Assembly (NCBI GenBank): GCA_018673485.1
Contig: JABHCP010000007.1
Location: forward strand, 9,890 to 73,889
DNA: 64,000 nt
Direction of reading: 5' to 3'
Origin: Candidatus Uhrbacteria bacterium
GTDB lineage: Bacteria; Patescibacteriota; Patescibacteriia; UBA9934
In this document: positions 1-64,000 of the stretch, piece after piece
How the letters are laid out: each line of letters begins with the position of its first letter
Position numbering within the stretch: the stretch's first letter is position 1
The notes under the pieces: generated by a model
Databases searched by the model: none
The model's input: only the letters and a program-made list of their open reading frames with translations
What the model was told of the DNA's origin: nothing
Program-made: the position numbers and the translations under genes

Positions 1-5
1 ATTGT

Positions 6-1067
6 TTGCGGTATAATATATCAAGTATGATTGAGTCGAATTTTGATGAATCGTGTGAAGAGCCCAGAGAAGTCTCTGGGGGATCAAAGGATGAAGAAGA
101 GATCTTCGAGGTAAACCTACGACCGCGGTCACTCGCAGAATTTGTTGGGCAGGAGGAACTTAAAGATGGTTTAGACATCTTTATTAACGCTGCCAAAAAA
201 CGAGGTGAACCGATTGATCACACACTTCTTTACGGAAACCCAGGACTTGGAAAGACCACCTTAGCGCATATCATTGCTAATGAAATGGAAGGAAACATTA
301 GAATCACCAGTGGACCCGCCTTGGAACGTGTTGGTGACTTGGCTGCAATTTTATCCAACCTACAAAAAGGCGACATTTTGTTCATCGACGAGATTCATAG
401 AATGAATCGCGCAATCGAGGAAGTGCTCTATCCGGCAATGGAAGACTTTGCCCTGGACTTAGTAGTTGGAAAAGGACCATCAGCCCGCACTCTACGCCTA
501 GGCCTTGAAAAATTTACAATCATCGGAGCTACCACTCGCCCGTCACTACTATCCTCTCCACTTCGTGATAGATTTGGTTCAACTTATCGGCTTAACTTTT
601 ATAACAATGATGAAATGGGAAGCATCGTTAGTCGAAGTGCGGGAATCCTTGGAGTGAAAACAGATGACACAACCTGCCAAACCATCGCAGAACGTTCTCG
701 TAAAACACCACGAATTGCAAACCGACTTCTAAAACGAGTACGAGACTATTCTCAGGTAAAGCACGATGGAGATCTAACATCAGAAATTGCAAACGCAGCA
801 CTCGACATGCTCGCAATCGATCCGCTAGGGCTTGATGCGGTTGATCGCGGCATCCTGGAAGTGATTATCGATAAATTTCATGGTGGGCCTGTTGGACTAA
901 CAACTCTTGCCGCAGCAACCCAAGAAGAAACTGCTTCACTTGAAGAAATCTACGAACCATTCTTACTTCAACTCGGATTTATTGAAAGAACTCCTCGCGG
1001 ACGTATCGTTACCGACAAAGGATATGAACACTTAGGCCTTGAAAAACCAACTGACACACTTCTATGA
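6..1067 (+). CDS. ruvB: Holliday junction branch-migration ATPase RuvB
   Basis: 353-aa ORF with Walker [16 protein letters not shown], Walker [10 protein letters not shown] and RuvB C-terminal winged-helix region. Confidence 0.9.
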
Positions 1068-1321
1068 TCTTCCCAATGTACTATTTCCTAATCCTATACT
1101 GCGTCTTTCTTTTTGCAGGTGGAGTCTTTGTAATAATAAACGTAATGCATTTGCTTGCATTTGGCCTGCAAGGCTTCAAAACAGCATTTGTAGTACTCCT
1201 CTACCTTGGTGCGACAATTGCCATCATCGGTTATTCCTACGTGCTGATAATGCAATACGACTGGTCGCAGGAATTCATGTTGAGTGAATTTACAAGCTCA
1301 TTAATGAACCCAATTCTATGA
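1064..1321 (+). CDS. small hydrophobic membrane protein (hypothetical)
   Basis: 85-aa ORF with two predicted TM helices; 4-nt overlaps with ruvB and the downstream ORF suggest an operon. Confidence 0.4.
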
Positions 1322-1866
1322 TTAGCTTAAAGCAGTTACCGAATCAGGAAAGAGACGAGAAGGCGATTCTATTCCTACGGCGCCATTGGATAGAAGTGCT
1401 ACGCATTTTATTCTTTGCCTGTGTTTTTGCGGTGATACCCGTAATCTTCTACTACATACTTACCGACAATGGAGTAGACTGGAACGGTTACTGGGGTCAG
1501 TTTGGCGCGTTATTAGTATCGATCTATGCATTGTTCGCCTTGGCTATACTCATGACAATGTTTACAGACTATTATCTTGATACCTGGATTGTTACAACTC
1601 GTCGAGTAATTAACATTGAACAAAAGGGACTTTTCTCGCGCGTTATCTCCGAGCTTCACCTAAACCAAGTGCAAGACGTGACTGCAGAAACCCACGGATT
1701 CATAGCAACAATATTGAGCTACGGGCATGTCTATATCCAAACCGCAGGAACACGAGAACGATTTGAATTCAAAATGGTTAACGACCCAGTCAAAGTAAAG
1801 GCAAGAGTTTCCGAACTAGTAGAAAACGACAAAAGAATACACGGGGATGCATCAAAAGTGACTTAA
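1318..1866 (+). CDS. membrane protein with bacterial PH (bPH_2/YdbS-like) domain
   Basis: 182 aa, N-terminal TM hairpin then a RRVINIEQKGLFSR...YGHVYIQTAG segment typical of the bPH_2/DUF304 family. Confidence 0.55.
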   Translation: MISLKQLPNQERDEKAILFLRRHWIEVLRILFFACVFAVIPVIFYYILTDNGVDWNGYWGQFGALLVSIYALFALAILMTMFTDYYLDTWIVTTRRVINIEQKGLFSRVISELHLNQVQDVTAETHGFIATILSYGHVYIQTAGTRERFEFKMVNDPVKVKARVSELVENDKRIHGDASKVT

Positions 1867-1883
1867 TATAATTAAAACACTAA

Positions 1884-1910
1884 AGACCAGCTTCATCACT
1901 GGTCTTTTTT
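1884..1910 (+). terminator. rho-independent terminator
   Basis: hairpin AGACCAG-N8-CTGGTCT followed by TTTTTT directly after the 1318..1866 stop. Confidence 0.6.
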
Positions 1911-1987
1911 AAATACCTGACCACAGACTCAGTCTATGGCTTAGCTATTTCGGCTTAGCCCAAATGGCTAAGCCTTACTTATAATAT

Positions 1988-3067
1988 TTACTCAGTAGCA
2001 AGATTTAGCGATGACCTCTCCCAGTTAAAATTATCCCACGCCCAGCGTGCGAGTGTTGCTGCATCGTCGCAACTTTCACGTCGACCATCAGATCCTAATA
2101 ATACGATCAGTACAGATTTATCCTCACTGTCACCCATTGGGTGCATGCGTACGACTAAGTTCCAACCTGCTTCTGGTAAGTATCCTGTCTTACCAGCTGT
2201 CACATACACGTCATCATAGGCTGAATCGTAGAGTAGCCAGTTTGTGCTACTAATATCTCTTGTGTAATTATCGTCATTGAGTGCTTCAATATGAATTCCA
2301 GATGTGCCAGCGATCTTACGAAGGTTCTCGTTTGCAAATACCTCGCTAGCAAAATATGCGACCTCGCGTGCGGTCGACACATTATCAACTTCAATGCCAG
2401 TCGGATCTACAAAGACTGTGCTACGAAGATTTAATGATTGTGCAACTAAATTCATCTTGCTCACAAAGTCTTCTTTTTCAAAACCAGTCAAACGAGCAAT
2501 CGCATTTGCTGCATTGTTAGCCGACGCTACGAGTGTTGCCTTAAGCAAATCAATCACAGTAAACGTTGTTCCTCCATAAACCCATAACTTTGCTCCCCCC
2601 ACATCGTCCTCATCCTCCACCGAACCAATACCGCCACCATCAAGACCGTAGTCAAGCGCTGTCTTTGCAGTCATCAACTTTGTGATTGATGCAATCGGCC
2701 AAGACTGACCAGCGCTTTGAGCCGCAAGGATAGCACCAGTCTGATCATCGATTACAATATAGTTCGGAGTGGCTATTAATGGAGCGTTTGATAGACCCAG
2801 ATACGTTGCAGGTGCTACTTCCGGAGCATAATCTGAAAGCTCGTCATATGCCTGCCACCCATACTGCCTTGCCCAATCCTCAAGATCAATCAAAAATCCT
2901 GCACCCGACCCTTCAATGCCTTGATAAGTATCAGGATCAAATGCGCCCTGCAGATCTCCGCGTTCTTCATATATCTCGACGAGCTCATCGGTCATCGCAA
3001 AGCTCAAAGACGGCATCAATAATGACGCCGCTATGATTGTTAAAAATATGTTTCTTATAATGATCAT
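1988..3067 (-). CDS. D-alanyl-D-alanine carboxypeptidase (S11, PBP5/DacA-like), secreted
   Basis: signal peptide; SxxK active-site motif ASITKLMTA; 359 aa. Confidence 0.7.
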   Translation of the reverse strand: MIIIRNIFLTIIAASLLMPSLSFAMTDELVEIYEERGDLQGAFDPDTYQGIEGSGAGFLIDLEDWARQYGWQAYDELSDYAPEVAPATYLGLSNAPLIATPNYIVIDDQTGAILAAQSAGQSWPIASITKLMTAKTALDYGLDGGGIGSVEDEDDVGGAKLWVYGGTTFTVIDLLKATLVASANNAANAIARLTGFEKEDFVSKMNLVAQSLNLRSTVFVDPTGIEVDNVSTAREVAYFASEVFANENLRKIAGTSGIHIEALNDDNYTRDISSTNWLLYDSAYDDVYVTAGKTGYLPEAGWNLVVRMHPMGDSEDKSVLIVLLGSDGRRESCDDAATLARWAWDNFNWERSSLNLATE

Positions 3068-3081
3068 GTGTTTTCATTATC

Positions 3082-3110
3082 GAGAAGATCTCTCCTCGAC
3101 GTCGAGATGG
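3082..3110 (+). repeat. short GC-rich repeat module (GAGAAGATCTCTCC-N6-CGTCGAGATGG)
   Basis: 28/29 identical to the right half of the element inserted in the O-antigen ligase gene at 10208..10270 (reverse orientation). Confidence 0.5.
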
Positions 3111-3152
3111 TAATTATTTATCCATTTCGATGCACCGAAGAAATCCTCTAAC

Positions 3153-3242
3153 TTCGATCGAACGTTGAGCTATCTACGGGATCCTTCCTCCTTCGCTAAA
3201 GCTACGGCGGACTTACAGTCGTCGCCTTACTCCTCTGGATGG
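3153..3242 (+). repeat. modular GC-rich repeat (CGATCGAACGTTGAG...GGGATCCTTC...CTCTGGATGG)
   Basis: shares both terminal blocks with the copy at 42684..42761. Confidence 0.45.
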
Positions 3243-3273
3243 TGGTTATTCTGAGTTCTGTATTCTGAGCTCA

Positions 3274-5100
3274 CTATTCCCACCAAGCCTCTAATTCAAT
3301 GTCTGTGTAGAAATACTTCAAAATCTCGTCCCACATGTAATCATCATTTGCCATGTGTAAGGCACCGAGTGCTGACATTCCGATTCCGTGGCCCCAAAGT
3401 ATGCCACCTTCTTCCCATGGGACTTCTACTGACTGGCACCAAGCCTTTGTGCCGTTCCACACTTCATCCCAAGACCGAGTTCGTCCGTCTGAGCGTGAGA
3501 AATACGGTGTAATCGCAAGCTCTCCATTATAGGTCACGATCGTACCCCGAGTATCAACAACCGCTTGCACGATTGTTGGCGAATCCTTCTCGTGCTCGTA
3601 TCCACGATACACCTGATCATCAGCATAAGCATTTACATGCATGAATTCTCCTCTTTCAGAAACCTCATAACGCGAATTTGCATAAGCATATGTCCTTGCT
3701 GCAGTCACTAAAGCTTTTTGATATTCAGCAGGTGACACGTCTGAAGTCTCAGCGAGCCCGTACAAATACTGCTCGATTGGTAATTCATTTATCACCCAAG
3801 TTCTTTCTTTATAGTCGTTATATCTTAACTCTAAAATATTTCGATATGTATTGTTTGCAAATCCTGCATTTCGAGTCTCGCGATAATCAAAGTTAACTAT
3901 CGTCATTACCGCGTTTTCCTCCTCTGGCACCCATCGAAGACCGTATGAAGAAACCTCCTGCCCACGCCCAAGATCAAAATAATATTTACCATCATCATAA
4001 TAACCTGTGACCAACTCTCCAGAGTCCAACTCTGCAAGCAAATTCCCTTGCGTGTCTTCAAGCCGGAAATCTGATTCATACGAAGTAATCACGGTTTCGT
4101 AATCTGTTTCTTCGTCTATGGTTAAAAGACCAACTCTGATAATTGGCTCTTCGTCCAATTGGTAATCGATCATTGCATCATCATCTTCATTATCAACTGT
4201 AGCCTCAGCGCCGCCTGTCACTTCAAATGGCAACTCAATGATTGCATCCTCAATCTGCTCTCCATTGGCTGAAAATTGGAATTCAGCTGTGTGAAAACCA
4301 TTTGTGACTGGTGACATTAAAGCGAAACTTATATAAGCAACTTCGCCGGGTGCCACTGGCTCACTAGCATAAGCAAGTTGAGATCCTGACCACGATGGGT
4401 GTTCAAAACTTACAGCTGACGATGCGTAAGCTACATCCATTTCATTTACTGAATACGATGTCCAGCTCTCTGTCCCAATATTTGTAAATCCAGCGGTCAT
4501 TAATATTGAAACTCCTGCTTTTGCCTTAATTGATTTGGCGCTCAAGATGGTCAACTCTGCCTCAAGCCCACTATCAGCTTCGTTAAGCTCTGTGATTGTT
4601 ATCATCTCCTGCACTTCGCTTGTAACATTAATTGAAAAACTAATCTCTCCTCCATCAACCCACGCAATATCCTCTGACGCTAAATGGAACACCTCCACAT
4701 AATCACCTTCAGTGCTTGGCGCGTGCAATTCGAACATCATACTTGCTGTTTCTCCAGGCACGACCACAGGTTCGATAATTCGTTTAACTTGATCCGGCCC
4801 AAGCCATGTTCCAGGATCAAATGAACTTGATCGATACTTTGGCTCATAAGTATAAAGGGAGATATATCCAGCGCCATCGTTATACCAAGTTAAGTCTCCG
4901 TTATTTAGAAATGTCACGCTAACCTCTTTTACTTCCCCTGGAGACATTGTCAGCTCGCCACTTCCAGAGATTGTGACAGGTACCGCCTCGTAAGATGCGG
5001 CCTGAACTGCAGTTGAGATAAAAAAGAACCCGCAAAGCATTAATGCGGTTAAAATTCCCCACTTTTGTAATACATTCATAGCGTTTTGCATTGGTTTCAT
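3274..5100 (-). CDS. secreted SpoIID/LytB-domain protein with long N-terminal beta-rich region
   Basis: signal peptide; C-terminal SpoIID-like motifs EQYLYGLAE, ALVTAARTYA, TPYFSRSDGRT. Confidence 0.65.
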   Translation of the reverse strand: MKPMQNAMNVLQKWGILTALMLCGFFFISTAVQAASYEAVPVTISGSGELTMSPGEVKEVSVTFLNNGDLTWYNDGAGYISLYTYEPKYRSSSFDPGTWLGPDQVKRIIEPVVVPGETASMMFELHAPSTEGDYVEVFHLASEDIAWVDGGEISFSINVTSEVQEMITITELNEADSGLEAELTILSAKSIKAKAGVSILMTAGFTNIGTESWTSYSVNEMDVAYASSAVSFEHPSWSGSQLAYASEPVAPGEVAYISFALMSPVTNGFHTAEFQFSANGEQIEDAIIELPFEVTGGAEATVDNEDDDAMIDYQLDEEPIIRVGLLTIDEETDYETVITSYESDFRLEDTQGNLLAELDSGELVTGYYDDGKYYFDLGRGQEVSSYGLRWVPEEENAVMTIVNFDYRETRNAGFANNTYRNILELRYNDYKERTWVINELPIEQYLYGLAETSDVSPAEYQKALVTAARTYAYANSRYEVSERGEFMHVNAYADDQVYRGYEHEKDSPTIVQAVVDTRGTIVTYNGELAITPYFSRSDGRTRSWDEVWNGTKAWCQSVEVPWEEGGILWGHGIGMSALGALHMANDDYMWDEILKYFYTDIELEAWWE

Positions 5101-5634
5101 GCAGATTGATTATAGCGCACTCTCGGCGTTGGATAAAATATGTTTTCAACAGGATATTAACAAAACAAGAACCCCCACAACAGCGTAGAGATTCGAGTGT
5201 CAGACCAGTGGCCTGATACACCTCTACGGTGCGGGGGTAGATTGGACGTTGTGGGGCCTAAGGCTCACCCACACCCGTCCGCTATGACACTGGCATGCAT
5301 TCCTCGCTCTATCCCGTTTGACGATTGGGATAGCCAAGGGCGAACATGTTCTCCAGCATCTACAGTGACCGCTTCAAAACCACCTCATGACGACCAGTAA
5401 CGTAGGGCCGCCATGGTGACTAGTGATCATCCACGGTCGTGAAAGGTGTGAAACATTGGATAAGTGAACTAGCCACCAATCCGAGGGCTAAGAAGGCTGT
5501 GTCTGGGGAGCCAAGAACCCAGGAGGAGCGCCCACACAAAGGCTCAACCACAGACACAGATACGTTAGCTTGCTACGAGTCTAGATCATTCCAATCAAGG
5601 AGGCCGTGGCCGTACTTGATCTAGGTCTCGCTTG

Positions 5635-5679
5635 CAAGCAACTGAGAAATGACAGAATCAGCTCTCAGTTAACTGCAAT
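5635..5679 (+). repeat. 45-nt direct repeat copy 1 with internal hairpin AACTGAGA-N15-TCTCAGTT
   Basis: 40/45 identity with 6067..6111. Confidence 0.7.
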
Positions 5680-6066
5680 GTTGAAAGTTATGGCCTGCCG
5701 GGAGCAAGTTTTGAACCAGGGAGCACCCAGTGCCCCCGGTCAGACCAAGAAGTTTTGTGGTGAGACACCAGAGGCGGTGACCACTCTGTGCAAGGAGTAG
5801 CCATCCGCTCTGGTGTCACTTTCGTATAGGTGGGTTGCGATCCACACCTAAACTCAGCTGCAATTACCGCGTCATGCACTCAGCCTCTTGGGGCAAGTGG
5901 TCATCCTTTTCCAGGATAATAGGGGCGTGCACTGATCTCTCCCCATAATGACGAAGTTCGTTCCGACATCTTAGCGCTTGGAGCGCTTTGATGTCCGCTG
6001 TATAGGCCACCACAGGCCTAGGAACTAAGTGAAGTTTGCTCGCAGGACCACTCAGGATCCTACTTA

Positions 6067-6111
6067 CAAGCAACTGAGAAGTGACAGTATCAACTCTCAG
6101 TTGCCTGCAAT
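6067..6111 (+). repeat. 45-nt direct repeat copy 2
   Basis: 40/45 identity with 5635..5679; the same hairpin is retained. Confidence 0.7.
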
Positions 6112-7262
6112 CTTAAACTCCGATTGCTAGCAACGCGCCTATAACAAGCGAGTAACTAATATAAATAATTGTTTCCATATATACACCTCCTAGATTATCA
6201 ATTTCTTAATCTCCTAGCAGGGGTCCCAGGGTTCGACAGATGTCTATTACCTGGGAGTGATGTTGATGCGGCGGACACTTCCGTCCTTGCACCTAGTCAC
6301 TACGACCTTCGGCTTTGCGGCATGATCCGACGCCCTCGCCTGCTGCCGAAGCTTGGCAGGGGAGGTCGTGAACCACACACGCTGGCCCCGAAGAGGCCCG
6401 CACTGACTGGTATCCATAGTATCTCCATGTCAGGGTTGAACAGATTGTATTTCAGGGAACTGGGTCTCTCCTTTCCCAGTTCCCTGGAATAAATCCAGGG
6501 ATCTCTCAGTCTTTTCACAGACAGGTTGATGATTATATTCATAACCCTCCAGATGAACCGTCTCTGTCTCTATATAGCTGCCGAGGCAGCGGTGGTTATC
6601 AGCCGTTCACAACAGGGGTCGAGGTTTTGACGAATCCTCCAGACTCTCATCTGAACGCGCATGGGGGAATACGTCCAGGTGAGAATCAAGTGGATATTGA
6701 AATTGGATCGGGAGAGGAGCTACTGAGAGTGGCTCCTCCCCCGAAACACGATCGTACCTTGGTGAACCTCCGTTTGGACTATGGGGCTCACCAATGACCT
6801 ATCATACCCTCACCAGTACCTATCGCATGCGTTAGCACGCGATACCTAAATGGCTGGCGACAGGTGATATCGGTCTAATGACACTTCAAACTCGATACGT
6901 TAGGACGCAACCGCTGTGTCCAGCAGCAATCTGAATCGAGCTCAAATGGGACATGTCACCTTCCGCAAAACTGCGGTTCCCAGGAATATGGTGTGGTAAA
7001 TCACCTCTCCCTTGTCATCCCTCTGACAAGCTAAAGGAATGGCAAGGATGGTGATTTTTGTTGTTAAGTGCTCACTTGAGGAATCTGCCTCATCAGCGAA
7101 CAAGGAAATCTATCATATCTATCAGAATCTGTCAAGCCCTTGATGTACAAAAAAGGTCATATTTGGGCATAATTGGCTAAAATTAAACAAAAAAAGAACC
7201 AATTTTCATCGGTTCTCCCTGTATAGTTTCAGCTTTATACTTTCAACTTTCTATCCTCCCCC

Positions 7263-7291
7263 TTGACAACCAACCACTTTTCATGTATAGT
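7263..7291 (+). promoter_or_regulatory. sigma70-type promoter (TTGACA-17-TATAGT)
   Basis: perfect -35 hexamer, 17-nt spacer, TATAGT -10; points into 7298..7576. Confidence 0.5.
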
Positions 7292-7535
7292 ACTGGGTCG
7301 TGCTGCAGATCTGCGGCGCGCTACACTAGCGGCCCTGAGCCGCTACATCTCGGAGTCATCATGAACGCGTAACCCCGTTGCGCTGTGAGGACCCAACCCC
7401 ATCCAGCCTGGAAGGTTCACAAGTCAACTGGCCCAACGGCCAGATATCATCGCGAACGCACGCCCCGTGCGTCGTGAATAGGAAGACTTCTGCAACCAAT
7501 CAGGAGGTGTGATGTGGGAGGAGTTTAACCACAGC

Positions 7536-7576
7536 GCGGGCCGTCGACTAACCATCGGCGGCCTTCCTATTTTTTA
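7536..7576. terminator. putative bidirectional intrinsic terminator
   Basis: GGCCGTCGAC...GGCGGCC hairpin followed by TTTTTT on the plus strand; lies immediately 3' of the minus-strand TrmB gene. Confidence 0.4.
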
Positions 7577-8322
7577 AATATCAATTTTGGCTTTTTCCCA
7601 GACCTCCACATTGTCTCAAATAAAGCTCTCATGGAATTAGCAAACATCTCACTCTCCATAACGATAACTGTCATGGTGCCAATGTATGAAATAAAGAAAA
7701 TATATTTATCAAAAATTGTTATATTCCCTCTGAACTCTAAATCTTCCGGCAGTGTTCTATACTGATAACCCTTTCGTGGATTCCTAGCAGTACCCTGCAA
7801 TAAAATTCTAGCATTCTTTGGTGTGTGCTTGTATGCGCTTCTCGCGGAGAGCAAAACACCTTCATCTAGATAATCATAAACATCATCAACGTTGGAAATC
7901 TCATCAAACTCTCTTGGCTTTATTTTTTCTATATAATCAAAGTATGCAGTTAGTGCTTCCTTGCCCTCATACACCTTCACAATTGGCTTTGCACCTCCGC
8001 CTAACAACTTAAGTGCATCGATTGATCGAGTAACGTCCTCGATTTTTGTTTTGAACTTTTGCTGTTCTTCTTTTAGATACGAAACTATGCGCTCAGGATC
8101 CTCTGCAGCGTACAGCTGCTTCTTTCCAACAATGGAGCTGCTCATTAGGCCACGTTCTGAAAGCTGACTAATGGCGTCATAAGCGGCAGTTCGTGAGATG
8201 CCAGATTTTTGTGCAATAGCTTGCACTGGTGATGGTCCAAGCTCGAGTGCTGCTAAATAGACTTTTGATTCGCTAGGCATTAAACCAATGGACTCCAAAA
8301 GTGGTGTTAATTTTTTTCCCAT
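7567..8322 (-). CDS. TrmB-family transcriptional regulator
   Basis: N-terminal HTH KVYLAALELGPSPVQAIAQKSGISRTAAYDAISQL typical of TrmB; 251 aa. Confidence 0.75.
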   Translation of the reverse strand: MGKKLTPLLESIGLMPSESKVYLAALELGPSPVQAIAQKSGISRTAAYDAISQLSERGLMSSSIVGKKQLYAAEDPERIVSYLKEEQQKFKTKIEDVTRSIDALKLLGGGAKPIVKVYEGKEALTAYFDYIEKIKPREFDEISNVDDVYDYLDEGVLLSARSAYKHTPKNARILLQGTARNPRKGYQYRTLPEDLEFRGNITIFDKYIFFISYIGTMTVIVMESEMFANSMRALFETMWRSGKKPKLIFKK

Positions 8323-8360
8323 AATATTTTATTTATGTACATATTTTATCACATTTTCGA

Positions 8361-8404
8361 AAAACTCGACTGTATACTGCCTACTGCATACTGTATACTG
8401 TTAC
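8361..8404. repeat. TACTGNN heptad-like tandem repeat
   Basis: TATACTGCCTACTGCATACTGTATACTGTTACTGC between divergent TrmB and flippase genes; related runs at 29590, 46818, 49020. Confidence 0.4.
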
Positions 8405-8408
8405 TGCT

Positions 8409-9848
8409 ATGAACAAAACAAAGGCGCTTGCGCAAAACGCAGCTATACAAATCATTGGTAAAACTGCTGCAACATTATTAGGTGTATTTACAGTTGCGAT
8501 TCTAGCCCGTCACTTGGGCGTTGAAGGCTATGGTCAGTTCACCATCGCGCTTTCGTTTCTTTCTATATTTGCAGTGATTGTCGACTTTGGACTCACGCTC
8601 ACCACAACGCAGATGATCTCAGAAAAAGAAGCAGATGAAGCGACACTGCTTGGAAATCTATTAACACTGCGGATTATCTCAGCAGTAGTGTTCCTGGCCT
8701 TGGCTCCTGTTGTGGCATTGGTATTTCCGTATGATAATGTAATCCAATTAGCAATCGCCATTGGTGCATTCTCATATCTTTTTGGAACTACAGCGCAGAT
8801 GTTTGTTGGCGTGTTCCAAAAACGAATGCTTATGTCGCGTGTCGTAATAGCTGAGCTTGCAAACCGCACCGCTGTACTAATCGGGGTGTTATTCGCACCT
8901 TACTTTGGCTTTGGTGTAGTCGACATTGTTTGGTTGCTCGTAATCGGTAACGCAATTCAATTACTGCTCATGCTTTGGCAGACAAAAGTTCTCGTTGCCT
9001 TCAAACCGAAGCTCAACACCGCAATCTGGAAAAAGATAATCTTACGCAGCTGGCCAATTGGGGCATCCATTTTCTTTAATTTGATCTACCTCAGAGGTGA
9101 TATTGTATTTCTATCAATCTTCCGCGACAATGCCGAGACCGGACTTTACGGAGCGGCATACAAAGTTGTTGATGTGGTTGCTGCAATCCCAGTTATGTAC
9201 ATGGGAATCGCCCTTCCTCTTCTTGTTGCCGCATGGAGCGCGTCGCGAACCAATAGATTCAAAAACTACATGCAAAAGTCTTTCGACTTTTTATCAATTG
9301 CAGCAACGCCAATGATTTTTGGAACAATCGCGCTTGGTGTGCCAATAATGCAACTGGTCGCCGGCATGGAATTCACTGAATCTGGAAGAGTTTTGATGAT
9401 ACTTGGTCCAGCAGCGGCAATCGTATTTTGGAATTCACTTTTTGGACACGCCATCGTTGCACTCAACAAACAAAAAGTCATGACCTGGGGTTATTTAGCA
9501 GTCGCCATCCTGACAGTTGCTGGATACATCTACTTTATACCAATCCACGGCATGTGGGCTGCTGCCTGGCTAACACTTTTCTCTGAAGCTCTCATCGGAA
9601 CGCTGACTTTTGTAGTTGTATGGCGCGTGAGCAAATACTTCCCGTCGCTTAAGATGCTGTCCAAGGCAATTCTTGCGAGCGTTGTAATGTTCATCGTTTT
9701 GGTAATTCTCCCGAATGTACACGTCTTGCTACTAATTCCTCTCGCGATGATCATCTACGTGGCAGCGCTAACCGCGCTTGGTGGACCAAAGCCACAAGAA
9801 GTGTTAAACCTATTCCTACCGGAAAAACCACCTATTAGTCAGCCTTAA
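8409..9848 (+). CDS. polysaccharide biosynthesis protein / Wzx-like oligosaccharide flippase (MOP superfamily)
   Basis: 479 aa, about 12-14 TM segments, N-terminus typical of the PST family. Confidence 0.8.
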   Translation: MNKTKALAQNAAIQIIGKTAATLLGVFTVAILARHLGVEGYGQFTIALSFLSIFAVIVDFGLTLTTTQMISEKEADEATLLGNLLTLRIISAVVFLALAPVVALVFPYDNVIQLAIAIGAFSYLFGTTAQMFVGVFQKRMLMSRVVIAELANRTAVLIGVLFAPYFGFGVVDIVWLLVIGNAIQLLLMLWQTKVLVAFKPKLNTAIWKKIILRSWPIGASIFFNLIYLRGDIVFLSIFRDNAETGLYGAAYKVVDVVAAIPVMYMGIALPLLVAAWSASRTNRFKNYMQKSFDFLSIAATPMIFGTIALGVPIMQLVAGMEFTESGRVLMILGPAAAIVFWNSLFGHAIVALNKQKVMTWGYLAVAILTVAGYIYFIPIHGMWAAAWLTLFSEALIGTLTFVVVWRVSKYFPSLKMLSKAILASVVMFIVLVILPNVHVLLLIPLAMIIYVAALTALGGPKPQEVLNLFLPEKPPISQP

Positions 9849-9853
9849 TTGCC

Positions 9854-9982
9854 TGTCACCCCTGGCTCCGACCAGGGGCCCATCAATTATCGATTCATTG
9901 AGCTTGATGTAACGATGGATCCCCCGCCTACCGGCAGGCAGGCTGCTTTCGACCCGTCTGACGGGTTTCGCAGGAATGACAA
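9854..9982 (+). repeat. about 130-nt structured intergenic repeat (copy 1) carrying a nested CCGG-centred palindromic module
   Basis: near-identical to 62653..62775 apart from a 24-nt insert CCCCCGCCTACCGGCAGGCAGG; compensatory hairpins CCCCTGG/CAGGGG versus CCCGGC/GCCGGG. Confidence 0.6.
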
Positions 9983-9988
9983 AATCAT

Positions 9989-11305
9989 ATGACCACGATT
10001 CTTCTAATCATCCTCTTCATCCTTTTCGCACTTTTAGCCAAGCGTAACCTTAAAGCTGCGCTTATTTTGTTATCTGGACTGTTGCCAATATATCTACTTA
10101 GGATCGAGATTGGACCGATACCCTCAACCACGCTCGAAGTATTGATCTTGATTTGTGCTGTTGCCTGGATCATGAACCTTATCCGTCATCCTGATTCCCA
10201 CACCTCACCATCTCGACGTCTAGGAGAGATCTTCTCAAACAAGAAGACTTCTCACTTCGCTCGAAGTGGGGGCATTAAATGGATTCGACCAACCCTACTA
10301 CTCATTGCCGCAGCTAGTTTCGGGGTCGTCGTTGCACCAGACCTTTTTGGAGCACTTGGAATCTGGAAAGCATACTTCATCGAACCAATTCTCGTTGCAA
10401 TAATGATGCTAACGACCTTTAATCGACGTGACTGGACTCGAGCACTGCAAGCTTTGAGTGTTTCAGCGATCGTACTTTCGATATTCGCCATCGTTCAATA
10501 CTGCACCGGCACCGGAATCCCAACTCCATGGGACATAGAGCTTCGAGTGACAAGCTTTTTCGACTACCCCAACGCACTCGGCCTATTCCTAGCACCAATA
10601 GTGTCATTGAATCTTATCTTGTCATTCCTGCGAAAGCAGGAATCCATCATTTTTCGATCGATCTCGATCGTAACAATCATCCTCGGCCTCACAGCAATCA
10701 TCCTCTCCCAAACCGAAGCAGCACTCGTTGCCATCCCAGCCGCCGTGATAATCACACTACTCATTTCAGAAATTTCAAAAAAATCTAAAGTTATTCTACT
10801 GGTCCTATCGGTCCTACTGGTCGCATGCTCACTACTCATCCCTACAGTCCGCGAAAAACTAACCCTCCAAGACTACTCAGGACAAGTTCGAATCTCACAA
10901 TGGACTGAAACGCTCGAGCTCATTAAAGACAAACCATTCTTTGGCGCTGGACTAAACGGATACCCAACAGCGCTCACGCCATATCACAACTCAACACTCT
11001 ACGAAATCTTCCAGTACCCTCACAACATAATCCTAAACACCTGGACCGAACTCGGACTCCTCGGCCTAATCGCATTATTCTGGTTTGCATATCTAATCCT
11101 AAAACAAACCATCTCGACGCCCAGGAGAGATTCTCTCAAGAAGACTTCTCCTGACGTCGAAGTGGGTATACTACAACTCGCCCTCTTTGCAGCACTCCTC
11201 ACGATCCTCATCCACGGCCTGGTCGATGTCCCCTATTTCAAAAACGACCTTGCAGTCATGACATGGATACTGTTCGCTGGATACATCGCCATTAAAAGAA
11301 AATGA
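9989..11305 (+). CDS. O-antigen ligase/polymerase family membrane protein (Wzy_C domain)
   Basis: 438 aa polytopic protein; C-terminal block GAGLNGYPTALTPYHNS...HNIILNTWTELGLLGLI typical of Wzy_C. Confidence 0.75.
   Translation: MTTILLIILFILFALLAKRNLKAALILLSGLLPIYLLRIEIGPIPSTTLEVLILICAVAWIMNLIRHPDSHTSPSRRLGEIFSNKKTSHFARSGGIKWIRPTLLLIAAASFGVVVAPDLFGALGIWKAYFIEPILVAIMMLTTFNRRDWTRALQALSVSAIVLSIFAIVQYCTGTGIPTPWDIELRVTSFFDYPNALGLFLAPIVSLNLILSFLRKQESIIFRSISIVTIILGLTAIILSQTEAALVAIPAAVIITLLISEISKKSKVILLVLSVLLVACSLLIPTVREKLTLQDYSGQVRISQWTETLELIKDKPFFGAGLNGYPTALTPYHNSTLYEIFQYPHNIILNTWTELGLLGLIALFWFAYLILKQTISTPRRDSLKKTSPDVEVGILQLALFAALLTILIHGLVDVPYFKNDLAVMTWILFAGYIAIKRK
10208..10270 (-). mobile_element. 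63-bp MITE-like GC-rich element inserted in frame in the O-antigen ligase ORF
   Basis: imperfect TIRs CCCACTTCGA / TCGAGATGG; internal half 28/29 identical to the intergenic copy at 3082..3110; encodes the extra peptide SPSRRLGEIFSNKKTSHFARSGG. Confidence 0.5.
11109..11166 (-). mobile_element. 58-bp MITE-like element, second in-frame copy in the same ORF
   Basis: same termini and internal GAGAAGTCTTCTTG core as 10208..10270; encodes TPRRDSLKKTSPDVEVG. Confidence 0.5.
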
Positions 11306-11345
11306 ACCAACAGCCTTGACAAAAGGCTGTTTTGGGTTTAAATAG

Positions 11346-12146
11346 ATGCGTCCACTCTTGGGCCCCAACAACGGAGAGCACATGACAATTCGCCCCCTCC
11401 CCTGCGCTGATGACAACGTGAAAGCATTGGTATCACCCTTCAAACTGAGTGAGGTGGTAGTCACCTCGCCTGATGATCGCCGGCGAGCCGTTGAGTACAT
11501 GGCCTTCTGGTTTGGCCAGGACGAGCACATGAACCAGTTCTTTGGAGCCCTATGCAAACATGGAACTCCGGAACAGCAAGCGTCTGCACGTCGCGCCATC
11601 TTTGACATCTTCCTCGACGACGCACTCAAGTGCGCCTACCTGCGTAGCTTGGACGGTGAACGCACCGCATGCGAAAGCTGGTGGACGTACATGTACCCAA
11701 AAACGATCCGCGAAGACCTTGAAGAAACTGCTCAGCAAGTAGCTCGTGGATTCGAAGCTATCGGCTGGGCCAAACTCTTCTACGGTTTCCAGGTACTGAT
11801 GGCTGTCAAAAACCACGCTGTACCCAAAATTGATGGAGCGATGATCCCGCACCTTCAACTCAGCAATATCGCAACCGTTGAGGACCTCCGTGGAAGAAAG
11901 CACGCGACAGCTCACATCGTAGCGGTCTGCCGCGTCGCTGATGACCTCAACCTGCCAATTGCGCTGTGCTATGCGCGCCCCGACAATGCCACGTTTTACG
12001 CGAAGTTTGGATTCGAGGACAAGGAACGCATTCCAAAGCTGCCTGACAAATGCCCGTTCTACAACTGGATGTTGCGCATACCAGAGTCGGGACCAGGTGG
12101 TCACACAATGCACATCTGGCGAGCACGCAGACTCCTGCAAGCCTAG
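11346..12146 (+). CDS. hypothetical protein, possibly GNAT-fold, in a high-GC cassette
   Basis: 266 aa; C-terminal NATFYAKFGFED resembles the GNAT motif; about 57% GC; flanked by a promoter-hairpin and a terminator repeat. Confidence 0.45.
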   Translation: MRPLLGPNNGEHMTIRPLPCADDNVKALVSPFKLSEVVVTSPDDRRRAVEYMAFWFGQDEHMNQFFGALCKHGTPEQQASARRAIFDIFLDDALKCAYLRSLDGERTACESWWTYMYPKTIREDLEETAQQVARGFEAIGWAKLFYGFQVLMAVKNHAVPKIDGAMIPHLQLSNIATVEDLRGRKHATAHIVAVCRVADDLNLPIALCYARPDNATFYAKFGFEDKERIPKLPDKCPFYNWMLRIPESGPGGHTMHIWRARRLLQA

Positions 12147-12336
12147 CGACAACAGTGCAGCCCCTTAACCCGCCAAACTCGGCGGGTTTCACGCTTGCAA
12201 TATTAGTTAGTTGCGCCTAAATCCTCTACTTTTTTCACAAAACTCCCCTAGAGACAGTAGCCTTGACAAAAGGCTGTTTTTTATATAATCTTTCGAGTGG
12301 ATTTAACTTCAAGCCACGATACCCCCGAGGTGAAAC

Positions 12337-12738
12337 ATGAGTCGCAGCTTCGCAGAAGTCCGCCAAGCGGCACCACCGATCCACGCCTTTGTGCCGGCGC
12401 ACAAAACCTTAGTGGATAAAATGATGGGCACCGTGACTGGCGACAAAGTCACGATCCTCGAGCCCAACACCATCGACGAACAGTATAGCGACACGCCTTT
12501 CGGTAGTGATGCTGCTACGAGCTATGTCGCGGGTGACGGCAATCGCAAAACCCCATACACCCTCAAAAGTGCGGCGCCAATGTCTGCACACTACGGTATG
12601 GTTGGCCTATGGTGGCTCTTCCAACTCAGCCTGCGCTCATGCAAGCGTCCGGTGTACATCAAGGTCAACGATTGGATCTTCGAGATCACTCCCGAAGGCG
12701 TCATCGCCCTCGACGGTACACTCACGAAGCTCATCTGA
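12337..12738 (+). CDS. hypothetical protein in a high-GC cassette
   Basis: 133 aa; preceded by the same AGCCTTGACAAAAGGCTGTTTT element and followed by the same GCGGGTTTCAC-CTTGCAA-ATTAGTTA terminator repeat as the previous ORF. Confidence 0.45.
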   Translation: MSRSFAEVRQAAPPIHAFVPAHKTLVDKMMGTVTGDKVTILEPNTIDEQYSDTPFGSDAATSYVAGDGNRKTPYTLKSAAPMSAHYGMVGLWWLFQLSLRSCKRPVYIKVNDWIFEITPEGVIALDGTLTKLI

Positions 12739-12879
12739 GCTACTCTCTCGTTGAACCCGCAAGGACCTTTCGTGACCCGCCTCACCAGGCGGGTTTCACT
12801 CTTGCAAAATTAGTTAAGCCAACTCCTTTCTCCAACTAAGCTCACCTGATATAATAGTTTCATAAATTAATCACGCACT

Positions 12880-13824
12880 ATGTTAGCATTTTGGATTGTC
12901 GTCTTTATCGTATCGTTGGCCGTAATGGTCAAGGGTGCTGACTGGCTTATTGCCAGCTCTGAGAAAATTGGTTTGTCCTTTGGACTATCTCCTTTCATTG
13001 TTGGTGTAACCATTGTTGGTTTGGGAACATCGTTTCCTGAGCTTGTTTCGTCTTTTGTTGCGGTCATGCAGGGCGCAACAGAGATCGTAACTGCAAACGC
13101 GGTGGGGTCCAACATCGCCAACATCTTACTTGTCATTGGATTTGCTGCAGTAATTGGTAGGCGTCTTACAGTTACAAAAAACTTAATTGACCTAGACCTT
13201 CCATTGCTTGCAATCGGAACCGTGCTATTAATTGGAGTCGTGTTTGACGGACAGGTAACACTTGGTGAAGCAATTCTATTGGTTGTTACTTACGGAATCT
13301 ATTTGCTTTACACAATTATTCACACAGAAGAGGAGGAAGAGGGTCAAAAGAAAAAGAAGAAAGCAAAACGACCAAAGGTTACTATCAAAGACATCGTTCT
13401 GCTAATCATTGGAATAGCCGGCTTGGTACTTGGAGCAAAATATCTAATCGATTCACTAGTGAATCTTTCCACCATGTTAAATGTTGCAACTGGTGTGATT
13501 GCAATTACAGCTGTTGCGATTGGTACGTCCCTGCCAGAGCTACTAGTATCTGTAAAAGCAGCTCGCGCTGGAAAGCCGGAGGTCGCGCTTGGAAACATTT
13601 TTGGATCTAACATCTTTAATGCCTTCATGGTAATCGGACTCCCTGGACTAATGGGAACACTAATGATTGATGACATGACCTTAATGATTGGAGTCCCAAC
13701 CATGGCGCTCGCAACACTATTATTCGTGATCTCCGGAATCTCACGAAGAATCTACATGTGGGAAGGAGCGTTCTACCTAGCACTCTACGTTCTATTTATT
13801 GCGAAACTATTTAACTGGTTCTAG
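12880..13824 (+). CDS. Na+/Ca2+ exchanger family (CaCA, YrbG-like) antiporter
   Basis: two alpha-repeats GTSFPELVSS and GTSLPELLVS with an acidic linker; 314 aa. Confidence 0.85.
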   Translation: MLAFWIVVFIVSLAVMVKGADWLIASSEKIGLSFGLSPFIVGVTIVGLGTSFPELVSSFVAVMQGATEIVTANAVGSNIANILLVIGFAAVIGRRLTVTKNLIDLDLPLLAIGTVLLIGVVFDGQVTLGEAILLVVTYGIYLLYTIIHTEEEEEGQKKKKKAKRPKVTIKDIVLLIIGIAGLVLGAKYLIDSLVNLSTMLNVATGVIAITAVAIGTSLPELLVSVKAARAGKPEVALGNIFGSNIFNAFMVIGLPGLMGTLMIDDMTLMIGVPTMALATLLFVISGISRRIYMWEGAFYLALYVLFIAKLFNWF

Positions 13825-13933
13825 ACTGAAATACTGAACGAACATAAAACGACCTGTGCAGAGCATGGGTCGTTTTCGCTTCCACCACGCAGAGCACTTT
13901 GATATAATAAAACCACTTAAACCCCCAAATTTT

Positions 13934-14803
13934 ATGCAAAAAATACGAAAAGTTGTGATTCCGGTTGCGGGCTATGGAACTCGATTCCTGCCTGTTACCA
14001 AGGCTATGCCAAAAGAGATGATGCCGATTATCGATAAACCTGTTATTCAGTATGTTGTTGAGGAGGCGGTTGATAGCGGTATTACTGATATTGTTCTTGT
14101 GACTGGTGCCTCCAAGCGTGCTGTAGAGGATCATTTTGACTACAATCACGACCTACAGAACTGGCTGAAAAAACAAGGAAAAAATGAAATGCGTGAGCGA
14201 GTGAAGAAAATCGCAGACATGGCGAACTTTACATATATTCGTCAGAAGGGTCCGTATGGAAACGGAACTCCGGTATTAAACGCTGAGCACGTCATCGGTG
14301 ATGAACCGTTTGCAGTAGTATGGGGTGATGAGTTTTTCACGGGAGGTAAGAAACCTCGACTCAAACAACTATTAGACGTATACGAAAAATATCAAGACCC
14401 AGTTCTCACAGGAATGCGAGTGGGAAAAGAAGGCACCGATAGGTTTGGAATAGTCGATCCAGTTGCCGAGGTTCAAAAGGATGTATGGGAAATCAAAGGA
14501 ATCGTAGAGAAGCCAGGACCAAAGAAAGCAAAATCAAAAATTGCGGCAATGGGTGGATACATTCTGCCGCCTGAAATCTTCGAAATCCTCAAAAAGACAA
14601 AACGAGGTAAGGGTGGTGAGGTTTGGCTCGCTGACGCAATAGCGGTACTTGGAAAAACACGGCCAATGTACATCAAGATTGTCGATGGAGCTTACCGGGA
14701 TACTGGAACAAAGGAAGCATGGCTTAAGACAAACATCGCTTTGGCACTCGAGGATAAAGCGCTCAAGACTGAGATGCGGAAATATATAAAATCTCTTCTC
14801 TAA
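13934..14803 (+). CDS. galU: UTP-glucose-1-phosphate uridylyltransferase
   Basis: KVVIPVAGYGTRFLPVTKAMPKEMMPIIDKPVIQYVVEE N-terminal motif; the likely start is the internal Met MQKIRK. Confidence 0.85.
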   Translation: MQKIRKVVIPVAGYGTRFLPVTKAMPKEMMPIIDKPVIQYVVEEAVDSGITDIVLVTGASKRAVEDHFDYNHDLQNWLKKQGKNEMRERVKKIADMANFTYIRQKGPYGNGTPVLNAEHVIGDEPFAVVWGDEFFTGGKKPRLKQLLDVYEKYQDPVLTGMRVGKEGTDRFGIVDPVAEVQKDVWEIKGIVEKPGPKKAKSKIAAMGGYILPPEIFEILKKTKRGKGGEVWLADAIAVLGKTRPMYIKIVDGAYRDTGTKEAWLKTNIALALEDKALKTEMRKYIKSLL

Positions 14804-14811
14804 TAACTTTT

Positions 14812-16200
14812 ATGAAAAAACTTTCCATCCTACTTCTGTTTACACTGCTTGTTACAGTGGGGGCAGGATGCACAGGAGGCACCAGCACCGCCTCATTTGA
14901 TGATATCGACATTGTTATCTGGCGTGTTTTTGACGACGACGATACGTTCGACGCAATTATCGACAACTACCGAGCGCTGCATCCAAATATAAGCGTTGAA
15001 TATAAGAAATTGCGCTACGACGAATACGAAGACGAGTTAATCCAGGCCTTTGCAGAAGGCCGTGGACCAGATGTGCTGTCATTGCACAACACGTGGTTGC
15101 CAGACTACCAAGTCTTACTCGAACCAATGCCAAGCTCAACAACCGTTTCCTACTTAGAGACCCAGGGGACACTGCGTAAAGAAACTGTTGTCGTGTCGCG
15201 CACCACAAATACAATGAGCATGCGCGAGCTTGAAAGTTCATTCGTCGAGCAGGTCGCAGAAGATGTTGTTTTGGACTACCAAATCGATCCAGATATTGAT
15301 CCAGTTGAAAAAATCTACGGTCTACCAATGGCTATGGATACAATGACACTTTTTTACAACAAGGATTTACTAAATGCAGCTGGTATCGCGACACCACCGT
15401 CAACTTGGAGCGAATTTCAAGATGACATTATTGCGCTTACCACCTATGACAGTGATGGCAATGTGGACCAGTCAGGTGCGGCTATCGGAACATCTGATAA
15501 TGTAGAGAGAGCTGCTGATATTCTCTCACTCCTTATGATGCAAAATGGAACAGAGATGACAGATGAGCGTGGGCGTGTGTACTTCCACGAGATTCCAAAG
15601 GACTCTCCAGAGGGAGTATACCCAGGATATGACGCCACTAGCTTTTACACTGACTTTGCAAATCCAACTAAGGAAGTTTACACATGGAATGATAACTTTG
15701 ACAGCTCATACGAAAGCTTCGCAAACGGAGAGACAGCAATGTTCTTTGGCTATAGTTACCATATTCCCCTATTGCAAGCTGCGGCACCAAAACTCAACTA
15801 TGCAATCGCGCAGGCTCCACAGATCTCTGGTGGACGCGAGGTAAACTTTGCAAACTACTGGGTGGAGTGCGTAGCTGCTGCATCAGAGAATCCAGAATGG
15901 GCGTGGAACTTCATTCTATTTGCCACTGACGAGGATCAAGTTATCAACTATCTTGACGAGGCTCAAAAGCCAACTGCACTACGTAATTTAATTGGCGGTC
16001 AACTGGACCACTCATTGCTAGGTGCATTTGCCGAGCAAATCCTGACGGCGCAAAGCTGGTACCACGGATATGACGCAGCTGTTACAGAAGACGTATTCGG
16101 TGACTTGATCGATACGATACTAGCCGGCACAGACGATCCAGAAAATGCAATGAACAGTGCGGCATCAAGAATATCTGACACTTACAACAAGAGCGATTAG
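14812..16200 (+). CDS. ABC transporter extracellular solute-binding lipoprotein (family 1, sugar-type)
   Basis: lipoprotein signal LLVTVGAGC; SBP_bac_1-like sequence; 462 aa. Confidence 0.8.
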   Translation: MKKLSILLLFTLLVTVGAGCTGGTSTASFDDIDIVIWRVFDDDDTFDAIIDNYRALHPNISVEYKKLRYDEYEDELIQAFAEGRGPDVLSLHNTWLPDYQVLLEPMPSSTTVSYLETQGTLRKETVVVSRTTNTMSMRELESSFVEQVAEDVVLDYQIDPDIDPVEKIYGLPMAMDTMTLFYNKDLLNAAGIATPPSTWSEFQDDIIALTTYDSDGNVDQSGAAIGTSDNVERAADILSLLMMQNGTEMTDERGRVYFHEIPKDSPEGVYPGYDATSFYTDFANPTKEVYTWNDNFDSSYESFANGETAMFFGYSYHIPLLQAAAPKLNYAIAQAPQISGGREVNFANYWVECVAAASENPEWAWNFILFATDEDQVINYLDEAQKPTALRNLIGGQLDHSLLGAFAEQILTAQSWYHGYDAAVTEDVFGDLIDTILAGTDDPENAMNSAASRISDTYNKSD

Positions 16201-16221
16201 TGACGCTACATAAAATTCAAT

Positions 16222-16255
16222 AAAAAAACTTCCGGTTAAGCTGGAAGTTTTTTTA
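16222..16255. terminator. bidirectional intrinsic terminator
   Basis: A7-ACTTCCGG-N-CTGGAAGT-T7 between convergent genes. Confidence 0.7.
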
Positions 16256-16272
16256 TTGATCACCAATCTTTT

Positions 16273-16548
16273 CTACTCAATTCGTATTGCCTTACCTTCA
16301 ACTAAAGCCCCTGCGACCTTTGATAGTCCAGAGGAGATTATCCTCTGCAAGGTGCTTTGTGAAGTCTGCATTTTTTGTGCTGCTTGCGTTTGAGAAAGTC
16401 CTTCATATTGAGTTAGGCGAATTGCCTCAAACTCCTCATCATCGAGCGTGATCACCTCCAATTGTCGCATGGGCACACCCTGAGGTTTAAAATATGTAAC
16501 CTCAGGGGAAAACCTGATACGCCTAGACATTCGTGGTCGTGGTGACAT
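16273..16548 (-). CDS. DUF134 (UPF0251) predicted DNA-binding protein
   Basis: 91 aa with a sigma-70 region-4-like HTH LTQYEGLSQTQAAQKMQTSQSTLQRII. Confidence 0.7.
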   Translation of the reverse strand: MSPRPRMSRRIRFSPEVTYFKPQGVPMRQLEVITLDDEEFEAIRLTQYEGLSQTQAAQKMQTSQSTLQRIISSGLSKVAGALVEGKAIRIE

Positions 16549-16550
16549 AC

Positions 16551-16736
16551 TTATTCTTGATCTTGCCGGTTTCTTCCTCTTCCGAAAAATCTACCGAGCA
16601 TACCGCGTCCACCACGGCGCATTGCGCGACCTCTTCCTTGGCGTGGGCAGGGCAACTCACTTTTGTCACAGGGCCCTAAGGCCTGCCCAGTTTTTGGACC
16701 TTGGCCATCTGGACCGGTCCCATCTCTATTTGGCAT
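16551..16736 (-). CDS. DUF5320-like small Gly/Arg-rich protein
   Basis: MPNRDGTGPDGQGPKTGQALGPC N-terminus resembles DUF5320, which commonly pairs with DUF134. Confidence 0.5.
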   Translation of the reverse strand: MPNRDGTGPDGQGPKTGQALGPCDKSELPCPRQGRGRAMRRGGRGMLGRFFGRGRNRQDQE

Positions 16737-16840
16737 AGAATTTATGGTTAATACTTATCTATTTTGAATATATACCCATATCTATATTCTGTCAACTGTT
16801 GAAACGTTTAAAATGTTCAATCGTAAAGGCGTTGCCCTCA

Positions 16841-16889
16841 CTTGTTGAAATTGTTTACTTCGGAATAAACACTTTAAACAATTTAAACC
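16841..16889. promoter_or_regulatory. conserved upstream element (TTGTTGAA..TTGTTTAYTTCRGARTAAACACTTTAAACA..TTTAAAC)
   Basis: second copy at 22059..22126 upstream of a pilin-like gene; contains the hairpin TGTTTA-N8-TAAACA and TTTAAA half-sites. Confidence 0.5.
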
Positions 16890-16949
16890 TTTCTTCAAAA
16901 GCAAAAGCTGCCCTCTCCACGAAGGAGGGGCAGCGTACGGTTCGGGGAT

Positions 16950-17618
16950 CTATTCTTCCCCGAAGTCACGACTCCAGTGCCAGTCGAGATATTTGTCACC
17001 TGTCCGGAACTGGATCCACTTGTTGGAAATCGAGAACATCACCTTGTGCTCTGTGGTATGTATACGACCTGGAACACCAAGCGCTGCGTAACGCCCATTG
17101 GCATTCGTAGGCTTGAGCTGCTCGGCAGTGTAGTGCCACTCGGCGTGTCCACGAGCATCGACTCGTGTATCTGGGAACACGAGGTGACAGCGCTCACCAG
17201 GGTTGAGCACATAACTCTCCTGACCGCTATCCATGACAACACGGTCAGTACCCTGGTGCGCCACGACTGTAGTCTGGCCATCAGGCATCTGCGCGAGCAT
17301 CGGCATGGCTTTCCACACACTGACCGGGAAACCATCGATACTGAAGCGGATCGGCGCAGGGGTGTCGTTCGTGAACGTCGCCTCGAACCATCCTTGGGCT
17401 GCGTTGGGTGGCAATCCACCGATGTAACACTTGCCTGGGACGACCTCACGAGCATCGATCATAGGCGAATACGGACTCGAATGGGTTTGCGTTGCAACGG
17501 TCTGCCGTTGTACGTCCTGTCGTTGCGTCTGCTGCTGCACCGGGGGTGGAGCATGGCGAGAGTGAGGACCCGCAAAGGTAGTAGCGGCCAACAAGACAAT
17601 GCACGTGAGATGACTCAT
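16950..17618 (-). CDS. secreted hypothetical protein in a high-GC island
   Basis: signal peptide MSHLTCIVLLAATTFAGP; about 60% GC; opposite-strand ORFs are Arg-rich antisense artefacts. Confidence 0.5.
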   Translation of the reverse strand: MSHLTCIVLLAATTFAGPHSRHAPPPVQQQTQRQDVQRQTVATQTHSSPYSPMIDAREVVPGKCYIGGLPPNAAQGWFEATFTNDTPAPIRFSIDGFPVSVWKAMPMLAQMPDGQTTVVAHQGTDRVVMDSGQESYVLNPGERCHLVFPDTRVDARGHAEWHYTAEQLKPTNANGRYAALGVPGRIHTTEHKVMFSISNKWIQFRTGDKYLDWHWSRDFGEE

Positions 17619-17621
17619 GAT

Positions 17622-18272
17622 CTACTCCCCCTCGAGGATGTCTGTGAGGACTTCCTCGGCTGAGTCAGCACGCGCCTGCTGGGCGTCGGCCTCCTTTTGG
17701 GCCTTCTCGCGTTGCAGCTTCAGTGCCTCGATTTGGCTTGCTTGCCGTTGCGTCGTCGCTTCGAGCTCTGCGGCCTCAGCCTCGGCTGCGGCCTGGAGTT
17801 GTTGCGCACCCTGGACCTCAGTACTACGACCATCGGCCCACATCTGAGTAGAGATAATCGACGCTTCGCTGTCGATGATCTGCAAATCGCGTGTGAGCAT
17901 CGGCGGAAGATAGGCACCATACGGATCGTGATACTGATCGTACAGACTGTAGTACTGATCGTACGGATCGCTATACATGTCAGGAGGCGGCGGCACATAG
18001 GTCGGGCCAACCTGAAGGTGGAGACCTCCGCGCACGCGCGGGGTGGAACCACGGTTGTACGCTCGGCGGCGGCTCGGCTCGATCTGCACGTGCAACTGAG
18101 CGGACTGTCCGCTGCACTGGTACCAGCCGTCGCTGTTGCGATAGTCAGGCACCTGGATGGTGCGCATGTCCACGCAATTGCCGTTGCGGTAATCGTAGCA
18201 GACCTGCTTGCAGGAATCTGCGTAGGCGGGGTTCAGGCTCATGGTGAGAACGAGGGCGATCAGGAAGTTCAT
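17622..18272 (-). CDS. secreted hypothetical protein with C-terminal coiled coil in a high-GC island
   Basis: start taken at MNFLIALVLTMSLNPAYA (signal peptide); Cys-rich N-terminal part; Q/A/E-rich coiled coil. Confidence 0.5.
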   Translation of the reverse strand: MNFLIALVLTMSLNPAYADSCKQVCYDYRNGNCVDMRTIQVPDYRNSDGWYQCSGQSAQLHVQIEPSRRRAYNRGSTPRVRGGLHLQVGPTYVPPPPDMYSDPYDQYYSLYDQYHDPYGAYLPPMLTRDLQIIDSEASIISTQMWADGRSTEVQGAQQLQAAAEAEAAELEATTQRQASQIEALKLQREKAQKEADAQQARADSAEEVLTDILEGE

Positions 18273-18542
18273 GACTTCTCCGGGGGTGATAGGACGGGAA
18301 AATTCACTACAAAAGCGCTTATGCTGGCGCTCTGCAGACATGTTAAATTATCATGAAAAACTCATTCGGTCAATACAAAGCCATGCCTCATTGAACTAAT
18401 CAGTCACGACTACCCCAAACCTAGCCTAGTATTCCTGATTGACAATTATGCGAACTTTTGCTAAATTAAACCGTCTTGATCTACTCGTCTTTGGGACGAA
18501 TCAAGTATCCGTCCCCTCAAAAACCACACACAGGAGTGACCC

Positions 18543-20165
18543 ATGTCACCACCGATCACAAAAGCAGAAGTTCTAGCAACGTTTGGCGATGTTGGCTTTG
18601 CCACGATCCGTGAGCAACTGCAAAGCGCAATCGGCAACAGCGATGTCTCCCTCCTCTTGAACCAAACCGGCCTTCGCGCAAAGCTAGCCAAAGCGGCCAT
18701 GGAGCATCCGCAAGGTGCTGCTGTTGGCATTGATGTTTTGACAACTCTTGTTGGCAGAATGGCCAGCCACTACAACCCCTTGCTTGGAAAGACAGTTGAT
18801 GAGCTGGGTGAAGGTGTAGCCTACGGGCTCCGTGATCTAGCTCAAGAAGCTCGAAATGGCACAGCTATCACCGCTGGCAACGTCGAAACTGCCCTGCAAC
18901 AGGCTGACAAAACCATGGCGGTCATCAAAGAACAGCGCAGCGCAAAACTCGCTGAACTCCATGTTGGGCAGCGTCGCGCATTCTTTGCCCTTCTGCTCGC
19001 CAGCCGAGAAGAAGAGCACTTTGACAATACGCCCGCTTGGGCGCTTGACCCGCTTGCAGCACGCCGAAGGCGCCATGGCCAACGTGGATTCCGCGGACTC
19101 GAAGGTCGCGCGTTTCAGACTGAGGCTGGACTGCTCTGGTTGCTCGAAACCGACATCGAAATGCTCAAGCAAGTCCTGCCAAGCGACAAGAGCTTTGACC
19201 AGGTGTACTACTACCCTTCGCGCTGCTGCCAAGAGGCAATCACCGCGGCTACGACCTGCAAGTCTATGCCAATGCAAAAGGCGCTTGACGTCATCGACCT
19301 GATGGTCGACAAAGAAGACCTCAAGCAAAGAGCTGGCAGAACTGCTGGTTGGATCCTAGACACTGCGCGCAGTGCGGCAACCACTGCTCTGATCGCTTAT
19401 CCAGTGTTCATGATCGTCATGTTCGCGCTCTTCTTTACCGCAGCAATCATCTTCTTGGTATGCCACGCAACGCTCCTATTTGCCCCCACTGCGCCGACCT
19501 GGGCTGTTGTAACGATAATCCTGGCCTACCTTGCCTTGCTGCTCTTCCGCTACACATTTACGTTGGTGGACACATTCCATGCCTTTGTTGGCTGGCTTGT
19601 GCAACGGCTTGATGTGACGCGTGAAGATGCGCTCGTAGGCACGATCGCACGTGGCCTCTTGGGCATCTTTGGTAAAGAAGACTTGCTCAAACAGACTCCG
19701 CGTGGAGAAAAGAGGGAATACTCATGGGCAGTCCACTTTGCTGGAACGGCGTTCATCGCCGCAACAGCACTTGCCGCCCTGACCGTACTCCACTACTTTA
19801 TGGGACGAGGTATTGGCCCAGCGTTCATCATCATCCTCACAGAGCTCCTCATCCTCCTAGCAGTTGAGCTCCCACGACGAATGTCAGCCCTGATCCCGCA
19901 TAGCGACAAGATCCAGGACGCCCGTTGGATGCGGAAATGGGTGACGCGTGGTGCTGTAACACTCATCGTTCTGACGGCCATCATCTCGATTGTGGGCTGG
20001 AACACTACCAGCTGGCTCGTGAGCCAAGTTCGCTCAGAACAGGTCACGAATCCAGCCGAAGCTGGTGCTCCAGAGCACAGCTCACCTAAGCTCGAGCGCG
20101 CCTGCGCGCACTGTCGCGAACACGATGGTTGCAGCGACGTGCTCAAGGCCAAGTGTGGTCTCTAG
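18543..20165 (+). CDS. hypothetical membrane protein (soluble N-terminal domain plus about 6 TM) in a high-GC island
   Basis: 540 aa; promoter-like TTGACA-17-TAAATT upstream at about 18435. Confidence 0.55.
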   Translation: MSPPITKAEVLATFGDVGFATIREQLQSAIGNSDVSLLLNQTGLRAKLAKAAMEHPQGAAVGIDVLTTLVGRMASHYNPLLGKTVDELGEGVAYGLRDLAQEARNGTAITAGNVETALQQADKTMAVIKEQRSAKLAELHVGQRRAFFALLLASREEEHFDNTPAWALDPLAARRRRHGQRGFRGLEGRAFQTEAGLLWLLETDIEMLKQVLPSDKSFDQVYYYPSRCCQEAITAATTCKSMPMQKALDVIDLMVDKEDLKQRAGRTAGWILDTARSAATTALIAYPVFMIVMFALFFTAAIIFLVCHATLLFAPTAPTWAVVTIILAYLALLLFRYTFTLVDTFHAFVGWLVQRLDVTREDALVGTIARGLLGIFGKEDLLKQTPRGEKREYSWAVHFAGTAFIAATALAALTVLHYFMGRGIGPAFIIILTELLILLAVELPRRMSALIPHSDKIQDARWMRKWVTRGAVTLIVLTAIISIVGWNTTSWLVSQVRSEQVTNPAEAGAPEHSSPKLERACAHCREHDGCSDVLKAKCGL

Positions 20166-20293
20166 GTAGCTCCCGACTCGCCCGCCCCCTCCCTCGTGAG
20201 GTGTGGCGGGTTTGTGCTTGGGGCAGAATACAGCCGAAGGTCCTGAGCGAGCAAAGCGAGTCGAAGGGAACCCAGCTCATTAAGCTAAACTTC

Positions 20294-20323
20294 CCAGGTT
20301 GAACCTCTGAGGTTCAACCTTGG
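20294..20323. repeat. GGTTGAACC inverted repeat
   Basis: CCAGGTTGAACC-TCTGA-GGTTCAACCTTGG; a perfect 30-bp relative at 48259..48288; both lie at borders of high-GC islands. Confidence 0.6.
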
Positions 20324-20345
20324 TTTCATAATGACACAGTAGAAA

Positions 20346-20385
20346 CAAAAAAACCCCCGAGGTTAGTCAGGGGTTTTCTTTTCTT
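20346..20385 (-). terminator. intrinsic terminator of the pilin-like array
   Basis: A-run, CCCCCGAGG...CAGGGG hairpin, T-run directly 3' of 20394..20774. Confidence 0.6.
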
Positions 20386-20393
20386 CTTTTTTG

Positions 20394-20774
20394 CTAACCA
20401 GCGAGGCCTGCAGTGGTCAGTGACGTAATCACGAAGTTTGAAATCGCGTACGCTGCCAAAAGGATAATTAATCCGATTACAGCATTGATCATGATGTCCT
20501 TTGCCTTTTGAGTCTTGTCTGACTCACCACCGGCTGTCATCCACAAGAATCCTGCGTAGATAACAAGAACTAGCAAGATGATTCCCAATAGAGTAAGGAA
20601 AACTTTGATCAGGTCTCCGATCGTCGCGGCAAGTGGCTCGTCTGAGAACTCTGCAGCTAAAGCTGCACTATCAAGCTCAGTACTAATGTCCTGTGCGTGA
20701 ACTGGTGCTGCAAGCATTGGAACTGACAACAGTCCGATTGCGAGCAATGCGCCTAGTTTTTTGAGATATCCCAT
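20394..20774 (-). CDS. TrbC/VirB2-family pilin-like protein (paralog 1)
   Basis: Sec signal ending AHAQ; two C-terminal TM helices with the loop IYAGFLWMTAGGESDKTQKAKD. Confidence 0.7.
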   Translation of the reverse strand: MGYLKKLGALLAIGLLSVPMLAAPVHAQDISTELDSAALAAEFSDEPLAATIGDLIKVFLTLLGIILLVLVIYAGFLWMTAGGESDKTQKAKDIMINAVIGLIILLAAYAISNFVITSLTTAGLAG

Positions 20775-20836
20775 AGTAATAAATTAATAACTCTTTTAAT
20801 TAGTAATCTTATTTTAACATTTTTTGTAATCCTACG

Positions 20837-21190
20837 CTATATAGCCAACTGTATAGAATCGATAACGAAATTCGAAATTGCATACGCTGCCAATAGGATA
20901 ATTAGTCCAATCACGGCATTGATCATGAAATCTTTTGCCTTCTTAGTCTTATCCGTCTCACCACCAGCTGTCATCCACAGGAATCCTGCGTAGATCATTA
21001 TCAACAATAATATTATACCGAGTATCGAAAGCGCAACACCGATTATACCACCAATCATTACTGGCAAAGTAGCCTCTGAGAACCCGACTTGACCCTGCGC
21101 ATCGTCAACTTGGCTAGTGAAATCAAGCGCCCAAACAGTCACGGGGCTCGCCAGCACCAAACAAACAATTGAAAAAACTAACTTCTTCAT
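20837..21190 (-). CDS. TrbC/VirB2-family pilin-like protein (paralog 2)
   Basis: start taken at MKKLVFS; IYAGFLWMTAGGETDKTKKAKD loop. Confidence 0.7.
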   Translation of the reverse strand: MKKLVFSIVCLVLASPVTVWALDFTSQVDDAQGQVGFSEATLPVMIGGIIGVALSILGIILLLIMIYAGFLWMTAGGETDKTKKAKDFMINAVIGLIILLAAYAISNFVIDSIQLAI

Positions 21191-21555
21191 AATGATGGGG
21201 CGTTGAGCGCTGTAAAGATGTATGTCGTAATGGCGTATGCTGCTGTGATAATTATTACACCGATCACAGCACGAATCATTAAGTCTTTTGCTTTTTGAAC
21301 TTGATCGGAGGCTCCACCGGCTGTCATCCATAGGAATCCCGCGTATACCATCAGTACCAAAAAGATCAGACCAACGAGCGCTAATGCTGGGGTAATAATC
21401 TTAGTTCCAACCCATTGACCAAGAGTTTGATCAAGAGTTCCATAAACCTCGGCACCTGTAGCATCCAAGCCAGTTTCGGATGGATCTAGCTGCGCAAAGA
21501 CAAGTGTGGGGCCAAGAAGCAGCGCAACGGCTGCAAGGGCGATGTATTTTCGCAT
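21187..21555 (-). CDS. TrbC/VirB2-family pilin-like protein (paralog 3)
   Basis: start taken at MRKYIAL; VYAGFLWMTAGGASDQVQKAKD loop. Confidence 0.7.
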   Translation of the reverse strand: MRKYIALAAVALLLGPTLVFAQLDPSETGLDATGAEVYGTLDQTLGQWVGTKIITPALALVGLIFLVLMVYAGFLWMTAGGASDQVQKAKDLMIRAVIGVIIITAAYAITTYIFTALNAPSL

Positions 21556-21601
21556 AGCCAAGTGCCAGCACGTATGTGCTGGCAAAAGGTCATAAGAAAA
21601 T

Positions 21602-22006
21602 TTAACCAGCTGAGGCGGTAATCACGGAATCGATCACAAAACTTGTAATCGCAAACGCTGACAAGATAATCGCCAGTCCGATAACACCAGCAATTAAGAG
21701 TCGTTTCGCTTCCGAGACTTTGTCTTCGTTTCCACTTGCTGTCATCCACTTAAATCCACCCAAGAGAACCATTACTACTGCAATAATTCCAAGGAATCCA
21801 AGGAAAACGCGAATAAGATTCCCAATAGTCTCTTTTAGGTTGGCTTGTCCGAGCCCTGAACTATCTGAAAAATCGTCATCAAAGAAATCTGAAGTATCAA
21901 GTTGCTGTGCGTGAGCAACAGGAACGTTTGTAGCGAAAGTCATTGTTCCCAACAGAGGGATCGCTACTAAGAAACTAAGTGCGAATAGTGATAGCGCTTT
22001 TGTCAT
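21602..22006 (-). CDS. TrbC/VirB2-family pilin-like protein (paralog 4)
   Basis: signal peptide; LLGGFKWMTASGNEDKVSEAKR loop. Confidence 0.65.
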   Translation of the reverse strand: MTKALSLFALSFLVAIPLLGTMTFATNVPVAHAQQLDTSDFFDDDFSDSSGLGQANLKETIGNLIRVFLGFLGIIAVVMVLLGGFKWMTASGNEDKVSEAKRLLIAGVIGLAIILSAFAITSFVIDSVITASAG

Positions 22007-22058
22007 AGTGTTTTATGATTAATAATATTAAATAGTTGAATCGCTCGATTATATCTCG

Positions 22059-22126
22059 CTTGTTGAAGATGTTTAAGTTGTTTATTTCAGAGTAAACACT
22101 TTAAACACCTTCAACAATTTAAACAT
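22059..22126. promoter_or_regulatory. conserved upstream element, copy 2
   Basis: shares the GTTTAYTTCRGARTAAACACTTTAAACA core with 16841..16889. Confidence 0.5.
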
Positions 22127-22132
22127 CAGCTC

Positions 22133-22468
22133 TTAGACGCTTCCAGTCAGAACTGCGCTGAAGATTGCGTCTGTTAAAACATACGCTCCAGCAATCAGGA
22201 TGATCCCCAGAGTCGCCCAAACCAAAATGTCCTTTCCCTTTTTCACCTGATCTCCTTTTCCCATGTCTGTAAGCCACAGGATGCCACCATATACAAACAT
22301 CAGAAGCGCCAATGTTCCGGCAACGGACAATGCGCCGCTAATAACTGTTCCGATGATCACTCGTACATCGTTCTCACCCAAAGGATTAGTAAGAGTGACC
22401 TGAGCTTGTGCTATATATGGCATAGCCAGCGCTCCTACACTCACGATAATAGCCTTAATCTTTTTCAT
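22133..22468 (-). CDS. TrbC/VirB2-family pilin-like protein (paralog 5)
   Basis: signal peptide AQAQ; VYGGILWLTDMGKGDQVKKGKD loop. Confidence 0.65.
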   Translation of the reverse strand: MKKIKAIIVSVGALAMPYIAQAQVTLTNPLGENDVRVIIGTVISGALSVAGTLALLMFVYGGILWLTDMGKGDQVKKGKDILVWATLGIILIAGAYVLTDAIFSAVLTGSV

Positions 22469-22491
22469 AGAAATATTATATCAAGATTTTT

Positions 22492-22992
22492 CTATTGCGT
22501 CTGAATGATATCCGCAGCCCCGGCGCCATCTACTGCATTATCGATTGTATCTTCAATATCCGTCGTTGGAATCTCTCCAGTTGTAATAACAGAAACGACA
22601 ACGTTAATAACGGCATATGCACCCATAATAATCGCCAATCCCACCAAGGCTCCGATAATCGCCTTCTTTCCTTCGTCCACCATTCCAGCTTCACCATGGG
22701 CTAGAATCCACTTCATACCTCCATAAACTAAAATGAACATCATCACAGAACCAGTGATTCCAAAGATGAAAACGCTCAAATTAACTAAAAGCTGCATCAT
22801 GTCCTCGAGCGTACACTTACCATGGTCTCTGCATTCGCACGCTGCACTCGCGCTTGAACAAATACCGGCAAAGATAAGTCCCTGATCTTGAATCTCGGCA
22901 TACCTACCTGCGATTGATTGAGCCTGAACACTAGGCACAAAAACACCCAGCATCGCAAAGGACAATAAAAATGTTAATGCATACTTTTTCAT
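22492..22992 (-). CDS. TrbC/VirB2-family pilin-like protein with Cys-rich insert (paralog 6)
   Basis: signal peptide VQAQ; CSSASAACECRDHGKC insert; VYGGMKWILAHGEAGMVDEGKK loop. Confidence 0.6.
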   Translation of the reverse strand: MKKYALTFLLSFAMLGVFVPSVQAQSIAGRYAEIQDQGLIFAGICSSASAACECRDHGKCTLEDMMQLLVNLSVFIFGITGSVMMFILVYGGMKWILAHGEAGMVDEGKKAIIGALVGLAIIMGAYAVINVVVSVITTGEIPTTDIEDTIDNAVDGAGAADIIQTQ

Positions 22993-23084
22993 ACGGTATT
23001 ATTATAACACGGAGTATGCAGTAGGCGGTATACAGCCGTGCCCGCCCGAAGCCCAGAGGGCGAAGGAGGGTGCTCAGTGCATAA

Positions 23085-23114
23085 ATCAAAAAACCGGCGT
23101 CTACCGGTTCTTTT
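23085..23114. terminator. bidirectional intrinsic terminator
   Basis: A6-ACCGG-CGTCTA-CCGGT-T4 directly 3' of pgi. Confidence 0.6.
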
Positions 23115-23123
23115 AATGTTCGA

Positions 23124-24200
23124 TTATTTTGACAACTCTTTTTTGAACCACTCTACGTGTGGGATGTCGATTGGATCAACTTTATTGAGCATGGCTAGAT
23201 AATAACTCGCAAAACTTCCGAACTGCAACACTTCTGCTACCTCTTCAAACTTCGACGCGCCTCGCGCTTCATACTCAATCACTTCAGCACCCAACTTTTC
23301 AAAAATTTTCGCAGTGATAGGTACACGTTTTTGAACCCTAGTGTGATAATGACCAGACTTTAAAATCAAAACTGTAAATTTTGAAAACATTCCCTTTGGA
23401 AAAGCAAGCCCCTCCATGAGGTGATGATTCAATTCTGGTAATTCGTGCAACTGCGCAAACTGCTTTGCAGTTTCATTGATCTGATTTACCAGAACATGTG
23501 CAACGCCTGTTAAATGTTCAGCGCCAACAATGAACATTGGTCGCCCCTTTAGAGCTTGCGCAACTTGCTTCGCTGGATTCTCTTTTTCCGACACATCAAG
23601 CGCACAACTATCAACTACCTCGATCATCGCACTGACCAAGGCCAACTTTTCTTTCTTAGAGATCTTTACCAAACCAACAGATTCCAATAGCCCTAGCATC
23701 CCAGCAACTGAAAATCCGATTCCGAGTCTTGGCTCCTTAGCTAGGTCGCCAGGTTTAAAGATATAAGCTGGGTACTTCTGACGCTTGGCAAGAGATGCAA
23801 GCTTTCCGCCACTGGCAATCACCATTACTTTTGCACCGCGCGCTTTTGCTTGCTTGGCTGCATATAATACCTCCTCCGTATTTCCTGAAAAGCTCGAGAG
23901 TATCACCAATGTTTTTGAATTAACCCATTTTGGCAAACTATATCCGCGCATTAGATCAATCGAAGCCTTAAGTCGATCTGAAAGCCCGGTCTGCAACACA
24001 TGGCCACCCAAAGAAGATCCCCCCATCCCAATAATTAAAACGTGATCGACCGCTTTATAAGCCTTAGGTACGTTTACGGTTTCAACACCCTCAAACGCCG
24101 CTTTCAATTGCTGACTGAGCCTCTCGACTCCAAATGCAATGTCAGCACTGTCGTACTTTGTGAAAGTCTTTGGGTTATCCAATGGATTTATTGTGCTCAT
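23124..24200 (-). CDS. bifunctional phosphoglucose/phosphomannose isomerase (SIS domain)
   Basis: VDHVLIIGMGGSSLGGHVL SIS motif; archaeal-type PGI/PMI architecture. Confidence 0.8.
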   Translation of the reverse strand: MSTINPLDNPKTFTKYDSADIAFGVERLSQQLKAAFEGVETVNVPKAYKAVDHVLIIGMGGSSLGGHVLQTGLSDRLKASIDLMRGYSLPKWVNSKTLVILSSFSGNTEEVLYAAKQAKARGAKVMVIASGGKLASLAKRQKYPAYIFKPGDLAKEPRLGIGFSVAGMLGLLESVGLVKISKKEKLALVSAMIEVVDSCALDVSEKENPAKQVAQALKGRPMFIVGAEHLTGVAHVLVNQINETAKQFAQLHELPELNHHLMEGLAFPKGMFSKFTVLILKSGHYHTRVQKRVPITAKIFEKLGAEVIEYEARGASKFEEVAEVLQFGSFASYYLAMLNKVDPIDIPHVEWFKKELSK

Positions 24201-25383
24201 AGAGTTTCTTTTCTTGAATTGCTTTTGTAATTTTTGCACGCTCTGGAGTTAGACCAAGTATTACCGCTCCCACAGTCCTACCGCCTCGATCAAATAATTC
24301 GATGGTTGATCCTTCTTGCTCCAACATACGAACGTCCTGCGCGATTGACCTATCGGTATCTCCGATGAATGTAATCTCGATATCTCCGAGCCGTGTTGCA
24401 TACGAACTTACAAATTCGTAATCGCACTTATCGCCCAAAGCATTGGTCGCTGCACACCTTCCTTGCATGATTGCGTTGGTCCAATTCCCTATGTGCATTG
24501 CTCGGTCCATAATACCATCTTCAAACTCGCAAACGTCACCGATGGTGTAGATATCTTCCTGAACCTCCAAAGACTTACTGCAAGTCACTCCACGCTCAAC
24601 ATCAAATCCAGACTCAATAACCCACTGTCCATCCGTTTGCACACCAACACCAACTGCTAAAATAGATCCGCCGATCTCCACGCCGCTTGAAAGCTTCACT
24701 CCCTCAAATTCTGACTCACCTAAAATATCAAAGGTCTCGTTTATATGAATATCAATGCCTAATTCACGTGCTTTATTGAACAATTTCTCTTGCGACTCTT
24801 GTGATATGACTCGCGACCAAAATCCACCAGAGCGCAAAATGATAGAAATTGGAATATCCAGCGCTTGAGCAATATGAATGTACTCCATGGAAATAAACGC
24901 ACCGCCCACAACAATAATTCTCCTTTGCTCCTTTGGTTTGGTTCTAAGATGTGCGATTGATGACTTTAGAATCTCCGCATCATCGAGTGTGCGAAAATAT
25001 GCGATCCCGCGCATATCGACCTCAAGCATTTTTGGTTGCTGTCCAGTCGCAACTATCAACTTGTCGTAGGGAATTTCACGCTTCTCTGACGTTTCCACAA
25101 ACTTATTCTTTGAATCAATCCTAAGCACTCGAGCTTCACTCATGAGTTCTATATTTTTGTCCGTATACCATTTCTCACTTTTTAAAAATAACCGATCACG
25201 ATCAATCTCGTCGGTTACATATTTTGCCAATAAAATTTTGGAATAAAGCCGATGCGGCTCCTGCTCAATAATCGTAATTTCAGCACTCGCATCTTGCCTG
25301 CGAATCTCCTCAGCTGCCGTAGTCCCCGCAACACCCCCACCAATAATGACAAATTTCATATGATTTTTTATTATTAGAACCAC
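24175..25383 (-). CDS. FAD-dependent pyridine nucleotide-disulfide oxidoreductase (NADH oxidase/CoA-disulfide reductase class)
   Basis: N-terminal GGGVAGTTAAEE FAD fold, second Rossmann motif VVGGAFISMEY; 402 aa. Confidence 0.8.
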   Translation of the reverse strand: MVLIIKNHMKFVIIGGGVAGTTAAEEIRRQDASAEITIIEQEPHRLYSKILLAKYVTDEIDRDRLFLKSEKWYTDKNIELMSEARVLRIDSKNKFVETSEKREIPYDKLIVATGQQPKMLEVDMRGIAYFRTLDDAEILKSSIAHLRTKPKEQRRIIVVGGAFISMEYIHIAQALDIPISIILRSGGFWSRVISQESQEKLFNKARELGIDIHINETFDILGESEFEGVKLSSGVEIGGSILAVGVGVQTDGQWVIESGFDVERGVTCSKSLEVQEDIYTIGDVCEFEDGIMDRAMHIGNWTNAIMQGRCAATNALGDKCDYEFVSSYATRLGDIEITFIGDTDRSIAQDVRMLEQEGSTIELFDRGGRTVGAVILGLTPERAKITKAIQEKKLYEHNKSIG

Positions 25384-25704
25384 CTTTTATCTCTCGCTTC
25401 AGTCCCCCGGCAATGTTCCGCCAGTTAGCCCCCGTTCATTCATTGTCAAATCACCCCGTCTGAGAGGGAGCCTGTTGTAAATACTGAGCCTGTCGAAGTG
25501 CCGACCGAACTGGCAATCAGTTCATTCATAGTCACCCAAAAACATTGACTGCAGGCCGCATCATTCTTTGTGGCCGTGGGACTCTCTGAAAAGGCTCTTT
25601 TCCGGCGGAGCCGGACCTGGCTCCGCCATGGCTTTGCTTACTTTCTTTGAGGCGAACAAAGAAAGTAAGTCGGGTGGTTTGGAGGGTGAAACGCCTCCAA
25701 TGTG
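25384..25704 (-). promoter_or_regulatory. structured about 320-nt leader between ferredoxin and oxidoreductase genes
   Basis: 13-bp perfect hairpin CTTACTTTCTTTG/CAAAGAAAGTAAG, GGCGGAGCC/GGCTCCGCC hairpin, repeated TGAATGAAC blocks. Confidence 0.35.
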
Positions 25705-25971
25705 TTAAACCTCAGGGTACAACTGCTTTCCATCCTCACCGGTAACAATCACAGCAAGTGTAGGACAACTCTGCGCCGCCATCAATACTCGATCTAATTC
25801 TTCTTGCGTAACTTCAACTTCGCGCTCGTACTTTGATTCATCAGCTGCTTTTCCATGATCGAGAACGTATGCTTTATTCTCATCATTCATCTCAAAACTT
25901 GAATCGTCAATCGCTACACAACTTGCAGCGCCAATACACAAATCTGGGTCTACTTTGATTGTAATTTTCAT
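25705..25971 (-). CDS. small ferredoxin
   Basis: CIGAASC...SCP cysteine pattern of single-cluster ferredoxins; 88 aa. Confidence 0.7.
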   Translation of the reverse strand: MKITIKVDPDLCIGAASCVAIDDSSFEMNDENKAYVLDHGKAADESKYEREVEVTQEELDRVLMAAQSCPTLAVIVTGEDGKQLYPEV

Positions 25972-25986
25972 AGTTTTATTTATCTA

Positions 25987-26027
25987 GCCCCTCCCCCTTT
26001 TTCCTCAAGGGGGAGCTGGAGGGGGTT
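25987..26027. repeat. GC-rich palindromic repeat (CTCCCCCTT-N-AAGGGGGAG-CTRGAGGGGGTT family)
   Basis: related copies at 43092..43152, 44206..44239, 46746..46777, 60269..60349. Confidence 0.6.
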
Positions 26028-26093
26028 TCTAATCTTTAAAATCAGACCTTATTGACCTCCCCTGACCCATCCTTTTGAAGGAGGGAATTTATA

Positions 26094-26615
26094 TTACTTA
26101 ATTGATCTTATTTTATCAGATTGTTCAGTTCTGCGATAATAATCATCAATCGCGTCACGCAATGCCTGATCGGCTAGTACTGAACAATGAATTTTGCGCG
26201 GAGGCAAACCACCAAGACGTTTTACAATATCCTGAGGTTTGAGATTGCGAGCCTCATCAATGGTTAATCCGTTATTTTCAGTGGCAATTACTGATGTTAT
26301 CGAAGTTGCAGCAATAGCCGACGCACATCCAAACGTCTTCCACCAAAACCTTTTAATCTTTTCATCTTTTGGATCGATCCATAACCAAATTTTCAGCTCA
26401 TCGCCACAAGCCGGTGACCCAACACGGCCCACAGCATTATATTCGCTTTCCTTAAGCTCCCCTTCCAAAAAATTCTGTGGTTTAAAAAAGTGCTCTTTAA
26501 CAATATCTGAATAAAACCATGAGTGCGACTTATCCGCGCTCACAATATCACCCTTGGTGCCCTTAACTTCTTTAGCCTTGTAGTCCGTCATGTACTTTTT
26601 GTTTAACTTGATCAA
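26094..26615 (-). CDS. IscU/NifU-like Fe-S cluster scaffold with N-terminal extension
   Basis: GSPACGD, GCASAIA and KIHCSVLA motifs. Confidence 0.8.
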   Translation of the reverse strand: MIKLNKKYMTDYKAKEVKGTKGDIVSADKSHSWFYSDIVKEHFFKPQNFLEGELKESEYNAVGRVGSPACGDELKIWLWIDPKDEKIKRFWWKTFGCASAIAATSITSVIATENNGLTIDEARNLKPQDIVKRLGGLPPRKIHCSVLADQALRDAIDDYYRRTEQSDKIRSIK

Positions 26616-27210
26616 AAATCAACAATACTTTTTCACATTTCCTTGGATCGACAACCAACTTATCATACTCATTCAACCAACGTTCTTTGATTGTGGGATC
26701 GATTTCTTGATACCAGTCCAGAAGTGGTTGATATGCCTCTAGTCGAGCTGGTTTATTCGTATAAACGTCTTTTTGCAAATCATACCATTTAAAAATCTTG
26801 TTCTTAGACTCTTGGTTCGGGGAATCGTGAACTACTATCTGCGACATCAAGTCTGCACTTACACCCATCACGCGCCATGATTCAATATCTTCATATAATT
26901 TCGCAGCCGTAACCTTATACCAAGCATCAGAAGACGCAGATTCTATTAAATCAATATTGAAAACTTTCTTTAAGAGCTCTCCGCCTAGCTTGTCATAGAT
27001 CACATGAATCTTCCAACCTTTTTCAAAATCAGTGCCTGTGAGCAAATCTTTGGGTTCGATTGAATAATCGTGCGTACACGCTCTATCAATACCGGTTGTG
27101 TACCGAGAATCAGGATACATCACTCCCGCAAGATACTCACCCTGATTCACAATTCCAAGCAACCCCTCAAACTCGAGCGCAAATCTTACATGTGTTGCCT
27201 GCATTGCCAT
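26572..27210 (-). CDS. hypothetical protein (212 aa) within the isc cluster
   Basis: ORF with balanced composition overlapping iscU by 44 nt; no recognisable motif. Confidence 0.45.
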   Translation of the reverse strand: MAMQATHVRFALEFEGLLGIVNQGEYLAGVMYPDSRYTTGIDRACTHDYSIEPKDLLTGTDFEKGWKIHVIYDKLGGELLKKVFNIDLIESASSDAWYKVTAAKLYEDIESWRVMGVSADLMSQIVVHDSPNQESKNKIFKWYDLQKDVYTNKPARLEAYQPLLDWYQEIDPTIKERWLNEYDKLVVDPRKCEKVLLIFDQVKQKVHDGLQG

Positions 27211-27227
27211 ACCTGTTTAATAAATCA

Positions 27228-27267
27228 CGGTTTCACTAATTGAACGATCGTTCAATTAGTGAAACCG
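27228..27267. repeat. 40-bp perfect palindrome centred on CGATCG
   Basis: CGGTTTCACTAATTGAACGATCGTTCAATTAGTGAAACCG, 3' of iscS. Confidence 0.8.
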
Positions 27268-27285
27268 TCCGATCTTCGTAATATG

Positions 27286-28491
27286 TTAATTCGTATACTC
27301 GATTGATGTTTTCACTGGACTCATCTTGCGCAAGCGCTCGACGATCTCTGGAAGAACTTCAAGTACGCGTTTCAGATCTTTCTTTGTTGTTGACCGGCCT
27401 AGGCTGAAGCGTAAACTTCCGTGTGCTACTGCGAAGGGAACTCCAAGGGCTAAAATCACATGGCTTGGATCCAACTTTTCGCTTGTGCACGCTGACCCTG
27501 AAGATGCGTAAATACCTCGCGCATCAAGATAGAGCAAAAGCGCCTCGCCCTCTACATCTAAAAATGAAATGTTGATGTTGTTAGGAAGTCTGTCTATTGC
27601 GTGACCGTTAAGTCGAACTTTTGGAACTCGCTCCTTAACCTCATCAATAAAATAATCTCGAAGTTTTGTGAGACGCTTAACTTCTCGCTCTCGATCACTG
27701 CGAGCCAGCTCAACCGCCTTTGCAAATCCAACTATCCCTGCAACATTCTCGGTTCCTGGTCGAAGCCTACGCTCCTGAGAACCACCAAACATAATTGGCT
27801 CTATCTTGACTCCACGTTTGATGAACAATGCACCCGCACCCTTCGGTCCGTAAATCTTTGAGGAGTTGACTGTCATCAAATCAACGTGCAGAGCCTCAAC
27901 TCGCATGTCCAAATACCCAAATGCCTGACAGGCGTCGGTGTGGAAAAGCGGATATGATGTTTTATTTTGTTTTTTGTATTTATTTATTGCTCGTCCAATA
28001 TCTGCCAGCGGATGAATCGTACCGATCTCATTATTCGCATACATGATTGAAACTAAAATCGTATCATCACGTAATGCTTTTTCAACGTCGCTAATCGAAA
28101 CACGTCCGTACTCATCGACATTCAACAATGTCACCTCAAACCCCTCCTTCTCCTCCAAATGTCGAAGCGCCTCAAGAACGGCTGGGTGCTCAGTCACGCA
28201 CGAGACGATGTGCCTACCGCTATCCTTATGAGCTCGAGCAGCTCCTAAAATTGCCATGTTGTCAGACTCAGTTCCACTGCCTGTAAAAATAATCTCGTCA
28301 GCTCGTGCGTCCATCGCGTCAGCCACCATCTTTCGAGCGCTCTCGATTAAATCTCGAGCCTCCTTACCCTTCATGTGCATGCTCGACGGATTGCCTAGCC
28401 CTAGATTCTCTATCTTACGCATCAAATCAACCACCTCTTTGCGAGTTGGCGTTACAGCAGCGTGATCAAGATAAATTTGTGACTTTTTCAT
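27286..28491 (-). CDS. iscS: cysteine desulfurase
   Basis: class V aminotransferase; PLP-lysine region SSKIYGPKG; active-site SGSACTS. Confidence 0.9.
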   Translation of the reverse strand: MKKSQIYLDHAAVTPTRKEVVDLMRKIENLGLGNPSSMHMKGKEARDLIESARKMVADAMDARADEIIFTGSGTESDNMAILGAARAHKDSGRHIVSCVTEHPAVLEALRHLEEKEGFEVTLLNVDEYGRVSISDVEKALRDDTILVSIMYANNEIGTIHPLADIGRAINKYKKQNKTSYPLFHTDACQAFGYLDMRVEALHVDLMTVNSSKIYGPKGAGALFIKRGVKIEPIMFGGSQERRLRPGTENVAGIVGFAKAVELARSDREREVKRLTKLRDYFIDEVKERVPKVRLNGHAIDRLPNNINISFLDVEGEALLLYLDARGIYASSGSACTSEKLDPSHVILALGVPFAVAHGSLRFSLGRSTTKKDLKRVLEVLPEIVERLRKMSPVKTSIEYTN

Positions 28492-28498
28492 AAATTAC

Positions 28499-28538
28499 AT
28501 GTTTCACATATTGGACGATCGTCAACATTGTGAAACAT
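28499..28538. repeat. 40-bp near-palindrome centred on CGATCG (GTTTCAC arms)
   Basis: ATGTTTCACATATTGGACGATCGTCAACATTGTGAAACAT immediately 5' of iscS; shares GTTTCAC...GTGAAAC arms with 27228..27267. Confidence 0.7.
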
Positions 28539-28718
28539 TTCAAATAAGCTAACTGTCTTCTTTAATGGCCTAGGATATGTGTTTTTATGCCTTCTGTCAA
28601 CAATTCTACCACGGAGCGTGTTGGTTGACAGTTTGTCACTTTTTAGCTAATCTAATCAGCCGTTCCTACGTATTTCGCCCCATTAACCACCGCTGCGCTA
28701 TATGCGCTGAGGATACCC

Positions 28719-29417
28719 ATGTCCGAACCCGCCACCACACGTCAAGAACTTATAATCAAGATCCTGCGACTCGAAGCTGACAATGCTCGCCTGCAGGCTG
28801 AACTCGAGACTGCTAAGATCCGCATCCAGGAGCTCGAAGCTGAGCATGCACCGGAGATGTGCGCCGAGTACGACATCTGTACCCTCTCCAAGCCCATCGA
28901 GGAGTTAGTGCTTTCGAAACGCGTGAAAAAACTTCTCCGGTTTGGCTTCTATGACATGCCTGATGGTTCCATGGTATACATCTGGCAACTCATTGAAAAA
29001 ACTGAGGCCGAGGTACTCCATATCCGCGGCTTGGGGCGCAAGAGCTTTGGTCAAATCAAAGTGGAGCTAGCCGAACTCGGACTCAGCCTTGGCATGGGAT
29101 GCCCGGACGAGATCAAGGCCCAGCTCCCCCACCCCGACTTCAGTGCAAAAATGATCGAAAATCTCTCCCGTACGTGGGATGATATCGAGCTCTCGATTCG
29201 CGCAGCGAACTGCTTCAATCTCCACAGCATCTGGTACGTCTGGGAGTTCGTCGAGTACACCGACAAGAGGGCGCTTGCAGAGATCAAGAACTTCGGACGC
29301 GGGACGCTCAACGAGCTCAAGGAAATCCTCGAAGAGCTCGGGCTAGAGCTCAACACGAAAATACCACTCGAGGTCAGAACCCGGCTACCACAGGACAATC
29401 CGTACCTCAGGCACTAG
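28719..29417 (+). CDS. stand-alone protein with N-terminal coiled coil and two RNA polymerase alpha-CTD-like domains
   Basis: IELSIRAANCF and ELGLSLGMG blocks match the rpoA C-terminal domain (LELTVRSANCL...SRGLSLGM) twice; about 58% GC. Confidence 0.6.
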   Translation: MSEPATTRQELIIKILRLEADNARLQAELETAKIRIQELEAEHAPEMCAEYDICTLSKPIEELVLSKRVKKLLRFGFYDMPDGSMVYIWQLIEKTEAEVLHIRGLGRKSFGQIKVELAELGLSLGMGCPDEIKAQLPHPDFSAKMIENLSRTWDDIELSIRAANCFNLHSIWYVWEFVEYTDKRALAEIKNFGRGTLNELKEILEELGLELNTKIPLEVRTRLPQDNPYLRH

Positions 29418-29481
29418 GCCCCCGCGGCCAACACGCACGTCAAAACCCCACCGCCAACTGGCGCGTGGGGTTCTCAGCTTT

Positions 29482-29536
29482 TAGTAGATCTCTCGTCGCT
29501 CCGACCCGTCAGACGGGTCTTCGCTCCTCGAGATGG
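29482..29536 (+). repeat. modular GC-rich repeat (TAGTAGATCTCTC...hairpin...CTCGAGATGG)
   Basis: termini as at 63653..63681; inner hairpin CGACCCGTCAGACGGGTC as in 9854..9982. Confidence 0.5.
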
Positions 29537-29624
29537 AAAAGGGGGGTAAAGGCTGGGGGGACCTTAAATACAAAACCAGCTTTCGCTGGTTATCTTAAAC
29601 TGCGTACTGAGTACTGCGCACTAA

Positions 29625-30623
29625 TTACTGCCCCTTACATCCACCAAAAGTGAATGCGTAAAAGCTAACATGATCTGAGGATGTTTTTAGTTTCAATGTT
29701 CCTTTGTGATAAACATCTGAATCAACCAAGTTGTACATTCTTGATGCTGTCATTTTTACAATTGCTTTGCCGTTTTTCATCTCAACGTCGGTGCCCAACA
29801 TGTCCTCTGGCAATGGGTGACCGTCAAGCTCAATTTCAACCTCGGCTGCTCGAGTCTTCTTTAGTGACCCTGCCACTAAGTTCACAGAAAACCCGCTGTA
29901 CTTGAGTGCTAAGTATTCGTTCGCACTTGCTAACGCTCTCGTGTGACTTAATTGCTCCTTATCCACCGTCCAGTGTCCGTGCAGATATACTAAATCGTCT
30001 TGGTGTTCGCCCTTGTCATTGAAATCAACTTCACTACCTGGAATAACGCCGTGTGCGTTGCCAAAACGACCACGTAAAAATCCCAAATAAGTTTCTGGTG
30101 TTGTTCTGTAGCAAATCCCCCCGCCAACTGATACGTCGGGTGCGATCTCGGGAAGATCCTCTACACCAATATCACGCAAAGCTTTTTGAATCTCGGCTTC
30201 AGTCTCTGCGTATCCTCCTTCACCGATGTGATCATAAACAATCTCACCATCTTTGTTTAAAAGAAGCTTACGAGGCCACCAACGGTTAGTGTATGCTGTC
30301 CAAACTTTATAATCTGAATCAAGAATTACTGGATACTTAATCTTAAATCTTTTAATCGCACTTTCAACATTCGCTTTCTCTTTTTCAAAATCAAACTCCG
30401 GAGTGTGCACGCCGATTATCACCAAACCCTTGTCTGCGTATCGCTTATGCCAGTCGCGCAAATGATCGAATGTTCTAATACAATTAATACATGAGTAGGT
30501 CCAAAAATCTAAAAGCACCACTTTTCCTTTGAGTGATTTGAGTGTGTGCGAATCTCCATTGAGCCACTCAAGGCCTTTAGGAAATTCCGTCGCATGAATT
30601 TTTTGAAGTCGATGCAAGAACAT
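29625..30623 (-). CDS. thioredoxin-fold thiol-disulfide oxidoreductase (TlpA/redoxin-like) with extra C-terminal domain
   Basis: WTYSCINC CxxC motif in redoxin context; 332 aa. Confidence 0.7.
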   Translation of the reverse strand: MFLHRLQKIHATEFPKGLEWLNGDSHTLKSLKGKVVLLDFWTYSCINCIRTFDHLRDWHKRYADKGLVIIGVHTPEFDFEKEKANVESAIKRFKIKYPVILDSDYKVWTAYTNRWWPRKLLLNKDGEIVYDHIGEGGYAETEAEIQKALRDIGVEDLPEIAPDVSVGGGICYRTTPETYLGFLRGRFGNAHGVIPGSEVDFNDKGEHQDDLVYLHGHWTVDKEQLSHTRALASANEYLALKYSGFSVNLVAGSLKKTRAAEVEIELDGHPLPEDMLGTDVEMKNGKAIVKMTASRMYNLVDSDVYHKGTLKLKTSSDHVSFYAFTFGGCKGQ

Positions 30624-30626
30624 GTA

Positions 30627-31331
30627 TTAGTAAATATCAATTCCAAAATAAGTTGCCACCAGTCTACCAAGCAAATAACCAACCATTGCGGCACTTAGCG
30701 AGATTAGCGTCATCTCCAAACCACTCTTGAGCACGTGCCCGCCAACAACCTTTGCCTTAGCGACTCCTAGCCCAAACAGCACAATGCCAGTAATAATGAT
30801 CGACGGGACAATGGCTTCCATCACAGGCATGAAGAAGTATGGTAGCAATGGAAAAATCCCACCAACCAAATAGAACGCGCCCATTACAACCCCTGATGCG
30901 ACCGGTGATCCGGAAACTGCAGGCGCGAATCTGTACTCGCAACGTTGCACCTCCCGCATCCAAAGCTTTCGCTCTTGAGTCAACACATTTGCAATGCGAT
31001 TGATTTGATCTTTGGTAAATTTCTTGCGCTTAAGTGCCTGCTCGAGCGACTCATTATCCGAGATTCTTTCCTGCAAAAGCCTAGCTCCATCTTGACGCTT
31101 ACGATCCTCAAAAACTTCGCGCGCTGACTTAGATGATAAATAACTTCCGGCCGCCATTGAAAGTCCTTCAACGAAAACTAAAACCACACCGGTTAGCGCT
31201 ACCACAAACTGACTCTGTGATCCCACCGCAACACCAGTAACAACGCCCAGAGTAGAAACCAAAGAATCTTCAAAACCAAAAACGATCTCTCTAATGAAAA
31301 AACCCGCACGGTTTTTGAGTCCCCCTTTCAT
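30627..31331 (-). CDS. VIT1/CCC1-family iron/manganese transporter
   Basis: EDSLVSTLGVVTGVAVG and C-terminal TM block typical of the VIT family. Confidence 0.8.
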   Translation of the reverse strand: MKGGLKNRAGFFIREIVFGFEDSLVSTLGVVTGVAVGSQSQFVVALTGVVLVFVEGLSMAAGSYLSSKSAREVFEDRKRQDGARLLQERISDNESLEQALKRKKFTKDQINRIANVLTQERKLWMREVQRCEYRFAPAVSGSPVASGVVMGAFYLVGGIFPLLPYFFMPVMEAIVPSIIITGIVLFGLGVAKAKVVGGHVLKSGLEMTLISLSAAMVGYLLGRLVATYFGIDIY

Positions 31332-31455
31332 ATCACGGACATTATAACGCTTTGTAGTTAATAATCAAAGAATGTAGAGAGTAGAATGTAGAATGTAGTT
31401 TTTGATCTGAATACTACCCTCTACTTTCTACCTTCTACTTTCTGGGTTATAATGA

Positions 31456-31884
31456 ATGCATATGCAAATCTCCCAACATTATCCCCCATACGAACAAAAG
31501 ACATATGTGGTCGTCACGAATAACGAGCTTGCGCGTGTTTACGTTGCTAAAGAGCGCGAGATTGAGGAGGTAAAAGGATTCAAAGCTAAAGAAGTTGATA
31601 AAGAGGGCACGAATAGTGGCACCAGTCACGACGGGCCGCGTGATTTTGACGAAGACAAGAGGAATGTTCGCCAAGCAATGTACAAATCACTTTCAAAATA
31701 CCTACTCAAAGAGCTTAAAGCTGAAGATGCGGACCTAGTCCTATGCGCGCCAGAGGCTTTAAAAAATGAAGTATTTGAAAGCATGCACACCGACGTTCAA
31801 AAAGCAGCAGAAGAAGTTGTACCAAAAAACCTAGCATCACTAGAGCTCGATCAAATAGTCAGAATACTGCAGGAAGTTAGATAA
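31456..31884 (+). CDS. hypothetical protein (142 aa)
   Basis: ORF with an ordinary composition; hairpin GCCCGCTTT-CAA-AGCGGGC downstream. Confidence 0.5.
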   Translation: MHMQISQHYPPYEQKTYVVVTNNELARVYVAKEREIEEVKGFKAKEVDKEGTNSGTSHDGPRDFDEDKRNVRQAMYKSLSKYLLKELKAEDADLVLCAPEALKNEVFESMHTDVQKAAEEVVPKNLASLELDQIVRILQEVR

Positions 31885-31998
31885 TAGTAGATAAAAACAG
31901 CCCGCTTTCAAAGCGGGCCTTGTGCTTGAAAAGAGTAATTAAACCTGCTACACTCTTCGCGTGGCCATCCGTCTTCGCATAAAGCTACGACGGACACA

Positions 31999-32018
31999 GC
32001 GTGGCGAAGCTAGTTAAC
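31999..32018 (+). other. partial duplicate of the tRNA-Cys 5' half
   Basis: GCGTGGCGAAGCTAGTTAAC matches tRNA nt 6-25 (19/20); a 3'-end-like CGCGTGGCCATCCGT lies at about 31959. Confidence 0.4.
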
Positions 32019-32144
32019 CCACCGACGCTCCTCTGGAGCTTTGGCGGGCACGTCACGTCGTTCGCGAACGACGTGACAGGCGCGACTCCGTCACTCACCT
32101 TCGATGGTGGTCGCAAGTAGTTCTTTTCTATAAATTTATGATAT

Positions 32145-32221
32145 GGCCACGTGGCGAAGCTGGTTAACGCGACGGTCTGCAAAACCGTTACGCGTCGGTT
32201 CGAGTCCGACCGTGGCCTCCA
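32145..32221 (+). tRNA. tRNA-Cys (GCA)
   Basis: cloverleaf: acceptor GGCCACG/CGTGGCC, anticodon stem ACGGT/ACCGT, loop CTGCAAA, T-arm GTCGG-TTCGAGT-CCGAC, encoded CCA. Confidence 0.85.
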
Positions 32222-32407
32222 TCCGTAACAATTTGATACATCGAATTGTTACGGATGTCCTGAGCGAACGAAGAGAGTCGAAGGGCTCACGTTCGATAAG
32301 GGCATCAATAAAATTATCACTAATTACGAATCATTTGGGTTGAACCGTAAATGAGTGAAAAACAAAAACACCCCGCAAGGGGTGGTTTTTGTTTTTATGA
32401 TCGAAAA

Positions 32408-33148
32408 CTACTTTTCTTCTGAGTTGCGCTCAAAAGCCTCATCCTGCAAAAACGTTATCATGGTTCGATATGTTTCCTCACTACTCATACCAGATTCTGC
32501 CAATCGTTTAAATTCATTAAACACCATCTTTGCATCAGCCTCATTTTTTCCTATTTTTTTGATGGAATAATGAAGATCGGAAGGTTTAAAATCTGCAGCT
32601 TCTTGCTGGGTAAGAACAGATGGCTCCAAGCCATGCCATACTATGGTGTAGTTATTCAGAGAATCATCCCAAGCTACACCAGCATCTACCTCCCCTATCC
32701 GAAATCTATCCGAGAATTTCTCAGACTCACTCTCTACGACATCCTCCTCATCAAAACTCGCCATACTCTTTGCTTCTTCAAAAATTGCCTCTGCCTCTGG
32801 TTTATAATACTGGCCCTCTTCGTCCAAAAATGCATTTGCGGCTTCTTGAAGGTTTGCAAGCAATTCTCTCCAATCCAATCCATTAATCGTCTCGGGGTCC
32901 GCCTCGCCAAGCTCAATAAGAGCCCTCTCCACAGTCACCAAACCTGGATTATACGGATCAATCTCTCCAATGCGCTCAGCAAAACGTGCGACAGCCATAA
33001 CCTGAGCCCCCTCCCTAATACCACGTGCCATATTCTCGACCTTCTTCAAATCCAGCGCCTTTTTTTTCTCGGCATCTCTTTTCTCTATCCCTTTTTCTCG
33101 ACCGCTTCTGACCATATCAAGCGCAAAATTCTTTTTTCCATCTACCAT
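32408..33148 (-). CDS. hypothetical acidic protein (246 aa)
   Basis: long ORF; the opposite-strand ORF 32570..33346 looks spurious. Confidence 0.5.
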   Translation of the reverse strand: MVDGKKNFALDMVRSGREKGIEKRDAEKKKALDLKKVENMARGIREGAQVMAVARFAERIGEIDPYNPGLVTVERALIELGEADPETINGLDWRELLANLQEAANAFLDEEGQYYKPEAEAIFEEAKSMASFDEEDVVESESEKFSDRFRIGEVDAGVAWDDSLNNYTIVWHGLEPSVLTQQEAADFKPSDLHYSIKKIGKNEADAKMVFNEFKRLAESGMSSEETYRTMITFLQDEAFERNSEEK

Positions 33149-33177
33149 ATAATTTTATTTAAAAATATAATTTTAAT

Positions 33178-34056
33178 TTACTCAACAATCAACACTCCCA
33201 TCATGTCCCAGTCTTCGTCTGCTCGGAAGTTGTACTCTCCTGGTTCGAGGTCAATGGTTAGAACGATAATCTCTTCTGGCTCTATTTTTCCTGTTGTAAA
33301 TAAATTATCGTCTGACTCTCGAACAGTTAGTGTTTCTGATGTGTAATTTACAAATTTTATAGTACCTCCTTGAGAGACAGTGAGTACGTTGTACCCGCAA
33401 TATGACTCTGTGCAGTTGTCTCCGTCGTCCTCAAGATCGTCGTCCTCGTCGATTGCTGCAAAACGTAGTGGGTCCTCGTACATCATAACTCCTGTAGCAC
33501 TAAACAAGTCTATGCTGTCTGAAATCGTGTAATCATTAAGGTCAATGAAGATTACATCATCGGCCAACACACCAGACAACACCGTATAATGCGGAATAAA
33601 CTCATTTGGAAGCATGTCTACAAGCCCTGTCCAGTCTTCACCAAACATTGCGTTGGCGTTGTCTACATTCTTAACTGCAGCGAGCATATTACTACCAACT
33701 GGAACATAAACTTCCGATCCTGTTGAGAGCTTTAAGAGTCTTGTGGTTGCGCCCTCGTTTCCAAGTTGTGGCCTGTAAGTTACCATTCCACTAAAGGCAA
33801 TCATGTCCATTTCAGAAACCGCTATTGTTTGTACTGAATTGAAATCATCGTACCAAGTGAAAAATGTAGCTTCGTTTGGAAATCCGTAACGCAGCTCGTC
33901 ATTACCAAAATAATAAACTGTGCTCGATGCCGCACTCTTAATAAGTGTTCCTGGTTCGATATCTGCCACTGTTGGGAACTCAAGTGCAGCTGACGCTGGC
34001 ATTGCGATCATCGCACTAACCGCAACTATCGCCAATGATAATATAATCTTTTTCAT
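33178..34056 (-). CDS. secreted hypothetical protein
   Basis: signal peptide MKKIILSLAIVAVSAMIAMPASA; 292 aa. Confidence 0.55.
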   Translation of the reverse strand: MKKIILSLAIVAVSAMIAMPASAALEFPTVADIEPGTLIKSAASSTVYYFGNDELRYGFPNEATFFTWYDDFNSVQTIAVSEMDMIAFSGMVTYRPQLGNEGATTRLLKLSTGSEVYVPVGSNMLAAVKNVDNANAMFGEDWTGLVDMLPNEFIPHYTVLSGVLADDVIFIDLNDYTISDSIDLFSATGVMMYEDPLRFAAIDEDDDLEDDGDNCTESYCGYNVLTVSQGGTIKFVNYTSETLTVRESDDNLFTTGKIEPEEIIVLTIDLEPGEYNFRADEDWDMMGVLIVE

Positions 34057-34073
34057 AAATATTCGCTTTATTT

Positions 34074-34619
34074 TTACTCTGTTAACGTTACTACTTCTGC
34101 ACTTAGAATCACATCTTGAGCATCATCCATGTCCCGCCCCTGCTGCCAAACCATGAACTGATATTTTGAGTCTTCTGTGACAAAGTAGTAATCATAGTTA
34201 AGTCTACCAGCGATCTGACACTCATCTCCATCTTCACAAAGCTTCAAACGATAAAACCCGTCACCAAGGTCTTCGGACTCTGATGGAATAACTCGACGCT
34301 CATCAAGCTTCAACGCTCGGATATATGTGAAATCATCCATATTGACATCACCAAGGGCTTGGAACGCCTCTGTCTCTGGCATGTAACCTGAGCTTGAATA
34401 GACGTTTGCTGATGTACTTTGAAGTACAATGTCAGAAATCTCGCGAGAAACGCCCTCCTCAATTGGTACCGGCTCACTATCAAGCTGATACTGACGAACC
34501 GTCACCCATTCGTTTGGCAAATCAAATGCCAAAAACCAATCTCCCTCTACAGCGGTACTTGGCATACACCCAGCACCCAACAGAACTAGAGCAAATAACC
34601 CTAAAAATACTTTTTTCAT
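34074..34619 (-). CDS. hypothetical lipoprotein
   Basis: lipobox LLGAGC. Confidence 0.55.
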   Translation of the reverse strand: MKKVFLGLFALVLLGAGCMPSTAVEGDWFLAFDLPNEWVTVRQYQLDSEPVPIEEGVSREISDIVLQSTSANVYSSSGYMPETEAFQALGDVNMDDFTYIRALKLDERRVIPSESEDLGDGFYRLKLCEDGDECQIAGRLNYDYYFVTEDSKYQFMVWQQGRDMDDAQDVILSAEVVTLTE

Positions 34620-34784
34620 ATATATTGTTTATTACTGAGTACATCTTAGCATTTCATGTTAAACAAAAAAAGACCCACACCACACCCATCCCGACGTAAG
34701 GAGGGATCCCTCGGCATACGCCTCGGGATGGAGGGAATGGTGGACTAAACAAAAAATCCCGCCACATGGCGAGATTTTTTTATT

Positions 34785-35312
34785 TTATTGGTTTGGGTAA
34801 ACCTCGATATTAATGTTTTGATATCCGAACTCGATAGCGTCATCATACTCTTCCATCCAAATATCTACTCGCTCCCAATATCTAGAGTTCATACGATCCT
34901 CAACGATAAAAATATCATCACCATAGATTTCAGGAATTTTTACGCGCGTACCAATGGGTAAAAAGTTTGCCGCTAGCACTCCGTGTCGTGTAGTTGTTCC
35001 GGATGCGGTAATAAATGGAGTATCGTCAGTCTGCCATGGAAGTGAATTGTAGGCTGTTGCCGGCACCGTAATGGTGTAGGCTGGTCCTCGCAAGTCAGAC
35101 GCAGGCAACTCTCCATACTTTCGGAAGTTGTTCTGGATTGCGTCTATTTCAAGCGCCAATGCTTGATTAGTGTAATCCAGGTCCACACTTGCTGAGGCTT
35201 CAATTGGTAAAACAACATAGGCCAATGCAAAAGTTATAAGTCCAATTAATGCACACTCGATCGGAGACTTTTTAGTTACTTTTATAACCTCCTTAAGAGA
35301 TATGTATTTCAT
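34785..35312 (-). CDS. 3D-domain (MltA-like) cell-wall protein
   Basis: C-terminal GTRVKIP...FIVEDRMNSRY...VDIWM resembles the 3D domain; N-terminal TM anchor. Confidence 0.6.
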   Translation of the reverse strand: MKYISLKEVIKVTKKSPIECALIGLITFALAYVVLPIEASASVDLDYTNQALALEIDAIQNNFRKYGELPASDLRGPAYTITVPATAYNSLPWQTDDTPFITASGTTTRHGVLAANFLPIGTRVKIPEIYGDDIFIVEDRMNSRYWERVDIWMEEYDDAIEFGYQNINIEVYPNQ

Positions 35313-35622
35313 AGGATATAAGGATTTTTAGTAAAATCCTCAGGTTAATATAAGAATTTAACTAAAGGATGTTTAATAACATTCCTTAGCTGAATTCTCA
35401 CTCAATCGACGACCCGCCCAACAGTTGGATTTAGGCACCTTTTTACAGGTATCAAAAATCCCCCGTTGTACGAGGGATCATAATAGTAGCATATTTGACC
35501 CTAAAAGTCAACGGATAAGTCTGAATTTGGGCCAAAATTAGCATAGAAAAAAACACCTCTTTTTTGCCAAAATCACTAATTTCTCGTATACTTCGCGCAT
35601 CAGAAAAAATAAATACTTTGAT

Positions 35623-38565
35623 ATGAGTCGACCGCAATCACCTCGCCGAGGCGCACATTCGTGGGCAAGTTCCAGAAAAAAGGGTTGGAAAAAGAAGCTT
35701 CAAACATACTTTTCATATTTAAAAAAAGCTGACAGAGCAACTCTTGTGAAAAACGTAGTTTTACTTCTCATTGCCGGCGCCTTGCTTGGCAGCATAATGC
35801 TTCTTGGTGCTTTCGCGTGGATCTCTAAAGACCTCCCTGACCCAAACTCACTTACAATTCGTGAAGTGCCACAATCCACCAAGATATACGACAACACTGG
35901 AGAAAATCTTTTATATGAAATCGCAGGGGATGAAAAGCGTACTTTAGTTACCCTTGATCAGATCCCGGAATACATGGTTTGGGCAACGATCACAGCTGAG
36001 GATAGAAGTTTTTACGAGCACAGTGGAATTGACTACAAAGGAATCATGCGAGCCATCTTTGTTGATGTTATAACGCTAAGCAAATCTCAAGGTGCATCAA
36101 CAATCACGCAACAATTAGTTAAAAATGCGATTCTTTCTAATGAAAAAACATGGACGCGAAAGGTAAAAGAAATACTATTATCGCTAGCGCTTGAACGCAG
36201 GTATACCAAGGATGAAATCATGCAGCTTTACTTAAATGAGATCCCATATGGATCTCGCAACTATGGAATCCAAGCTGCATCAAGCGCATATTACGACTCA
36301 GCTGTTGAAGACTTAAGTTTAGCTCAGGCCGCAACACTCGGAGCACTTCCACAAGCAACAACTTACTACCTTAACAATCCTGACGATCTTGAAGCGCGTC
36401 GTAACTGGATCTTGGGTGACATGGCAGAGCTCGGCTACATAACTCAGGAAGAGGCCGATACTGCAATGTTAGAGGACACTAGCATTACCACTTATTTTTC
36501 AGACATCGAAGCCCCTCACTTCGTACTATGGGTAAAGGAACAGCTAGAAGAAGAGTACGGACAGAAAGAAGTAGAACAAGGTGGAATGACCGTGATCACT
36601 TCAATCGATTTTGACATGCAAAACGCAGCGCAAGATGCAGTAGTTAATAACCGCGATGCGCGTTCTGAATCTTATGGATTTAATAACTCTGGACTTGTAG
36701 CAATCGACCCGGATAACGGTCACATACTGGCAATGGTTGGCTCTGTTGATTATTTTGATGACGAAATTGACGGTCAAGTTAATGTGACTCAACAACCACT
36801 GCAACCTGGATCGTCTTTTAAACCAATCGTTTACACTGCTGGCTTTGAAGAAGGTTACACACCAAACACAATTTTGTGGGATGTAAAAACTGAGTTTGGA
36901 ACTACCACTGGGTCTTACTCACCAAACAACTATGACCTGGAAGAGCACGGTCCGCTCTCAATTAGAAGTGCGCTTCAGGGATCTTTAAATATCACGGCCG
37001 TAAAAATGCTTTATTTGGTTGGTGTGACTACCGCTGCTGATTTTGCAGAGCGACTTGGATACACAACACTAACTGATCCAGAACAATACGGACTTTCAAT
37101 GGTGCTTGGTGGCGCTGAAGTAAAGCTCATCGAACACGTTTCTGCCTACTCGGTCTTCGCAAACGAAGGAACTTATTACGAACCTGTTTCAATATTGAAA
37201 GTTGAAGATTCAGACGGCGAAATACTTCAAGAGTGGGAAGAAAGCGACGGGGAAGACGCACTCGACACAAACCTAGCGCGTATGATCACAAATGTGTTGT
37301 CCGACGACTCAGCACGCGCACCATTCTTTGGCGCTGGCGGATACCTAACGCTCGGATCTCGTCCGGCTGCTGCAAAAACTGGTACAACAAACGACTACAA
37401 AGACGCATGGACCATTGGATACACTCCACAACTTGTAACCGGTGTTTGGACAGGGAACACAGACGGAACAGCAATGAATTATGGCTCCGGCGGAAGCTCA
37501 GTCGCTGCTCCAATCTGGAATGAGTTTATGTATGCAGCCCTTGCTGACCAACCAATCGAATACTTCAATGCACCAGAAATTCCGACAACTGGAATAGCAG
37601 TGCTTGATGGGAACATGCCAAGCCAAGAAGTAACAATCGATACTGCCTCAGGAAAGCTTGCAACTGATAAAACACCAGACAGATACAAAGAAACAAAGGT
37701 TTGTGGTGAGTACCACAATATTCTCTACTATATAAACCCAAACGATCCGACCGGTGGTACTGTAAGCGAGCCAGTTGACGGCGCTTACGAACGTTGGGAA
37801 TCATCAGTTCAAACATATATCGCAAACTACAATGAGAGCTTAGAAGAAGATCAAGCTCCACTTGAGGAATGTGAAATTCCAACAGAAGAAGATGACGTTC
37901 ACACTGATCGAAACGAACCAAGTGTGACAATTAGAACCCCTGATAACAACGACTCGGTCGGACGCGAGTTTTCGGTTGAGGTAAAGGCAACTGCACGCCG
38001 CGGGGTTGATCGAATCGAATATCAAATTGATGGGATTATAGTAAAACAAACTAGCAACACATCTGATATTGATCTTGAGCTACCTAGCTGGGTTGATGCA
38101 GGAACACATACTTTGACCGTAGTTGCCTATGACGACGTCGACAACCAAGGAAGTGACGATATTAAAATCAATGTAACCGAAGACGCTGATACAGCAAACG
38201 TAACAATTACAAATCCATTTAATAATCAAGAAATTGGGGTAAGTGATGAGCCTTACGTAATGGTAGTAGAAATGAATGAATTAAATATTCTCTCGATGAC
38301 CCTGTACGCACAAAATCTCTGGGACAGCTCAACGAGCTTGATCTCACACATCGAAGCACCATCTGCTGTAAATGCAGTTAGTTGGACGCTGCCAGGTGAA
38401 GGTGATTACTTGCTCTACGGATTCGTAACCGACGACGCAGGAAACGACATCGACATCGAACCAGTCCAAGTATCAATCGTCGACACCGGCACCTCAAGCG
38501 CCGACAACCCATTTGAGTACTTGTCAGAATCAACAGAAGCGATCGAGGAAGAGATAGTCGAGTAA
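35623..38565 (+). CDS. class A penicillin-binding protein (PBP1A)
   Basis: glycosyltransferase motifs ITAEDRSFYEHSGID and STITQQLVKN; transpeptidase SSFKP/SxN/KTG; C-terminal Ig-like extension. Confidence 0.9.
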   Translation: MSRPQSPRRGAHSWASSRKKGWKKKLQTYFSYLKKADRATLVKNVVLLLIAGALLGSIMLLGAFAWISKDLPDPNSLTIREVPQSTKIYDNTGENLLYEIAGDEKRTLVTLDQIPEYMVWATITAEDRSFYEHSGIDYKGIMRAIFVDVITLSKSQGASTITQQLVKNAILSNEKTWTRKVKEILLSLALERRYTKDEIMQLYLNEIPYGSRNYGIQAASSAYYDSAVEDLSLAQAATLGALPQATTYYLNNPDDLEARRNWILGDMAELGYITQEEADTAMLEDTSITTYFSDIEAPHFVLWVKEQLEEEYGQKEVEQGGMTVITSIDFDMQNAAQDAVVNNRDARSESYGFNNSGLVAIDPDNGHILAMVGSVDYFDDEIDGQVNVTQQPLQPGSSFKPIVYTAGFEEGYTPNTILWDVKTEFGTTTGSYSPNNYDLEEHGPLSIRSALQGSLNITAVKMLYLVGVTTAADFAERLGYTTLTDPEQYGLSMVLGGAEVKLIEHVSAYSVFANEGTYYEPVSILKVEDSDGEILQEWEESDGEDALDTNLARMITNVLSDDSARAPFFGAGGYLTLGSRPAAAKTGTTNDYKDAWTIGYTPQLVTGVWTGNTDGTAMNYGSGGSSVAAPIWNEFMYAALADQPIEYFNAPEIPTTGIAVLDGNMPSQEVTIDTASGKLATDKTPDRYKETKVCGEYHNILYYINPNDPTGGTVSEPVDGAYERWESSVQTYIANYNESLEEDQAPLEECEIPTEEDDVHTDRNEPSVTIRTPDNNDSVGREFSVEVKATARRGVDRIEYQIDGIIVKQTSNTSDIDLELPSWVDAGTHTLTVVAYDDVDNQGSDDIKINVTEDADTANVTITNPFNNQEIGVSDEPYVMVVEMNELNILSMTLYAQNLWDSSTSLISHIEAPSAVNAVSWTLPGEGDYLLYGFVTDDAGNDIDIEPVQVSIVDTGTSSADNPFEYLSESTEAIEEEIVE

Positions 38566-38574
38566 CACAAATAA

Positions 38575-38608
38575 ATAAAACCACCTCGAGTTAATCGGGG
38601 TGGTTTTT
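38575..38608. terminator. bidirectional intrinsic terminator
   Basis: A4-ACCACC...GGTGGT-T6 between convergent PBP1A and dnaN. Confidence 0.65.
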
Positions 38609-38659
38609 TAATCTTTTTCTTTTCTGCCCCTCGACAAGCTCGGGATATTCGCTGCGTTA

Positions 38660-39781
38660 CTACTGACGGATCGGCATTACTATGTAGATGAACTTTTCTG
38701 CGTTTTCTCCGTGTGGGGCAAGGACGAATGGGCTGGCGGGGTCGATCATTTTTATCTCGACTTCGTCTGAATTCATTGCGTTTAGTCCGTCGAGAACATA
38801 TCGATAGTTAAGTGCCATTGTGTTTTCTTTTCCTTCTATTTCACATTTGAGATCAACATCGTTCTTTCCGCGTGTTGCGTCTTGTGCGAATAATGTAAGT
38901 GCTCCGTCTGGCTTTGCGCTCATCTTAATATCATAAAGCCCTTGTTTGGCAAACAAACTAACGCTTTTAATAGCTTGGATGAGGTCGCGACGTCCAACAA
39001 CGACCTTGGTTTCGTGCTTGTCTGGAATAATTTGGCGGTAGTCTGGGTACACTCCTTCGATAGTTCTGGATATTAACTCAACAGACGCGTAACGGAAGAC
39101 TACTTGATTGTTCGCAAGCTCCATTGTAACGCTCTGTGAGGCCTCCACGTCGTCTTTAAACACAGAGAAGACCCTACTTAGCTCAGAGAGTGTTCTCTGC
39201 GGCACAATGACTTCATACTCCTGTTCTCTCGATGGTGTTTTAATCTCAACTTCTGACAATCTGTAACTATCCGTTGCTGCCATTATCAGCTTCTCGTCCT
39301 TGAACTTCATGTAAACTCCGGTGAGTTCTGGGCGCGCCTCGTTCATCGCGGTTGCAAATAAAGTTTGTGCTAGCGCTTTCTTAAAATCAGATACGTTAAC
39401 TTCAAACTTAACTTCTCCCTCTACTGGTGGAATAAGCGGAAACTCTGCTGGTGAGATTCCGTTAATCGTTGTCTTTGCCTTAGCGCAAGAAACAAACAAA
39501 CCATCATCGTGAAGATCCATATTAACAACATCGTCTGGCAGTAAACTTACAAACTCATAAAAGAGTTTTGATGGAACTGTGTATTCACCTTGTTGTTCTA
39601 GTTTCCCCCGAACAGAACAAGTAAGTGCAATCTCAAGATTTGTTGATATTAATTTAAGTCCTCCTTGGTCAGCCTTAAGTAGAACATTGTTAAGTATTGG
39701 CAAGTTAACATTCTTCGTACTTATATGGCTTGTTATTGAGAGCCCCTGAGAAAGGTTCTCTTTTGTGCATGATAGTTTCAT
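38660..39781 (-). CDS. dnaN: DNA polymerase III beta sliding clamp
   Basis: MKLSCTKENLSQGL...NLPILNNVLL N-terminus; 373 aa; immediately downstream of dnaA. Confidence 0.9.
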   Translation of the reverse strand: MKLSCTKENLSQGLSITSHISTKNVNLPILNNVLLKADQGGLKLISTNLEIALTCSVRGKLEQQGEYTVPSKLFYEFVSLLPDDVVNMDLHDDGLFVSCAKAKTTINGISPAEFPLIPPVEGEVKFEVNVSDFKKALAQTLFATAMNEARPELTGVYMKFKDEKLIMAATDSYRLSEVEIKTPSREQEYEVIVPQRTLSELSRVFSVFKDDVEASQSVTMELANNQVVFRYASVELISRTIEGVYPDYRQIIPDKHETKVVVGRRDLIQAIKSVSLFAKQGLYDIKMSAKPDGALTLFAQDATRGKNDVDLKCEIEGKENTMALNYRYVLDGLNAMNSDEVEIKMIDPASPFVLAPHGENAEKFIYIVMPIRQ

Positions 39782-40055
39782 GGGACTTATTATTATATTA
39801 TTAAGTTAAATATATTTATATAAATAATAGTAGTAATAGGGGGTGTGGACAGTGTGTAAAACTCCAGTTTATGTTTTACATTGGTGGCGTTTACTTGTGT
39901 ACGAACAGGGATCTACTGTGAGGGAACCGGTGAGTTTATTGTGGATTACTTTTCGTGATTTTTTCAGCCTGTTGTTGTGCACATATTGTACTCAGGCTCG
40001 CTCACAGGAAAACACATAGTTGTTCACGTGCGGTGCACAGTCTACCCACAGAATT
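39782..40055. promoter_or_regulatory. putative oriC segment (AT-rich DUE plus degenerate DnaA boxes)
   Basis: 53-nt run of more than 90% AT at 39786..39838; TGTGGATTA at 39940 and TGTGGACAG at 39845. Confidence 0.45.
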
Positions 40056-41462
<1,407 letters not shown>

Positions 41463-41689
41463 AAAGCAATGGGGGTAAGAACGGATCTTTACAAAATTCG
41501 TGACCTGTTGATTTATGAGTCCCATATACCAACACCTCATCGAATTTTAGAAAGATCAGATTTTATATCTCTCAGTCGACGCTGTGAATAATATATCAGA
41601 TATCCACAGGTAGCAAGTACCAATAAAATCGTATAAATGTGCAAAAGTTGTGGATATGGTGTGTGGAACTGTACCTTTATCCCCGATTC

Positions 41690-41718
41690 TTGACAAAATA
41701 CCGTATAGTTAGTATAGT
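41690..41718 (+). promoter_or_regulatory. sigma70-type promoter of rpmH (TTGACA-17-TATAGT)
   Basis: consensus hexamers about 57 nt upstream of the rpmH ATG; near-consensus DnaA boxes at 41600 and 41649. Confidence 0.5.
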
Positions 41719-41774
41719 TTCGACACTTTGACTAATATGTTGTTGATCAAATCAATGACAGTAATAACTAAGTT

Positions 41775-41927
41775 ATGCCGAAGAGGACATACCAACCAAA
41801 AAAGCGGCGCCGTGCTCGAAAACACGGATTTCGAAAGCGAATGCTCACGAAGACCGGACGCGCAGTACTAAAACGCCGACGAGCCAGAGGACGAAAGCGA
41901 CTTACAGTTGCAGCCCGAATGGCTTAA
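41775..41927 (+). CDS. rpmH: 50S ribosomal protein L34
   Basis: hand translation [50 protein letters not shown]; below the ORF-track length cutoff. Confidence 0.85.
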
Positions 41928-41963
41928 AAGAAAAGCGACTCAGCAATGAGCCGTTTTTTCTTT

Positions 41964-42021
41964 TAGTAGATCCCCTGCCTACCGGCAGGCAGGCTCGACT
42001 CCCTTCGGTCGCTCAGGATGA
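41964..42021 (+). repeat. modular GC-rich repeat containing the CCGG-centred palindromic module
   Basis: TAGTAGATCCCCTGCCTACCGGCAGGCAGG... shares the module with 9918..9944. Confidence 0.5.
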
Positions 42022-42063
42022 CAACATTGTATATTTACTGTTGTCACTTTATACTGACACCGT

Positions 42064-42408
42064 ATGTTTAAACAAAAGAATAGACTTAAGAAAAAGTTGG
42101 AGGTTCAGGGCACTGTAAAAAAGGGAAAGAGTGTTTTTGATCCGGTTTGTGGGATTAAGTTTTTAAAAAATGATTTGGATGAGTCGCGGTTTGCGGTTGT
42201 TGTTGGGCTTAAGGTTCATAAAAGCGCCGTAAAGCGTAATCGAGTTAAACGTCAGTATCGAGAGGTTGTTCGATTGCATCTTGATTCGATCAAGCCCGGG
42301 TTTGATGTGGTTCTGCTTACGTCGGCTAAAGCGCTTGAACTTACATATGTGCAAAAAGAAGAAAGACTGCTTGCTGTATTTCGTAAAGCTGGATTATGGA
42401 AAGACTAA
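42064..42408 (+). CDS. rnpA: ribonuclease P protein component
   Basis: basic 114-aa protein with the RNR motif region, located after rpmH. Confidence 0.85.
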   Translation: MFKQKNRLKKKLEVQGTVKKGKSVFDPVCGIKFLKNDLDESRFAVVVGLKVHKSAVKRNRVKRQYREVVRLHLDSIKPGFDVVLLTSAKALELTYVQKEERLLAVFRKAGLWKD

Positions 42409-42647
42409 TTCGATATTGGCGCACTGTTGCGGCCTGGCCAATCACCGCATATCAAAAAACCCTCTCGTTTGACCATGGTCCGATGAGGGTTTTGTTTCCG
42501 CACGGTTATTGTAGGTTTCATCCGTCGTGTTCTGAATATGCCAAGCTCGCGATTTTAAAGTATGGAGTCGTCTGGGGCGGCTTGAAAGGCGGGTATCGAA
42601 TTTTAAAATGCAATCCTTGGAATAAAGGCGGGGTTGATAGGCCTTGA
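42396..42647 (+). CDS. yidD: membrane protein insertion efficiency factor YidD
   Basis: YCRFHPSCSEYA signature. Confidence 0.85.
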   Translation: MERLIRYWRTVAAWPITAYQKTLSFDHGPMRVLFPHGYCRFHPSCSEYAKLAILKYGVVWGGLKGGYRILKCNPWNKGGVDRP

Positions 42648-42683
42648 GAAAAAAACACCCATCTCGAGGAGTCCAAAGACGAC

Positions 42684-42761
42684 GAGAGATCCCGTGCGTA
42701 ACCGATCGAACGTTGAGATAGCGGTGGGATCCTTCGGCCCGTCGGACGGGCCTCTGGATGG
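42684..42761 (+). repeat. modular GC-rich repeat (copy of 3153..3242 type)
   Basis: CGATCGAACGTTGAGATA...GGGATCCTTC-hairpin-CTCTGGATGG. Confidence 0.45.
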
Positions 42762-42777
42762 TATGCATTTTCTATGT

Positions 42778-43026
42778 CTATTTGAGAGCGGATAAGTCTA
42801 CAGAATCCGGAAGTTTCACATGTTTAACGCGGCTTGAGTGGCCGCGCTTTATCGTTATTAAACTTTTTGCTACGCCAAGTCGCTTTGCTAGGAAATCGAT
42901 GAGTGCTCGATTGGCTTTACCGTCGACTGCGGGTGCCGCGATGTCAATTTTTACAGTTCCAGAATCAAGCCAGGCCTTCACTTGGTTGTTTTTAGCGTTT
43001 GGTTTGATGTGAACTGTAAGGATCAT
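42778..43026 (-). CDS. DUF167 (YggU-like) protein
   Basis: GKANRALIDFLAKRLGV motif; start taken at MILTVHIK. Confidence 0.7.
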   Translation of the reverse strand: MILTVHIKPNAKNNQVKAWLDSGTVKIDIAAPAVDGKANRALIDFLAKRLGVAKSLITIKRGHSSRVKHVKLPDSVDLSALK

Positions 43027-43181
43027 AGCGTTCGGTTCTCCCTCTTCCCACCCTTCGATATAACTCAGGGTGCCCTGAGCTTGTCGAATGGACAAGGGGG
43101 AGTTAGCTGTGCCAGTCCGAAGCTCTGCAGAGCGAAGGCTGGAGGGGGTTGTCGTTTGATCGAATTCGATCTAATTAAGTA

Positions 43182-44193
43182 CTAATATGAATCAACCGCG
43201 TTGATAATTCGCTTAGCTGCTTTGATGACACGCTCAGGATTTTCGCTGTGAGCAGTTTCGTTGCACAGCATGATAGCCGATGCGCCATCAAGAGCGGCAT
43301 TTGTAACATCTAGTATATCAGAGCGTTGCGGAATGTTTTGAGTGAGCATAGAAGTGAGTGCTCCGGTTGCAACTATCGAGTACTTCCCTTTTGATCTAGC
43401 TCTTGCAACAAGTTGTTTTTGAATAAGGCCAAGATATTCGTACGGAACGGTAAGGGCGAGGTCGCCGCGGGCCACCATGATGCCGTGGGCAAGATCTAGT
43501 ATCTCATCGATGTTGTCGACTCCCTCTTGAGACTCGATCTTCGCGATTACGCGTGGGTTCCAGTCGGGCGTTGTGTGTCGATCGAGCTTCGAGAGAAGCT
43601 GCTCAAGCATAGCGCTGGAGTTCACAAAAGAAAACGCGATCATATCAGGCTTACTTTGTGGTAACTTCTCAAGTATCTCATCGATCATTGGGACAACATG
43701 GTCTAATTGATCAAGTGCGCGGGGTATCGTCATGCCAGTGCATTGGACGATCGTGCCCGAGTGGCATGTTTTTGCAATAAATTCGTTGGAACTATGAATA
43801 GCTACGACCTCAAAGCTCATTTGCCCATCTTGAATATAGAACTGCTCACCCACTCGAAGATAGTCAGCCAGGTTTTCGGTTTGAAATGTTAGGTAGGCTT
43901 GTGGATCTATGGTTTCTGGTCCATGCAGAAATCGAAATTCCTCACCCTCAGCAACTTCGATCTTATTTTGGGGAAACTTTCCTAATCTGAGCTTTGCCTC
44001 AGGCAGATCAGCCAGCAACTGCACATCACGATCGCATTGGTCGATTTGCTCACGGGCCTTCACAAGCGCCTCTGAGATTTTATCAGCGCCCCAATGCGAA
44101 CATTTGATACGCAAAACATCAACGCCGGCCTCAATCATGGCCTGATTGCGATCAAAATAGTAAGGATCTTTCCAAATAGTAGCGATTATTTGC
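43182..44193 (-). CDS. pyk: pyruvate kinase (short form lacking the C-terminal regulatory domain)
   Basis: AGVDVLRIKCSHW, LLADLPEAKLR and MVARGDLALTVP motifs; the N-terminal extension in the ORF track is a translated GC-rich repeat. Confidence 0.85.
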
Positions 44194-44205
44194 ATAGCGT
44201 TCAGT

Positions 44206-44239
44206 CCTCCCCCTTCCCAAGGGGGAGCTAGAGGGGGTT
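44206..44239. repeat. GC-rich palindromic repeat CCTCCCCCTTCCCAAGGGGGAGCTAGAGGGGGTT
   Basis: member of the family listed at 25987..26027. Confidence 0.6.
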
Positions 44240-44380
44240 GCCATTGAGTAAATAAAATCAGGAGACATTCCTCCTGTTTCCGATTGCATTGTATCAAGTT
44301 ATTGCTAGTTTGATCAAAAAGGTTTCACTAAGGTCCCGATCGGCCCTTTAGTGAAACCTTCTTGACGTCGACGGCTTGGC

Positions 44381-45061
44381 ATGAGAATCTGGGCGCATAT
44401 GCAACCCATTGAAGCGCTAGGAAACTTTTTAACACAAACCCCCGAGATGCTCTCGCAAGTACATAGATGGGGAAATTCTCCTTCTGTGCCTAGGCATGAG
44501 CGTGAGTCGGTATTAAAGCACACGTTCCGAGCGGTGGCATTAACTGCCGCCATGGTTGCGATTGAAGAAGAACAAGGAGATTTACCACAGAAGCTCGATG
44601 GTGAGCGTCTATTGCTTGCAGCTTTGCTCCACGATATTGGCGAGGGGCGCACAGGTGATATTTTGTATGCGGTAAAGCAAGATGGGCGCGTTAAGCATAT
44701 GTTGAATGAGATAGAACGCGAGCAGGCGATGTCACTTTTGAAGGATTTGCCATTATCGGTTCGTGATAAATATGAAAGTGCGTATCGATTGGAGTCTGAG
44801 GATTCAATCGAAGGTCGATTTTTCAATGCGGTTGAGCGAATGGGGTATATTTATTATTCCATTGAGCAGTATCGAGATCGTGGGCGTAAAGACTTCATCG
44901 AGACCTTCCAAATGCAGCATGAAAAGATTTTGGTTCTTGAAGAGGAGTTTGTGAGCCTGAAGGTTTTGTACGGTGAGTTTAAGGAATATATTGAAAAGGA
45001 GCTTGAGCTTGAACAGAAGGCTCGCGCTTTTCGTGAAACGACGGGAATAGGATCAAAATAA
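44381..45061 (+). CDS. HD-domain phosphohydrolase (YfbR-like 5'-nucleotidase family)
   Basis: LLHDIGEGRTGDI metal-binding HD motif. Confidence 0.75.
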   Translation: MRIWAHMQPIEALGNFLTQTPEMLSQVHRWGNSPSVPRHERESVLKHTFRAVALTAAMVAIEEEQGDLPQKLDGERLLLAALLHDIGEGRTGDILYAVKQDGRVKHMLNEIEREQAMSLLKDLPLSVRDKYESAYRLESEDSIEGRFFNAVERMGYIYYSIEQYRDRGRKDFIETFQMQHEKILVLEEEFVSLKVLYGEFKEYIEKELELEQKARAFRETTGIGSK

Positions 45062-45119
45062 TAAATAAAGTCTAATTTAAAAAAACAGCCAATTTTAGTT
45101 AAAAAAGCACGCTTTTATA

Positions 45120-45148
45120 TTGACAAGAGCGTGTTTTTGTGTTATATT
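45120..45148 (+). promoter_or_regulatory. sigma70-type promoter (TTGACA-17-TATATT)
   Basis: directed at the 45282 ORF, which has a GGAGG RBS. Confidence 0.45.
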
Positions 45149-45281
45149 TTGCAGTCCTGCTGAGTCTACGGACCAGCTGACAACCTTCCTTGGGCCTACC
45201 ACACAATTCGTGAGGGGGCAGCAAAGAAGGATCCTTTTTCAGGACCTACTTCGTGAAAGCGGAGGGGTTGCTGGAGAAATC

Positions 45282-45656
45282 ATGAACGATAAAGCAGACG
45301 TGATCATGTGCGCCCACCAAGGCACCTTCATGGTGTACCCTCACCCCGAAGGGCGCCTGGCACACCTCTACGAGGAAGTCACGGTCAATATCAGAGGGAA
45401 CGACTTTGTGAAGCCAAAGGTCTGGATCCTTGGTGCGTCCTGGGCCGACACGATTCTCGGAACGCACGGGACTCGTCAGGAGGTGGATACCCTCAAGCGC
45501 TTGATGCGTAGTGAGGGCATCGTATACCAGGTCACGCAAGACGAGATGGTCCCATGCTGCCAGCCTGCCCGTAAGAACAACGAGTGGGTCTGGTACGACT
45601 CTGACCGTGCCCAGCTGCGAACTGACTCGCCTTTGGCGATCTTCTTTAGCGGCTAG
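45282..45656 (+). CDS. hypothetical protein (124 aa) in a high-GC islet
   Basis: RBS GGAGG 9 nt upstream of the ATG; long GC hairpin and T-run downstream. Confidence 0.45.
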   Translation: MNDKADVIMCAHQGTFMVYPHPEGRLAHLYEEVTVNIRGNDFVKPKVWILGASWADTILGTHGTRQEVDTLKRLMRSEGIVYQVTQDEMVPCCQPARKNNEWVWYDSDRAQLRTDSPLAIFFSG

Positions 45657-45885
45657 ACTTAACAGCTTTTTTCTTCCCCCTCTCTCAACCCCCATCAAAC
45701 CTGAAGGACTCCCATGTCCAACTCACGGTTTGTGGGGGGTTCTTCTTTTATAGAAAAAATAGACAACTTACCGCTTAGATGGCCCTGTGTTTTTTTTCTA
45801 TCCATTCGATGTTCGATCGGACATTTTATGAATTTATCAAAATTGCTTTTGAGGCTGATTTAAAGACTGCGTTTAGAGATATCAA

Positions 45886-45921
45886 TTTTCATAATACGTT
45901 CGATCGAACGTATTATGAAAA
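45886..45921. repeat. 36-bp perfect palindrome centred on CGATCG
   Basis: TTTTCATAATACGTTCGATCGAACGTATTATGAAAA; a degenerate relative at 45806..45826. Confidence 0.8.
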
Positions 45922-45982
45922 TAAAGCATCAACGCCCCACTCGTTGTACGAGTTGGGGCGTAGTTGATTGCGCACGAGGGCG

Positions 45983-46666
45983 CTAGCGGGATCCTCGAGC
46001 TGATCCCCACGTTCCTTCTTTGCGTGAACTGCCGAAGATGTATTCGGGTTGGGTCTCTTCGGATATGTCTTGGATGACGACTTGGTGCCCGTCGCCTTGA
46101 AGGACCGAGCTCGCTCCAACTGGCATGATGAACTGTTGGTCGACGTCGCGGGTGATGATCATGCCCTGCGGTTCGAGCAGCGGGCTGTTCTGGTGGTTGT
46201 CCCAGATCAGCATGTCGTTGATCGTGTAGGTCTGGTCAGGTTCGAACCGACCAGAAACCTCCTCGATGATCAGCGTGCCGCCGTCGCGTTCGAAGACGCC
46301 AGTCGTGAAGCCCGTGAATGGGTGGTCGTTGTTCGCATCCTTGAAGATCGAGTTGACCCCAAAGAGCTTGGGCTGGGTCATGCCACGAAGGTGAGCACTT
46401 GAGTCACCGACATAGACTACCACCTTGTGGGCCTGTGGTGTCACAAAGAGCATGAAGTTCGGATCCTCGCAATCGGCTGAGGTGCTGGAGAGCTCTTGCT
46501 CCAGACAGGTCTCGATCGTGGCGAGAAGTTCTGCCTTTCCTGTGTCACGACCACCGTACAATGTAGCCAGGTTGACGCCGCACATGAGAAGAGCTGCGAT
46601 AACGAGTAACACCGTTAGATCAGAGACCTTCAAGGTGATTTCTTTGGAGAAGAATTTGTTTGCCAT
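45983..46666 (-). CDS. hypothetical membrane-anchored protein in a high-GC islet
   Basis: N-terminal TM anchor; 227 aa. Confidence 0.5.
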   Translation of the reverse strand: MANKFFSKEITLKVSDLTVLLVIAALLMCGVNLATLYGGRDTGKAELLATIETCLEQELSSTSADCEDPNFMLFVTPQAHKVVVYVGDSSAHLRGMTQPKLFGVNSIFKDANNDHPFTGFTTGVFERDGGTLIIEEVSGRFEPDQTYTINDMLIWDNHQNSPLLEPQGMIITRDVDQQFIMPVGASSVLQGDGHQVVIQDISEETQPEYIFGSSRKEGTWGSARGSR

Positions 46667-46787
46667 GATTGCTCCCGATCGAGGTCGGATCCAGTGTTCG
46701 CGCTTACATTAGCTTAGAAGTATTCTGCGGTCAAGATTCGACGGCAACCCCCTGGCGTCCCCCTTGGGAAGGGGGACATTTAATTAA

Positions 46788-46820
46788 AACAAAAGAACCA
46801 CCTGAGGTGGTTCTTCCTGT
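46788..46820 (-). terminator. intrinsic terminator of tig
   Basis: GAACCACC-TGA-GGTGGTTC followed by a T-run on the minus strand. Confidence 0.6.
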
Positions 46821-46851
46821 GCACTGCGAACTGAGCACTGCGTACTATATT

Positions 46852-48135
46852 CTACTTCACCATCTTGTCTCGTAGAATGTCTAGTGTTTTCTTATTCTTC
46901 ATCTGCATTTCTACGTAGTCGCGATATTGTGGTGATTGGATGTACTTCTTCTGGTCTTCTTTCTCGTACTTCTCTGCTACTTTTACGATCTCAGCATCCA
47001 ATTCCTTTGCTTCAACCTTTACGTCTTCGAGCTTTGCAATTTCCTTTAGCAGCAATGCTACTTTTACTCGAGTGAGTGCGTTGGTTGCGAAGTCGAGTTT
47101 CATGTCAGCGAAAGTTTTTCCAATTGATGTTAGGTATTCTTCAAACTCTACACCGCGTTGGGCTACAGCTTGCTTCATTTCATTGATCATCTTATCAACT
47201 TCTTGATTCACTAGCAGGTCTGGGATGTCATCAAAGTTTGATTTACCGGAAAGCAATTCAAGCATTTCCTTTTCTTGTCGTCGATCCTCTTCAACCTGAT
47301 TTTCCTTTGTAAGATTCTCGATTAGTTTACCCTCAAGGTCTTTAACGTCCTTCATTCCCAAGTTCTTAGCAAAAGCGTCGTCAAACTTTGGAGTGTCAAG
47401 ATTGAATATTTCCTTAACCTCAACTGTGAACTCGATCTCAGCTCCAGCCATGTGCTTTTGGTAGTGATCCTTTGGGAACGTTAGAGTGAAAGTTTTTACA
47501 TCTCCTTCTTTTGATCCTAATATTTGATCGATGAAGCCATCAACGTAGTAGCTCTCTGATGTGTAGATGCCGTGGTCTTGTCCTTCCCCACCTTCAACTA
47601 CAACACCATCCTTTTTCATTGTCAGATTAACTACAACCTTGTCGCCTTGTTTGAGCTCAGTTCCTGACTTGGCTCGAACTTCTTTTGTCTGCATGCCAAC
47701 TAAGTCCTTCTTTGCTTGATCAATAAGCTCTTGCTTTGGAGCAGAGTCCTGCTTTTTTATTGATAGCTTGCTGTAGTCAGCGAGCTTTTGGATCGAGGGC
47801 ATAAGTGAGACCTCAGCAGTGAATTCCATATCGTTTCCTGGAGCCATTTTGTTCATGTTGAAGTATGGCTGGCCAACAGAGTCGATCTTCTCTTCCAAAA
47901 GTGCTTTCATAAAAGCTGTGCGAACAAGCCCTTCAGTTGCTTCCTCAAGAATCTTCATTTCACCAACACGCTTCTCGATGGTCGCGTAGTCAGCTTTTCC
48001 TGGTCGAAATCCTGCGATCTCCGTATTTTCACCAATCCGCGTTGCAGCTTCCTTCATCGCTTCTTTAACCTGCTCAGCTGGAATTGTAATAGTGAAAGTG
48101 ACCTTATTCTTCTCTGTTTTTACTGTGTGTGACAT
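46852..48135 (-). CDS. tig: trigger factor
   Basis: N-terminal ribosome-binding domain, PPIase and C-terminal domain architecture; start taken at MSHTVKTEK. Confidence 0.9.
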   Translation of the reverse strand: MSHTVKTEKNKVTFTITIPAEQVKEAMKEAATRIGENTEIAGFRPGKADYATIEKRVGEMKILEEATEGLVRTAFMKALLEEKIDSVGQPYFNMNKMAPGNDMEFTAEVSLMPSIQKLADYSKLSIKKQDSAPKQELIDQAKKDLVGMQTKEVRAKSGTELKQGDKVVVNLTMKKDGVVVEGGEGQDHGIYTSESYYVDGFIDQILGSKEGDVKTFTLTFPKDHYQKHMAGAEIEFTVEVKEIFNLDTPKFDDAFAKNLGMKDVKDLEGKLIENLTKENQVEEDRRQEKEMLELLSGKSNFDDIPDLLVNQEVDKMINEMKQAVAQRGVEFEEYLTSIGKTFADMKLDFATNALTRVKVALLLKEIAKLEDVKVEAKELDAEIVKVAEKYEKEDQKKYIQSPQYRDYVEMQMKNKKTLDILRDKMVK

Positions 48136-48258
48136 AAAATTTATTCTCAAAGTGATTTGATTTACGAGCGGAGTATGTCGAATTTAGAGGATTTTGTCAA
48201 TGATTTGATCAGAACACAGACGTAAGACTTTAGACTCCAGAGCAAGGTCCGGTATTCT

Positions 48259-48288
48259 CAAGGTTGAACCTTTAAAGGTTCAACCTTG
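48259..48288. repeat. 30-bp perfect palindrome CAAGGTTGAACCTTTAAAGGTTCAACCTTG
   Basis: relative of 20294..20323. Confidence 0.7.
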
Positions 48289-48385
48289 GCGGTAAACCAT
48301 TGATATTATTGAGTATTTGTGATTACATGCACTTGTCGAAATCAATCGGCGAGTTTCTGGCGAGTACGTCAGATTGGGGTGAGTA

Positions 48386-48922
48386 ATGAGTGTTCCAATG
48401 ATCGGTGATAGCGGTGTGCTCCTGCAGGTTTCAACGATGAGGGCCAATGCTGTCATGCGACTTCTGAGTATGGAGTGCTTCCGTGTAGTGCCCTTCCTGA
48501 TCGATGCTCGTGAGGAGTTCCGTCCCAGCGACTGGTTTAGGACCATCGGTGAGTTCCATGAGTGGGTCATGCAGAGTTCAGAGACGCAGTTTGCTGACAA
48601 GCTCCGTGCGGCATGGGGACAGATCGAAGCGGATCTATATGCCAGAAATATCCCAGCTAACCTTGAAGTTGTGGCCAACCGCATTCGAGCGTTCAAGCTG
48701 CCTAAGGGTACGGAGCGGATTGAATGGTCCCGGGATGGCAAGAACATTGTCATTGAAATCAACGACTGGCATGACGAATTCGATAGCTTGGAACGCTTCC
48801 TGGAACTTCTTGCAAAAGATGCTTGGCGATCGAACGATGACGTACATGCGCATAGCGTCATCCGGCTCGCTCAAGAACTCCTCGCGCTCGACAACTTCCC
48901 GATCCGTAGACCTACCGACTAG
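48386..48922 (+). CDS. hypothetical protein (178 aa) in a high-GC islet
   Basis: the plus-strand ORF has a normal composition; the overlapping minus ORF is a Ser/Arg-rich artefact. Confidence 0.5.
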   Translation: MSVPMIGDSGVLLQVSTMRANAVMRLLSMECFRVVPFLIDAREEFRPSDWFRTIGEFHEWVMQSSETQFADKLRAAWGQIEADLYARNIPANLEVVANRIRAFKLPKGTERIEWSRDGKNIVIEINDWHDEFDSLERFLELLAKDAWRSNDDVHAHSVIRLAQELLALDNFPIRRPTD

Positions 48923-48927
48923 GTAGG

Positions 48928-48947
48928 CTGAGTTCGATCGAACTCAG
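48928..48947. repeat. 20-bp perfect palindrome CTGAGTTCGATCGAACTCAG
   Basis: CGATCG-centred family; immediately after the 48922 stop. Confidence 0.7.
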
Positions 48948-48949
48948 CG

Positions 48950-48986
48950 TCCCCGCGCCCACTCGGCGCGGGGTTCTTGTTTTTTA
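48950..48986 (+). terminator. intrinsic terminator
   Basis: CCCCGCGCC-CACT-GGCGCGGGG followed by TTCTTGTTTTTT. Confidence 0.65.
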
Positions 48987-49055
48987 AAACGAAAGAGCCG
49001 ACTCGCGCCGGCCCTTTTTTATCTGTGTACTGTGAACTGCGTACTGTGCACTTCA

Positions 49056-51047
49056 TTAAATAATCAATGCCACGATAAGCAGTGCAATGATGTTTACGAT
49101 CTTGATCATTGGGTTGATCGCAGGTCCGGCTGTGTCCTTGTAAGGATCTCCAACAGTATCTCCTGTGATTGATGCTTCGTGTGCTAGTGATTTCTTTCCA
49201 CCGTAGTTTCCAATCTCGATGTACTTCTTTGCATTGTCCCAAGCACCACCACCTGTGGTCATAGAGATTGCTAGGAAGAGTCCAGTTACGATTGATCCGA
49301 TTAGCAATCCACCGAGCGCCTCAGGCCCTAGGAATACACCAACGAGAATTGTAGCGACAATTGGAATAAGTGCCGGAACGATCATCTGACCAAGCGCCGC
49401 CTTTGTAACAATGTCAACGCAGGCGCCGTATTCTGGTTTTCCAGTTCCGTCCATGATTCCTTTAATCTCTTTAAACTGACGTCGAACTTCTTCAACGACT
49501 TTTGCTGCAGCGACTCCAACAGCCTCCATGGCAAACGCTGCAAACATATACGGAAGTAGCCCACCAATTAGTAGTCCAGCTATAACGTATGGATTTGAAA
49601 GTGAGAATGTAAATGCATGACCAGCAGCTAAGAGCTCTTCAGTGTAGGTTGCAAATAATACAGTTGCAGCGAGCCCTGCTGACGCGATTGCGTATCCTTT
49701 TGTAACTGCTTTTGTTGTATTTCCAACAGCGTCTAGTTTGTCTGTTGTTTCTCGCACTTCAGCTGAGAGTCCTGCCATTTCAGCAATTCCTCCAGCGTTA
49801 TCTGTAACTGGTCCGTAAGCGTCGAGTGTCACGATTAGTCCTGCAAGGGATAGCATAGACATAACAGCCATCGCTGCTCCGTAGATGTCAGCAAGCGCGT
49901 ATGAGGTCAAAAGCCCAGCAACGATTACGAGTACTGGCAATGCAGTAGATCGCATTGAAAGCGCCAATCCTGAGATTACGTTTGTTCCGTGTCCAGTCTG
50001 TGAGGCCTCGGCAACCTTACGTACAGGCTTGTAGTCAGTAGATGTGTAGTACTCAGTGATTACAACCATTAGTGCAGTCACAACTAGTCCAACTATTAAT
50101 GACCAGAAAATGCTATTTGCATCGATGCCTTCAACTCCACCTAACAACCAGTGTGTTAGTGGGTAGAAAGCTGCGGCAGATAGTAGTCCGCTAACAATTA
50201 GTCCTTTGTAAAGTGCAGTCATGATTCCCTGCTTTGATCCAAGTCGGATAAAGTAGATTCCGATAATTGTTGCAATAATTGCCACTGCTCCAACAGCGAG
50301 TGGGAATGTAATGATGGCCTCAACGTCTCCAAAGATTAGAAGACCAACAAGCATAGCTGCCATTGTTGAAACCACGTAGGTTTCATAGAGGTCAGCTGCC
50401 ATTCCAGCGCAATCTCCAACGTTGTCTCCAACATTGTCAGCAATCACTGCTGGGTTACGTGGATCATCTTCTGGAATTCCGGCTTCAACTTTCCCAACAA
50501 GGTCAGCTCCAACGTCGGCTGCCTTTGTAAAGATTCCACCACCTAGTCGTGCAAAGACGGAGATTAATGAACCTCCAAATCCAAGCCCGATTAGAGCATG
50601 TACGTCGTGTGTGAAGTAGTAAAAACCAGCTGATCCTAGGAGTCCAAGTGTTACCACGAAGAGTCCAGTAACAGCACCTGACTTAACTGCAACGTTAAGT
50701 GCTGGCGCGAGCCCATCTTTTGCTGCAACTGTTGTGCGTACGTTTGCGCGAACAGATACAAGCATTCCAATGTAGCCTGCGATTCCAGACAAGATTGCAC
50801 CGAGCGCGAATCCTGCTGCTGTGGTCCAGTTTAGGAAGAACCCGAGAAGTAGAAATACTACAACTCCGATAAGTCCAATCACGCGATACTGTCGCGCAAG
50901 GTAGGCGTTTGCTCCTTCTTGAATTGCAAGAGCAATACCTTTCATTTTTCCTTCACCTGAAGGAAGCTTCATGATCCATGAGATCAAAAAGACGGTATAA
51001 ATGATCGCTGCGATCGAGATCAACATCGCTATAAGCGTTATATCCAT
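49056..51047 (-). CDS. hppA: membrane-bound proton/sodium-translocating pyrophosphatase
   Basis: [21 protein letters not shown] signature; 663 aa polytopic. Confidence 0.9.
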
Positions 51048-51186
51048 AGAAAGATCTAGGTAATAAGTAATTTATAAGCGGTGTAATGATACGAATCGTG
51101 AGCGGTATTGTCAACGCATTGAGTTTATAAGCCCCACCACCTTGCCTATAGAAAGGTCACCAGTGTTAGTTAAAAAATAGCTGATT

Positions 51187-52611
51187 TTGATTGACTTTTG
51201 GGTCATCTTTTGCTATGGTTATCTATGTTCTAAACATTACCCCATTGGTATAAAAGAGCGATTTAAACAATTCATTGTCGCACATACGCTCAAGGCTGTT
51301 CGTATCCTTATTAGGATCAAGCCTGTTTTTTTGCGTGCACTCAATTCTATATCTGCACCACTAAAGGCTGTTGCGAAAGTTTTGGTATTTGTTCTTGTGC
51401 CAGTTTATCAATTGCTATTTTCAATTAAAAGACATTTGGTTGCGGTTTATAAGCCTGCAAAAAACAAGATGATGTTCTTGATAGCTAATCGGTATACGGT
51501 TCACGGTGTGATCATTGCTATGGTGCTTGTGGTGGGTGTATTGAATTTACAAACCAGTATAGTTCGCGCTGAGGGGTTTGGTGAACGTAGTCTGATGTAT
51601 GCGCTTGTTGCAGAAGATGCTGGGCGGATCGTTCAGGAGTATGCAAGCGATGACAGCGCGTTAAGTGTTTCGGCGGTTGAATATCGAGAACGTACCGGAG
51701 TATCCATGGCCCTTACTCAAATGAGCGCGGTTTTAGAAGAAGGCACAGTTGTACCTGAGGATGGATTATATGGTGGAGGCGCGCTTGTCGCAGCACCCCT
51801 ATCAGACACGCAAGAAGTATCTTTCGTCGCAACTGACAGGTCAGACATTGAGTCCTATGCAGTTGCAGGTGGTGACACTTTGTCATCAATTGCAAATAAA
51901 TATGATCTTTCAATTAATACTTTGCTTTGGGCAAACAATTTAAGTGTAACCTCGGTGCTGCAACCCGGAGACACACTCACAATCTTGCCACTCGACGGCG
52001 TAGTGCACACAGTTTCAAGCGGAGATACCATTGCGCAGATTTCATATGATTACGATATCGATCAGCAAACAATCCTTGATTATAACGGAATGAGTAGCGG
52101 TTCGGTTCTATCAATCGGTAATGAGCTTGTTGTGCCAGGTGGTGAAAAGCAAGCTTCAACTCGATCAACAAGCAGCGCTATAAGTTCATTGTTTACCGCG
52201 CCATCAACAGCCAGCGCGCCGACCACCATCTCTTCTGGTCAAGCGACTGGTTCTGGCTATCTTGTGTGGCCAACAGACTTGCGTGTTATCACACAATATT
52301 ACAACTGGCGTCACACCGGCCTTGATGTTGACTGTTATTATGATAACTATAACTACGCATCAGACGCTGGATACGTTACTTTCTCTGGATGGAATGGCGG
52401 CTACGGATATGTAATTGACGTTGATCATGGAAATGGAATTGTAACTCGTTACGCACATAACGCGGCATTATACGTGTCAGCTGGTCAGTACGTGTCAGCC
52501 GGAGAAGCAATTGGACTTTGTGGTACCACCGGATATTCAACAGGAACACATCTGCATTACGAGGTGATTGTAAACGGAGTAAAGAAAAACCCACTGGAAT
52601 ACATTCGATAA
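51187..52611 (+). CDS. LysM-domain M23 family peptidase
   Basis: two LysM motifs and a C-terminal M23 HxxxD...HLHYE block; the true start may be internal. Confidence 0.8.
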   Translation: MIDFWVIFCYGYLCSKHYPIGIKERFKQFIVAHTLKAVRILIRIKPVFLRALNSISAPLKAVAKVLVFVLVPVYQLLFSIKRHLVAVYKPAKNKMMFLIANRYTVHGVIIAMVLVVGVLNLQTSIVRAEGFGERSLMYALVAEDAGRIVQEYASDDSALSVSAVEYRERTGVSMALTQMSAVLEEGTVVPEDGLYGGGALVAAPLSDTQEVSFVATDRSDIESYAVAGGDTLSSIANKYDLSINTLLWANNLSVTSVLQPGDTLTILPLDGVVHTVSSGDTIAQISYDYDIDQQTILDYNGMSSGSVLSIGNELVVPGGEKQASTRSTSSAISSLFTAPSTASAPTTISSGQATGSGYLVWPTDLRVITQYYNWRHTGLDVDCYYDNYNYASDAGYVTFSGWNGGYGYVIDVDHGNGIVTRYAHNAALYVSAGQYVSAGEAIGLCGTTGYSTGTHLHYEVIVNGVKKNPLEYIR

Positions 52612-52617
52612 TAAATT

Positions 52618-52652
52618 TTAAAAACACCTTGCTTCACGCAGGGTGTTTTTTT
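52618..52652 (+). terminator. intrinsic terminator
   Basis: AAAAACACC...GGGTGTTTTTTT. Confidence 0.6.
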
Positions 52653-52672
52653 ACTTGGTAAAAATGATTGTT

Positions 52673-52710
52673 ATTTTCATGATAGGTTCGATCGAACCTA
52701 TCATGAAAAT
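52673..52710. repeat. 38-bp perfect palindrome centred on CGATCG
   Basis: ATTTTCATGATAGGTTCGATCGAACCTATCATGAAAAT abutting the stop codon of 52710..53252. Confidence 0.8.
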
Positions 52711-53252
52711 TATATTTCTGAAGCATGGAATATTTTCACCCAATCCGAGTTTTTAAATTTTATGCTAAAAAGCCTAGAAAGGTCGTCGCTTACATTCTTT
52801 TTGGTAGTCCAAACACTTCGGTGCATTTGCTTGAATCCGATTCGTTTTAATAGGTGTCTAATTTGTCTTCGAATTAGCTTTTGACTTTCAGGTATATCAA
52901 AAGATACAACACACAATTGGTTTGAGGGCAGATAGTTGGCGTTCATACTTTTTAATCTAAGGTATTCTTCAATCCCTTTTTCTGTAAGCGATATATAGTA
53001 TTGATCAGCGATTTTGTTTTCTAAAATAAATTTCTTTTGACGCAATTTTTTCAGTGTTTGTTTTCGGCTCCATTTTTCTTTGTTGTGCAAATACTTTCTT
53101 GCTCCGTTTATCCCAAACCTAACCACAAGACCTGGCCTAGCTAGGCCGAAGTGGAGATCGGATATTGAATTACCAATTTCAACAAGAAGATTTGATGTTC
53201 TAGAGTTAGTTATTAGTGGATATTTGTTTTCACGATGTGTTCGATCGGACAT
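52710..53252 (-). CDS. hypothetical protein with winged-HTH-like N-terminal region and Cas2/PaaX-C-like C-terminal motif
   Basis: YISLTEKGIEEYL wing; VVSFDIPESQKLIRRQIRHLLKRIGFKQMHRSVWT resembles the Cas2/PaaX_C core; gene is bracketed by CGATCG palindromes. Confidence 0.45.
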   Translation of the reverse strand: MSDRTHRENKYPLITNSRTSNLLVEIGNSISDLHFGLARPGLVVRFGINGARKYLHNKEKWSRKQTLKKLRQKKFILENKIADQYYISLTEKGIEEYLRLKSMNANYLPSNQLCVVSFDIPESQKLIRRQIRHLLKRIGFKQMHRSVWTTKKNVSDDLSRLFSIKFKNSDWVKIFHASEI

Positions 53253-53256
53253 ATCT
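53235..53256. repeat. imperfect CGATCG-centred palindrome overlapping the start codon
   Basis: GATGTGTTCGATCGGACATATC. Confidence 0.5.
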
Positions 53257-53276
53257 TGATTATTATTTATTGCGAG

Positions 53277-54794
53277 CTAGAACCTTGTACATCGATATCT
53301 TAGCGCCTCGGCGAGGTGGTTGATTTCTATATTTTCAGATGCGCATAGGTCTGCGATTGTTCTGGCAACTTTTAGTGTGCGTGTATAAGCGCGAGCTGAT
53401 AGTTGATACTGATCGATCGCTTTTTTTAAAATCACAATACTAGAATCATCAAGTTTGCAGAATTTCCCTAAAAGCCTGGTCGTTAGTTGATCATTAGTTG
53501 CGATAGGTAACTTTTTGTATCTAGACAGTTGTATTTGTCGGGCCTTGGTTATTCTTTTTTTGATGTTTTTTGAGGATTCGCTGACTTGGTTTGATGTTAG
53601 TTTGTCGAATTCAACTCTAGGCACATTAATTGTAATATCAATCCGGTCCAATATCGGACCTGATAGTTTTCTTTTGTATTTTTGGATTTGTCCTGGGGTG
53701 CATTCGCATGGTCTCTTTGGGTCGTGCAGAAAACCACACGAGCAAGGGTTCATCGCCGCAACTAGCATGAAGTTTGAGGGAAAGGTGATTGTTCCAGATG
53801 CGCGTGCGATAGTGACACACTTGTCTTCGAGTGGTTGCCGTAGATTCTCGATTGTCTTGCGAGTAAATTCAGCAAACTCATCCATAAATAGTATTCCATT
53901 GTGCGCGAGTGAGACTTCACCCGGCCTGGGCCACGTTCCCCCACCGATTAGTGCAGTGCTCGAACTTGTGTGATGTGGATGTCTAAAAGGCCTCTCGGTT
54001 AGTAGATAGGTTTCATCAAGAAGTCCAGAGATAGAATATATCTTTGTAGTTTCAAGTGATTCATCAAATTGCAAAGATGGTAGTATCGATGGAATTGCTC
54101 TGGCCAGCATGGTTTTTCCAGATCCTGGTGGCCCAACCATTAGCATATTGTGATTTCCAGCAGCGGCGATTTCCAGGGCGCGTTTAACATGATCCTGCCC
54201 CCGAACGTCTGAAAAGTCGATTAGGTTTTTAGGAGTTGGTTTTTTGGAGGGCTTGTGAGCGTGACAGTCGAGCTCTGAGTTCTCTCGTAGCTTGCTGACA
54301 AGCTCCTGGAGCGTGTTTGCGGTGCATGTACTAACATCCTTCACGATTGATGCTTCATGGGCGTTGTCGGGTGCTACTACCACGCGATCAAGTTTTCGAT
54401 CTTTGCACATTGTGGCAGCCAAGAGCGCACCTTGCACTGGTCTGATCTCGCCGTCGAGCGATAGCTCTCCTAAGAAGACTGATGTTTTTGTTATGTTCGT
54501 CTGTGATATCGCGCCAGAGGCGATTAATATGCTCAAAGCAATGGGTAGGTCATACATTGGTCCTTGTTTTTTGAGGTTTGCCGGTGCGAGGTTGACTGTG
54601 ACTCGCGTTCTAGGAAAGGTTAGCCCACTATTTTTAATAGCAGCGCGAATACGTTCGCGCGATTCGGAAATTGCCGCATCTGGCAATCCTACTATGGTAA
54701 ACCTTGGTAAGCCTGAAGAAATGTCAGCCTCCACTCGCACTGGGACGCTTTTGAGCCCAACGTGGGCTGAAGAATAAATAAAAGAAGATCCCAT
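53277..54794 (-). CDS. YifB/ComM-family Mg-chelatase-like AAA+ ATPase
   Basis: N-terminal Lon-protease-like ChlI region, Walker A GPPGSGKT; 505 aa. Confidence 0.85.
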   Translation of the reverse strand: MGSSFIYSSAHVGLKSVPVRVEADISSGLPRFTIVGLPDAAISESRERIRAAIKNSGLTFPRTRVTVNLAPANLKKQGPMYDLPIALSILIASGAISQTNITKTSVFLGELSLDGEIRPVQGALLAATMCKDRKLDRVVVAPDNAHEASIVKDVSTCTANTLQELVSKLRENSELDCHAHKPSKKPTPKNLIDFSDVRGQDHVKRALEIAAAGNHNMLMVGPPGSGKTMLARAIPSILPSLQFDESLETTKIYSISGLLDETYLLTERPFRHPHHTSSSTALIGGGTWPRPGEVSLAHNGILFMDEFAEFTRKTIENLRQPLEDKCVTIARASGTITFPSNFMLVAAMNPCSCGFLHDPKRPCECTPGQIQKYKRKLSGPILDRIDITINVPRVEFDKLTSNQVSESSKNIKKRITKARQIQLSRYKKLPIATNDQLTTRLLGKFCKLDDSSIVILKKAIDQYQLSARAYTRTLKVARTIADLCASENIEINHLAEALRYRCTRF

Positions 54795-54836
54795 ACACCA
54801 AAAGTGTTGGGAATGTTGAATTAGTAGCGCCTACTA

Positions 54837-55286
54837 TTAACGCTTCTTCATGTCCGTACTAAAACTATACCACAGGGTGATGAAAACTCCAGAGACGATG
54901 AGGATATCTGCTAGGTTGATTGCGGAAAGATTGAAAAATATTAGATAATCCGTCGTAAATCCATTTATGATTCTGTCGATAAAATTGTTGAGAGCGCCCG
55001 CAAGGATGAGTATCGTGGGTGCTGCGTATACTGATGTCTCCTTATAGAACTTGATCGCTAGGTAGAAGATTGAAACGATAATGATTCCTGAGACGACCAA
55101 CGTTGCCCATATAGGAATCGGTATGCTAAATGCGATACCGTAGTTTCTGTGCGTGAAAAGGCAGAAGATTGAATCCAAACAACCTTCCTGGAAAAAAGAA
55201 GGCTGTTTTATTGCTACATATTTGAATGCCCCGTCGATTATAGTTATCGCGATGGCGATGGATAGGGCGAGCGCGTTACGTTTCAT
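54837..55286 (-). CDS. lspA: lipoprotein signal peptidase II
   Basis: NYGIAFSI and FIDRIINGFTTDY conserved boxes; 4 TM. Confidence 0.8.
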   Translation of the reverse strand: MKRNALALSIAIAITIIDGAFKYVAIKQPSFFQEGCLDSIFCLFTHRNYGIAFSIPIPIWATLVVSGIIIVSIFYLAIKFYKETSVYAAPTILILAGALNNFIDRIINGFTTDYLIFFNLSAINLADILIVSGVFITLWYSFSTDMKKR

Positions 55287-55660
55287 TACAATTCTTGCGT
55301 TAGAGTCTTTTTACATGCAACACATGATGTCGATGTTGGTCGAGCGCGCAATCTATCTTCTGTAATATCAGTTTCGCAGTATTTACACACTCCGTATGCT
55401 GATTTTTCGATTCGATCTATTGCGTTTTTAATATCTCTGACTTCTTTTTCCAATTTGTCCTCTAGTGCCAGGTTGTTGCTATAAGTTGCTACTTCTCCAG
55501 CATTTTCATCCTCGTCATCACCATACTCTGGAAATTTGGATACAAAATCAGCACGCGTTGCCTTTGGGTCTTGTTTGGCAAAGCCAGATAGGTCTTTGAT
55601 TATTTGTGATAGTTCTTTTTCGAGACGTTCTTTCATCTCAAGAACAAATTGTTCATTCAT
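55286..55660 (-). CDS. DksA/TraR-family C4 zinc-finger protein
   Basis: coiled-coil N-terminus and CKYC...CVAC finger. Confidence 0.75.
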   Translation of the reverse strand: MNEQFVLEMKERLEKELSQIIKDLSGFAKQDPKATRADFVSKFPEYGDDEDENAGEVATYSNNLALEDKLEKEVRDIKNAIDRIEKSAYGVCKYCETDITEDRLRARPTSTSCVACKKTLTQEL

Positions 55661-56161
55661 ACGTAACTGATTATCTCATTATTTATCAAAATTATCCAGC
55701 AACTTCATGAAAAGTGTCTTTCGATCATAAAATAAAAATGAGAAAAAGAAAAGAGCGCGTGCTCTACGGACTGTATTTATATAAATATTCCGGAGCTCGC
55801 GCCCACGAATGGGTGTAGGGACACCGTTGTGGGCGTGGGGTTCTGCTCAGATTAGTACATCTGTTCAAAACTCCACGTCCATCGGCGTCTAGACCTATAT
55901 ATCCCATTAAAGGACAACTGCCCTGCCATGTACTGGCTGGACCGGTAAGACGGTTTTGCCACGTTCGATCCGCTTGTTCCCCAAGAATGCAAGCGAACTA
56001 ACACCGCAGCGCAGTAGGGCTGTTCCCCGAAAGTGGGTTCGGGAAACTTCCCCTGACGTCGTCAGGTGTTGTAGAAAGAGCTATGTTCTATATATATTGT
56101 ATTCAGTTGAACACATATTGTCAAACGTGCAATACCCTGTGTTAACAGGGTATTCTTGCTA

Positions 56162-56234
56162 TGTGGATAAAATATTTACACATTACTTATGCATGCCTGT
56201 GGATAAGTTGGGGTTTATCACAGGTTTATCCACA
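56162..56234. promoter_or_regulatory. cluster of three perfect DnaA boxes
   Basis: TGTGGATAA at 56162 and 56198 (reverse) and TTATCCACA at 56226 within 73 bp. Confidence 0.55.
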
Positions 56235-56243
56235 GGCTGTGTA

Positions 56244-57443
56244 TTACCAGCAAAGATAGATGGAACGGTTGTTTATAGCGATTGTATCGAGCTTACTGAG
56301 TACCGATGAACCTAAAGTGTTGTCAGTTACGCTCTCAATTATTACGAAGGTATGTGCATTTGGCTTGCACTGACTAGTTACCTGAATATTATCCAAGCTT
56401 GGCGAAGTATTGTGGTTTGTTGTAAGTAAATATGAGGGAGTTTGTGTCATGTGCAACTCTGTATCGCCTGAGGAAAGGTGAAGAAAGTGAGTGTCTTGTT
56501 CTGTGGCTATAGATATCTCGGGCTCATATACTGATCTGATCTCAGAGACGGTTGATTTATCATCTAATGTCAACGCTATGGTAGACAAACTGGATATTGA
56601 GTTGAGATTTCTTGCAATCTCAGCAAGTACATCGATCTCAAAGTTTTCTTCTATTAACAATGAATAGAATATATTTTTATCAGTATCCTGCGTTACCACA
56701 AGCTTCCAAGGACTCGATAGACTGTTGATTATTTCACTCATCGGCTCTGATAGATAGCTCGACAATGTATTTGTCGTTTCTTGTTCTTTCTCTGTTGATG
56801 TGATTTGAGCAATAACGTCAGTTTGTTCTGGAATCTGCAATTCAGTTTTTATTTGCGCCTTTGCTCCAAGTCCGTGCAATGTTAGCCCTTTACTATGAAC
56901 TGATAGCCAGCCATTTTGATCAATAGATCGAATTTTACCGTCAAAGAATGGATTTAAGGCATGAAAGGTGAGTCGCGTGTTTGGATTCTGGTTGTTCTCG
57001 ATCGTATCTGTACTAATTAGCGTTCTACCATTGATTTCGATCGAACTCAGCCCTATCTGATCGAATTGAGCCAGTTTATGCTCGCCAAGCTCGTTATCAA
57101 TAGATATTTCGCTTATTTGACCCAGATTATTGAAATGCAGAGCGAATTCCCTGTTTGATAGTTCAATTGCGTCATCTAATGTCAAAGGCCCCAAAATTGC
57201 TGCAGCTCCAAGGTTTTGACTTAGCAATTCAGTGCTTCCAACGTTTTTAAACACCTGAATCGAAATATTGGTCTCATCGGAATGAAAATTACTTACCGTA
57301 TCGCGCGTAATCCAAAGTCGAAACACCACGAGCGCCAATAAAACAACACACCCAGCATAGATGTACGTTTTAACATTCGACCGCAGATGCCTTTTAGGCA
57401 CCTGAGCGTGCATTGAAATATTCAAGTCCTGCATGCTTAGCAT
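56244..57443 (-). CDS. hypothetical membrane-anchored protein (399 aa)
   Basis: single N-terminal TM; Ser/Thr/Asn-rich. Confidence 0.5.
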   Translation of the reverse strand: MLSMQDLNISMHAQVPKRHLRSNVKTYIYAGCVVLLALVVFRLWITRDTVSNFHSDETNISIQVFKNVGSTELLSQNLGAAAILGPLTLDDAIELSNREFALHFNNLGQISEISIDNELGEHKLAQFDQIGLSSIEINGRTLISTDTIENNQNPNTRLTFHALNPFFDGKIRSIDQNGWLSVHSKGLTLHGLGAKAQIKTELQIPEQTDVIAQITSTEKEQETTNTLSSYLSEPMSEIINSLSSPWKLVVTQDTDKNIFYSLLIEENFEIDVLAEIARNLNSISSLSTIALTLDDKSTVSEIRSVYEPEISIATEQDTHFLHLSSGDTELHMTQTPSYLLTTNHNTSPSLDNIQVTSQCKPNAHTFVIIESVTDNTLGSSVLSKLDTIAINNRSIYLCW

Positions 57444-57502
57444 TCTATCGCAGTTAAGAGATCTTAAAAAGCGAAAGAGCTTCTATATCGTATTTCGTTT
57501 GT

Positions 57503-57516
57503 TGTCCGATCGGACA
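57503..57516. repeat. palindrome TGTCCGATCGGACA
   Basis: CGATCG-centred family. Confidence 0.6.
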
Positions 57517-57580
57517 TCAAGTGAACTCACACATAGTCGCTTTTGAGTTGATTCTAAAGACCATATTTATGAACGCCAAT

Positions 57581-57614
57581 GTTCGCGTTAGGTTCGATCG
57601 AACCTAACGCGAAC
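57581..57614. repeat. 34-bp perfect palindrome GTTCGCGTTAGGTTCGATCGAACCTAACGCGAAC
   Basis: CGATCG-centred family; shares the TAGGTTCGATCGAACCTA core with 52673..52710. Confidence 0.8.
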
Positions 57615-57639
57615 AGAAGATGCTCGCATTGGAATTTAA

Positions 57640-57668
57640 AAGAACCGCATTTACGCGGTTCTTTTTTG
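57640..57668. terminator. bidirectional intrinsic terminator 3' of pnp
   Basis: AAAAGAACCGC-ATTTA-GCGGTTCTTTTTT. Confidence 0.7.
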
Positions 57669-57675
57669 CTATCCA

Positions 57676-59985
57676 TTAATCCTTTTTTGGATGTGCTGGT
57701 GGGGTTGGGCGTGGGGGTCGGGGGCTGTCGTGTTCGCGACGTGGTGATCGTGGCCCGCTTGGGCGTCCACCTCCGTGTCGTGGCCCTCTGTCGCCTCCTG
57801 GGCGTCCACCTCCGGCTCCAGGCTTTTGAGCCTTCGCCTTCATTTCCTCAGTGTAGACGTTGCCCTCAGCCTGCTTCATAGAAAGACTTGTCTTTCCTGA
57901 TGGGTCTACCTCAATAACCTTGATTTTCACTTTGTCACCAAGCTTTACGATGTCTCCTACTTTATCAACTCGCCATGGTGCAAGTTCTGAAACGTGCACA
58001 AGTCCGTCGCGACCTGGTAGGTAGCTAACGATGGCACCAAAGTCCATTAGGCGATCAACTGTTCCTTCAAATTCTTCGCCAGCCTGCACTTCTCGTACGA
58101 TGTCTTCGACAATCTTTTGAGCTTTATCTGCTGACTCACCGTCTGGCGCTGTGATAAATAGTAGTCCGTCATCTTCAATGTCGATAGCACTTACTCCAGT
58201 GTCAGCAATGATTCCATTGATAACTTTTCCACCTGAACCAATAACTTCTCGAATTTTATCAGGATCAATTTGCATCTTAGTAATTCTTGGAGCGTACTTT
58301 GAAAGTTCTGCTCTAGGCTCTGCTATTGCGCTTTCGATTGCGTCGAGCACTTCCATTCTAGCCGTGTATGACTGCGTTAGTGCCTGTTTGATGATGTCGA
58401 TTGTAAGACCATTGGTCTTTGTATCCATCTGGATTGCCGTAATTCCATCACGAGATCCTGTAATTTTGAAGTCCATCCCACCTAGACCGTCTTCGATGTC
58501 TTGCAGGTCGGTAAGAACTTTCCAGTCTGTTCCGTTTGATGCAAGCCCCATCGCGATTCCAGCAACTGGTGCCTTAATTGGTACCCCAGCGTCCATAAGA
58601 GCGAGCGTTGAACCACAGGTGCTGGCCATTGAGCTTGATCCATTGGAATCCAGTGTCTCTGACACAACTCGAATTGTGTAAGGGAAGTCTTCCTTTAAAG
58701 GAATCATCGGGTCGAGTGCTTTCTCTGCAAGCGCACCGTGACCAATATCTCGTCGACTAGCGCCTCGCAATGGCTTTGCTTCACCAACAGAGTATGGAGG
58801 GAAGTTGTAGTGGTGCATGTATCGCTTTTGTCCACTGATTTCCATTCCGTCGAGTGTCTGCTCGTCACCTGGAGAACCAAGCGTACAAATTGAAAGTGAC
58901 TGTGTTGTTCCACGCATGAAGTGTCCTGTTCCGTGCACGCGTGGTAGAAGTGCGACCTCAGATACAAGATTTCGAATTTCTGTAAGCTTACGTCCATCGA
59001 TTCGTTTGTCTTGCTCCAAAATCATTCGTGATGCTTCGTCTTGTGTGAAGTTATAGATCAAGTCTTTTGCGAATTTGATCTCATCAGCCTCGTGACCTTC
59101 TGATTCGAGGTATTTCTCTAGTTGTTTTGCAAGTTCACTTTTCGCTTCATTGATTTGAGTCTTGTTGGTCAGTGACTCAGATAGGATCATCTTTTCAAAG
59201 ATCGGTCGCATGAAGTCTTTTGACTTTTGTGCTAGTGGCGCACGTTTTTCCAAAGTCTCAAGTTCCTTTTCAGTGTTCAGTGCTTCGAATGTAAGTTTTT
59301 CTTTTCCGACGGTAGATCGAACCTTTTCAATAAGGTCGATAATCGGTTGAATGCTTTGCATTCCAAACTCAAATGCTTTACTTATATCTTCTTCAACTGC
59401 TTCGTTGGCTCGAGCCTCAATCATGATTACCTTTTCCGATGTTCCTGCAACGTCCAGATCGAAATCAGTTTCCTCACGCTCAGCGTATGTTGGGTTTAGA
59501 ATAAACCCTTCATCTTTTTGAGATACTCGAAGCGCACCGATCGGTCCATTCCAAGGGATGTCACTTATGTGAAGCGCACACGATGCACCAATAAGTCCCA
59601 AGATGTCTGGGTCATTCTCTCCGTCAAACGATAGAACTGTAACGATTACTTGAATATCGTTTCGAATTCGATCATCAAAGAGTGGTCGAAGAGATCGGTC
59701 AATAAATCGACCAATAAGCACAGCGTCGTCTGTTGGACGACCTTCACGCTTGATGAATCGAGATCCTTTGATTCGACCAGCAGCGTAGAGCTTTTCTTCA
59801 TAGTCGACCATTAGTGGAAAGAACGGAAGTCCTTCACGTTTGGTCTTAGACATTACAGCGGTAGCAAGAACAACTGTCTCACCAAGCTGAATAAGGCAGC
59901 TAGCGTTTGCTGACTGCGCGAACTTTCCCGTTTTAATTGTCAGCTCTTTGCCGCCAATGTCACAGGAGAACACTTTCTGTTCCAT
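57676..59985 (-). CDS. pnp: polynucleotide phosphorylase with Arg/Gly-rich C-terminal tail
   Basis: two RNase PH domains, KH and S1; FIKREGRPTDDAVLIGRFIDRSLRPLF; start taken at MEQKVFS. Confidence 0.9.
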   Translation of the reverse strand: MEQKVFSCDIGGKELTIKTGKFAQSANASCLIQLGETVVLATAVMSKTKREGLPFFPLMVDYEEKLYAAGRIKGSRFIKREGRPTDDAVLIGRFIDRSLRPLFDDRIRNDIQVIVTVLSFDGENDPDILGLIGASCALHISDIPWNGPIGALRVSQKDEGFILNPTYAEREETDFDLDVAGTSEKVIMIEARANEAVEEDISKAFEFGMQSIQPIIDLIEKVRSTVGKEKLTFEALNTEKELETLEKRAPLAQKSKDFMRPIFEKMILSESLTNKTQINEAKSELAKQLEKYLESEGHEADEIKFAKDLIYNFTQDEASRMILEQDKRIDGRKLTEIRNLVSEVALLPRVHGTGHFMRGTTQSLSICTLGSPGDEQTLDGMEISGQKRYMHHYNFPPYSVGEAKPLRGASRRDIGHGALAEKALDPMIPLKEDFPYTIRVVSETLDSNGSSSMASTCGSTLALMDAGVPIKAPVAGIAMGLASNGTDWKVLTDLQDIEDGLGGMDFKITGSRDGITAIQMDTKTNGLTIDIIKQALTQSYTARMEVLDAIESAIAEPRAELSKYAPRITKMQIDPDKIREVIGSGGKVINGIIADTGVSAIDIEDDGLLFITAPDGESADKAQKIVEDIVREVQAGEEFEGTVDRLMDFGAIVSYLPGRDGLVHVSELAPWRVDKVGDIVKLGDKVKIKVIEVDPSGKTSLSMKQAEGNVYTEEMKAKAQKPGAGGGRPGGDRGPRHGGGRPSGPRSPRREHDSPRPPRPTPPAHPKKD

Positions 59986-60268
59986 ATGTATTGTTGGGGA
60001 TTTCCCAGTCGGCGCATCGCGGTGTCGAAATTTCCGCTCTTTGCTCGCCGTACATAACAGTACGTCTCGCAGAGTGCTCAATTTCTCCTAGCGCTGCATC
60101 CAGCTGGAAAAATCCCTGAGTTATCGCTCGGTTTGAAGCTGAAGGTTTCAAAGAAATGAATCTTTGACGACCTTGTGGTCTCAAACCGAAGCGTTAAGTA
60201 AGTTATCGAACGAGTAGAGAAGATCGAGTGCTCGGTCTGCTCTACCCGTTTGAAAACGGGTCTTAGTG

Positions 60269-60349
60269 ACCTCCCCCTGCCCCTCCTTCGTAAGGAGGGG
60301 AGATTCGATCGAGATCCTCCCCCTTACGAAGGGGGAGATAGAGGGGGTC
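60269..60349. repeat. tandem GC-rich palindromic repeats
   Basis: CCTCCCCCTGCCCCTCCTTCGTAAGGAGGGG...CCTCCCCCTTACGAAGGGGGAGATAGAGGGGGTC in the pnp leader. Confidence 0.6.
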
Positions 60350-60357
60350 TTCGAAGC

Positions 60358-60912
60358 TCACTTTTTCTTTACCGGAGCTTTTCGTTTCTTTACAGGTGGC
60401 TTTCGTTTTGAAATCTCTGGCATTAGAAACTTTTCTGGTTCAGCTGATAGGTTTGTGTAAAAATCTGTAACTTCTAAAAGTTCTGAAGAAGTTGATTCGC
60501 GGAATGACGCTACGTGAAACAGGCGCCCTTTGCCACGTACGTAATCTGCAAGTGGAGCGAAGTCACCGTCACCGGACACCATTACTACAACGTCGAGCAT
60601 ATCAAGCATGCGTACAACATCGATCGCCATACCAACATCCCAGTTTGCTTTTTTGTGACCTGAATCGTATTCGACCAAGTCTTTTGCTATTACTTCGATA
60701 TTATTTTTCTCCAGCGCCTCCAAGAATGGACTTTCGTCCCCTGCCTCGGTTGTTACCGCATAGGCAAGTGCACGAACTAGCTGTCCGTTGCCAGTAGTTT
60801 CTTCGACGATCTTGGGATAGTTCACTTTACGATTAAATACATTGCGCGCGCTGTAGTACATGTTTTGCACATCGATGAAAACGCCAACTCGGCGATTTGG
60901 GGTCTCTAACAT
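60358..60912 (-). CDS. NYN-domain (LabA/DUF88-like) putative ribonuclease
   Basis: GVFIDVQNMYYS and VVVMVSGDGDFAPL catalytic blocks; Lys-rich tail. Confidence 0.75.
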   Translation of the reverse strand: MLETPNRRVGVFIDVQNMYYSARNVFNRKVNYPKIVEETTGNGQLVRALAYAVTTEAGDESPFLEALEKNNIEVIAKDLVEYDSGHKKANWDVGMAIDVVRMLDMLDVVVMVSGDGDFAPLADYVRGKGRLFHVASFRESTSSELLEVTDFYTNLSAEPEKFLMPEISKRKPPVKKRKAPVKKK

Positions 60913-60996
60913 AAAAAGGGGGTAAAGGATTTAAAAATGGGTCGTTATTAAAAAGACTCAAGCCCGGCCGAATTATCGAGCCGGGCTTAATATAAA

Positions 60997-61272
60997 TTAA
61001 TCATTCAAAGGTCGGATCTTGAGGTCTGTGATCAACGTTTCGTATGCTGCCTTGTCTTCACGTCGTAGGTATCGCATAAGACGTCGTCGCTCTGTAACTT
61101 TTTTTACAAGTCCACGTCGAGAGCTGAAATCCTTTTTGTGAGTACGCAAGTGCTTTGTCAGCTCTTTTACTTCCTCAGTTAGGATCGCGATCTGTACTTG
61201 TGGGGAACCTGTATCTTTATTATGAGTTTTGAACTTCTCAATGATCTTTTGCTTTTTCTTCTTGTCGAGCAT
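60997..61272 (-). CDS. rpsO: 30S ribosomal protein S15
   Basis: 91 aa, SPQVQIAILTEEVKELTKHLRTHKKDFSSRRGL. Confidence 0.9.
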   Translation of the reverse strand: MLDKKKKQKIIEKFKTHNKDTGSPQVQIAILTEEVKELTKHLRTHKKDFSSRRGLVKKVTERRRLMRYLRREDKAAYETLITDLKIRPLND

Positions 61273-61724
61273 ATTTTTGCTTTATGCCAATGATCGGAGT
61301 AAAGCGTCGCTCGCGTGTCGCTAAACCTCGGTCAAAGGTCTGATTTATGTGCTTATACTAGCTGGATTGTTGATTTGTGTCAAGAAAAGACGGATGCCGG
61401 GGTGGATGGCGTATCCACCCCGGCATAAGCAGCGCTCAAGTCACGATTGGGTCTACTGCGAGCACCAACCCGCATCCCAAACAGAGCCTTGAATTGCTTT
61501 TGGGCCTCTCTTTTGTGGGGGGGCGCAAGTTATGGATGAGTACCGGCTGGTTCTCACTTGCTCTAAGAGTGGTCCCAGCGGCAACGCCAGGTGCTTCTGC
61601 TTTCACTTTTGGCTGGCGCAAGCAGTTGCAGGTACATACTGACACGCCTCGACAATTAGGTCAAAAGGTAGCAATCAAGCTTTTGAAGTGCATTATTAAT
61701 TCTTGTGTCGTATAATGTAGACAT

Positions 61725-62645
61725 ATGGAAAAGAAAAGTGTACTACAGAAATATATTAGGCAGTTCTTGGAGTATCTTGAAATTGAACGCGGTCGGTCGG
61801 AGCGAACCGTACGCAACTATGATTTTTATTTACAACGATTTGCTAACTGGGCTAAGCACCCACAGCCAAATAAGATAACTCAAGAGATGGTTCGAAAGTA
61901 CCGGCTGTACCTAAATCGATCAGTCGAGGGCCGCGATGACGTCACTCTTAAAAAGTCCACTCAGAATTACCACCTAATAGCCCTTCGATCATTTTTGAAG
62001 TATTTATCAAAGCGCGATATCAAGACAATGTCAGCAGACAAGATCGAGCTGGCGAAAACCGGAGACAGAAAGATTGAGTTTTTAGAAGAGGATGAATTGC
62101 GTCGAATGTTGAATGCCACAAAGGATACAGGTGGCCTCATTGGACGACGTGATCGAGCGATTCTGGAAATGCTTTTCTCAACTGGCCTACGCGTTTCTGA
62201 GCTTGCACAACTGCTCATCAAAGAAGTGAATATCAAACGTGGTGAGTTTAGCGTTAATGGAAAAGGTAGCAAGCACCGAGTTGTGTTCTTATCAGACGAT
62301 TCCCGTGATTCAATTAAAGAGTACCTCGATGTTCGCAAAGACATGTCTCCTTACTTGTTCGTGAGTCATGATCGTGCCAAGCACAGAAGAGATTCTTTAC
62401 CGATCTCTCCACGTACCATCCAAAGAATAGTCGAGCGCTACGCAACGGCCGCGGGAATTACAAAAAAGATCACACCACACACTCTAAGACACACATTCGC
62501 GACTGATCTACTCAGAAACGGTGCAGACATCCGATCAGTCCAGGCAATGCTCGGCCACGAGTCAATAACAACAACTCAGATTTACACCCACGTGACTGAC
62601 AAGCAACTTAAAAAGATTCACAAAAAGTTCCATGGGGCGAAATAA
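61725..62645 (+). CDS. tyrosine recombinase XerC/XerD family
   Basis: core-binding N-terminal domain; catalytic R..HxxR..Y region (HTLRHTFATDLL...ITTTQIYTHV). Confidence 0.85.
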   Translation: MEKKSVLQKYIRQFLEYLEIERGRSERTVRNYDFYLQRFANWAKHPQPNKITQEMVRKYRLYLNRSVEGRDDVTLKKSTQNYHLIALRSFLKYLSKRDIKTMSADKIELAKTGDRKIEFLEEDELRRMLNATKDTGGLIGRRDRAILEMLFSTGLRVSELAQLLIKEVNIKRGEFSVNGKGSKHRVVFLSDDSRDSIKEYLDVRKDMSPYLFVSHDRAKHRRDSLPISPRTIQRIVERYATAAGITKKITPHTLRHTFATDLLRNGADIRSVQAMLGHESITTTQIYTHVTDKQLKKIHKKFHGAK

Positions 62646-62652
62646 TTCACTT

Positions 62653-62775
62653 CTGTCATCCCGGCCGTAGAGCCGGGATCCATCGAGATGCAGAATTCGA
62701 TCGAACTGAATCGAGCTTGATGTAACGATGGGTTCCTGCTTTCGACCCGTCTGACGGGTTTCGCAGGAATGACAA
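62653..62775 (+). repeat. about 125-nt structured intergenic repeat (copy 2, without the nested module)
   Basis: see 9854..9982. Confidence 0.6.
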
Positions 62776-62840
62776 GTGCTCAAAAAGCGAGCAACCCCGG
62801 GTCGTGAGACTCGGGGTTCGAGGTATGCGGGGTAGAGCAA

Positions 62841-63068
62841 CTACTTTGCGCTGCCAAGTTGCTTGGCTGCGATGTGGCTTCCATGCGAGGCCTTATGCTC
62901 TAGTTCGCTTTGTGAGCTTGGATCGCCTTGAGTGCCAATGATCGCGAAGCCTACCATGATGGCCAAGATGGCGATCAAGATGAGAAAGTCGGGCCCCGCC
63001 TGACCGTCTTCTTCTCTTTCACCAATAGCACGGTTGAGTTTGGTGTTAGTAGTCCCGAGCATATTCAC
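62841..63068 (-). CDS. small single-TM hypothetical protein
   Basis: 75-aa ORF in a high-GC islet. Confidence 0.4.
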   Translation of the reverse strand: MNMLGTTNTKLNRAIGEREEDGQAGPDFLILIAILAIMVGFAIIGTQGDPSSQSELEHKASHGSHIAAKQLGSAK

Positions 63069-63571
63069 TTCCTCCAGATGAGTAGCTCACCGTTGTGTGC
63101 TGTCAGGAGCTGGGCAGGGCCGATGCAGTTGGGCTGCTCAGCGCAGACTTCAACTACGTGGCCAAAGTTGGCGTCGACCCAGAAGTTGAGTATCTGAGTA
63201 GCGAATTCGACTTCTTCACAGGTCATGATTGGCGTATTGCGCTTTTCCTTGAGGTCTGGAATTCCGCGGCATCCCATCTTGGCCCCGGTATCGATGCTTT
63301 CATCGAGCGGGTCATCGAGATATCCGCAGAGCAGCATCATGTCGAGTGCTCTTGCGTGGCCGTTGCTGAACTCCATGTAGGCTAGGTGGACGTCACACTC
63401 CTCGACAGGTTCGACCTGGTCGCTCTGTTTTGAAGCTGATGTCTTCGTACTCCATTTTTCGATAAAGCCTGGCACTACGAGTGCGGCGAGGATACCGAGA
63501 AGTGCGGCGATGATTGCAACGTTGAGCAGTGTTTGATTGACCGGTGTCTCGCTGGGGTTTGTGGGTTGCAT
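63065..63571 (-). CDS. hypothetical membrane-anchored protein
   Basis: N-terminal hydrophobic helix; Cys-containing C-terminal domain; 168 aa. Confidence 0.45.
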   Translation of the reverse strand: MQPTNPSETPVNQTLLNVAIIAALLGILAALVVPGFIEKWSTKTSASKQSDQVEPVEECDVHLAYMEFSNGHARALDMMLLCGYLDDPLDESIDTGAKMGCRGIPDLKEKRNTPIMTCEEVEFATQILNFWVDANFGHVVEVCAEQPNCIGPAQLLTAHNGELLIWRK

Positions 63572-63652
63572 GATCTTGCATCCTTTTGAGGTTGTGGGGA
63601 CTGAAAGAGCAAGGAAGTAAGATTAGCGGGATTTGGTGAGACTGTCAATTGC

Positions 63653-63681
63653 TAGTAGATCTCTCCTAGGCGTCGAGATGG
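63653..63681 (+). repeat. short GC-rich repeat module TAGTAGATCTCTCCTAGGCGTCGAGATGG
   Basis: matches 3082..3110 and the internal halves of the intragenic elements at 10208 and 11109. Confidence 0.5.
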
Positions 63682-63722
63682 GAAGATGGAAGACCTGAGA
63701 AGGGGGAGGATTTAGTTGCTCA

Positions 63723-64000
63723 AATGAAGAATCAGGACTACTATGAATTTATAATCATAACCCTTATTCATATGGTGTATGGTCCAGTTTTGATAATTGT
63801 TCTTGTTCTGCTTGTTGCTACTGTGCGGCAGGTGAATCAGGGGCATATTGGCGTGAAATATCGCCTTGGTAAGTATGTTGGAATGCGTGAGCCGGGTTGG
63901 CGAATTGTTGTTCCGATATTTGAGTCTATGCGTAAGGTTGATATCCGTGTTAAGGCGGTTGATGTGCCTGATCAGGAGGCGATTACAAAAGATAATATCA
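63723..64000 (+). CDS. SPFH/band-7 (stomatin/HflC-like) protein, 5' partial at window edge
   Basis: hand translation MKNQDYYEF...RIVVPIFESMRKVDIRVKAVDVPDQEAITKDNI matches the SPFH domain N-terminus. Confidence 0.6.

What the first reader, a model, noticed from the sequence alone, without database searches (positions are those of the whole stretch)
28719..29417. Stand-alone protein with coiled coil plus two RNA polymerase alpha-CTD-like domains
Residues about 60-125 and about 150-215 each match the rpoA C-terminal domain (IELSIRAANCF versus LELTVRSANCL; ELGLSLGMG versus SRGLSLGM). They are preceded by a leucine-zipper-like coiled coil. An alpha-CTD decoy or adaptor could compete for UP elements or for activator contacts. 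The gene sits in a high-GC islet with its own repeat at 29482, again suggesting acquisition.
Basis: partly seen in the sequence, partly recalled or inferred. Interest (0 to 1): 0.6.

Follow-up and report, generated by a model that had tools for sequence, protein, structure and literature searches.

The report
Stand-alone zipper protein with two alpha-CTD domains
A small gene in an uncultivated Candidatus Uhrbacteria genome encodes a likely dimeric protein made of a leucine zipper plus two copies of the DNA/activator-contacting tail domain of RNA polymerase subunit alpha, without the part that joins the polymerase; it belongs to a widespread but unstudied class of such orphan tail-domain proteins and probably acts on promoter DNA in trans.

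Summary
ORF 28719-29417 (+, 232 aa) encodes a leucine-zipper-like helix (res 8-42) followed by two genuine RNA polymerase alpha-CTD domains (Pfam PF03118, E=2.5e-20, two stretches). AlphaFold models have pLDDT about 87, and their best structural matches are all alpha-CTDs (target TM 0.8-0.9, rmsd 1-2 A). No alpha N-terminal domain exists in the protein or anywhere in the window, so it is not RpoA. The gene is a compositional outlier (GC3 0.69 versus 0.46). It lies in a variable islet between iscS and a thioredoxin-like gene. A syntenic relative carries a larger islet at the same site: a sigma-region-4 + coiled-coil + alpha-CTD protein, a small HTH protein, and a one-domain ortholog (153 aa). 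The second domain is a clean in-frame indel. An exhaustive search shows NTD-less alpha-CTD proteins are common in metagenomes, with 1-12 copies and fusions to sigma region 4, TPR and other domains, and they also occur on phage contigs. This zipper subtype has only one relative cluster. I found no paper on such proteins. The most likely function is a dimeric, trans-acting binder of A/T-rich promoter-upstream DNA. That is inferred, not shown. It is a new variant of a known domain kind, of moderate interest.

The parts
28655..29600 (.). High-GC islet (about 0.95 kb) between iscS (27286-28491, -) and a thioredoxin-like gene (29625-30623, -)
   Evidence: The GC profile is 0.50-0.59 inside the islet and 0.37-0.47 outside. 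Homology to the L001 islet starts near 28655. L001 carries a 2.7-kb islet at the same site.
28709..28713 (+). Shine-Dalgarno-like GAGGA, 5 nt upstream of the ATG
   Evidence: Read directly from the sequence.
28719..29417 (+). CDS of 232 aa: leucine-zipper helix plus two alpha-CTD domains. It is identical to NCBI 'hypothetical protein HN358_02940 [Candidatus Uhrbacteria bacterium]'.
28740..28844 (+). Residues 8-42: a long amphipathic helix with about 4.5 heptads. Asn22 sits at an 'a' position and is conserved as Asn33 in P0002.
   Evidence: AF2 helix with pLDDT 92-97; heptad register; weak coiled-coil Pfam hits to DivIC and DUF4164.
28875..29093 (+). Alpha-CTD domain 1 (res 53-125). R68, G106, K108 and S109 correspond to E. 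coli R265, G296, K298 and S299. N268 is replaced by K71 and C269 by L72.
   Evidence: Domain 1 modelled alone has pLDDT 87 and hits only alpha-CTDs at TMt 0.83-0.89, rmsd 1.5-2.0 A.
28941..28961 (+). Seven-residue insertion (F75-P81, FGFYDMP) in the loop after helix 1 of domain 1, at the E. coli 271-273 region. It is shared only with P0002.
   Evidence: Alignment to E. coli and other alpha-CTDs.
29103..29132 (+). Tail motif after domain 1 (P129-H138, PDEIKAQLPH). It recurs after domain 2 and in the L001 425-aa protein.
29139..29408 (+). Domain-2 module (res 141-230), an in-frame block of about 90 codons that is absent from the ortholog P0002
   Evidence: blastn and alignment of the window against L001; the stop-codon context and the 3' UTR are orthologous.
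29145..29354 (+). Alpha-CTD domain 2 (res 143-212). R161, N164, C165, N191, G193 and E199 correspond to E. coli R265, N268, C269, N294, G296 and E302. K298 is replaced by G195 and S299 by T196. D154, D155 and E157 keep the E. coli 261 determinant.
29444..29483 (+). Intrinsic-terminator-like hairpin (12 bp with one bulge, dG -22 kcal/mol, z = -4.4) followed by a U-rich run. It is conserved directly after the stop codon in L001.
29493..29527 (.). Insertion relative to L001, about 26 nt by the alignment gap: the palindrome GACCCGTCAGACGGGTC flanked by the 10-nt direct repeat TCGTCGCTCC / TCTTCGCTCC. The same hairpin core occurs in two MITE-like repeats elsewhere in the window.

Best explanation
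The gene encodes a lineage-specific alpha-CTD protein that lacks the alpha N-terminal domain. Shown here: it has a long N-terminal amphipathic helix with a leucine-zipper heptad pattern, then two genuine alpha-CTD folds joined by short, lower-confidence linkers. It has no alpha N-terminal domain, so it cannot be built into the RNA polymerase core. The shared part of the gene is under purifying selection. The gene lies in a compositionally foreign, variable islet. In a sister genome that islet also encodes a sigma-region-4 + coiled-coil + alpha-CTD protein and a small HTH protein. Inferred: the zipper makes a parallel homodimer, because Asn at an 'a' position favours this in GCN4. The dimer would display four alpha-CTD modules on flexible tethers, much as the alpha-NTD dimer displays two. 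These modules would bind the minor groove of A/T-rich, UP-element-like DNA through the conserved Arg (R68, R161) and the Gly-containing hairpins (G106, G193). Acting in trans at promoter-upstream DNA, the protein would modulate transcription. The simplest mechanism is occupying sites otherwise used by the polymerase's own alpha-CTDs or by activators. The alternative is acting as an architectural factor.
For: Domain identity: Pfam PF03118 E=2.5e-20 with 2 stretches. The PDB sequence hits are alpha-CTDs, apart from one insignificant last hit at E=0.97. The AF2 model has pLDDT 87.8. Foldseek top hits are all alpha-CTD, at TMt 0.8-0.9 and rmsd 1-2 A, for the whole protein and for domain 1 alone.

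No NTD.

Zipper: the heptad register with conserved Asn at 'a', and the coiled-coil + alpha-CTD module shared with the L001 425-aa protein (31.7% identity over 142 aa).

DNA-contact residues: R265 and G296 equivalents are kept in both domains. Domain 1 keeps K298 and S299. Domain 2 keeps N268, C269, N294 and E302.

Conservation across 351 NTD-less alpha-CTD domains: R265 83%, G296 89% and E302 83% are among the most conserved non-core positions, whereas the sigma-contact residue E261 is only 38% conserved.

Recurrent fusion of alpha-CTD to the DNA-binding sigma70 region 4 (P0124, P0213, P0237, L001 425-aa protein) argues that the module is used as a promoter-DNA reader.

Selection: dN/dS is 0.28 in domain 1 against P0002.

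Islet.

Solved complexes show alpha-CTD bound to AT-rich or UP DNA (9zum, 3n97, 1lb2).
Against: There is no experimental or binding data for this or any NTD-less alpha-CTD protein. Six searches of the held paper library found nothing. Each domain has lost part of the E. coli '265 determinant': domain 1 has N268K, C269L, N294G and E302Q, and domain 2 has K298G and S299T. Domain 1 also carries a 7-residue loop insertion, so DNA affinity or specificity may differ or be lost. Both domains are net acidic by my own residue count, as is E. coli alpha-CTD. Dimerisation was not modelled. There is no conserved operon partner or target site to anchor a function: contexts of relatives vary. The conservation analysis is biased towards proteins similar to the query.
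Confidence: 0.45

Rival explanations
1. Protein-binding decoy or adaptor. The alpha-CTD domains do not bind DNA. Instead they present alpha-CTD surfaces that capture factors that normally dock on RNA polymerase alpha-CTD, such as class I activators, Spx-like regulators or sigma region 4. The protein would titrate these factors or bridge them.
For: Domain 2 keeps the complete E. coli 261 determinant (D154, D155, E157), which contacts sigma70 region 4. Both domains have partly degraded DNA-contact sets. In the sister islet the partner gene encodes a sigma-region-4 domain, which could be a binding partner. Solved structures show alpha-CTD as a protein-docking platform (1z3e Spx, 3n4m CAP).
Against: Across NTD-less alpha-CTD domains the sigma- and Fis-contact positions are poorly conserved (information 1.37 and 0.98 bits, against 2.46 bits for DNA-contact positions), while R265 and G296 are highly conserved. 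The 287 determinant is largely lost in domain 2. No candidate partner gene is encoded in the window's islet.
Confidence: 0.2
2. Cargo of a mobile element or phage. The protein serves the element rather than the cell, for example by redirecting or shutting down transcription during an element's life cycle. It now sits as a remnant cassette in the chromosome.
For: The gene has foreign composition, and its codon usage is shared with other ORFan islets. Islet content varies at one site. Synonymous divergence of domain 1 (pS 0.26) is far below the flanks (0.69, Fisher p=7e-11), which is consistent with recent exchange. NTD-less alpha-CTD ORFs sit in replication modules of IMG/VR phage contigs. They are also auto-annotated in uncultured Caudovirales and in Rhodococcus phage Finch. 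P0121 lies next to a phage integrase. The alpha-CTD genes in all the Uhrbacteria or Uhrbacteria-like loci examined are GC-rich relative to their surroundings; P0121, of unknown taxon, is not.
Against: The window's islet and the L001 islet contain no integrase, transposase, att-like repeat or phage structural or replication gene. P0001 has no PHROG or PADLOC match and no tblastn hit in 50,697 GenBank phage records. The gene is retained at the same site in two genomes that differ by about 25% in nucleotide sequence.
Confidence: 0.2
3. Split alpha subunit. The organism's rpoA lacks a CTD, and this protein supplies alpha-CTD function in trans to RNA polymerase.
For: None directly. The same-genome rpoA could not be inspected.
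Against: An essential polymerase part would be conserved across the lineage. Instead only one other cluster (P0002) resembles this protein among 1.84 billion representatives. Domain number differs between the two orthologs (1 versus 2). The gene is compositionally foreign. There is no recognisable polymerase-docking element. From general knowledge, CPR genomes carry ordinary rpoA genes in the ribosomal-protein cluster.
Confidence: 0.03
4. Decaying or functionless gene fragment derived from duplicated rpoA 3' ends.
For: The family is very narrow. Substitutions occur at several canonical functional positions.
Against: The ORF is intact, with an SD-like sequence and a conserved terminator. dN/dS is 0.28 in domain 1. 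Both domains give confident, well-packed models. The hydrophobic core positions are intact. Neither domain is a recent copy of any rpoA, with best identities about 50%.
Confidence: 0.05

Closest known systems
C-terminal domain of bacterial RNA polymerase alpha subunit (E. coli RpoA 249-329; Pfam PF03118)
   Same: The fold is the same: two helix-hairpin-helix motifs, rmsd 1-2 A. Key residues R265 and G296 are kept in both domains, and the hydrophobic core is kept. Like RpoA, the domains hang on flexible linkers from a (probable) dimerisation module.
   Different: There is no alpha-NTD, so the protein cannot assemble with beta and beta'. The dimeriser is a leucine zipper rather than the NTD. There are two CTDs per chain. 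Each domain has lost part of the 265 determinant, and domain 1 has a 7-residue loop insertion. The gene lies outside the ribosomal-protein operon.
Sigma70-region-4 + coiled-coil + alpha-CTD proteins of Uhrbacteria and relatives (L001/L003 425-aa protein, P0124, P0213, P0237); uncharacterised
   Same: They share the coiled-coil + alpha-CTD module (31.7% identity over 142 aa) and the tail motif PxE[IVM][KR][AT][QR]LP. They have the same high-GC composition, and the 425-aa protein sits in the same islet in the sister genome.
   Different: The window protein has no HTH or sigma-4 domain and carries two alpha-CTDs instead of one.
Auto-annotated phage 'RNA polymerase alpha subunit C-terminal domain-containing proteins' (uncultured Caudovirales; Rhodococcus phage Finch) and alpha-CTD ORFs on IMG/VR contigs
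   Same: They are small, NTD-less proteins built around alpha-CTD folds.
   Different: They are only distantly related (16-29% identity among the named phage alpha-CTD entries; Foldseek E 9e-4 for the best, up to about 1 for the weakest). Most have one CTD, and they lie in phage replication or early modules. The window gene has no phage neighbours and no hit in GenBank phages.
Francisella alpha1/alpha2 (two full-length rpoA paralogs; PMC3294249) and the RpoA-like proteins with NTD plus two tandem CTDs found here (P0004-P0006)
   Same: Both are examples of duplication or diversification of alpha-subunit parts. P0004 and P0006 also carry tandem CTDs, and their second copy has the same K298G change.
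   Different: Those proteins keep the alpha-NTD and can in principle enter the polymerase. The window protein cannot.
bZIP / GCN4-type leucine zippers
   Same: Heptad repeat with Leu at 'd' positions and a single buried Asn at an 'a' position.
   Different: There is no basic region. The DNA-reading parts would be the C-terminal alpha-CTD domains, not the helix itself. The oligomeric state is untested.

Membership tests
RNA polymerase alpha subunit (RpoA; TIGR02027 and PRK05182 models) | Alpha N-terminal dimerisation and assembly domain (PF01000 / PF01193) | tested here: not met
   Pfam finds no such domain. NCBIfam rpoA equivalogs score 38-107 bits against cut-offs of 228-523, and match only their C-terminal positions. 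tblastn with full rpoAs and my own NTD HMM find no NTD in the protein or the window.
RNA polymerase alpha subunit (RpoA; TIGR02027 and PRK05182 models) | Location in the ribosomal-protein / rpsD-rpoA-rplQ cluster | tested here: not met
   The neighbours are iscS, nifU, a thioredoxin-like gene and VIT1.
RNA polymerase alpha subunit (RpoA; TIGR02027 and PRK05182 models) | Single C-terminal alpha-CTD after a flexible linker | tested here: not met
   There are two alpha-CTDs preceded by a coiled coil.
Alpha-CTD domain family (Pfam PF03118, RNA_pol_A_CTD) | Sequence score above the Pfam gathering threshold | tested here: met
   72.4 bits against 23.8, E=2.5e-20, two stretches.
Alpha-CTD domain family (Pfam PF03118, RNA_pol_A_CTD) | Alpha-CTD fold rather than another HhH fold | tested here: met
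   All top Foldseek PDB hits are alpha-CTD, at TMt 0.8-0.9 and rmsd 1-2 A, for the whole model and for domain 1 alone.
Alpha-CTD domain family (Pfam PF03118, RNA_pol_A_CTD) | DNA-binding '265 determinant' (R265, N268, C269, G296, K298, S299) | tested here: inconclusive
   Domain 1 keeps R, G, K and S but has N268K and C269L. Domain 2 keeps R, N, C and G but has K298G and S299T. Actual DNA binding is not testable here.
Alpha-CTD domain family (Pfam PF03118, RNA_pol_A_CTD) | Activator and sigma contact determinants (261, 287) | tested here: inconclusive
   The 261 determinant is intact only in domain 2. The 287 determinant is partly kept in domain 1 and mostly lost in domain 2.
Parallel dimeric leucine zipper | At least 4 heptads with hydrophobic a/d positions and a buried polar Asn at 'a' | tested here: met
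   a = I15, N22, L29, I36 and d = L11, L18, L25, A32, L39. The Asn is conserved in P0002. The helix has pLDDT above 90.
Parallel dimeric leucine zipper | Actual homodimer formation | not testable with these tools
   Only monomer prediction was available, and concatenated or dimer inputs are not accepted.
Phage-encoded alpha-CTD proteins | Encoded within a phage or prophage gene neighbourhood | tested here: not met
   There are no phage genes around the ORF. There is no PHROG hit and no tblastn hit in GenBank phages. However, the composition is foreign.
Anti-phage defence system components (PADLOC) | Match to a defence-system protein model | tested here: not met
   There is no PADLOC hit for P0001.
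Other HhH families (RuvA, ComEA, Pol beta, HHH_5 and similar) | Better match to those families than to alpha-CTD | tested here: not met
   No HHH-family Pfam hit for P0001 appears even at E up to 10. All structural hits listed in the top 50 are alpha-CTD.

The most novel reading that the evidence does not exclude
NTD-less alpha-CTD proteins may be an unrecognised class of trans-acting promoter-upstream factors. In Uhrbacteria they would travel on high-GC mobile cassettes together with sigma-region-4 + alpha-CTD fusions. Together these would form a polymerase-free mimic of the polymerase's upstream promoter-reading parts (UP element plus -35). Such a mimic could occlude or re-programme promoters. 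The targets might be the cell's own promoters, or those of a competing element or of the bacterial host of this presumably episymbiotic CPR organism.
Probability: 0.15. Interest if true: 0.8.

Novelty: new variant of a known kind. Interest (0 to 1): 0.5.

Why it matters
Alpha-CTD is one of the best-studied regulatory modules of bacterial transcription, yet it is treated almost entirely as part of RpoA. This locus, and the roughly 140 relatives recovered with it, show that the module circulates widely on its own. It occurs dimerised by a zipper, repeated up to 12 times, fused to sigma region 4, and on phage contigs, and the searched literature contains no functional study. If these proteins bind UP-like DNA or alpha-CTD partners in trans, they would be a new layer of promoter control or of host take-over. 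The window protein is small (232 aa) and predicted with confidence, which makes it a convenient test case. The finding also warns that PF03118, used as a single-copy phylogenetic marker (for example in PMC3663571), is not single-copy in such genomes. Proteins like P0003 are already mis-annotated as RpoA.

Tried and rejected
1. Looked for the genome's true rpoA. It is not in the window. The source genome is not among the GTDB representatives: the genome scan returned five full-length rpoAs of other taxa and one NTD-less alpha-CTD frame on a Saccharibacteria contig. The metagenome scan returned only hits at rpoA-like identity, which I did not inspect individually. Cluster look-ups gave no taxon names for rpoA-like fragments. 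The question stays unresolved.

2. The viral scan with the broad alignment A1 failed because no conserved stretch was available. Repeating it with a tight alpha-CTD alignment worked.

3. The afdb50 fold library was unavailable.

4. Tested whether domain 2 was copied from the sister islet's 425-aa protein or from a known rpoA. Identity is 46% to the 425-aa protein and 48-53% to many unrelated alpha-CTDs, so no recent donor can be named.

5. Tested whether high GC3 reflects high expression. I rejected this because rplL in a related Uhrbacteria locus has GC3 of 0.43.

6. Tested for repeats linking the window's high-GC islets to one another. No shared flanking repeats were found. The only link is a 16-nt palindrome shared with two MITE-like elements.

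7. PHROG and PADLOC scans of the protein found nothing. The GenBank phage search found nothing, and the plasmid search found only true rpoA genes.

8. Six literature searches for NTD-less alpha-CTD proteins found nothing relevant.

9. The JGI gene calls of 130 and 170 aa on the minus strand of the L001 islet were rejected as spurious. A 425-aa plus-strand ORF with real domains covers that region.
Full report
**The observation**

- Pfam reports RNA_pol_A_CTD (PF03118) at E=2.5e-20, 72.4 bits against a cut-off of 23.8, in two separate stretches.
- NCBIfam rpoA equivalog models match only with their last 70 or so positions and stay far below their cut-offs.
- A sequence search of the PDB returns alpha-CTD chains, apart from one insignificant last hit at E=0.97. 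E. coli residues 253-318 align to residues 149-215.
- The two domains are 29% identical to each other (blastp E=1e-6).

**Structure**

An AlphaFold2 model built on 25 relatives has mean pLDDT 87.8. It shows one long helix (res 8-42), a lower-confidence linker (res 43-52), and two compact helical bundles joined by a short linker.

Foldseek against the PDB gives only alpha-CTD structures at the top, with target-normalised TM 0.8-0.9 and rmsd 1-2 A. These include alpha-CTD bound to AT-rich DNA, to UP DNA with sigma region 4, to CAP and to Spx.

Domain 1 is the divergent one, so I modelled it alone. That model has pLDDT 87.2 and pTM 0.76. One caveat is that the models rest on alignments of alpha-CTD homologs.

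**The N-terminal helix**

The heptad register puts L11, L18, L25, A32 and L39 at 'd' positions and I15, N22, L29 and I36 at 'a' positions. The single Asn at 'a' is conserved in the only close relative. From established work on GCN4, a buried Asn at 'a' favours parallel dimers, so I infer a homodimer. This was not testable with these tools.

**It is not RpoA**

No alpha N-terminal domain is present in the protein or anywhere in the 64-kb window. tblastn with four queries, three of them full-length rpoAs, finds only the two CTD copies, and my own NTD HMM finds nothing. The neighbours are iscS, nifU, a thioredoxin-like gene and a VIT1 gene, not ribosomal-protein genes.

The protein is identical to NCBI 'hypothetical protein HN358_02940 [Candidatus Uhrbacteria bacterium]', so the window is from a CPR/Patescibacteria genome. 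I could not inspect that genome's real rpoA.

**Functional residues**

I aligned both domains to E. coli alpha-CTD. My typed E. coli sequence has the right length and places R265 correctly, and the alignment agrees.

| E. coli position | Domain 1 | Domain 2 |
|---|---|---|
| R265 | R68 (kept) | R161 (kept) |
| N268 | K71 (changed) | N164 (kept) |
| C269 | L72 (changed) | C165 (kept) |
| N294 | G104 (changed) | N191 (kept) |
| G296 | G106 (kept) | G193 (kept) |
| K298 | K108 (kept) | G195 (changed) |
| S299 | S109 (kept) | T196 (changed) |
| E302 | Q112 (changed) | E199 (kept) |

Domain 1 also has a 7-residue insertion (F75-P81) in the 271-273 loop. Domain 2 keeps the 261 determinant (D154, D155, E157). 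After each domain comes a family-specific tail, PxE[IVM][KR][AT][QR]LP. The same tail is present in P0002 and in the 425-aa protein described below.

**Relatives**

The word-indexed search found one close relative, P0002 (153 aa, 73% identity). Everything else was at or below E=1e-19.

The exhaustive HMMER search of 1.84 billion representatives gave 2244 hits at E<=1e-3, but only three at E<=1e-30. With my own HMMs, about 140 of the best 150 lack an alpha-NTD and carry 1-12 alpha-CTD copies, in proteins of 90-3676 aa.

Pfam shows fusion partners including sigma70 region 4, TPR repeats, T5orf172, FGE-sulfatase and GvpL/F domains. NTD-less alpha-CTD proteins are therefore a large, promiscuous and unstudied class. 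The zipper-plus-inserted-domain-1 subtype is extremely rare.

Six literature searches found no paper on such proteins. Only the Francisella full-length paralogs are documented (PMC3294249).

Across 351 NTD-less domains, conservation is as follows:

- R265 83%, G296 89%, E302 83% and S299 68%, which are DNA-contact positions.
- E261 38%, and the 271-273 positions 22-33%, which are sigma- and Fis-contact positions.

This pattern, together with the recurrent fusion to the -35-reading sigma region 4, is my main argument that the module is used as a DNA reader.

**Genomic context and evolution**

The gene has GC 0.54 and GC3 0.687, against window means of 0.458 and 0.455. About nine other ORFan genes in the window form similar islets, and none has a Pfam or PHROG family.

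The alpha-CTD gene's codon usage fits those islets better than it fits the bulk genes: -1.07 against -1.27 nats per codon. rplL of a related genome has an ordinary GC3, so the signal is not an expression bias.

Locus L001 is a 52.7-kb metagenome contig that is syntenic with window 20.4-38.5 kb at 70-78% nucleotide identity. Between the same iscS and thioredoxin-like genes it carries a larger 2.7-kb high-GC islet. That islet has three same-strand genes:

- a 425-aa protein with an N-terminal HTH, sigma70 region 4, a coiled coil and one alpha-CTD
- a 103-aa HTH protein
- P0002, which has the zipper plus domain 1 only

The database's minus-strand gene calls in that islet are spurious.

The stop-codon context and the 3' UTR are orthologous between the two loci. 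The UTR contains a 12-bp hairpin (dG -22 kcal/mol, z = -4.4) followed by a U-run. Domain 2 (about 29139-29408) is therefore a clean in-frame indel of about 90 codons.

Domain 2 is 46% identical to the 425-aa protein's CTD and 48-53% identical to many other alpha-CTDs, so no recent donor can be named.

Domain 1 is under purifying selection, with dN/dS 0.28. Its synonymous divergence (pS 0.26) is far below that of the flanking genes (0.60-0.75; Fisher p=7e-11) and below that of its own zipper segment (0.55). This points to recent recombination of that module or to a constraint on silent sites. I cannot tell which.

In the other Uhrbacteria or Uhrbacteria-like loci examined, the NTD-less alpha-CTD genes are also GC-rich relative to their surroundings, at unrelated genomic sites.

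**Phage or chromosome?**

Twelve IMG/VR contigs carry NTD-less alpha-CTD ORFs of 106-376 aa. The three I examined lie among primase, helicase, Erf and Cas4-exonuclease genes. BFVD lists auto-annotated phage proteins named 'RNA polymerase alpha subunit C-terminal domain-containing protein'. P0121 lies two genes from a phage-type integrase.

The window protein itself has no PHROG or PADLOC match and no hit in 50,697 GenBank phage records. Only true rpoA genes match in the plasmid collection. The islet contains no mobility gene. The gene is therefore chromosomal but compositionally foreign. A mobile origin is plausible and unproven.

**The 'repeat at 29482'**

Nothing substantial is there. The region holds the terminator-like hairpin at 29444-29472. 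It also holds, at 29493-29527, an insertion relative to L001 of about 26 nt by the alignment gap. That insertion consists of the palindrome GACCCGTCAGACGGGTC flanked by a 10-nt direct repeat. The palindrome core also occurs in two MITE-like elements, at about 9854-9982 and 62654-62775.

**Mechanism and verdict**

Shown: the architecture, the folds, the absence of an NTD, purifying selection, the foreign composition, and the variable cassette with sigma-4 and HTH partners in the sister genome.

Inferred: a zipper-mediated parallel dimer presenting four alpha-CTD modules that bind A/T-rich, UP-like DNA through R68 and R161 and the Gly hairpins. Such a dimer would act in trans on promoter-upstream DNA, either as a competitor of the polymerase's own alpha-CTDs or as an architectural factor. 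My confidence is about 0.45.

| Rival explanation | Confidence |
|---|---|
| Protein-binding decoy or adaptor | 0.2 |
| Cargo serving a mobile element | 0.2 |
| Decaying gene | 0.05 |
| Trans-supplied CTD for a split alpha subunit | 0.03 |

The protein is a member of the alpha-CTD domain family but not of the RpoA family. I rate it a new variant of a known kind, with moderate interest (0.5). The broader class it belongs to is the more interesting result.

Noticed in passing
window 5100-7500: About 2.4 kb with GC near 0.50 has no ORF longer than 107 aa. This is unusual for a compact CPR genome. There is no Rfam match even at E<=1, and the region contains an internal 55-nt direct repeat at 85% identity (about 5631-5685 and 6063-6117). 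It could be a large non-coding RNA or a degraded element.
   Followed up: partly
window 9854-9982 and 62654-62775: Two copies of a MITE-like element of about 125 nt. The ends look like terminal inverted repeats (TGTCAyCCC ... GGAATGACAA), and the shared core is GAGCTTGATGTAACGATGG...CTGCTTTCGACCCGTCTGACGGGTTTCGCAGGAATGACAA. The hairpin core also occurs in the 3' UTR of the alpha-CTD gene (29504-29519).
   Followed up: partly
window 11346-12146, 12337-12738, 16950-17618, 17622-18341, 18543-20165, 45120-45656, 45983-46666, 63065-63571: Eight further high-GC3 ORFan genes (GC3 0.59-0.70 against a mean of 0.455) form islets with a shared codon usage (CTC, CGC and ATC rich). None has a Pfam family, and the five that were scanned have no PHROG family. 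Several look secreted or membrane-bound. They are not similar to each other or to the alpha-CTD islet.
   Followed up: partly
window 28786-29135 versus L001 10101-10450: The domain-1 segment is 85% identical in nucleotides to its ortholog, and its synonymous divergence (pS 0.26) is far lower than the flanking housekeeping genes (0.60-0.75) and its own zipper segment (0.55). This indicates recent recombination of just this module, or selection on silent sites.
   Followed up: partly
window 28499-28538: A 40-nt near-perfect palindrome (ATGTTTCACATATTGGACGA / TCGTCAACATTGTGAAACAT) lies immediately upstream of the iscS start. It is a candidate operator for the iscS-nifU operon rather than for the alpha-CTD gene.
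   Followed up: no
L001 8082-9359 and L003 497-1774: A 425-aa protein combines an N-terminal HTH, sigma70 region 4, a coiled coil and one alpha-CTD. The same architecture recurs in P0124, P0213 and P0237. Joining a -35-reading domain and a UP-reading domain in one non-polymerase protein is striking and undescribed.
   Followed up: partly
L001 8583-8975 and 8982-9494 (database gene calls): The public gene calls on the minus strand of the high-GC islet (130 and 170 aa, with no domains) are artefacts. They overlap the real 425-aa plus-strand gene.
   Followed up: yes
P0004, P0005, P0006, P0287; L044 1216-2217: These are RpoA-like proteins with a recognisable alpha-NTD followed by two tandem alpha-CTDs. 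The one locus examined is not in a ribosomal-protein operon; its neighbours are TPR, transposase and HTH genes. This suggests RpoA paralogs with duplicated CTDs.
   Followed up: partly
P0122 (1031 aa), P0202 (806 aa), P0137, P0197, P0132: These proteins carry 7-12 tandem alpha-CTD repeats and no other recognisable domain. P0122 starts with a signal-peptide-like hydrophobic segment.
   Followed up: no
L014 5863-6198, L020 5815-6237, L019 5659-6201: Small NTD-less alpha-CTD ORFs (111-180 aa) sit inside the replication or recombination modules of IMG/VR phage contigs, next to primase, helicase, Erf and Cas4-exonuclease genes. None matches a PHROG family.
   Followed up: partly
window 20394-22992 (and L001 1-2699): A tandem array of small genes corresponds by synteny to six T4SS_pilin-like genes (Pfam PF18895) in L001.
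   Followed up: no
L005 8001-8984 (P0003): The Uhrbacteria GW2011_GWE2_45 protein is annotated in NCBI as 'DNA-directed RNA polymerase subunit alpha'. It has no alpha-NTD. It has an unknown N-terminal region plus two alpha-CTDs, and it lies next to metK in its own high-GC islet (GC3 0.77). This is an annotation error that could also distort marker-gene counts based on PF03118.
   Followed up: partly

What the first reader, a model, noticed from the sequence alone, without database searches (positions are those of the whole stretch)
52673..53256. Gene for a wHTH/Cas2-PaaX_C-like protein bracketed by CGATCG palindromes, one overlapping its start codon
ORF 52710-53252 has a winged-helix-like N-terminal segment. 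Its C-terminal block VVSFDIPESQKLIRRQIRHLLKRIGFKQMHRSVWT resembles the Cas2/PaaX C-terminal fold. It is bracketed by a 38-bp perfect palindrome abutting its stop codon and an imperfect one across its ATG (MSDR is encoded by part of the palindrome). The latter would make translation initiation structure-sensitive. Alternatively it marks the gene as a discrete inserted unit, which may be the protein that binds these palindromes.
Basis: partly seen in the sequence, partly recalled or inferred. Interest (0 to 1): 0.6.

Follow-up and report, generated by a model that had tools for sequence, protein, structure and literature searches.

The report
Palindrome-flanked mini-PaaX (wHTH–Cas2-like) gene cassette
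A small DNA-binding-type protein of an ultra-small (CPR/Patescibacteria) bacterium has copies of one long CGATCG-centred palindrome at both ends of its gene, and the same gene-plus-palindromes arrangement recurs across the whole phylum, which points to an apparently undescribed self-contained protein/DNA-site module.

Summary
ORF 52710-53252 (-) encodes a 180-aa winged-helix plus PaaX_M (Cas2-like) protein of a Candidatus Uhrbacteria genome. A perfect 38-bp CGATCG-centred palindrome overlaps its stop codon by 1 nt. A degenerate copy of the same palindrome covers its ATG.

The pattern is general. In 82 loci of homologs from across Patescibacteria, 63 have a palindrome at one or both gene ends and 35 have one at both. 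Most centres are CGATCG or CGGCCG; the arms differ between genomes and paralogs. Long palindromes are about 78-fold denser just after the stop codon than elsewhere in these loci.

They are not the organism's ordinary terminators. Their mismatches show no G·U bias. Differences between copies are symmetric, so each copy stays perfect. The upstream copy usually sits on or next to the gene's promoter.

Best reading (about 0.5): a minimal PaaX-type dimer binds its own long palindromic operators and represses itself. The CGATCG-centred solo palindromes elsewhere in the window (four perfect, two imperfect) would then be extra sites or scars of lost cassettes.

Rivals: a REP/RAYT-like selfish cassette with a Cas2-like nuclease; a cruciform or DNA-repair factor; RNA hairpins. 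I found no prior description.

The parts
52710..53252 (-). Gene for a 180-aa two-domain protein. The N-terminal half is helical/winged-helix (recognition helix ~61-75, wing 76-89). The C-terminal half is a PaaX_M (Cas2-like) beta-alpha-beta-beta-alpha-beta domain (112-178) with the FDIPE...R...RSVW signature.
   Evidence: NCBI names it HN358_03060, Candidatus Uhrbacteria. It is the only homolog in the window.
52673..52710 (.). 3' palindrome: perfect, 38 bp, ATTTTCATGATAGGTTCGATCGAACCTATCATGAAAAT, overlapping the stop codon by 1 nt. Proposed second operator, cassette boundary, or possible terminator.
   Evidence: As a hairpin it folds at -23.6 kcal/mol, z -8.3. It lies between convergent genes, next to a separate canonical terminator of the M23 peptidase gene (52620-52650).
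53230..53259 (.). 5' site: degenerate copy of the same palindrome (TCACGATGTGTTCGATCGGACATATCTTGA) covering the ATG and codons 1-8. Proposed autoregulatory operator centred about +10 from the predicted transcription start.
   Evidence: (23/32 flank identity to the 3' copy). Orthologs carry an equivalent site at or near their start, in other reading frames.
53262..53291 (-). Promoter-like element TGTACA-18-AATAAT inside the 3' end of the comM-like gene. It would start transcription a few nt before the ATG. Consensus match only.
45885..45922 (.). Solo copy of the same 38-bp palindrome (ATTTTCATAATACGTTCGATCGAACGTATTATGAAAAT). It differs from the gene copy at 4 positions, which form 2 symmetric compensated pairs. 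Part of 'module A'.
   Evidence: It lies in a convergent intergenic region.
45810..45823 (.). Short palindrome TGTTCGATCGGACA. It shares the 15 nt ATGTCCGATCGAACA with the gene's start region on the - strand. Its centre is 87 nt from that of the 45885 palindrome. It opens only an 8-codon ORF.
57580..57615 (.). Solo 36-bp perfect palindrome sharing the central 18 bp (TAGGTTCGATCGAACCTA) with the gene's palindrome. Part of 'module B', a ~150-bp insertion relative to a related genome.
57503..57516 (.). Short palindrome TGTCCGATCGGACA. This is the core 14-mer found next to homologs in distant Patescibacteria. Its centre is 88 nt from that of the 57580 palindrome, and a promoter-like TTGGCG-17-TAGAAT lies between them.
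48927..48948 (.). Solo 22-bp perfect palindrome with the same 12-bp core, GTTCGATCGAAC.
27227..27268 (.). 42-bp perfect palindrome of a second family (arms GGTTTCACTAA, centre GAACGATCGTTC). Its arms resemble the cognate palindrome of the comEC-linked homolog P0168, so it probably belongs to a paralog outside the window.
28500..28537 (.). Imperfect member of the second family, 7 nt upstream of the ATG of the cysteine-desulfurase-like gene.
44321..44358 (.). Imperfect member of the second family, in a divergent promoter region between pyruvate kinase (-) and an HD/YfbR-like gene (+).

Best explanation
The gene encodes a minimal PaaX-family DNA-binding protein: a winged helix-turn-helix joined to the Cas2-like PaaX_M dimerisation domain, without the effector-binding PaaX_C domain.

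Inferred mechanism: it acts as a dimer that recognises the long CGATCG-centred palindromes at both ends of its own gene. The 5' copy overlaps the predicted transcription start and the ATG, so binding there would repress the gene's own transcription. The perfect 3' copy would be a second operator, acting as a looping partner, a roadblock, or a terminator that marks the cassette boundary.

The conserved centre of the palindrome (W4-5 TGTCCG-RY-CGGACA W4-5; GTTCGATCGAAC in this window) would be read by the conserved Cas2-like dimer core. The variable outer arms would be read by the poorly conserved wHTH, giving each paralog its own site. Perfect symmetry would be maintained by arm-to-arm conversion in transient hairpins.

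Solo palindromes elsewhere in the window would be extra binding sites or scars of cassettes that lost their gene.

What is shown: the fold and family assignment, the palindromes, and the phylum-wide gene/palindrome association. What is inferred: binding, dimerisation, repression, and the division of labour between the two domains.
For: Family and fold:
- PaaX_M, E 2.2e-10.
- Model pLDDT 89.5, with a wHTH-like half and a Cas2-like half.
- Foldseek hits to Cas2 and to PaaX 8a39; wHTH profile hits to AspA/PadR/MarR.
- E. coli PaaX represses its own promoter and binds a ~39-bp site, TGATTC-N27-GAATCA (PMC9493321). The downstream palindromes here have a median length of 36 bp, range 26-50.

Association:
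- 63 of 82 homolog loci have a palindrome at a gene end, and 35 have one at both ends.
- Density is 3.57 per kb just after the stop codon against 0.046 per kb elsewhere in 1.18 Mb.
- 56 of 84 long palindromes lie within 300 nt of a homolog.
- Paralogs in one genome carry different arms.

DNA-level site rather than RNA:
- Mismatch types show no wobble bias: G.T 15, A.C 12, other 42.
- CGATCG at the start codon sits in different reading frames, or just upstream of the ATG, in orthologs.
- One solo copy lies between divergent genes.
- Canonical terminators exist separately.

Placement:
- Upstream copies lie a median of 25 nt before the ATG, with -10-like boxes in or just after the right arm.
- In the window, the promoter-like element at 53291-53262 puts the site centre at about +10.

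Domain and site conservation run in parallel: the C-terminal domain is more conserved than the N-terminal one (typically 30-65% against 13-53% identity), and the inner motif is more conserved than the outer arms.
Against: - Perfect symmetry over 26-50 bp at every position is more than a dimeric regulator normally needs. It points to hairpin or cruciform pairing, or to a copying mechanism.
- The downstream copy occurs equally often whether the next gene is co-directional (21 of 44) or convergent (17 of 35), so it is not a promoter element of a neighbour.
- Solo sites are not conserved at syntenic positions in genomes whose ComM is 78% identical, so there is no conserved regulon.
- Arm similarity does not track the wHTH half better than the Cas2-like half (Spearman 0.16 against 0.23).
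- All invariant residues, including the acidic D119 and E122, lie in the Cas2-like domain, which would also fit catalysis.
- 19 of 82 homologs show no palindrome.
- There are no binding, expression or dimer data.
Confidence: 0.5

Rival explanations
1. Selfish or domesticated palindrome-bounded cassette, analogous to REP/REPIN-RAYT systems or to repeat duplication at CRISPR integration. The wHTH-Cas2-like protein would be a site- or structure-specific nuclease or recombination factor acting at the dyad of its cognate palindromes as hairpin or cruciform DNA. This would generate the duplicated flanks and the dispersed solo copies, and would move or replace cassettes between sites.
For: - The gene is flanked on both sides by near-identical copies, including shared imperfections (L020, L029).
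- When the two copies differ, each stays perfect: 18 differing positions forming 9 symmetric pairs in 4 loci. In the window there are 2 such pairs.
- Several paralogs per genome each have their own arms.
- Solo copies are insertions relative to a relative: ~150 bp after PNPase, and ~900 bp between PPase and trigger factor.
- At the syntenic comM site one relative lacks the gene, and two carry members only 39-41% identical. The 54%-identical relative sits after comEC, although ComM is 77-80% identical throughout.
- There is no conserved partner gene.
- Invariant F118 D119 P121 E122 R128 S146 lie in the Cas2-like domain, at the position of the Cas2 catalytic Asp.
Against: - No known transposase or recombinase fold is present.
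- PaaX_M is a dimerisation domain in a characterised repressor, and the FDIPE/R/SVW motif may be structural.
- Outside this window solo copies are few: 9 CG-centred ones in 1.17 Mb.
- No homolog is found in 2.9 M viral contigs.
- No empty site with a single palindrome was found at the comM site of L136.
- Solo copies can arise simply by deletion between the flanking repeats.
Confidence: 0.22
2. A DNA-repair or recombination accessory factor, or a regulator of DNA damage or competence. The protein would recognise four-way or hairpin structures extruded from the palindromes, or would control neighbouring repair genes through these sites.
For: - Immediate neighbours are repeatedly repair or recombination genes: uvrB-uvrA-X-uvrC in 6 loci, recG-X-radA in 5, comM-X in the window, L137 and L139, comEC-X in L011 and L013, and an Exo/endo-phosphatase enclosed by the same palindromes in L047.
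- In L016 the cognate palindrome also lies between uvrB and uvrA.
- From general knowledge, not tested here: RecG, RadA and ComM are all branch-migration helicases, and a cruciform is a four-way junction.
Against: - Only about 15-16 of 82 loci show this. They are phylogenetically clustered, so the counts are not independent.
- Most neighbours are unrelated housekeeping genes.
- radA is convergent, so it is not driven from the palindrome.
- No palindromes were found at other repair genes, and this was not surveyed genome-wide.
Confidence: 0.12
3. RNA-level elements. The palindromes would act as transcribed hairpins: terminators, mRNA-stabilising stem-loops, or, a start-codon hairpin that gates translation. 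They might be bound or cut by the Cas2-like (RNase-type) domain.
For: - The 3' palindrome would form a -23.6 kcal/mol hairpin (z -8.3) right after the stop codon, and the consensus scan lists it as terminator-like on the + strand.
- Downstream copies begin a median of 4.5 nt after the stop.
- From general knowledge, not tested here: some Cas2 and VapD proteins are RNases.
Against: - The start-codon RNA structure is no better than shuffles (-4.2 kcal/mol, z -0.54).
- There is no G.U excess among mismatches.
- The organism has separate canonical GC-rich, U-tailed terminators right next to the palindromes.
- On the gene's own strand the hairpin is not followed by a U-run.
- One copy lies between divergent genes.
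- The conserved centre would be the loop, and identical copies upstream of the gene are unexplained by this reading.
Confidence: 0.1
4. Coincidence, or a generic genome feature: CGATCG palindromes are a genome-wide repeat unrelated to this gene.
For: The window holds six other CGATCG-centred palindromes (four perfect, two imperfect) that are not adjacent to a homolog.
Against: 78-fold enrichment at homolog stop codons in 80 independent loci, matching copies at both ends, and the same architecture from Uhrbacteria to Saccharibacteria.
Confidence: 0.02

Closest known systems
PaaX, the phenylacetyl-CoA-responsive repressor (PF07848 + PF20803 + PF08223; PDB 8A39, 3L09)
   Same: wHTH followed by the Cas2-like PaaX_M dimerisation domain. 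Significant PaaX_M hit, and a fold match over 144 columns. PaaX represses its own promoter and uses an unusually long (~39 bp) inverted-repeat operator.
   Different: No PaaX_C effector domain (180 against ~310 aa). No PF07848 hit for the N-terminal half. No paa genes nearby. Restricted to Patescibacteria among named records. The operator would be a perfect, spacer-less palindrome with a conserved CG-RY-CG centre, present at both ends of the gene. Several paralogs per genome.
CRISPR-associated Cas2 (the name NCBI gives to several homologs)
   Same: The C-terminal domain has the Cas2 ferredoxin-like fold, and an aromatic-Asp at the end of beta-1 plus an SVW/SVF strand motif.
   Different: Below the TIGR01573 cut-off (19.9 against 24.5 bits). 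Fused to a wHTH. No cas1 and no CRISPR array in the window. Found in lineages largely lacking CRISPR (the last point from general knowledge). The 'Cas2' annotation is misleading.
REP/REPIN-RAYT systems of proteobacteria
   Same: The gene is flanked by its cognate palindromic repeats. Each paralog has its own repeat family. Solo copies sit in intergenic regions. A short core is conserved while the remainder varies.
   Different: The protein is not an HUH/Y1 transposase. The palindromes are perfect and spacer-less. Copy number is low (roughly one per 10 kb here, and mostly only the two flanking copies elsewhere).
Centromere- or site-binding wHTH proteins with adjacent palindromic sites (AspA of pNOB8, TubR, ParB-parS)
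   Same: Small dimeric (w)HTH proteins whose palindromic sites lie next to their own gene. AspA is the best PDB sequence match to the wHTH half (E 0.003).
   Different: No partition ATPase or GTPase neighbour. The match is marginal and generic for PadR/MarR-type wHTH. The Cas2-like domain is absent from those proteins.
HIP1 (GCGATCGC), the highly iterated palindrome of cyanobacteria
   Same: Over-represented palindrome with a CGATCG core.
   Different: From general knowledge: HIP1 is an 8-mer at very high density, mostly inside genes, with no dedicated flanked gene. Here the palindromes are 26-50 bp, rare, intergenic, and tied to one gene family.

Membership tests
PaaX family (Pfam PaaX / PaaX_M / PaaX_C) | PaaX_M central Cas2-like domain (PF20803) above the gathering score | tested here: met
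   40.9 bits against a cut-off of 24, E 2.2e-10, residues 114-178. Precomputed PF20803 on essentially all homologs.
PaaX family (Pfam PaaX / PaaX_M / PaaX_C) | N-terminal PaaX-type winged helix (PF07848) | tested here: inconclusive
   No PF07848 hit at E<=1. The model does have a helix-helix-wing arrangement that aligns with PaaX 8a39 and with PadR/AspA/MarR wHTH profiles.
PaaX family (Pfam PaaX / PaaX_M / PaaX_C) | C-terminal helical effector domain PaaX_C (PF08223) | tested here: not met
   The protein ends at residue 180, directly after the Cas2-like domain, and has no PF08223 hit. A few longer CPR relatives (250-290 aa) do carry it.
PaaX family (Pfam PaaX / PaaX_M / PaaX_C) | Control of paa or aromatic catabolic genes, with phenylacetyl-CoA as effector | tested here: not met
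   The neighbours are dksA-like, lspA, comM-like, M23 peptidase and H+-PPase. No paa genes appear among neighbours of the 80 loci. The effector is not testable.
PaaX family (Pfam PaaX / PaaX_M / PaaX_C) | Binds a long inverted-repeat operator overlapping its own promoter | not testable with these tools
   The sequence is compatible: a 30-bp degenerate palindrome over the predicted TSS and ATG, and a 38-bp perfect one at the 3' end. Binding needs EMSA or footprinting.
CRISPR Cas2 | Cas2 model above the trusted cut-off | tested here: not met
   TIGR01573 scores 19.9 bits against a cut-off of 24.5. PADLOC Cas2 models score E 7e-5 to 1e-3 over 35-45 residues only.
CRISPR Cas2 | Encoded next to cas1 and a CRISPR array | tested here: not met
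   No 20-mer is repeated >=3 times, or twice at 40-100 nt spacing, in the 64-kb window. The flanking genes are not cas genes.
CRISPR Cas2 | Ferredoxin-like Cas2 fold with Asp at the end of beta-1 | tested here: met
   Foldseek probability 0.9-1.0 to Cas2 chains (8q2n, 5zyf, 6jhz), TM-score on the target 0.45-0.60. D119 is invariant at the end of strand 112-118.
REP/REPIN-RAYT | HUH/Y1 (IS200/IS605-like) transposase | tested here: not met
   No such Pfam hit. There is no HUH motif and no invariant Tyr among the conserved columns.
REP/REPIN-RAYT | Gene flanked by cognate palindromic repeats, with further copies dispersed in intergenic DNA | tested here: met
   35 of 82 loci are flanked on both sides. 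The window has solo family members at 45885, 57580 and 48927, plus a second family.
Intrinsic (Rho-independent) terminator | GC-rich stem-loop immediately followed by a U-run on the transcribed strand | tested here: not met
   On the gene's strand the hairpin is followed by AACAAUCAUUUUUACC. Only 5 of 17 stem pairs are GC. Canonical terminators are present separately. One family member lies between divergent genes.

The most novel reading that the evidence does not exclude
Patescibacteria carry a phylum-wide, so far undescribed class of autonomous 'palindrome-gene-palindrome' cassettes. In this reading a wHTH-Cas2-like protein acts enzymatically or structurally on hairpin or cruciform DNA at the dyad of its own cognate palindromes. 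It would cut, nick or recombine there, which would duplicate the flanks and seed solo copies. This would be a non-HUH analogue of REPIN-RAYT, and a possible evolutionary relative of repeat recognition by Cas2. It may be tied to recombination or repair, given neighbours such as RecG, RadA, ComM and UvrABC.
Probability: 0.25. Interest if true: 0.85.

Novelty: new variant of a known kind. Interest (0 to 1): 0.7.

Why it matters
Gene regulation and genome dynamics in CPR/Patescibacteria are almost unexplored, and these bacteria have very few recognisable regulators. This work pairs a widespread, mis-annotated protein family (labelled 'Cas2', 'PaaX' or hypothetical; 936 clusters at 50% identity) with a specific, easily recognised DNA element: a perfect 26-50-bp palindrome with a CG-RY-CG centre at both ends of the gene.

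- That gives an immediately testable protein/DNA pair for EMSA, DAP-seq or nuclease assays.
- It corrects the Cas2 annotation in lineages that largely lack CRISPR.
- It explains assembly breaks and odd intergenic insertions in CPR genomes.

If the protein is only a repressor, it shows how a stripped-down PaaX scaffold reads a ~38-bp operator. If the Cas2-like domain acts on the palindromes, it would be a new kind of repeat-associated element, with bearing on the origin of repeat handling by Cas2.

Tried and rejected
- Single-sequence AlphaFold2 gave a useless model (pLDDT 37.6). The alignment-based run was used instead.
- The word-indexed homolog search with the single protein found only the protein itself. 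The exhaustive HMMER search was needed.
- The search for related loci with the 66-sequence alignment failed because no stretch was conserved enough. It was repeated with 11 close sequences.
- Viral contigs hold no homolog. The 41 hits to the 14-mer there were not followed up.
- The metagenome scan for the window's 38-bp family returned only three contigs, all identical to window loci, so genome-wide copy number could not be measured.
- Rfam finds nothing but tRNA-Cys, and only noise at the palindromes.
- PADLOC shows only sub-significant Cas2 hits, so no known defence system is indicated.
- A test for co-variation between the palindrome arms and the wHTH half against the Cas2-like half was inconclusive. 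Correlations were weak and not stronger for the wHTH.
- Other window ORFs next to solo palindromes (212, 227, 193/178 and 399 aa) are not hidden paralogs, and they have no Pfam or PADLOC hits.
- A LexA or SOS-box reading was considered because GAAC-N4-GTTC occurs in some family members.
- Six literature searches found no description of the motif or the association.
Full report
WHAT IS IN THE WINDOW

ORF 52710..53252 on the minus strand encodes 180 aa from the first possible start codon. NCBI holds the identical protein as HN358_03060 of a Candidatus Uhrbacteria bacterium, a member of CPR/Patescibacteria.

A perfect 38-bp palindrome, ATTTTCATGATAGGTTCGATCGAACCTATCATGAAAAT, spans 52673-52710 and shares one base with the TAA stop codon. 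A 30-bp imperfect palindrome, with 18-nt arms that are 83% complementary, spans 53230-53259 and covers the ATG and the codons for MSDR.

The gene follows a comM/YifB-like Mg-chelatase-family ATPase after a 24-nt gap. It converges on a LysM/M23 peptidase gene that has its own canonical terminator at 52620-52650.

THE PROTEIN

- Pfam places the PaaX central Cas2-like domain (PF20803) on residues 114-178, at 40.9 bits against a cut-off of 24.
- The Cas2 equivalog model is below its threshold.
- PaaX_C is absent.
- An exhaustive HMMER scan finds 936 cluster representatives (263 at E<=1e-10), nearly all 160-195 aa long.
- Named sources are Patescibacteria. The names given are 'hypothetical', 'Cas2', 'PaaX' or 'PadR'.
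- Invariant residues (F118 D119 P121 E122 R128 S146) all lie in the C-terminal domain.

An AlphaFold2 model built with a 66-sequence alignment is confident, at pLDDT 89.5. It shows helices 18-38 and 40-72, a beta wing at 76-89, a helix at 91-103, and then a beta-alpha-beta-beta-alpha-beta domain at 112-178. Foldseek matches the C-terminal half to Cas2 structures. It matches the whole chain to E. coli PaaX (8a39, 144 columns) and to Rv0674. A sequence profile matches the N-terminal half to AspA/PadR/MarR/ArsR winged helices.

THE PALINDROMES ARE A FAMILY

- The window has 7 perfect palindromes with half-length >=11. None appeared in 100 Markov simulations.
- Five of the seven have a CGATCG centre: 27227-27268, 45885-45922, 48927-48948, 52673-52710 and 57580-57615.
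- CGATCG itself occurs 35 times against 15 expected.
- GTTCGATCGAAC with up to 1 mismatch occurs 9 times against 0.27 expected.
- The 45885 copy differs from the gene's copy at four positions, which form two symmetric pairs.

The site at the start codon is a degenerate copy of the same element. Its flanks match the 3' palindrome at 23 of 32 positions, against a median of 10 for the other CGATCG sites. Its core, TGTTCGATCGGACA, recurs at 45810 and, as TGTCCGATCGGACA, at 57503.

Those two short sites each lie 87-88 nt (centre to centre) from a long palindrome, with a conserved promoter-like spacer between them. I call these 'modules A and B'.

A second family has arms GGTTTCAC...GTGAAACC. It sits at 27227, ~28500 and ~44321.

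Only one homolog of the protein is encoded in the window.

THE ASSOCIATION IS PHYLUM-WIDE

The two closest relatives with DNA (53-54% identity) sit in a different context, after comEC. Each has a 36-40-bp perfect CGATCG palindrome touching its stop codon. The first codons of each repeat the centre and one arm of that palindrome.

I then fetched 80 loci from one-genome-per-species contigs. They include Uhr-, Kerfeld-, Veblen-, Davies-, Curtiss- and Saccharibacteria, and Paceibacterota. Including the window and locus L013 gives 82 loci.

- 63 have a palindrome at a gene end.
- 35 have one at both ends, 23 only downstream, 5 only upstream, and 19 have none.
- Centres are CGATCG in 36 loci and CGGCCG in 15. 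Others are CAGCTG, CGTACG, GCGGCCGC and GCGATCGC.
- Long palindromes occur at 3.57 per kb in the 105 nt around the stop codon, against 0.046 per kb in the remaining 1.17 Mb.
- 56 of 84 lie within 300 nt of a homolog.
- Downstream copies start a median of 4.5 nt after the stop and are a median of 36 bp long.
- Genomes with several paralogs have different arms at each paralog.

Read from the centre outward, the half-site is [T/C]-C-G-[G/T]-[A/G]-[C/A]-A followed by an A/T tract at positions 8-11. This gives roughly W4-5 TGTCCG-RY-CGGACA W4-5, and further out the arms are free.

WHAT KIND OF ELEMENT

Not ordinary terminators:
- PNPase, the M23 peptidase and PPase genes have separate GC-rich, T-tailed terminators beside the palindromes.
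- The gene-strand tail of the 3' palindrome lacks a U-run.
- One family member lies between divergent genes, pyruvate kinase and an HD-domain gene.

Not obviously RNA-level:
- Among imperfect copies, G.T mismatches (15) do not exceed A.C (12) or other types (42).
- The start-codon RNA folds no better than shuffles (-4.2 kcal/mol, z -0.54).
- In the syntenic ortholog L137 the start reads ATGACGATCGTCG, so the CGATCG is in another frame. In L139 the site is upstream of the ATG.

Self-complementarity is actively kept:
- In ten loci with two perfect flanking copies, six pairs are identical.
- The other four differ at 18 positions that form nine symmetric pairs.
- Flanking copies also share imperfections, as in L020 and L029.

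Position relative to the gene:
- Upstream copies end a median of 25 nt before the ATG, often 3-25 nt.
- -10-like boxes lie in or just after the right arm, so the palindrome overlaps or abuts the gene's promoter.
- In the window a promoter-like TGTACA-18-AATAAT (53291-53262) would put the 5' site at about +10.
- The downstream copy is present equally often whether the next gene is co-directional (21 of 44) or convergent (17 of 35). It therefore belongs to this gene and not to the neighbour.

TURNOVER

ComM orthologs that are 77-80% identical were found in three related genomes.
- One of them (L136, the genome whose homolog sits after comEC) has no PaaX_M gene at the comM site. It has an unrelated 136-aa ORF there instead.
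- That genome also has no palindromes after PNPase or PPase, where the intergenic regions are 73 and 98 bp. In the window they are 232 and 905 bp.
- The other two genomes (L137, L139) do have a PaaX_M gene at the comM site. It is only 39-41% identical to the window's protein, whereas the comEC-linked protein is 54% identical.

So the family evolves or exchanges far faster than its neighbours, and solo palindromes are lineage-specific insertions. No homolog occurs in 2.9 M viral contigs.

NEIGHBOURS

There is no conserved partner gene; the largest neighbour cluster covers 6 of 80 loci. Repair and recombination genes do recur, however:
- uvrB-uvrA-X-uvrC in 6 loci
- recG-X-radA in 5 loci
- comM-X and comEC-X
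- an ExoIII-family gene enclosed by the same palindromes in L047

The loci are phylogenetically clustered, so I treat this only as a lead.

MECHANISM

The closest characterised protein, E. coli PaaX, is a wHTH protein with a dimerisation motif (the PaaX_M domain). It represses its own promoter and binds TGATTC-N27-GAATCA, a ~39-bp site (PMC9493321). The palindromes here have the same span.

The most economical model is therefore a minimal PaaX-type dimer that binds its own long palindromic operators. The conserved Cas2-like core would sit over the conserved CG-RY-CG centre. The variable wHTHs would sit on the variable arms. This fits the higher conservation of the C-terminal half and of the inner motif. 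The 5' site would give autorepression.

Modules A and B look like remnants of cassettes that kept an upstream palindrome, a promoter and the 5' operator but lost the coding region. This is inference.

What the model does not explain well:
- perfect symmetry at every position
- identical duplicated flanks
- cassette turnover
- invariant acidic residues in the Cas2-like domain

These keep alive a REP/RAYT-like or cruciform-acting nuclease reading. I put the operator model at about 0.5, the selfish or nuclease cassette at about 0.22, a repair-linked role at about 0.12, RNA-level roles at about 0.1, and coincidence at about 0.02. The association itself I regard as established. Binding, dimerisation and regulation are inferred.

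COMPARISON AND NOVELTY

The protein is a member of the PaaX_M-domain superfamily. It is not a PaaX regulator in the functional sense, because it has no PaaX_C domain and no paa genes nearby. It is not a CRISPR Cas2 either: it scores below threshold, and there is no cas1 and no array.

Six full-text searches found no description of the motif, or of a palindrome association for this family. The library is incomplete, so earlier work cannot be excluded.

I classify the finding as a new variant of a known kind, namely an autoregulated PaaX-type DNA binder with an unusual double perfect-palindrome architecture. There is a realistic chance (about 0.25) that it is something more novel.

LIMITS

- There are no experimental data.
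- Genome-wide copy numbers could not be obtained.
- Promoter calls are consensus matches only.
- Start codons in the 80 loci were assigned mechanically.
- Several record titles ('uncultured Gammaproteobacteria') are placeholders.

Noticed in passing
window 45808-45922 and 57503-57615: Two ~115-bp 'modules', each made of a long CGATCG palindrome, a conserved spacer with a promoter-like element (TTGGCG-17-TAGAAT in B), and the short palindrome ATGTCCGATCGRACA. The two palindrome centres are 87-88 nt apart. Each short palindrome opens only an 8- or 17-codon ORF. Module B is a ~150-bp insertion relative to a related genome. They are possibly remnants of cassettes that lost their gene, or a small transcription unit.
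   Followed up: partly
window 27227-27268, 28500-28537, 44321-44358: A second CGATCG palindrome family with outer arms GGTTTCAC...GTGAAACC, which are parS-like half-sites. The members lie 16 nt before a 212-aa ORF, 7 nt before the cysteine-desulfurase-like gene, and between divergent pyruvate kinase and HD/YfbR-like genes. The arms resemble the cognate palindrome of the comEC-linked homolog P0168 (L013). This suggests a second paralog elsewhere in the genome.
   Followed up: partly
window 48151-49055: A ~900-bp insertion between H+-PPase and trigger factor; a related genome has 98 bp here. It is bounded by a 30-bp perfect palindrome with a TTTAAA centre (48259-48288) and a 22-bp CGATCG palindrome (48927-48948). 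It encloses an ORF of unknown function (178 aa on + with an SD-like GGGGTGAG, or 193 aa on -), relatively GC-rich by eye, with no Pfam or PADLOC hit.
   Followed up: partly
L016, L018, L024, L030, L034, L059; L020, L022, L028, L033, L088; L047: Homologs are repeatedly embedded in repair or recombination clusters: uvrB-uvrA-X-uvrC, and recG-X-radA. In L016 the cognate palindrome also sits between uvrB and uvrA. In L047 an ExoIII-family gene is enclosed by the same palindromes. In the window the upstream gene is comM-like. RecG, RadA and ComM are all branch-migration helicases.
   Followed up: partly
L136 6519-7072 and L139 2763-3131: At the syntenic comM/M23 site, relatives carry unrelated small ORFs (136 and 122 aa) on the opposite strand, in DNA that looks GC-rich (not measured). 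The site appears to be a hotspot for insertion or replacement.
   Followed up: no
window 32052-32077 and 32220-32257: A 26-bp perfect palindrome with a TTCGCGAA centre lies just upstream of tRNA-Cys (32145-32221). A 38-bp imperfect palindrome lies immediately after it.
   Followed up: no
window 45120-45660: A strong promoter-like site (TTGACA-17-TATATT with TG) is followed by a ~130-nt leader and a small ORF that looks GC-rich (45283..45656, 124 aa, SD GGAG). A canonical terminator follows. No family hit.
   Followed up: no
L143 (contig Ga0257125_1051802): A metagenome contig ends exactly at the last base of the 45885-45922 palindrome. These palindromes may break short-read assemblies.
   Followed up: no
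window 3153-3167 and 42704-42718: The 15-mer CGATCGAACGTTGAG is shared by two otherwise unrelated CGATCG sites. One is intergenic at ~3155. The other lies inside ORF 42442..42768.
   Followed up: no

Follow-up and report, generated by a model that had tools for sequence, protein, structure and literature searches.

Three perfect copies of the DnaA box TTATCCACA lie within 73 bp of one another in the window analyzed here (the whole 64,000-nucleotide stretch of DNA), where they form an intergenic array upstream of a promoter for a structured RNA of about 345 nt that belongs to no known family. The best reading of the array is that it constitutes a conserved set of high-affinity-type DnaA boxes outside the origin, which would serve as a secondary docking or regulatory site. 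More specifically, DnaA may act at this site as a transcription factor for the RNA promoter, a proposal to which we give even credence. The locus is laid out as follows, in window coordinates.

55286-55660, minus strand: gene for a dksA/traR-type zinc-finger protein (Pfam zf-dskA_traR), which heads dksA-lspA-comM downstream of the RNA
55743-56088, minus strand: gene for the unclassified, structured RNA of about 345 nt, with its own promoter and terminator and with covariation
56096-56124, minus strand: promoter of the RNA gene, with -35 TTGACA (56124-56119), a 17-bp spacer and -10 TACAAT (56101-56096)
56131-56154, no strand assigned: hairpin with a 9-bp stem (AATACCCTG, 6-nt loop, CAGGGTATT), an A-tract on one side and a T-tract on the other
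56162-56170, minus strand: DnaA box 3, perfect, oriented as box 2
56198-56206, minus strand: DnaA box 2, perfect, reading TTATCCACA on the RNA-sense strand and directed toward the promoter
56214-56222, plus strand: degenerate middle box TTTATCACA, reading TGTGATAAA on the RNA-sense strand
56226-56234, plus strand: DnaA box R1, perfect, reading TGTGGATAA on the minus (RNA-sense) strand and directed away from the promoter
56238-56246, minus strand: tentative weak box with two mismatches (TAATACACA), overlapping the stop codon of the upstream gene
56244-57443, minus strand: conserved hypothetical gene encoding 399 aa, with no Pfam hit and a C-terminus ending in CW before the stop codon

The sequence-only reading had described three perfect boxes and one degenerate box within 73 bp, and an exact-match scan of both strands bears this out: the only three perfect boxes of the 64-kb window begin at 56162, 56198 and 56226, all inside 56162-56234, and the degenerate box begins at 56214. 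Dinucleotide shuffles yield an expectation of 0.60 perfect boxes per window, and the number of three-box clusters within 73 bp computed from this shuffle rate is approximately 1.4e-7 per 64 kb. The triple perfect-box cluster is therefore not a product of chance. When one mismatch is allowed, the window holds 18 sites versus 15.3 expected by chance, which represents no excess. In approximately 175 kb of sequence from the clade, every perfect box sits in the array. The same earlier reading was also correct in ranking these boxes above those flanking dnaA, since the flanks carry only 1-mismatch boxes (at 39940, 41583, 41600 and 41649), as do the corresponding regions of two relatives. With three perfect and one or two weak boxes in about 85 bp of intergenic DNA, the local density is high. 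The weak box at 56238-56246 reads TAATCCACA in the divergent homologue L093 and is not kept in all relatives. Additional low-affinity boxes between boxes 2 and 3 were considered and rejected because the intervening sequence is not conserved among relatives.

Relatives of the locus were collected by two routes. A genome scan with ComM (encoded at 53277-54794) yielded L011, L010, L083, L012, L063 and L013, with ComM identities of 55-78%, and a metagenome scan with an invariant motif of the RNA yielded the more divergent homologues L090, L100, L101, L103, L091 and L093. The ComM-found relatives are Patescibacteria, several of them labelled Candidatus Uhrbacteria, and DnaA homologues bear the same taxonomic labels. 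All 12 distinct sequences share one gene order, namely pnp, the hypothetical gene with its terminal CW, the boxes, the promoter, the RNA, the terminator, dksA, lspA and comM; the box array and the RNA are found together in each of these 12 loci. The DksA-like protein also occurs in identical form on 19 metagenome contigs, and all contigs that include the spacer carry the three boxes. Neither array nor RNA is found beside comM in other Patescibacteria loci. Among the other comM loci, clusters of at least three near-consensus boxes occur only at probable origins. Two Patescibacteria loci, L060 (Saccharibacteria, near 8282) and L073 (Kaiserbacteria, near 12912), have three near-consensus boxes a few kilobases from comM, which suggests that comM is often origin-proximal in Patescibacteria.

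Within the array it is the 9-mers that are conserved, whereas flanking and inter-box sequence varies among relatives. Box R1 is TGTGGATAA or TGGGGATAA in the relatives, and its start lies 28 bp from that of box 2 in 10 of the 12 distinct sequences, as read from the sequences by eye. Box 2 is retained with no more than one mismatch in 12 of 12, and in 11 of them its start lies 80-84 bp from the start of the -35 hexamer. For L013, L063 and L091 the box-2 spacings were corrected from the sequences, because a scripted table had used the weak middle box; in these three relatives the middle box is replaced by TTATCCAAA, which has the opposite orientation and lies 2 bp before box 2. Box 3 is present with zero or one mismatch in nine of the 12, at 34-36 bp after box 2, and is absent in L093, L103 and L091, which retain the promoter. 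The gap from box 3 to the -35 hexamer measures 37 bp in the subclade of the window and 39-40 bp in the L012 subclade, and it is held even though the DNA that fills it has been replaced between the two subclades. Other spacers of the same locus drift: from 5 to 36 bp between the stop codon and R1, and from 50 to 105 bp (356 bp in L103) between the end of the RNA and dksA.

The promoter that faces this array is of the sigma-70 type and matches 11 of 12 consensus positions; both it and its transcription start are predictions from the consensus alone. Its hexamers are conserved in all relatives, with TTGACA, TTGACT or TTTACA at -35 and TACAAT, TATTAT or TATGAT at -10; the -10 element of L100 is less clear (CTATGCT by pattern search). 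The boxes thereby stand in fixed register with conserved promoter hexamers, which is the arrangement expected if DnaA regulates the promoter. The adjoining promoter region is moderately AT-rich.

On its other side the array abuts the hypothetical gene, whose stop codon lies 9 bp before box R1. Since the hairpin at 56131-56154 lies past box 3, the boxes fall between the stop codon and a terminator-like structure. Four different complementary stems occur at this position (in the window, L013, L093 and L091), a pattern of covariation, and the hairpin is weak or absent in the subclade of L012, L090, L100 and L101. It probably serves the upstream gene as an intrinsic terminator that works in both directions. 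The intergenic spacer between dksA/traR and the hypothetical gene, given earlier as 580 nt, measures 583 nt. Farther upstream, the PNPase gene (57676-60081, minus strand) encodes a Gly/Arg/Pro-rich C-terminal tail of about 70 residues beyond the S1 domain (...GGGRPGGDRGPRHGGGRPSGPRSPRREHDSPRPPRPTPPAHPKKD).

Most of the spacer is devoted to the RNA. A GC-rich structured segment had been recognized beside the boxes, and indeed this DNA folds better than shuffled sequences on both strands (z = -5.1 and -5.8). What the description had missed is that the segment is a minus-strand RNA gene and that the boxes lie upstream of its promoter. The gene ends in an intrinsic terminator with a stem at 55753-55804 and a U-tract at 55743-55752. 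Alignments of six and then eleven homologues were made, and the RNAalifold consensus structure comprises 49 pairs, 16 of which have changed on both sides. Cells in paired columns are complementary in 95.7% of cases, versus 46-51% when partners are slid, and none of 500 shuffles matches the observed covariation. Helix 1 contains many G-U cells that would read as A-C mismatches on the opposite strand; therefore, the minus strand is the one transcribed, in agreement with the promoter and the terminator. Separate, weak promoter-like sites in the 82-nt gap ahead of dksA point to independent transcription of the RNA. Its invariant motifs include AGGGGAAGUUUCCCGAA and an internal loop formed by GAGUCUUG and CAGAACCC.

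Searches for known relatives of this RNA were consistently negative. Rfam 15, which includes RNase P, tmRNA, 6S and SRP RNAs, gives no relevant family anywhere in the window at gathering scores, and permissive scans reveal none in the spacer, in the 355-nt RNA stretch by itself at E <= 10, or in 10 relatives. ARAGORN detects no tmRNA, an nhmmer profile of the RNA finds no copy in the other 70 comM loci (other Patescibacteria included), and nothing similar occurs in viral contigs. An 'idnO ncRNA motif' match over the array and promoter of L011 (4466-4673) scores 40.5 bits versus a gathering score of 100, and we judged it a chance match; the alignment is AT-rich and of high bias, and the match is absent from the scan of the window itself. 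Metagenome pattern matches in L092, L095 and L102 were likewise set aside as an unrelated terminator hairpin of a gut organism. Small ORFs within the RNA region are not conserved between relatives. Pairing of the RNA against the 5′ regions of the genes in the window by RNAduplex carries little information, because loops of any size are allowed; dnaA was no outlier.

A diverged RNase P RNA was given particular consideration because rnpA lies in the window and because RNase P RNAs of CPR bacteria are diverged and can escape standard models (PMC8172020). Short resemblances are present (GGGAAGU..CC and CAGAACCC). Manual inspection reveals no P4-type long-range helix, and the first of these segments, which resembles CR-I, closes a local 10-bp hairpin instead. 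We treat the RNA as unclassified, with a diverged rnpB as a possible residual candidate. A different GC-rich island, at 16000-20500, reaches 55.6% G+C versus about 44% elsewhere and has no rRNA or other Rfam hit; called ORFs overlap across the two strands at 16.9-18.4 kb, and one of 540 aa spans 18543-20165.

The probable replication origin of this organism can be placed, and it does not coincide with the array. The relevant features are these.

38660-39781: dnaN
39790-39861, plus strand: probable oriC unwinding module, consisting of an AT-rich stretch, seven trios, GGGG and the tandem imperfect boxes TGTGGACAG and TGTGTAAAA
40056-41540: dnaA, with rpmH and rnpA on its other side

Third-position GC skew, computed per gene and expressed on the plus strand, averages -0.19 to the left of 38.6 kb, whatever the orientation of the genes, and +0.12 to the right. 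The best step lies at 37.3-39.9 kb: a single-step fit is best between PBP1A and dnaN (SSE 376), and a step in the dnaA-dnaN spacer gives an SSE of 394. By comparison, a step at 56.2 kb yields an SSE of 717 versus a total of 764. The skew also flips between dnaA and dnaN in the relatives L104 and L105. In a BUS-type origin, DnaA-trios (NAN, with the consensus 3′-GAT-5′) follow within 16 bp of a box and are themselves followed by AT-rich DNA (PMC8287927). A scan with rules drawn from this architecture (a box with no more than two mismatches, a spacer of no more than 16 bp and at least three NAN trios; PMC8287927) gives its top-scoring match of the whole window at 39819-39861 in the dnaA-dnaN spacer, where the trios TAT AAA TAA TAG TAG TAA TAG occupy 39819-39839 and the preceding DNA is 85% A+T. 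A module composed of CTGTCCACA, a GC spacer, (C/T)TA trios and AT-rich DNA is likewise located just upstream of dnaN in L104 and L105. From these sequences, the oriC of the clade is likely the BUS module between dnaA and dnaN. At none of the three perfect array boxes does a run of at least three NAN trios occur within 16 bp, such that the array shares the boxes of a BUS-type origin and has neither its trios nor a skew switch.

The sequence-only reading had offered, as one of three options, that the array could be the true origin, displaced from dnaA, and had itself proposed that a GC-skew switch mapping to dnaA-dnaN with no second signal would speak against this idea. Such a switch is what the GC3 data reveal, with no second signal at 56.2 kb. 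Given the skew flip and the BUS module, the displaced origin is therefore rejected. Two observations concern dnaA itself. The rpmH-dnaA spacer holds three 1-mismatch boxes at 41583-41657 (TGTGAATAA, ATATCCACA and TGTGGATAT), with similar clusters in L104 (9825-9913), which probably serve dnaA autoregulation or form the second half of a bipartite origin region. In addition, the longest dnaA ORF (494 aa) probably includes about 25 extra codons at its 5′ end (41466-41540), since homologues are about 465 aa with 95% query coverage.

Relative to this origin the array is close and consistently placed. The distance from array to dnaA, given earlier as 15 kb, is about 14.6-14.7 kb in the window, and it is approximately 12.5 kb in L105 and 8.7 kb in L104, always on the rpmH side of dnaA in these three genomes. 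The array is thereby both conserved among relatives and near oriC, two hallmarks of non-origin DnaA-box clusters. The RNA and the dksA operon are transcribed toward oriC and are thus head-on to the fork. More generally, over about 19 kb to one side of oriC (42400-61300), almost all genes are head-on to the replication fork, including tig, the H+-pyrophosphatase gene, comM, the RNA gene, pnp and rpsO, and the same is seen to the left of dnaA in L104 and L105. This orientation is unusual for highly expressed genes.

The encoded DnaA protein appears well suited to the boxes. Its C-terminal domain aligns with E. coli domain IV (PDB 1J1V) at E = 3e-18 and retains the PRQ, P.IG and GGRDHTT..HA segments of the DNA-contacting motif, which we take to hold the base-contacting residues R399, P423, D433, H434, T435 and H439 of 1J1V. 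Because this motif is kept, TTATCCACA should be the cognate box of the organism.

How might DnaA control the RNA promoter? Given the boxes, spacing, motifs and covariation observed, and an origin that lies elsewhere, we infer DnaA binding in vivo as well as any effect on transcription. The three consensus boxes would be occupied whenever free DnaA is present, in either nucleotide state. From its fixed position 37-40 bp upstream of the -35 hexamer, the resulting complex would tune the output of the promoter, and perhaps also read-through out of the upstream gene, to DnaA availability and replication status. Lying 9-15 kb from oriC, the array would be duplicated just after initiation, and it would necessarily also hold a few DnaA molecules.

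The main support for such a DnaA-regulated promoter is that the distance from box to promoter is held while other spacers drift. The box centers lie at about -77, -113 and -141 from the predicted start, off the core promoter, and simple occlusion is therefore excluded. The sign of the effect is not inferable, because the boxes leave the core promoter uncovered and its sequence is already close to consensus. Some observations weigh against promoter control. A near-consensus promoter should need no activator, one subclade carries a terminator-like hairpin between box 3 and the -35 hexamer, and three relatives (L093, L103 and L091) lack box 3 and have the promoter. The conserved spacing could also reflect the needs of a complex made of DnaA only.

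The main rival to promoter control, and one compatible with it, is that the array controls the initiator itself, either as a sink of the B. subtilis or Streptomyces box-cluster type that is duplicated early after initiation, or as a switch of nucleotide state through datA-like hydrolysis or DARS-like release of ADP. In this case transcription, whether read-through from upstream or initiation at the RNA promoter, would gate the occupancy of the boxes, comparable to glyVXY read-through at datA. We regard such a DnaA-homeostasis element as possible without expecting it. The boxes are of the highest-affinity type, as opposed to the imperfect ones of oriC, and the locus lies on the same side of oriC, at 9-15 kb, in three genomes and would be replicated right after initiation. 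A single box set against two co-oriented ones recalls the DARS core (PMC6868365), and in L013, L063 and L091 the layout is an opposed box, 8 bp, a weak box, 2 bp and a strong box. Similarly, datA adjoins a stable-RNA operon whose read-through regulates it (PMC10950094), and the upstream gene includes the array boxes in its transcribed 3′ region. However, three or four boxes provide very little titration capacity, and the gap between DARS boxes I and II is 5 bp rather than the 19 bp (strong opposed pair) or 7-8 bp (weak box) of the array. Furthermore, homeostasis leaves the constant distance to the promoter unexplained, and neither DARS nor datA is documented beyond E. coli and its relatives. 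A DnaA-titrating site and a DnaA-regulated promoter had both been proposed from the sequence at the outset; both survive, and conservation strengthens them, with DnaA binding itself still presumed.

We consider two further explanations improbable, the latter by far the more so. One holds that DnaA, or another protein specific for the same inverted motif, blocks read-through from pnp and the hypothetical gene into the RNA gene, or anchors an oriC-proximal domain, leaving both DnaA activity and the RNA promoter unaffected. The boxes do fall within the 3′ untranslated region of the upstream transcript and immediately precede the terminator hairpin, and a domain-stabilizing role of oriC-proximal DnaA sites has been proposed for Bacillus (PMC2533591). 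But the boxes and their spacing persist in the L012 subclade, where the hairpin is missing or weak, and it is the exact consensus 9-mers of DnaA that are conserved, which points to DnaA itself. The other explanation, which we consider close to untenable, is that the array is a displaced or second origin, with DnaA assembling at its three boxes to unwind neighboring AT-rich DNA. In its favor, the array boxes are the best in the window, the adjoining promoter region is moderately AT-rich, and most genes at 42-56 kb are on the minus strand, co-directional with a leftward fork from 56.2 kb. These points are outweighed by the skew step and its conservation in L104 and L105, by the top BUS module in the dnaA-dnaN spacer and the absence of trios at the array, and by the sequence adjoining the boxes, which is filled with a stop codon, a covarying hairpin and a promoter.

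Beyond control of the RNA promoter by DnaA, one can imagine that array and RNA form a single module that, in candidate-phyla-radiation bacteria, couples a large structured RNA of a new class to the DnaA cycle. This module could take two forms: the RNA might be a DnaA-controlled, cell-cycle-coupled regulator, or the array might be a datA/DARS-type switch gated by transcription of the RNA gene. Even taken jointly, these two forms seem to us doubtful.

To our knowledge, nothing experimental is known about the control of replication initiation in the ultra-small, uncultured Patescibacteria. For this lineage, the array is a specific candidate for a secondary site of DnaA control, and it is testable with recombinant DnaA and synthetic DNA. 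The 345-nt RNA is a separate lead in its own right, with a strong predicted promoter, covariation support and no known family. If DnaA controls this RNA, it would be a new kind of member of a DnaA regulon; if a datA/DARS-type switch proves true, it would extend such elements beyond E. coli and its relatives for the first time. Both non-origin clusters of DnaA boxes and promoters regulated by DnaA are already known kinds of element. What is new here is the Patescibacteria lineage, the rigid geometry, the combination of imperfect boxes at the origin with perfect ones in a nearby array, and, as the target, a large structured RNA of no known family.

Promoter control from upstream DnaA boxes has precedents in sda, ywlC and yydA of B. 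subtilis (PMC2533591) and in gidA of P. aeruginosa, which is controlled by boxes upstream of its promoter in oriCII (PMC13438810). The stable DnaA-binding sites of B. subtilis (Ishikawa et al., 2007; PMC2533591) are, like the array, intergenic high-affinity clusters outside oriC that mostly lie near it and are conserved among relatives. Some of them directly control an adjacent promoter, and a role in setting active initiator levels has been suggested (PMC2533591). Unlike these clusters, the array belongs to Patescibacteria, comprises only three or four boxes, and maintains strictly fixed spacing both between boxes and between boxes and promoter. Its adjacent gene encodes a large structured RNA of no known class, whereas that of the B. 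subtilis clusters encodes a protein. P. aeruginosa oriCII (PMC13438810) is similarly a box cluster near but apart from the working origin and upstream of a regulated promoter. It is, however, an origin-like region beside gidA-parAB, while the array has no origin-like unwinding module and its downstream gene is an RNA gene.

Among the elements of E. coli, datA (PMC10950094) resembles the array as a non-origin box cluster by a strongly transcribed stable-RNA operon and crossed by read-through. It differs in that it requires an IHF site, promotes hydrolysis of ATP-DnaA, and sits downstream of its RNA genes, whereas the array is upstream of one. The cores of DARS1 and DARS2 (PMC6868365) have, like the array, three boxes of which one is opposed to two co-oriented ones, with an optional degenerate fourth. 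The orientation pattern therefore matches, but the gaps do not (5 bp between DARS boxes I and II, as against the wider gaps of the array, whose boxes 2 and 3 are 25-27 bp apart), and the array does not have the DARS layout. Finally, BUS-type oriC regions (PMC8287927) share their DnaA boxes with the array and add the trios within 16 bp and the AT-rich DNA that distinguish an origin from an element of this kind.
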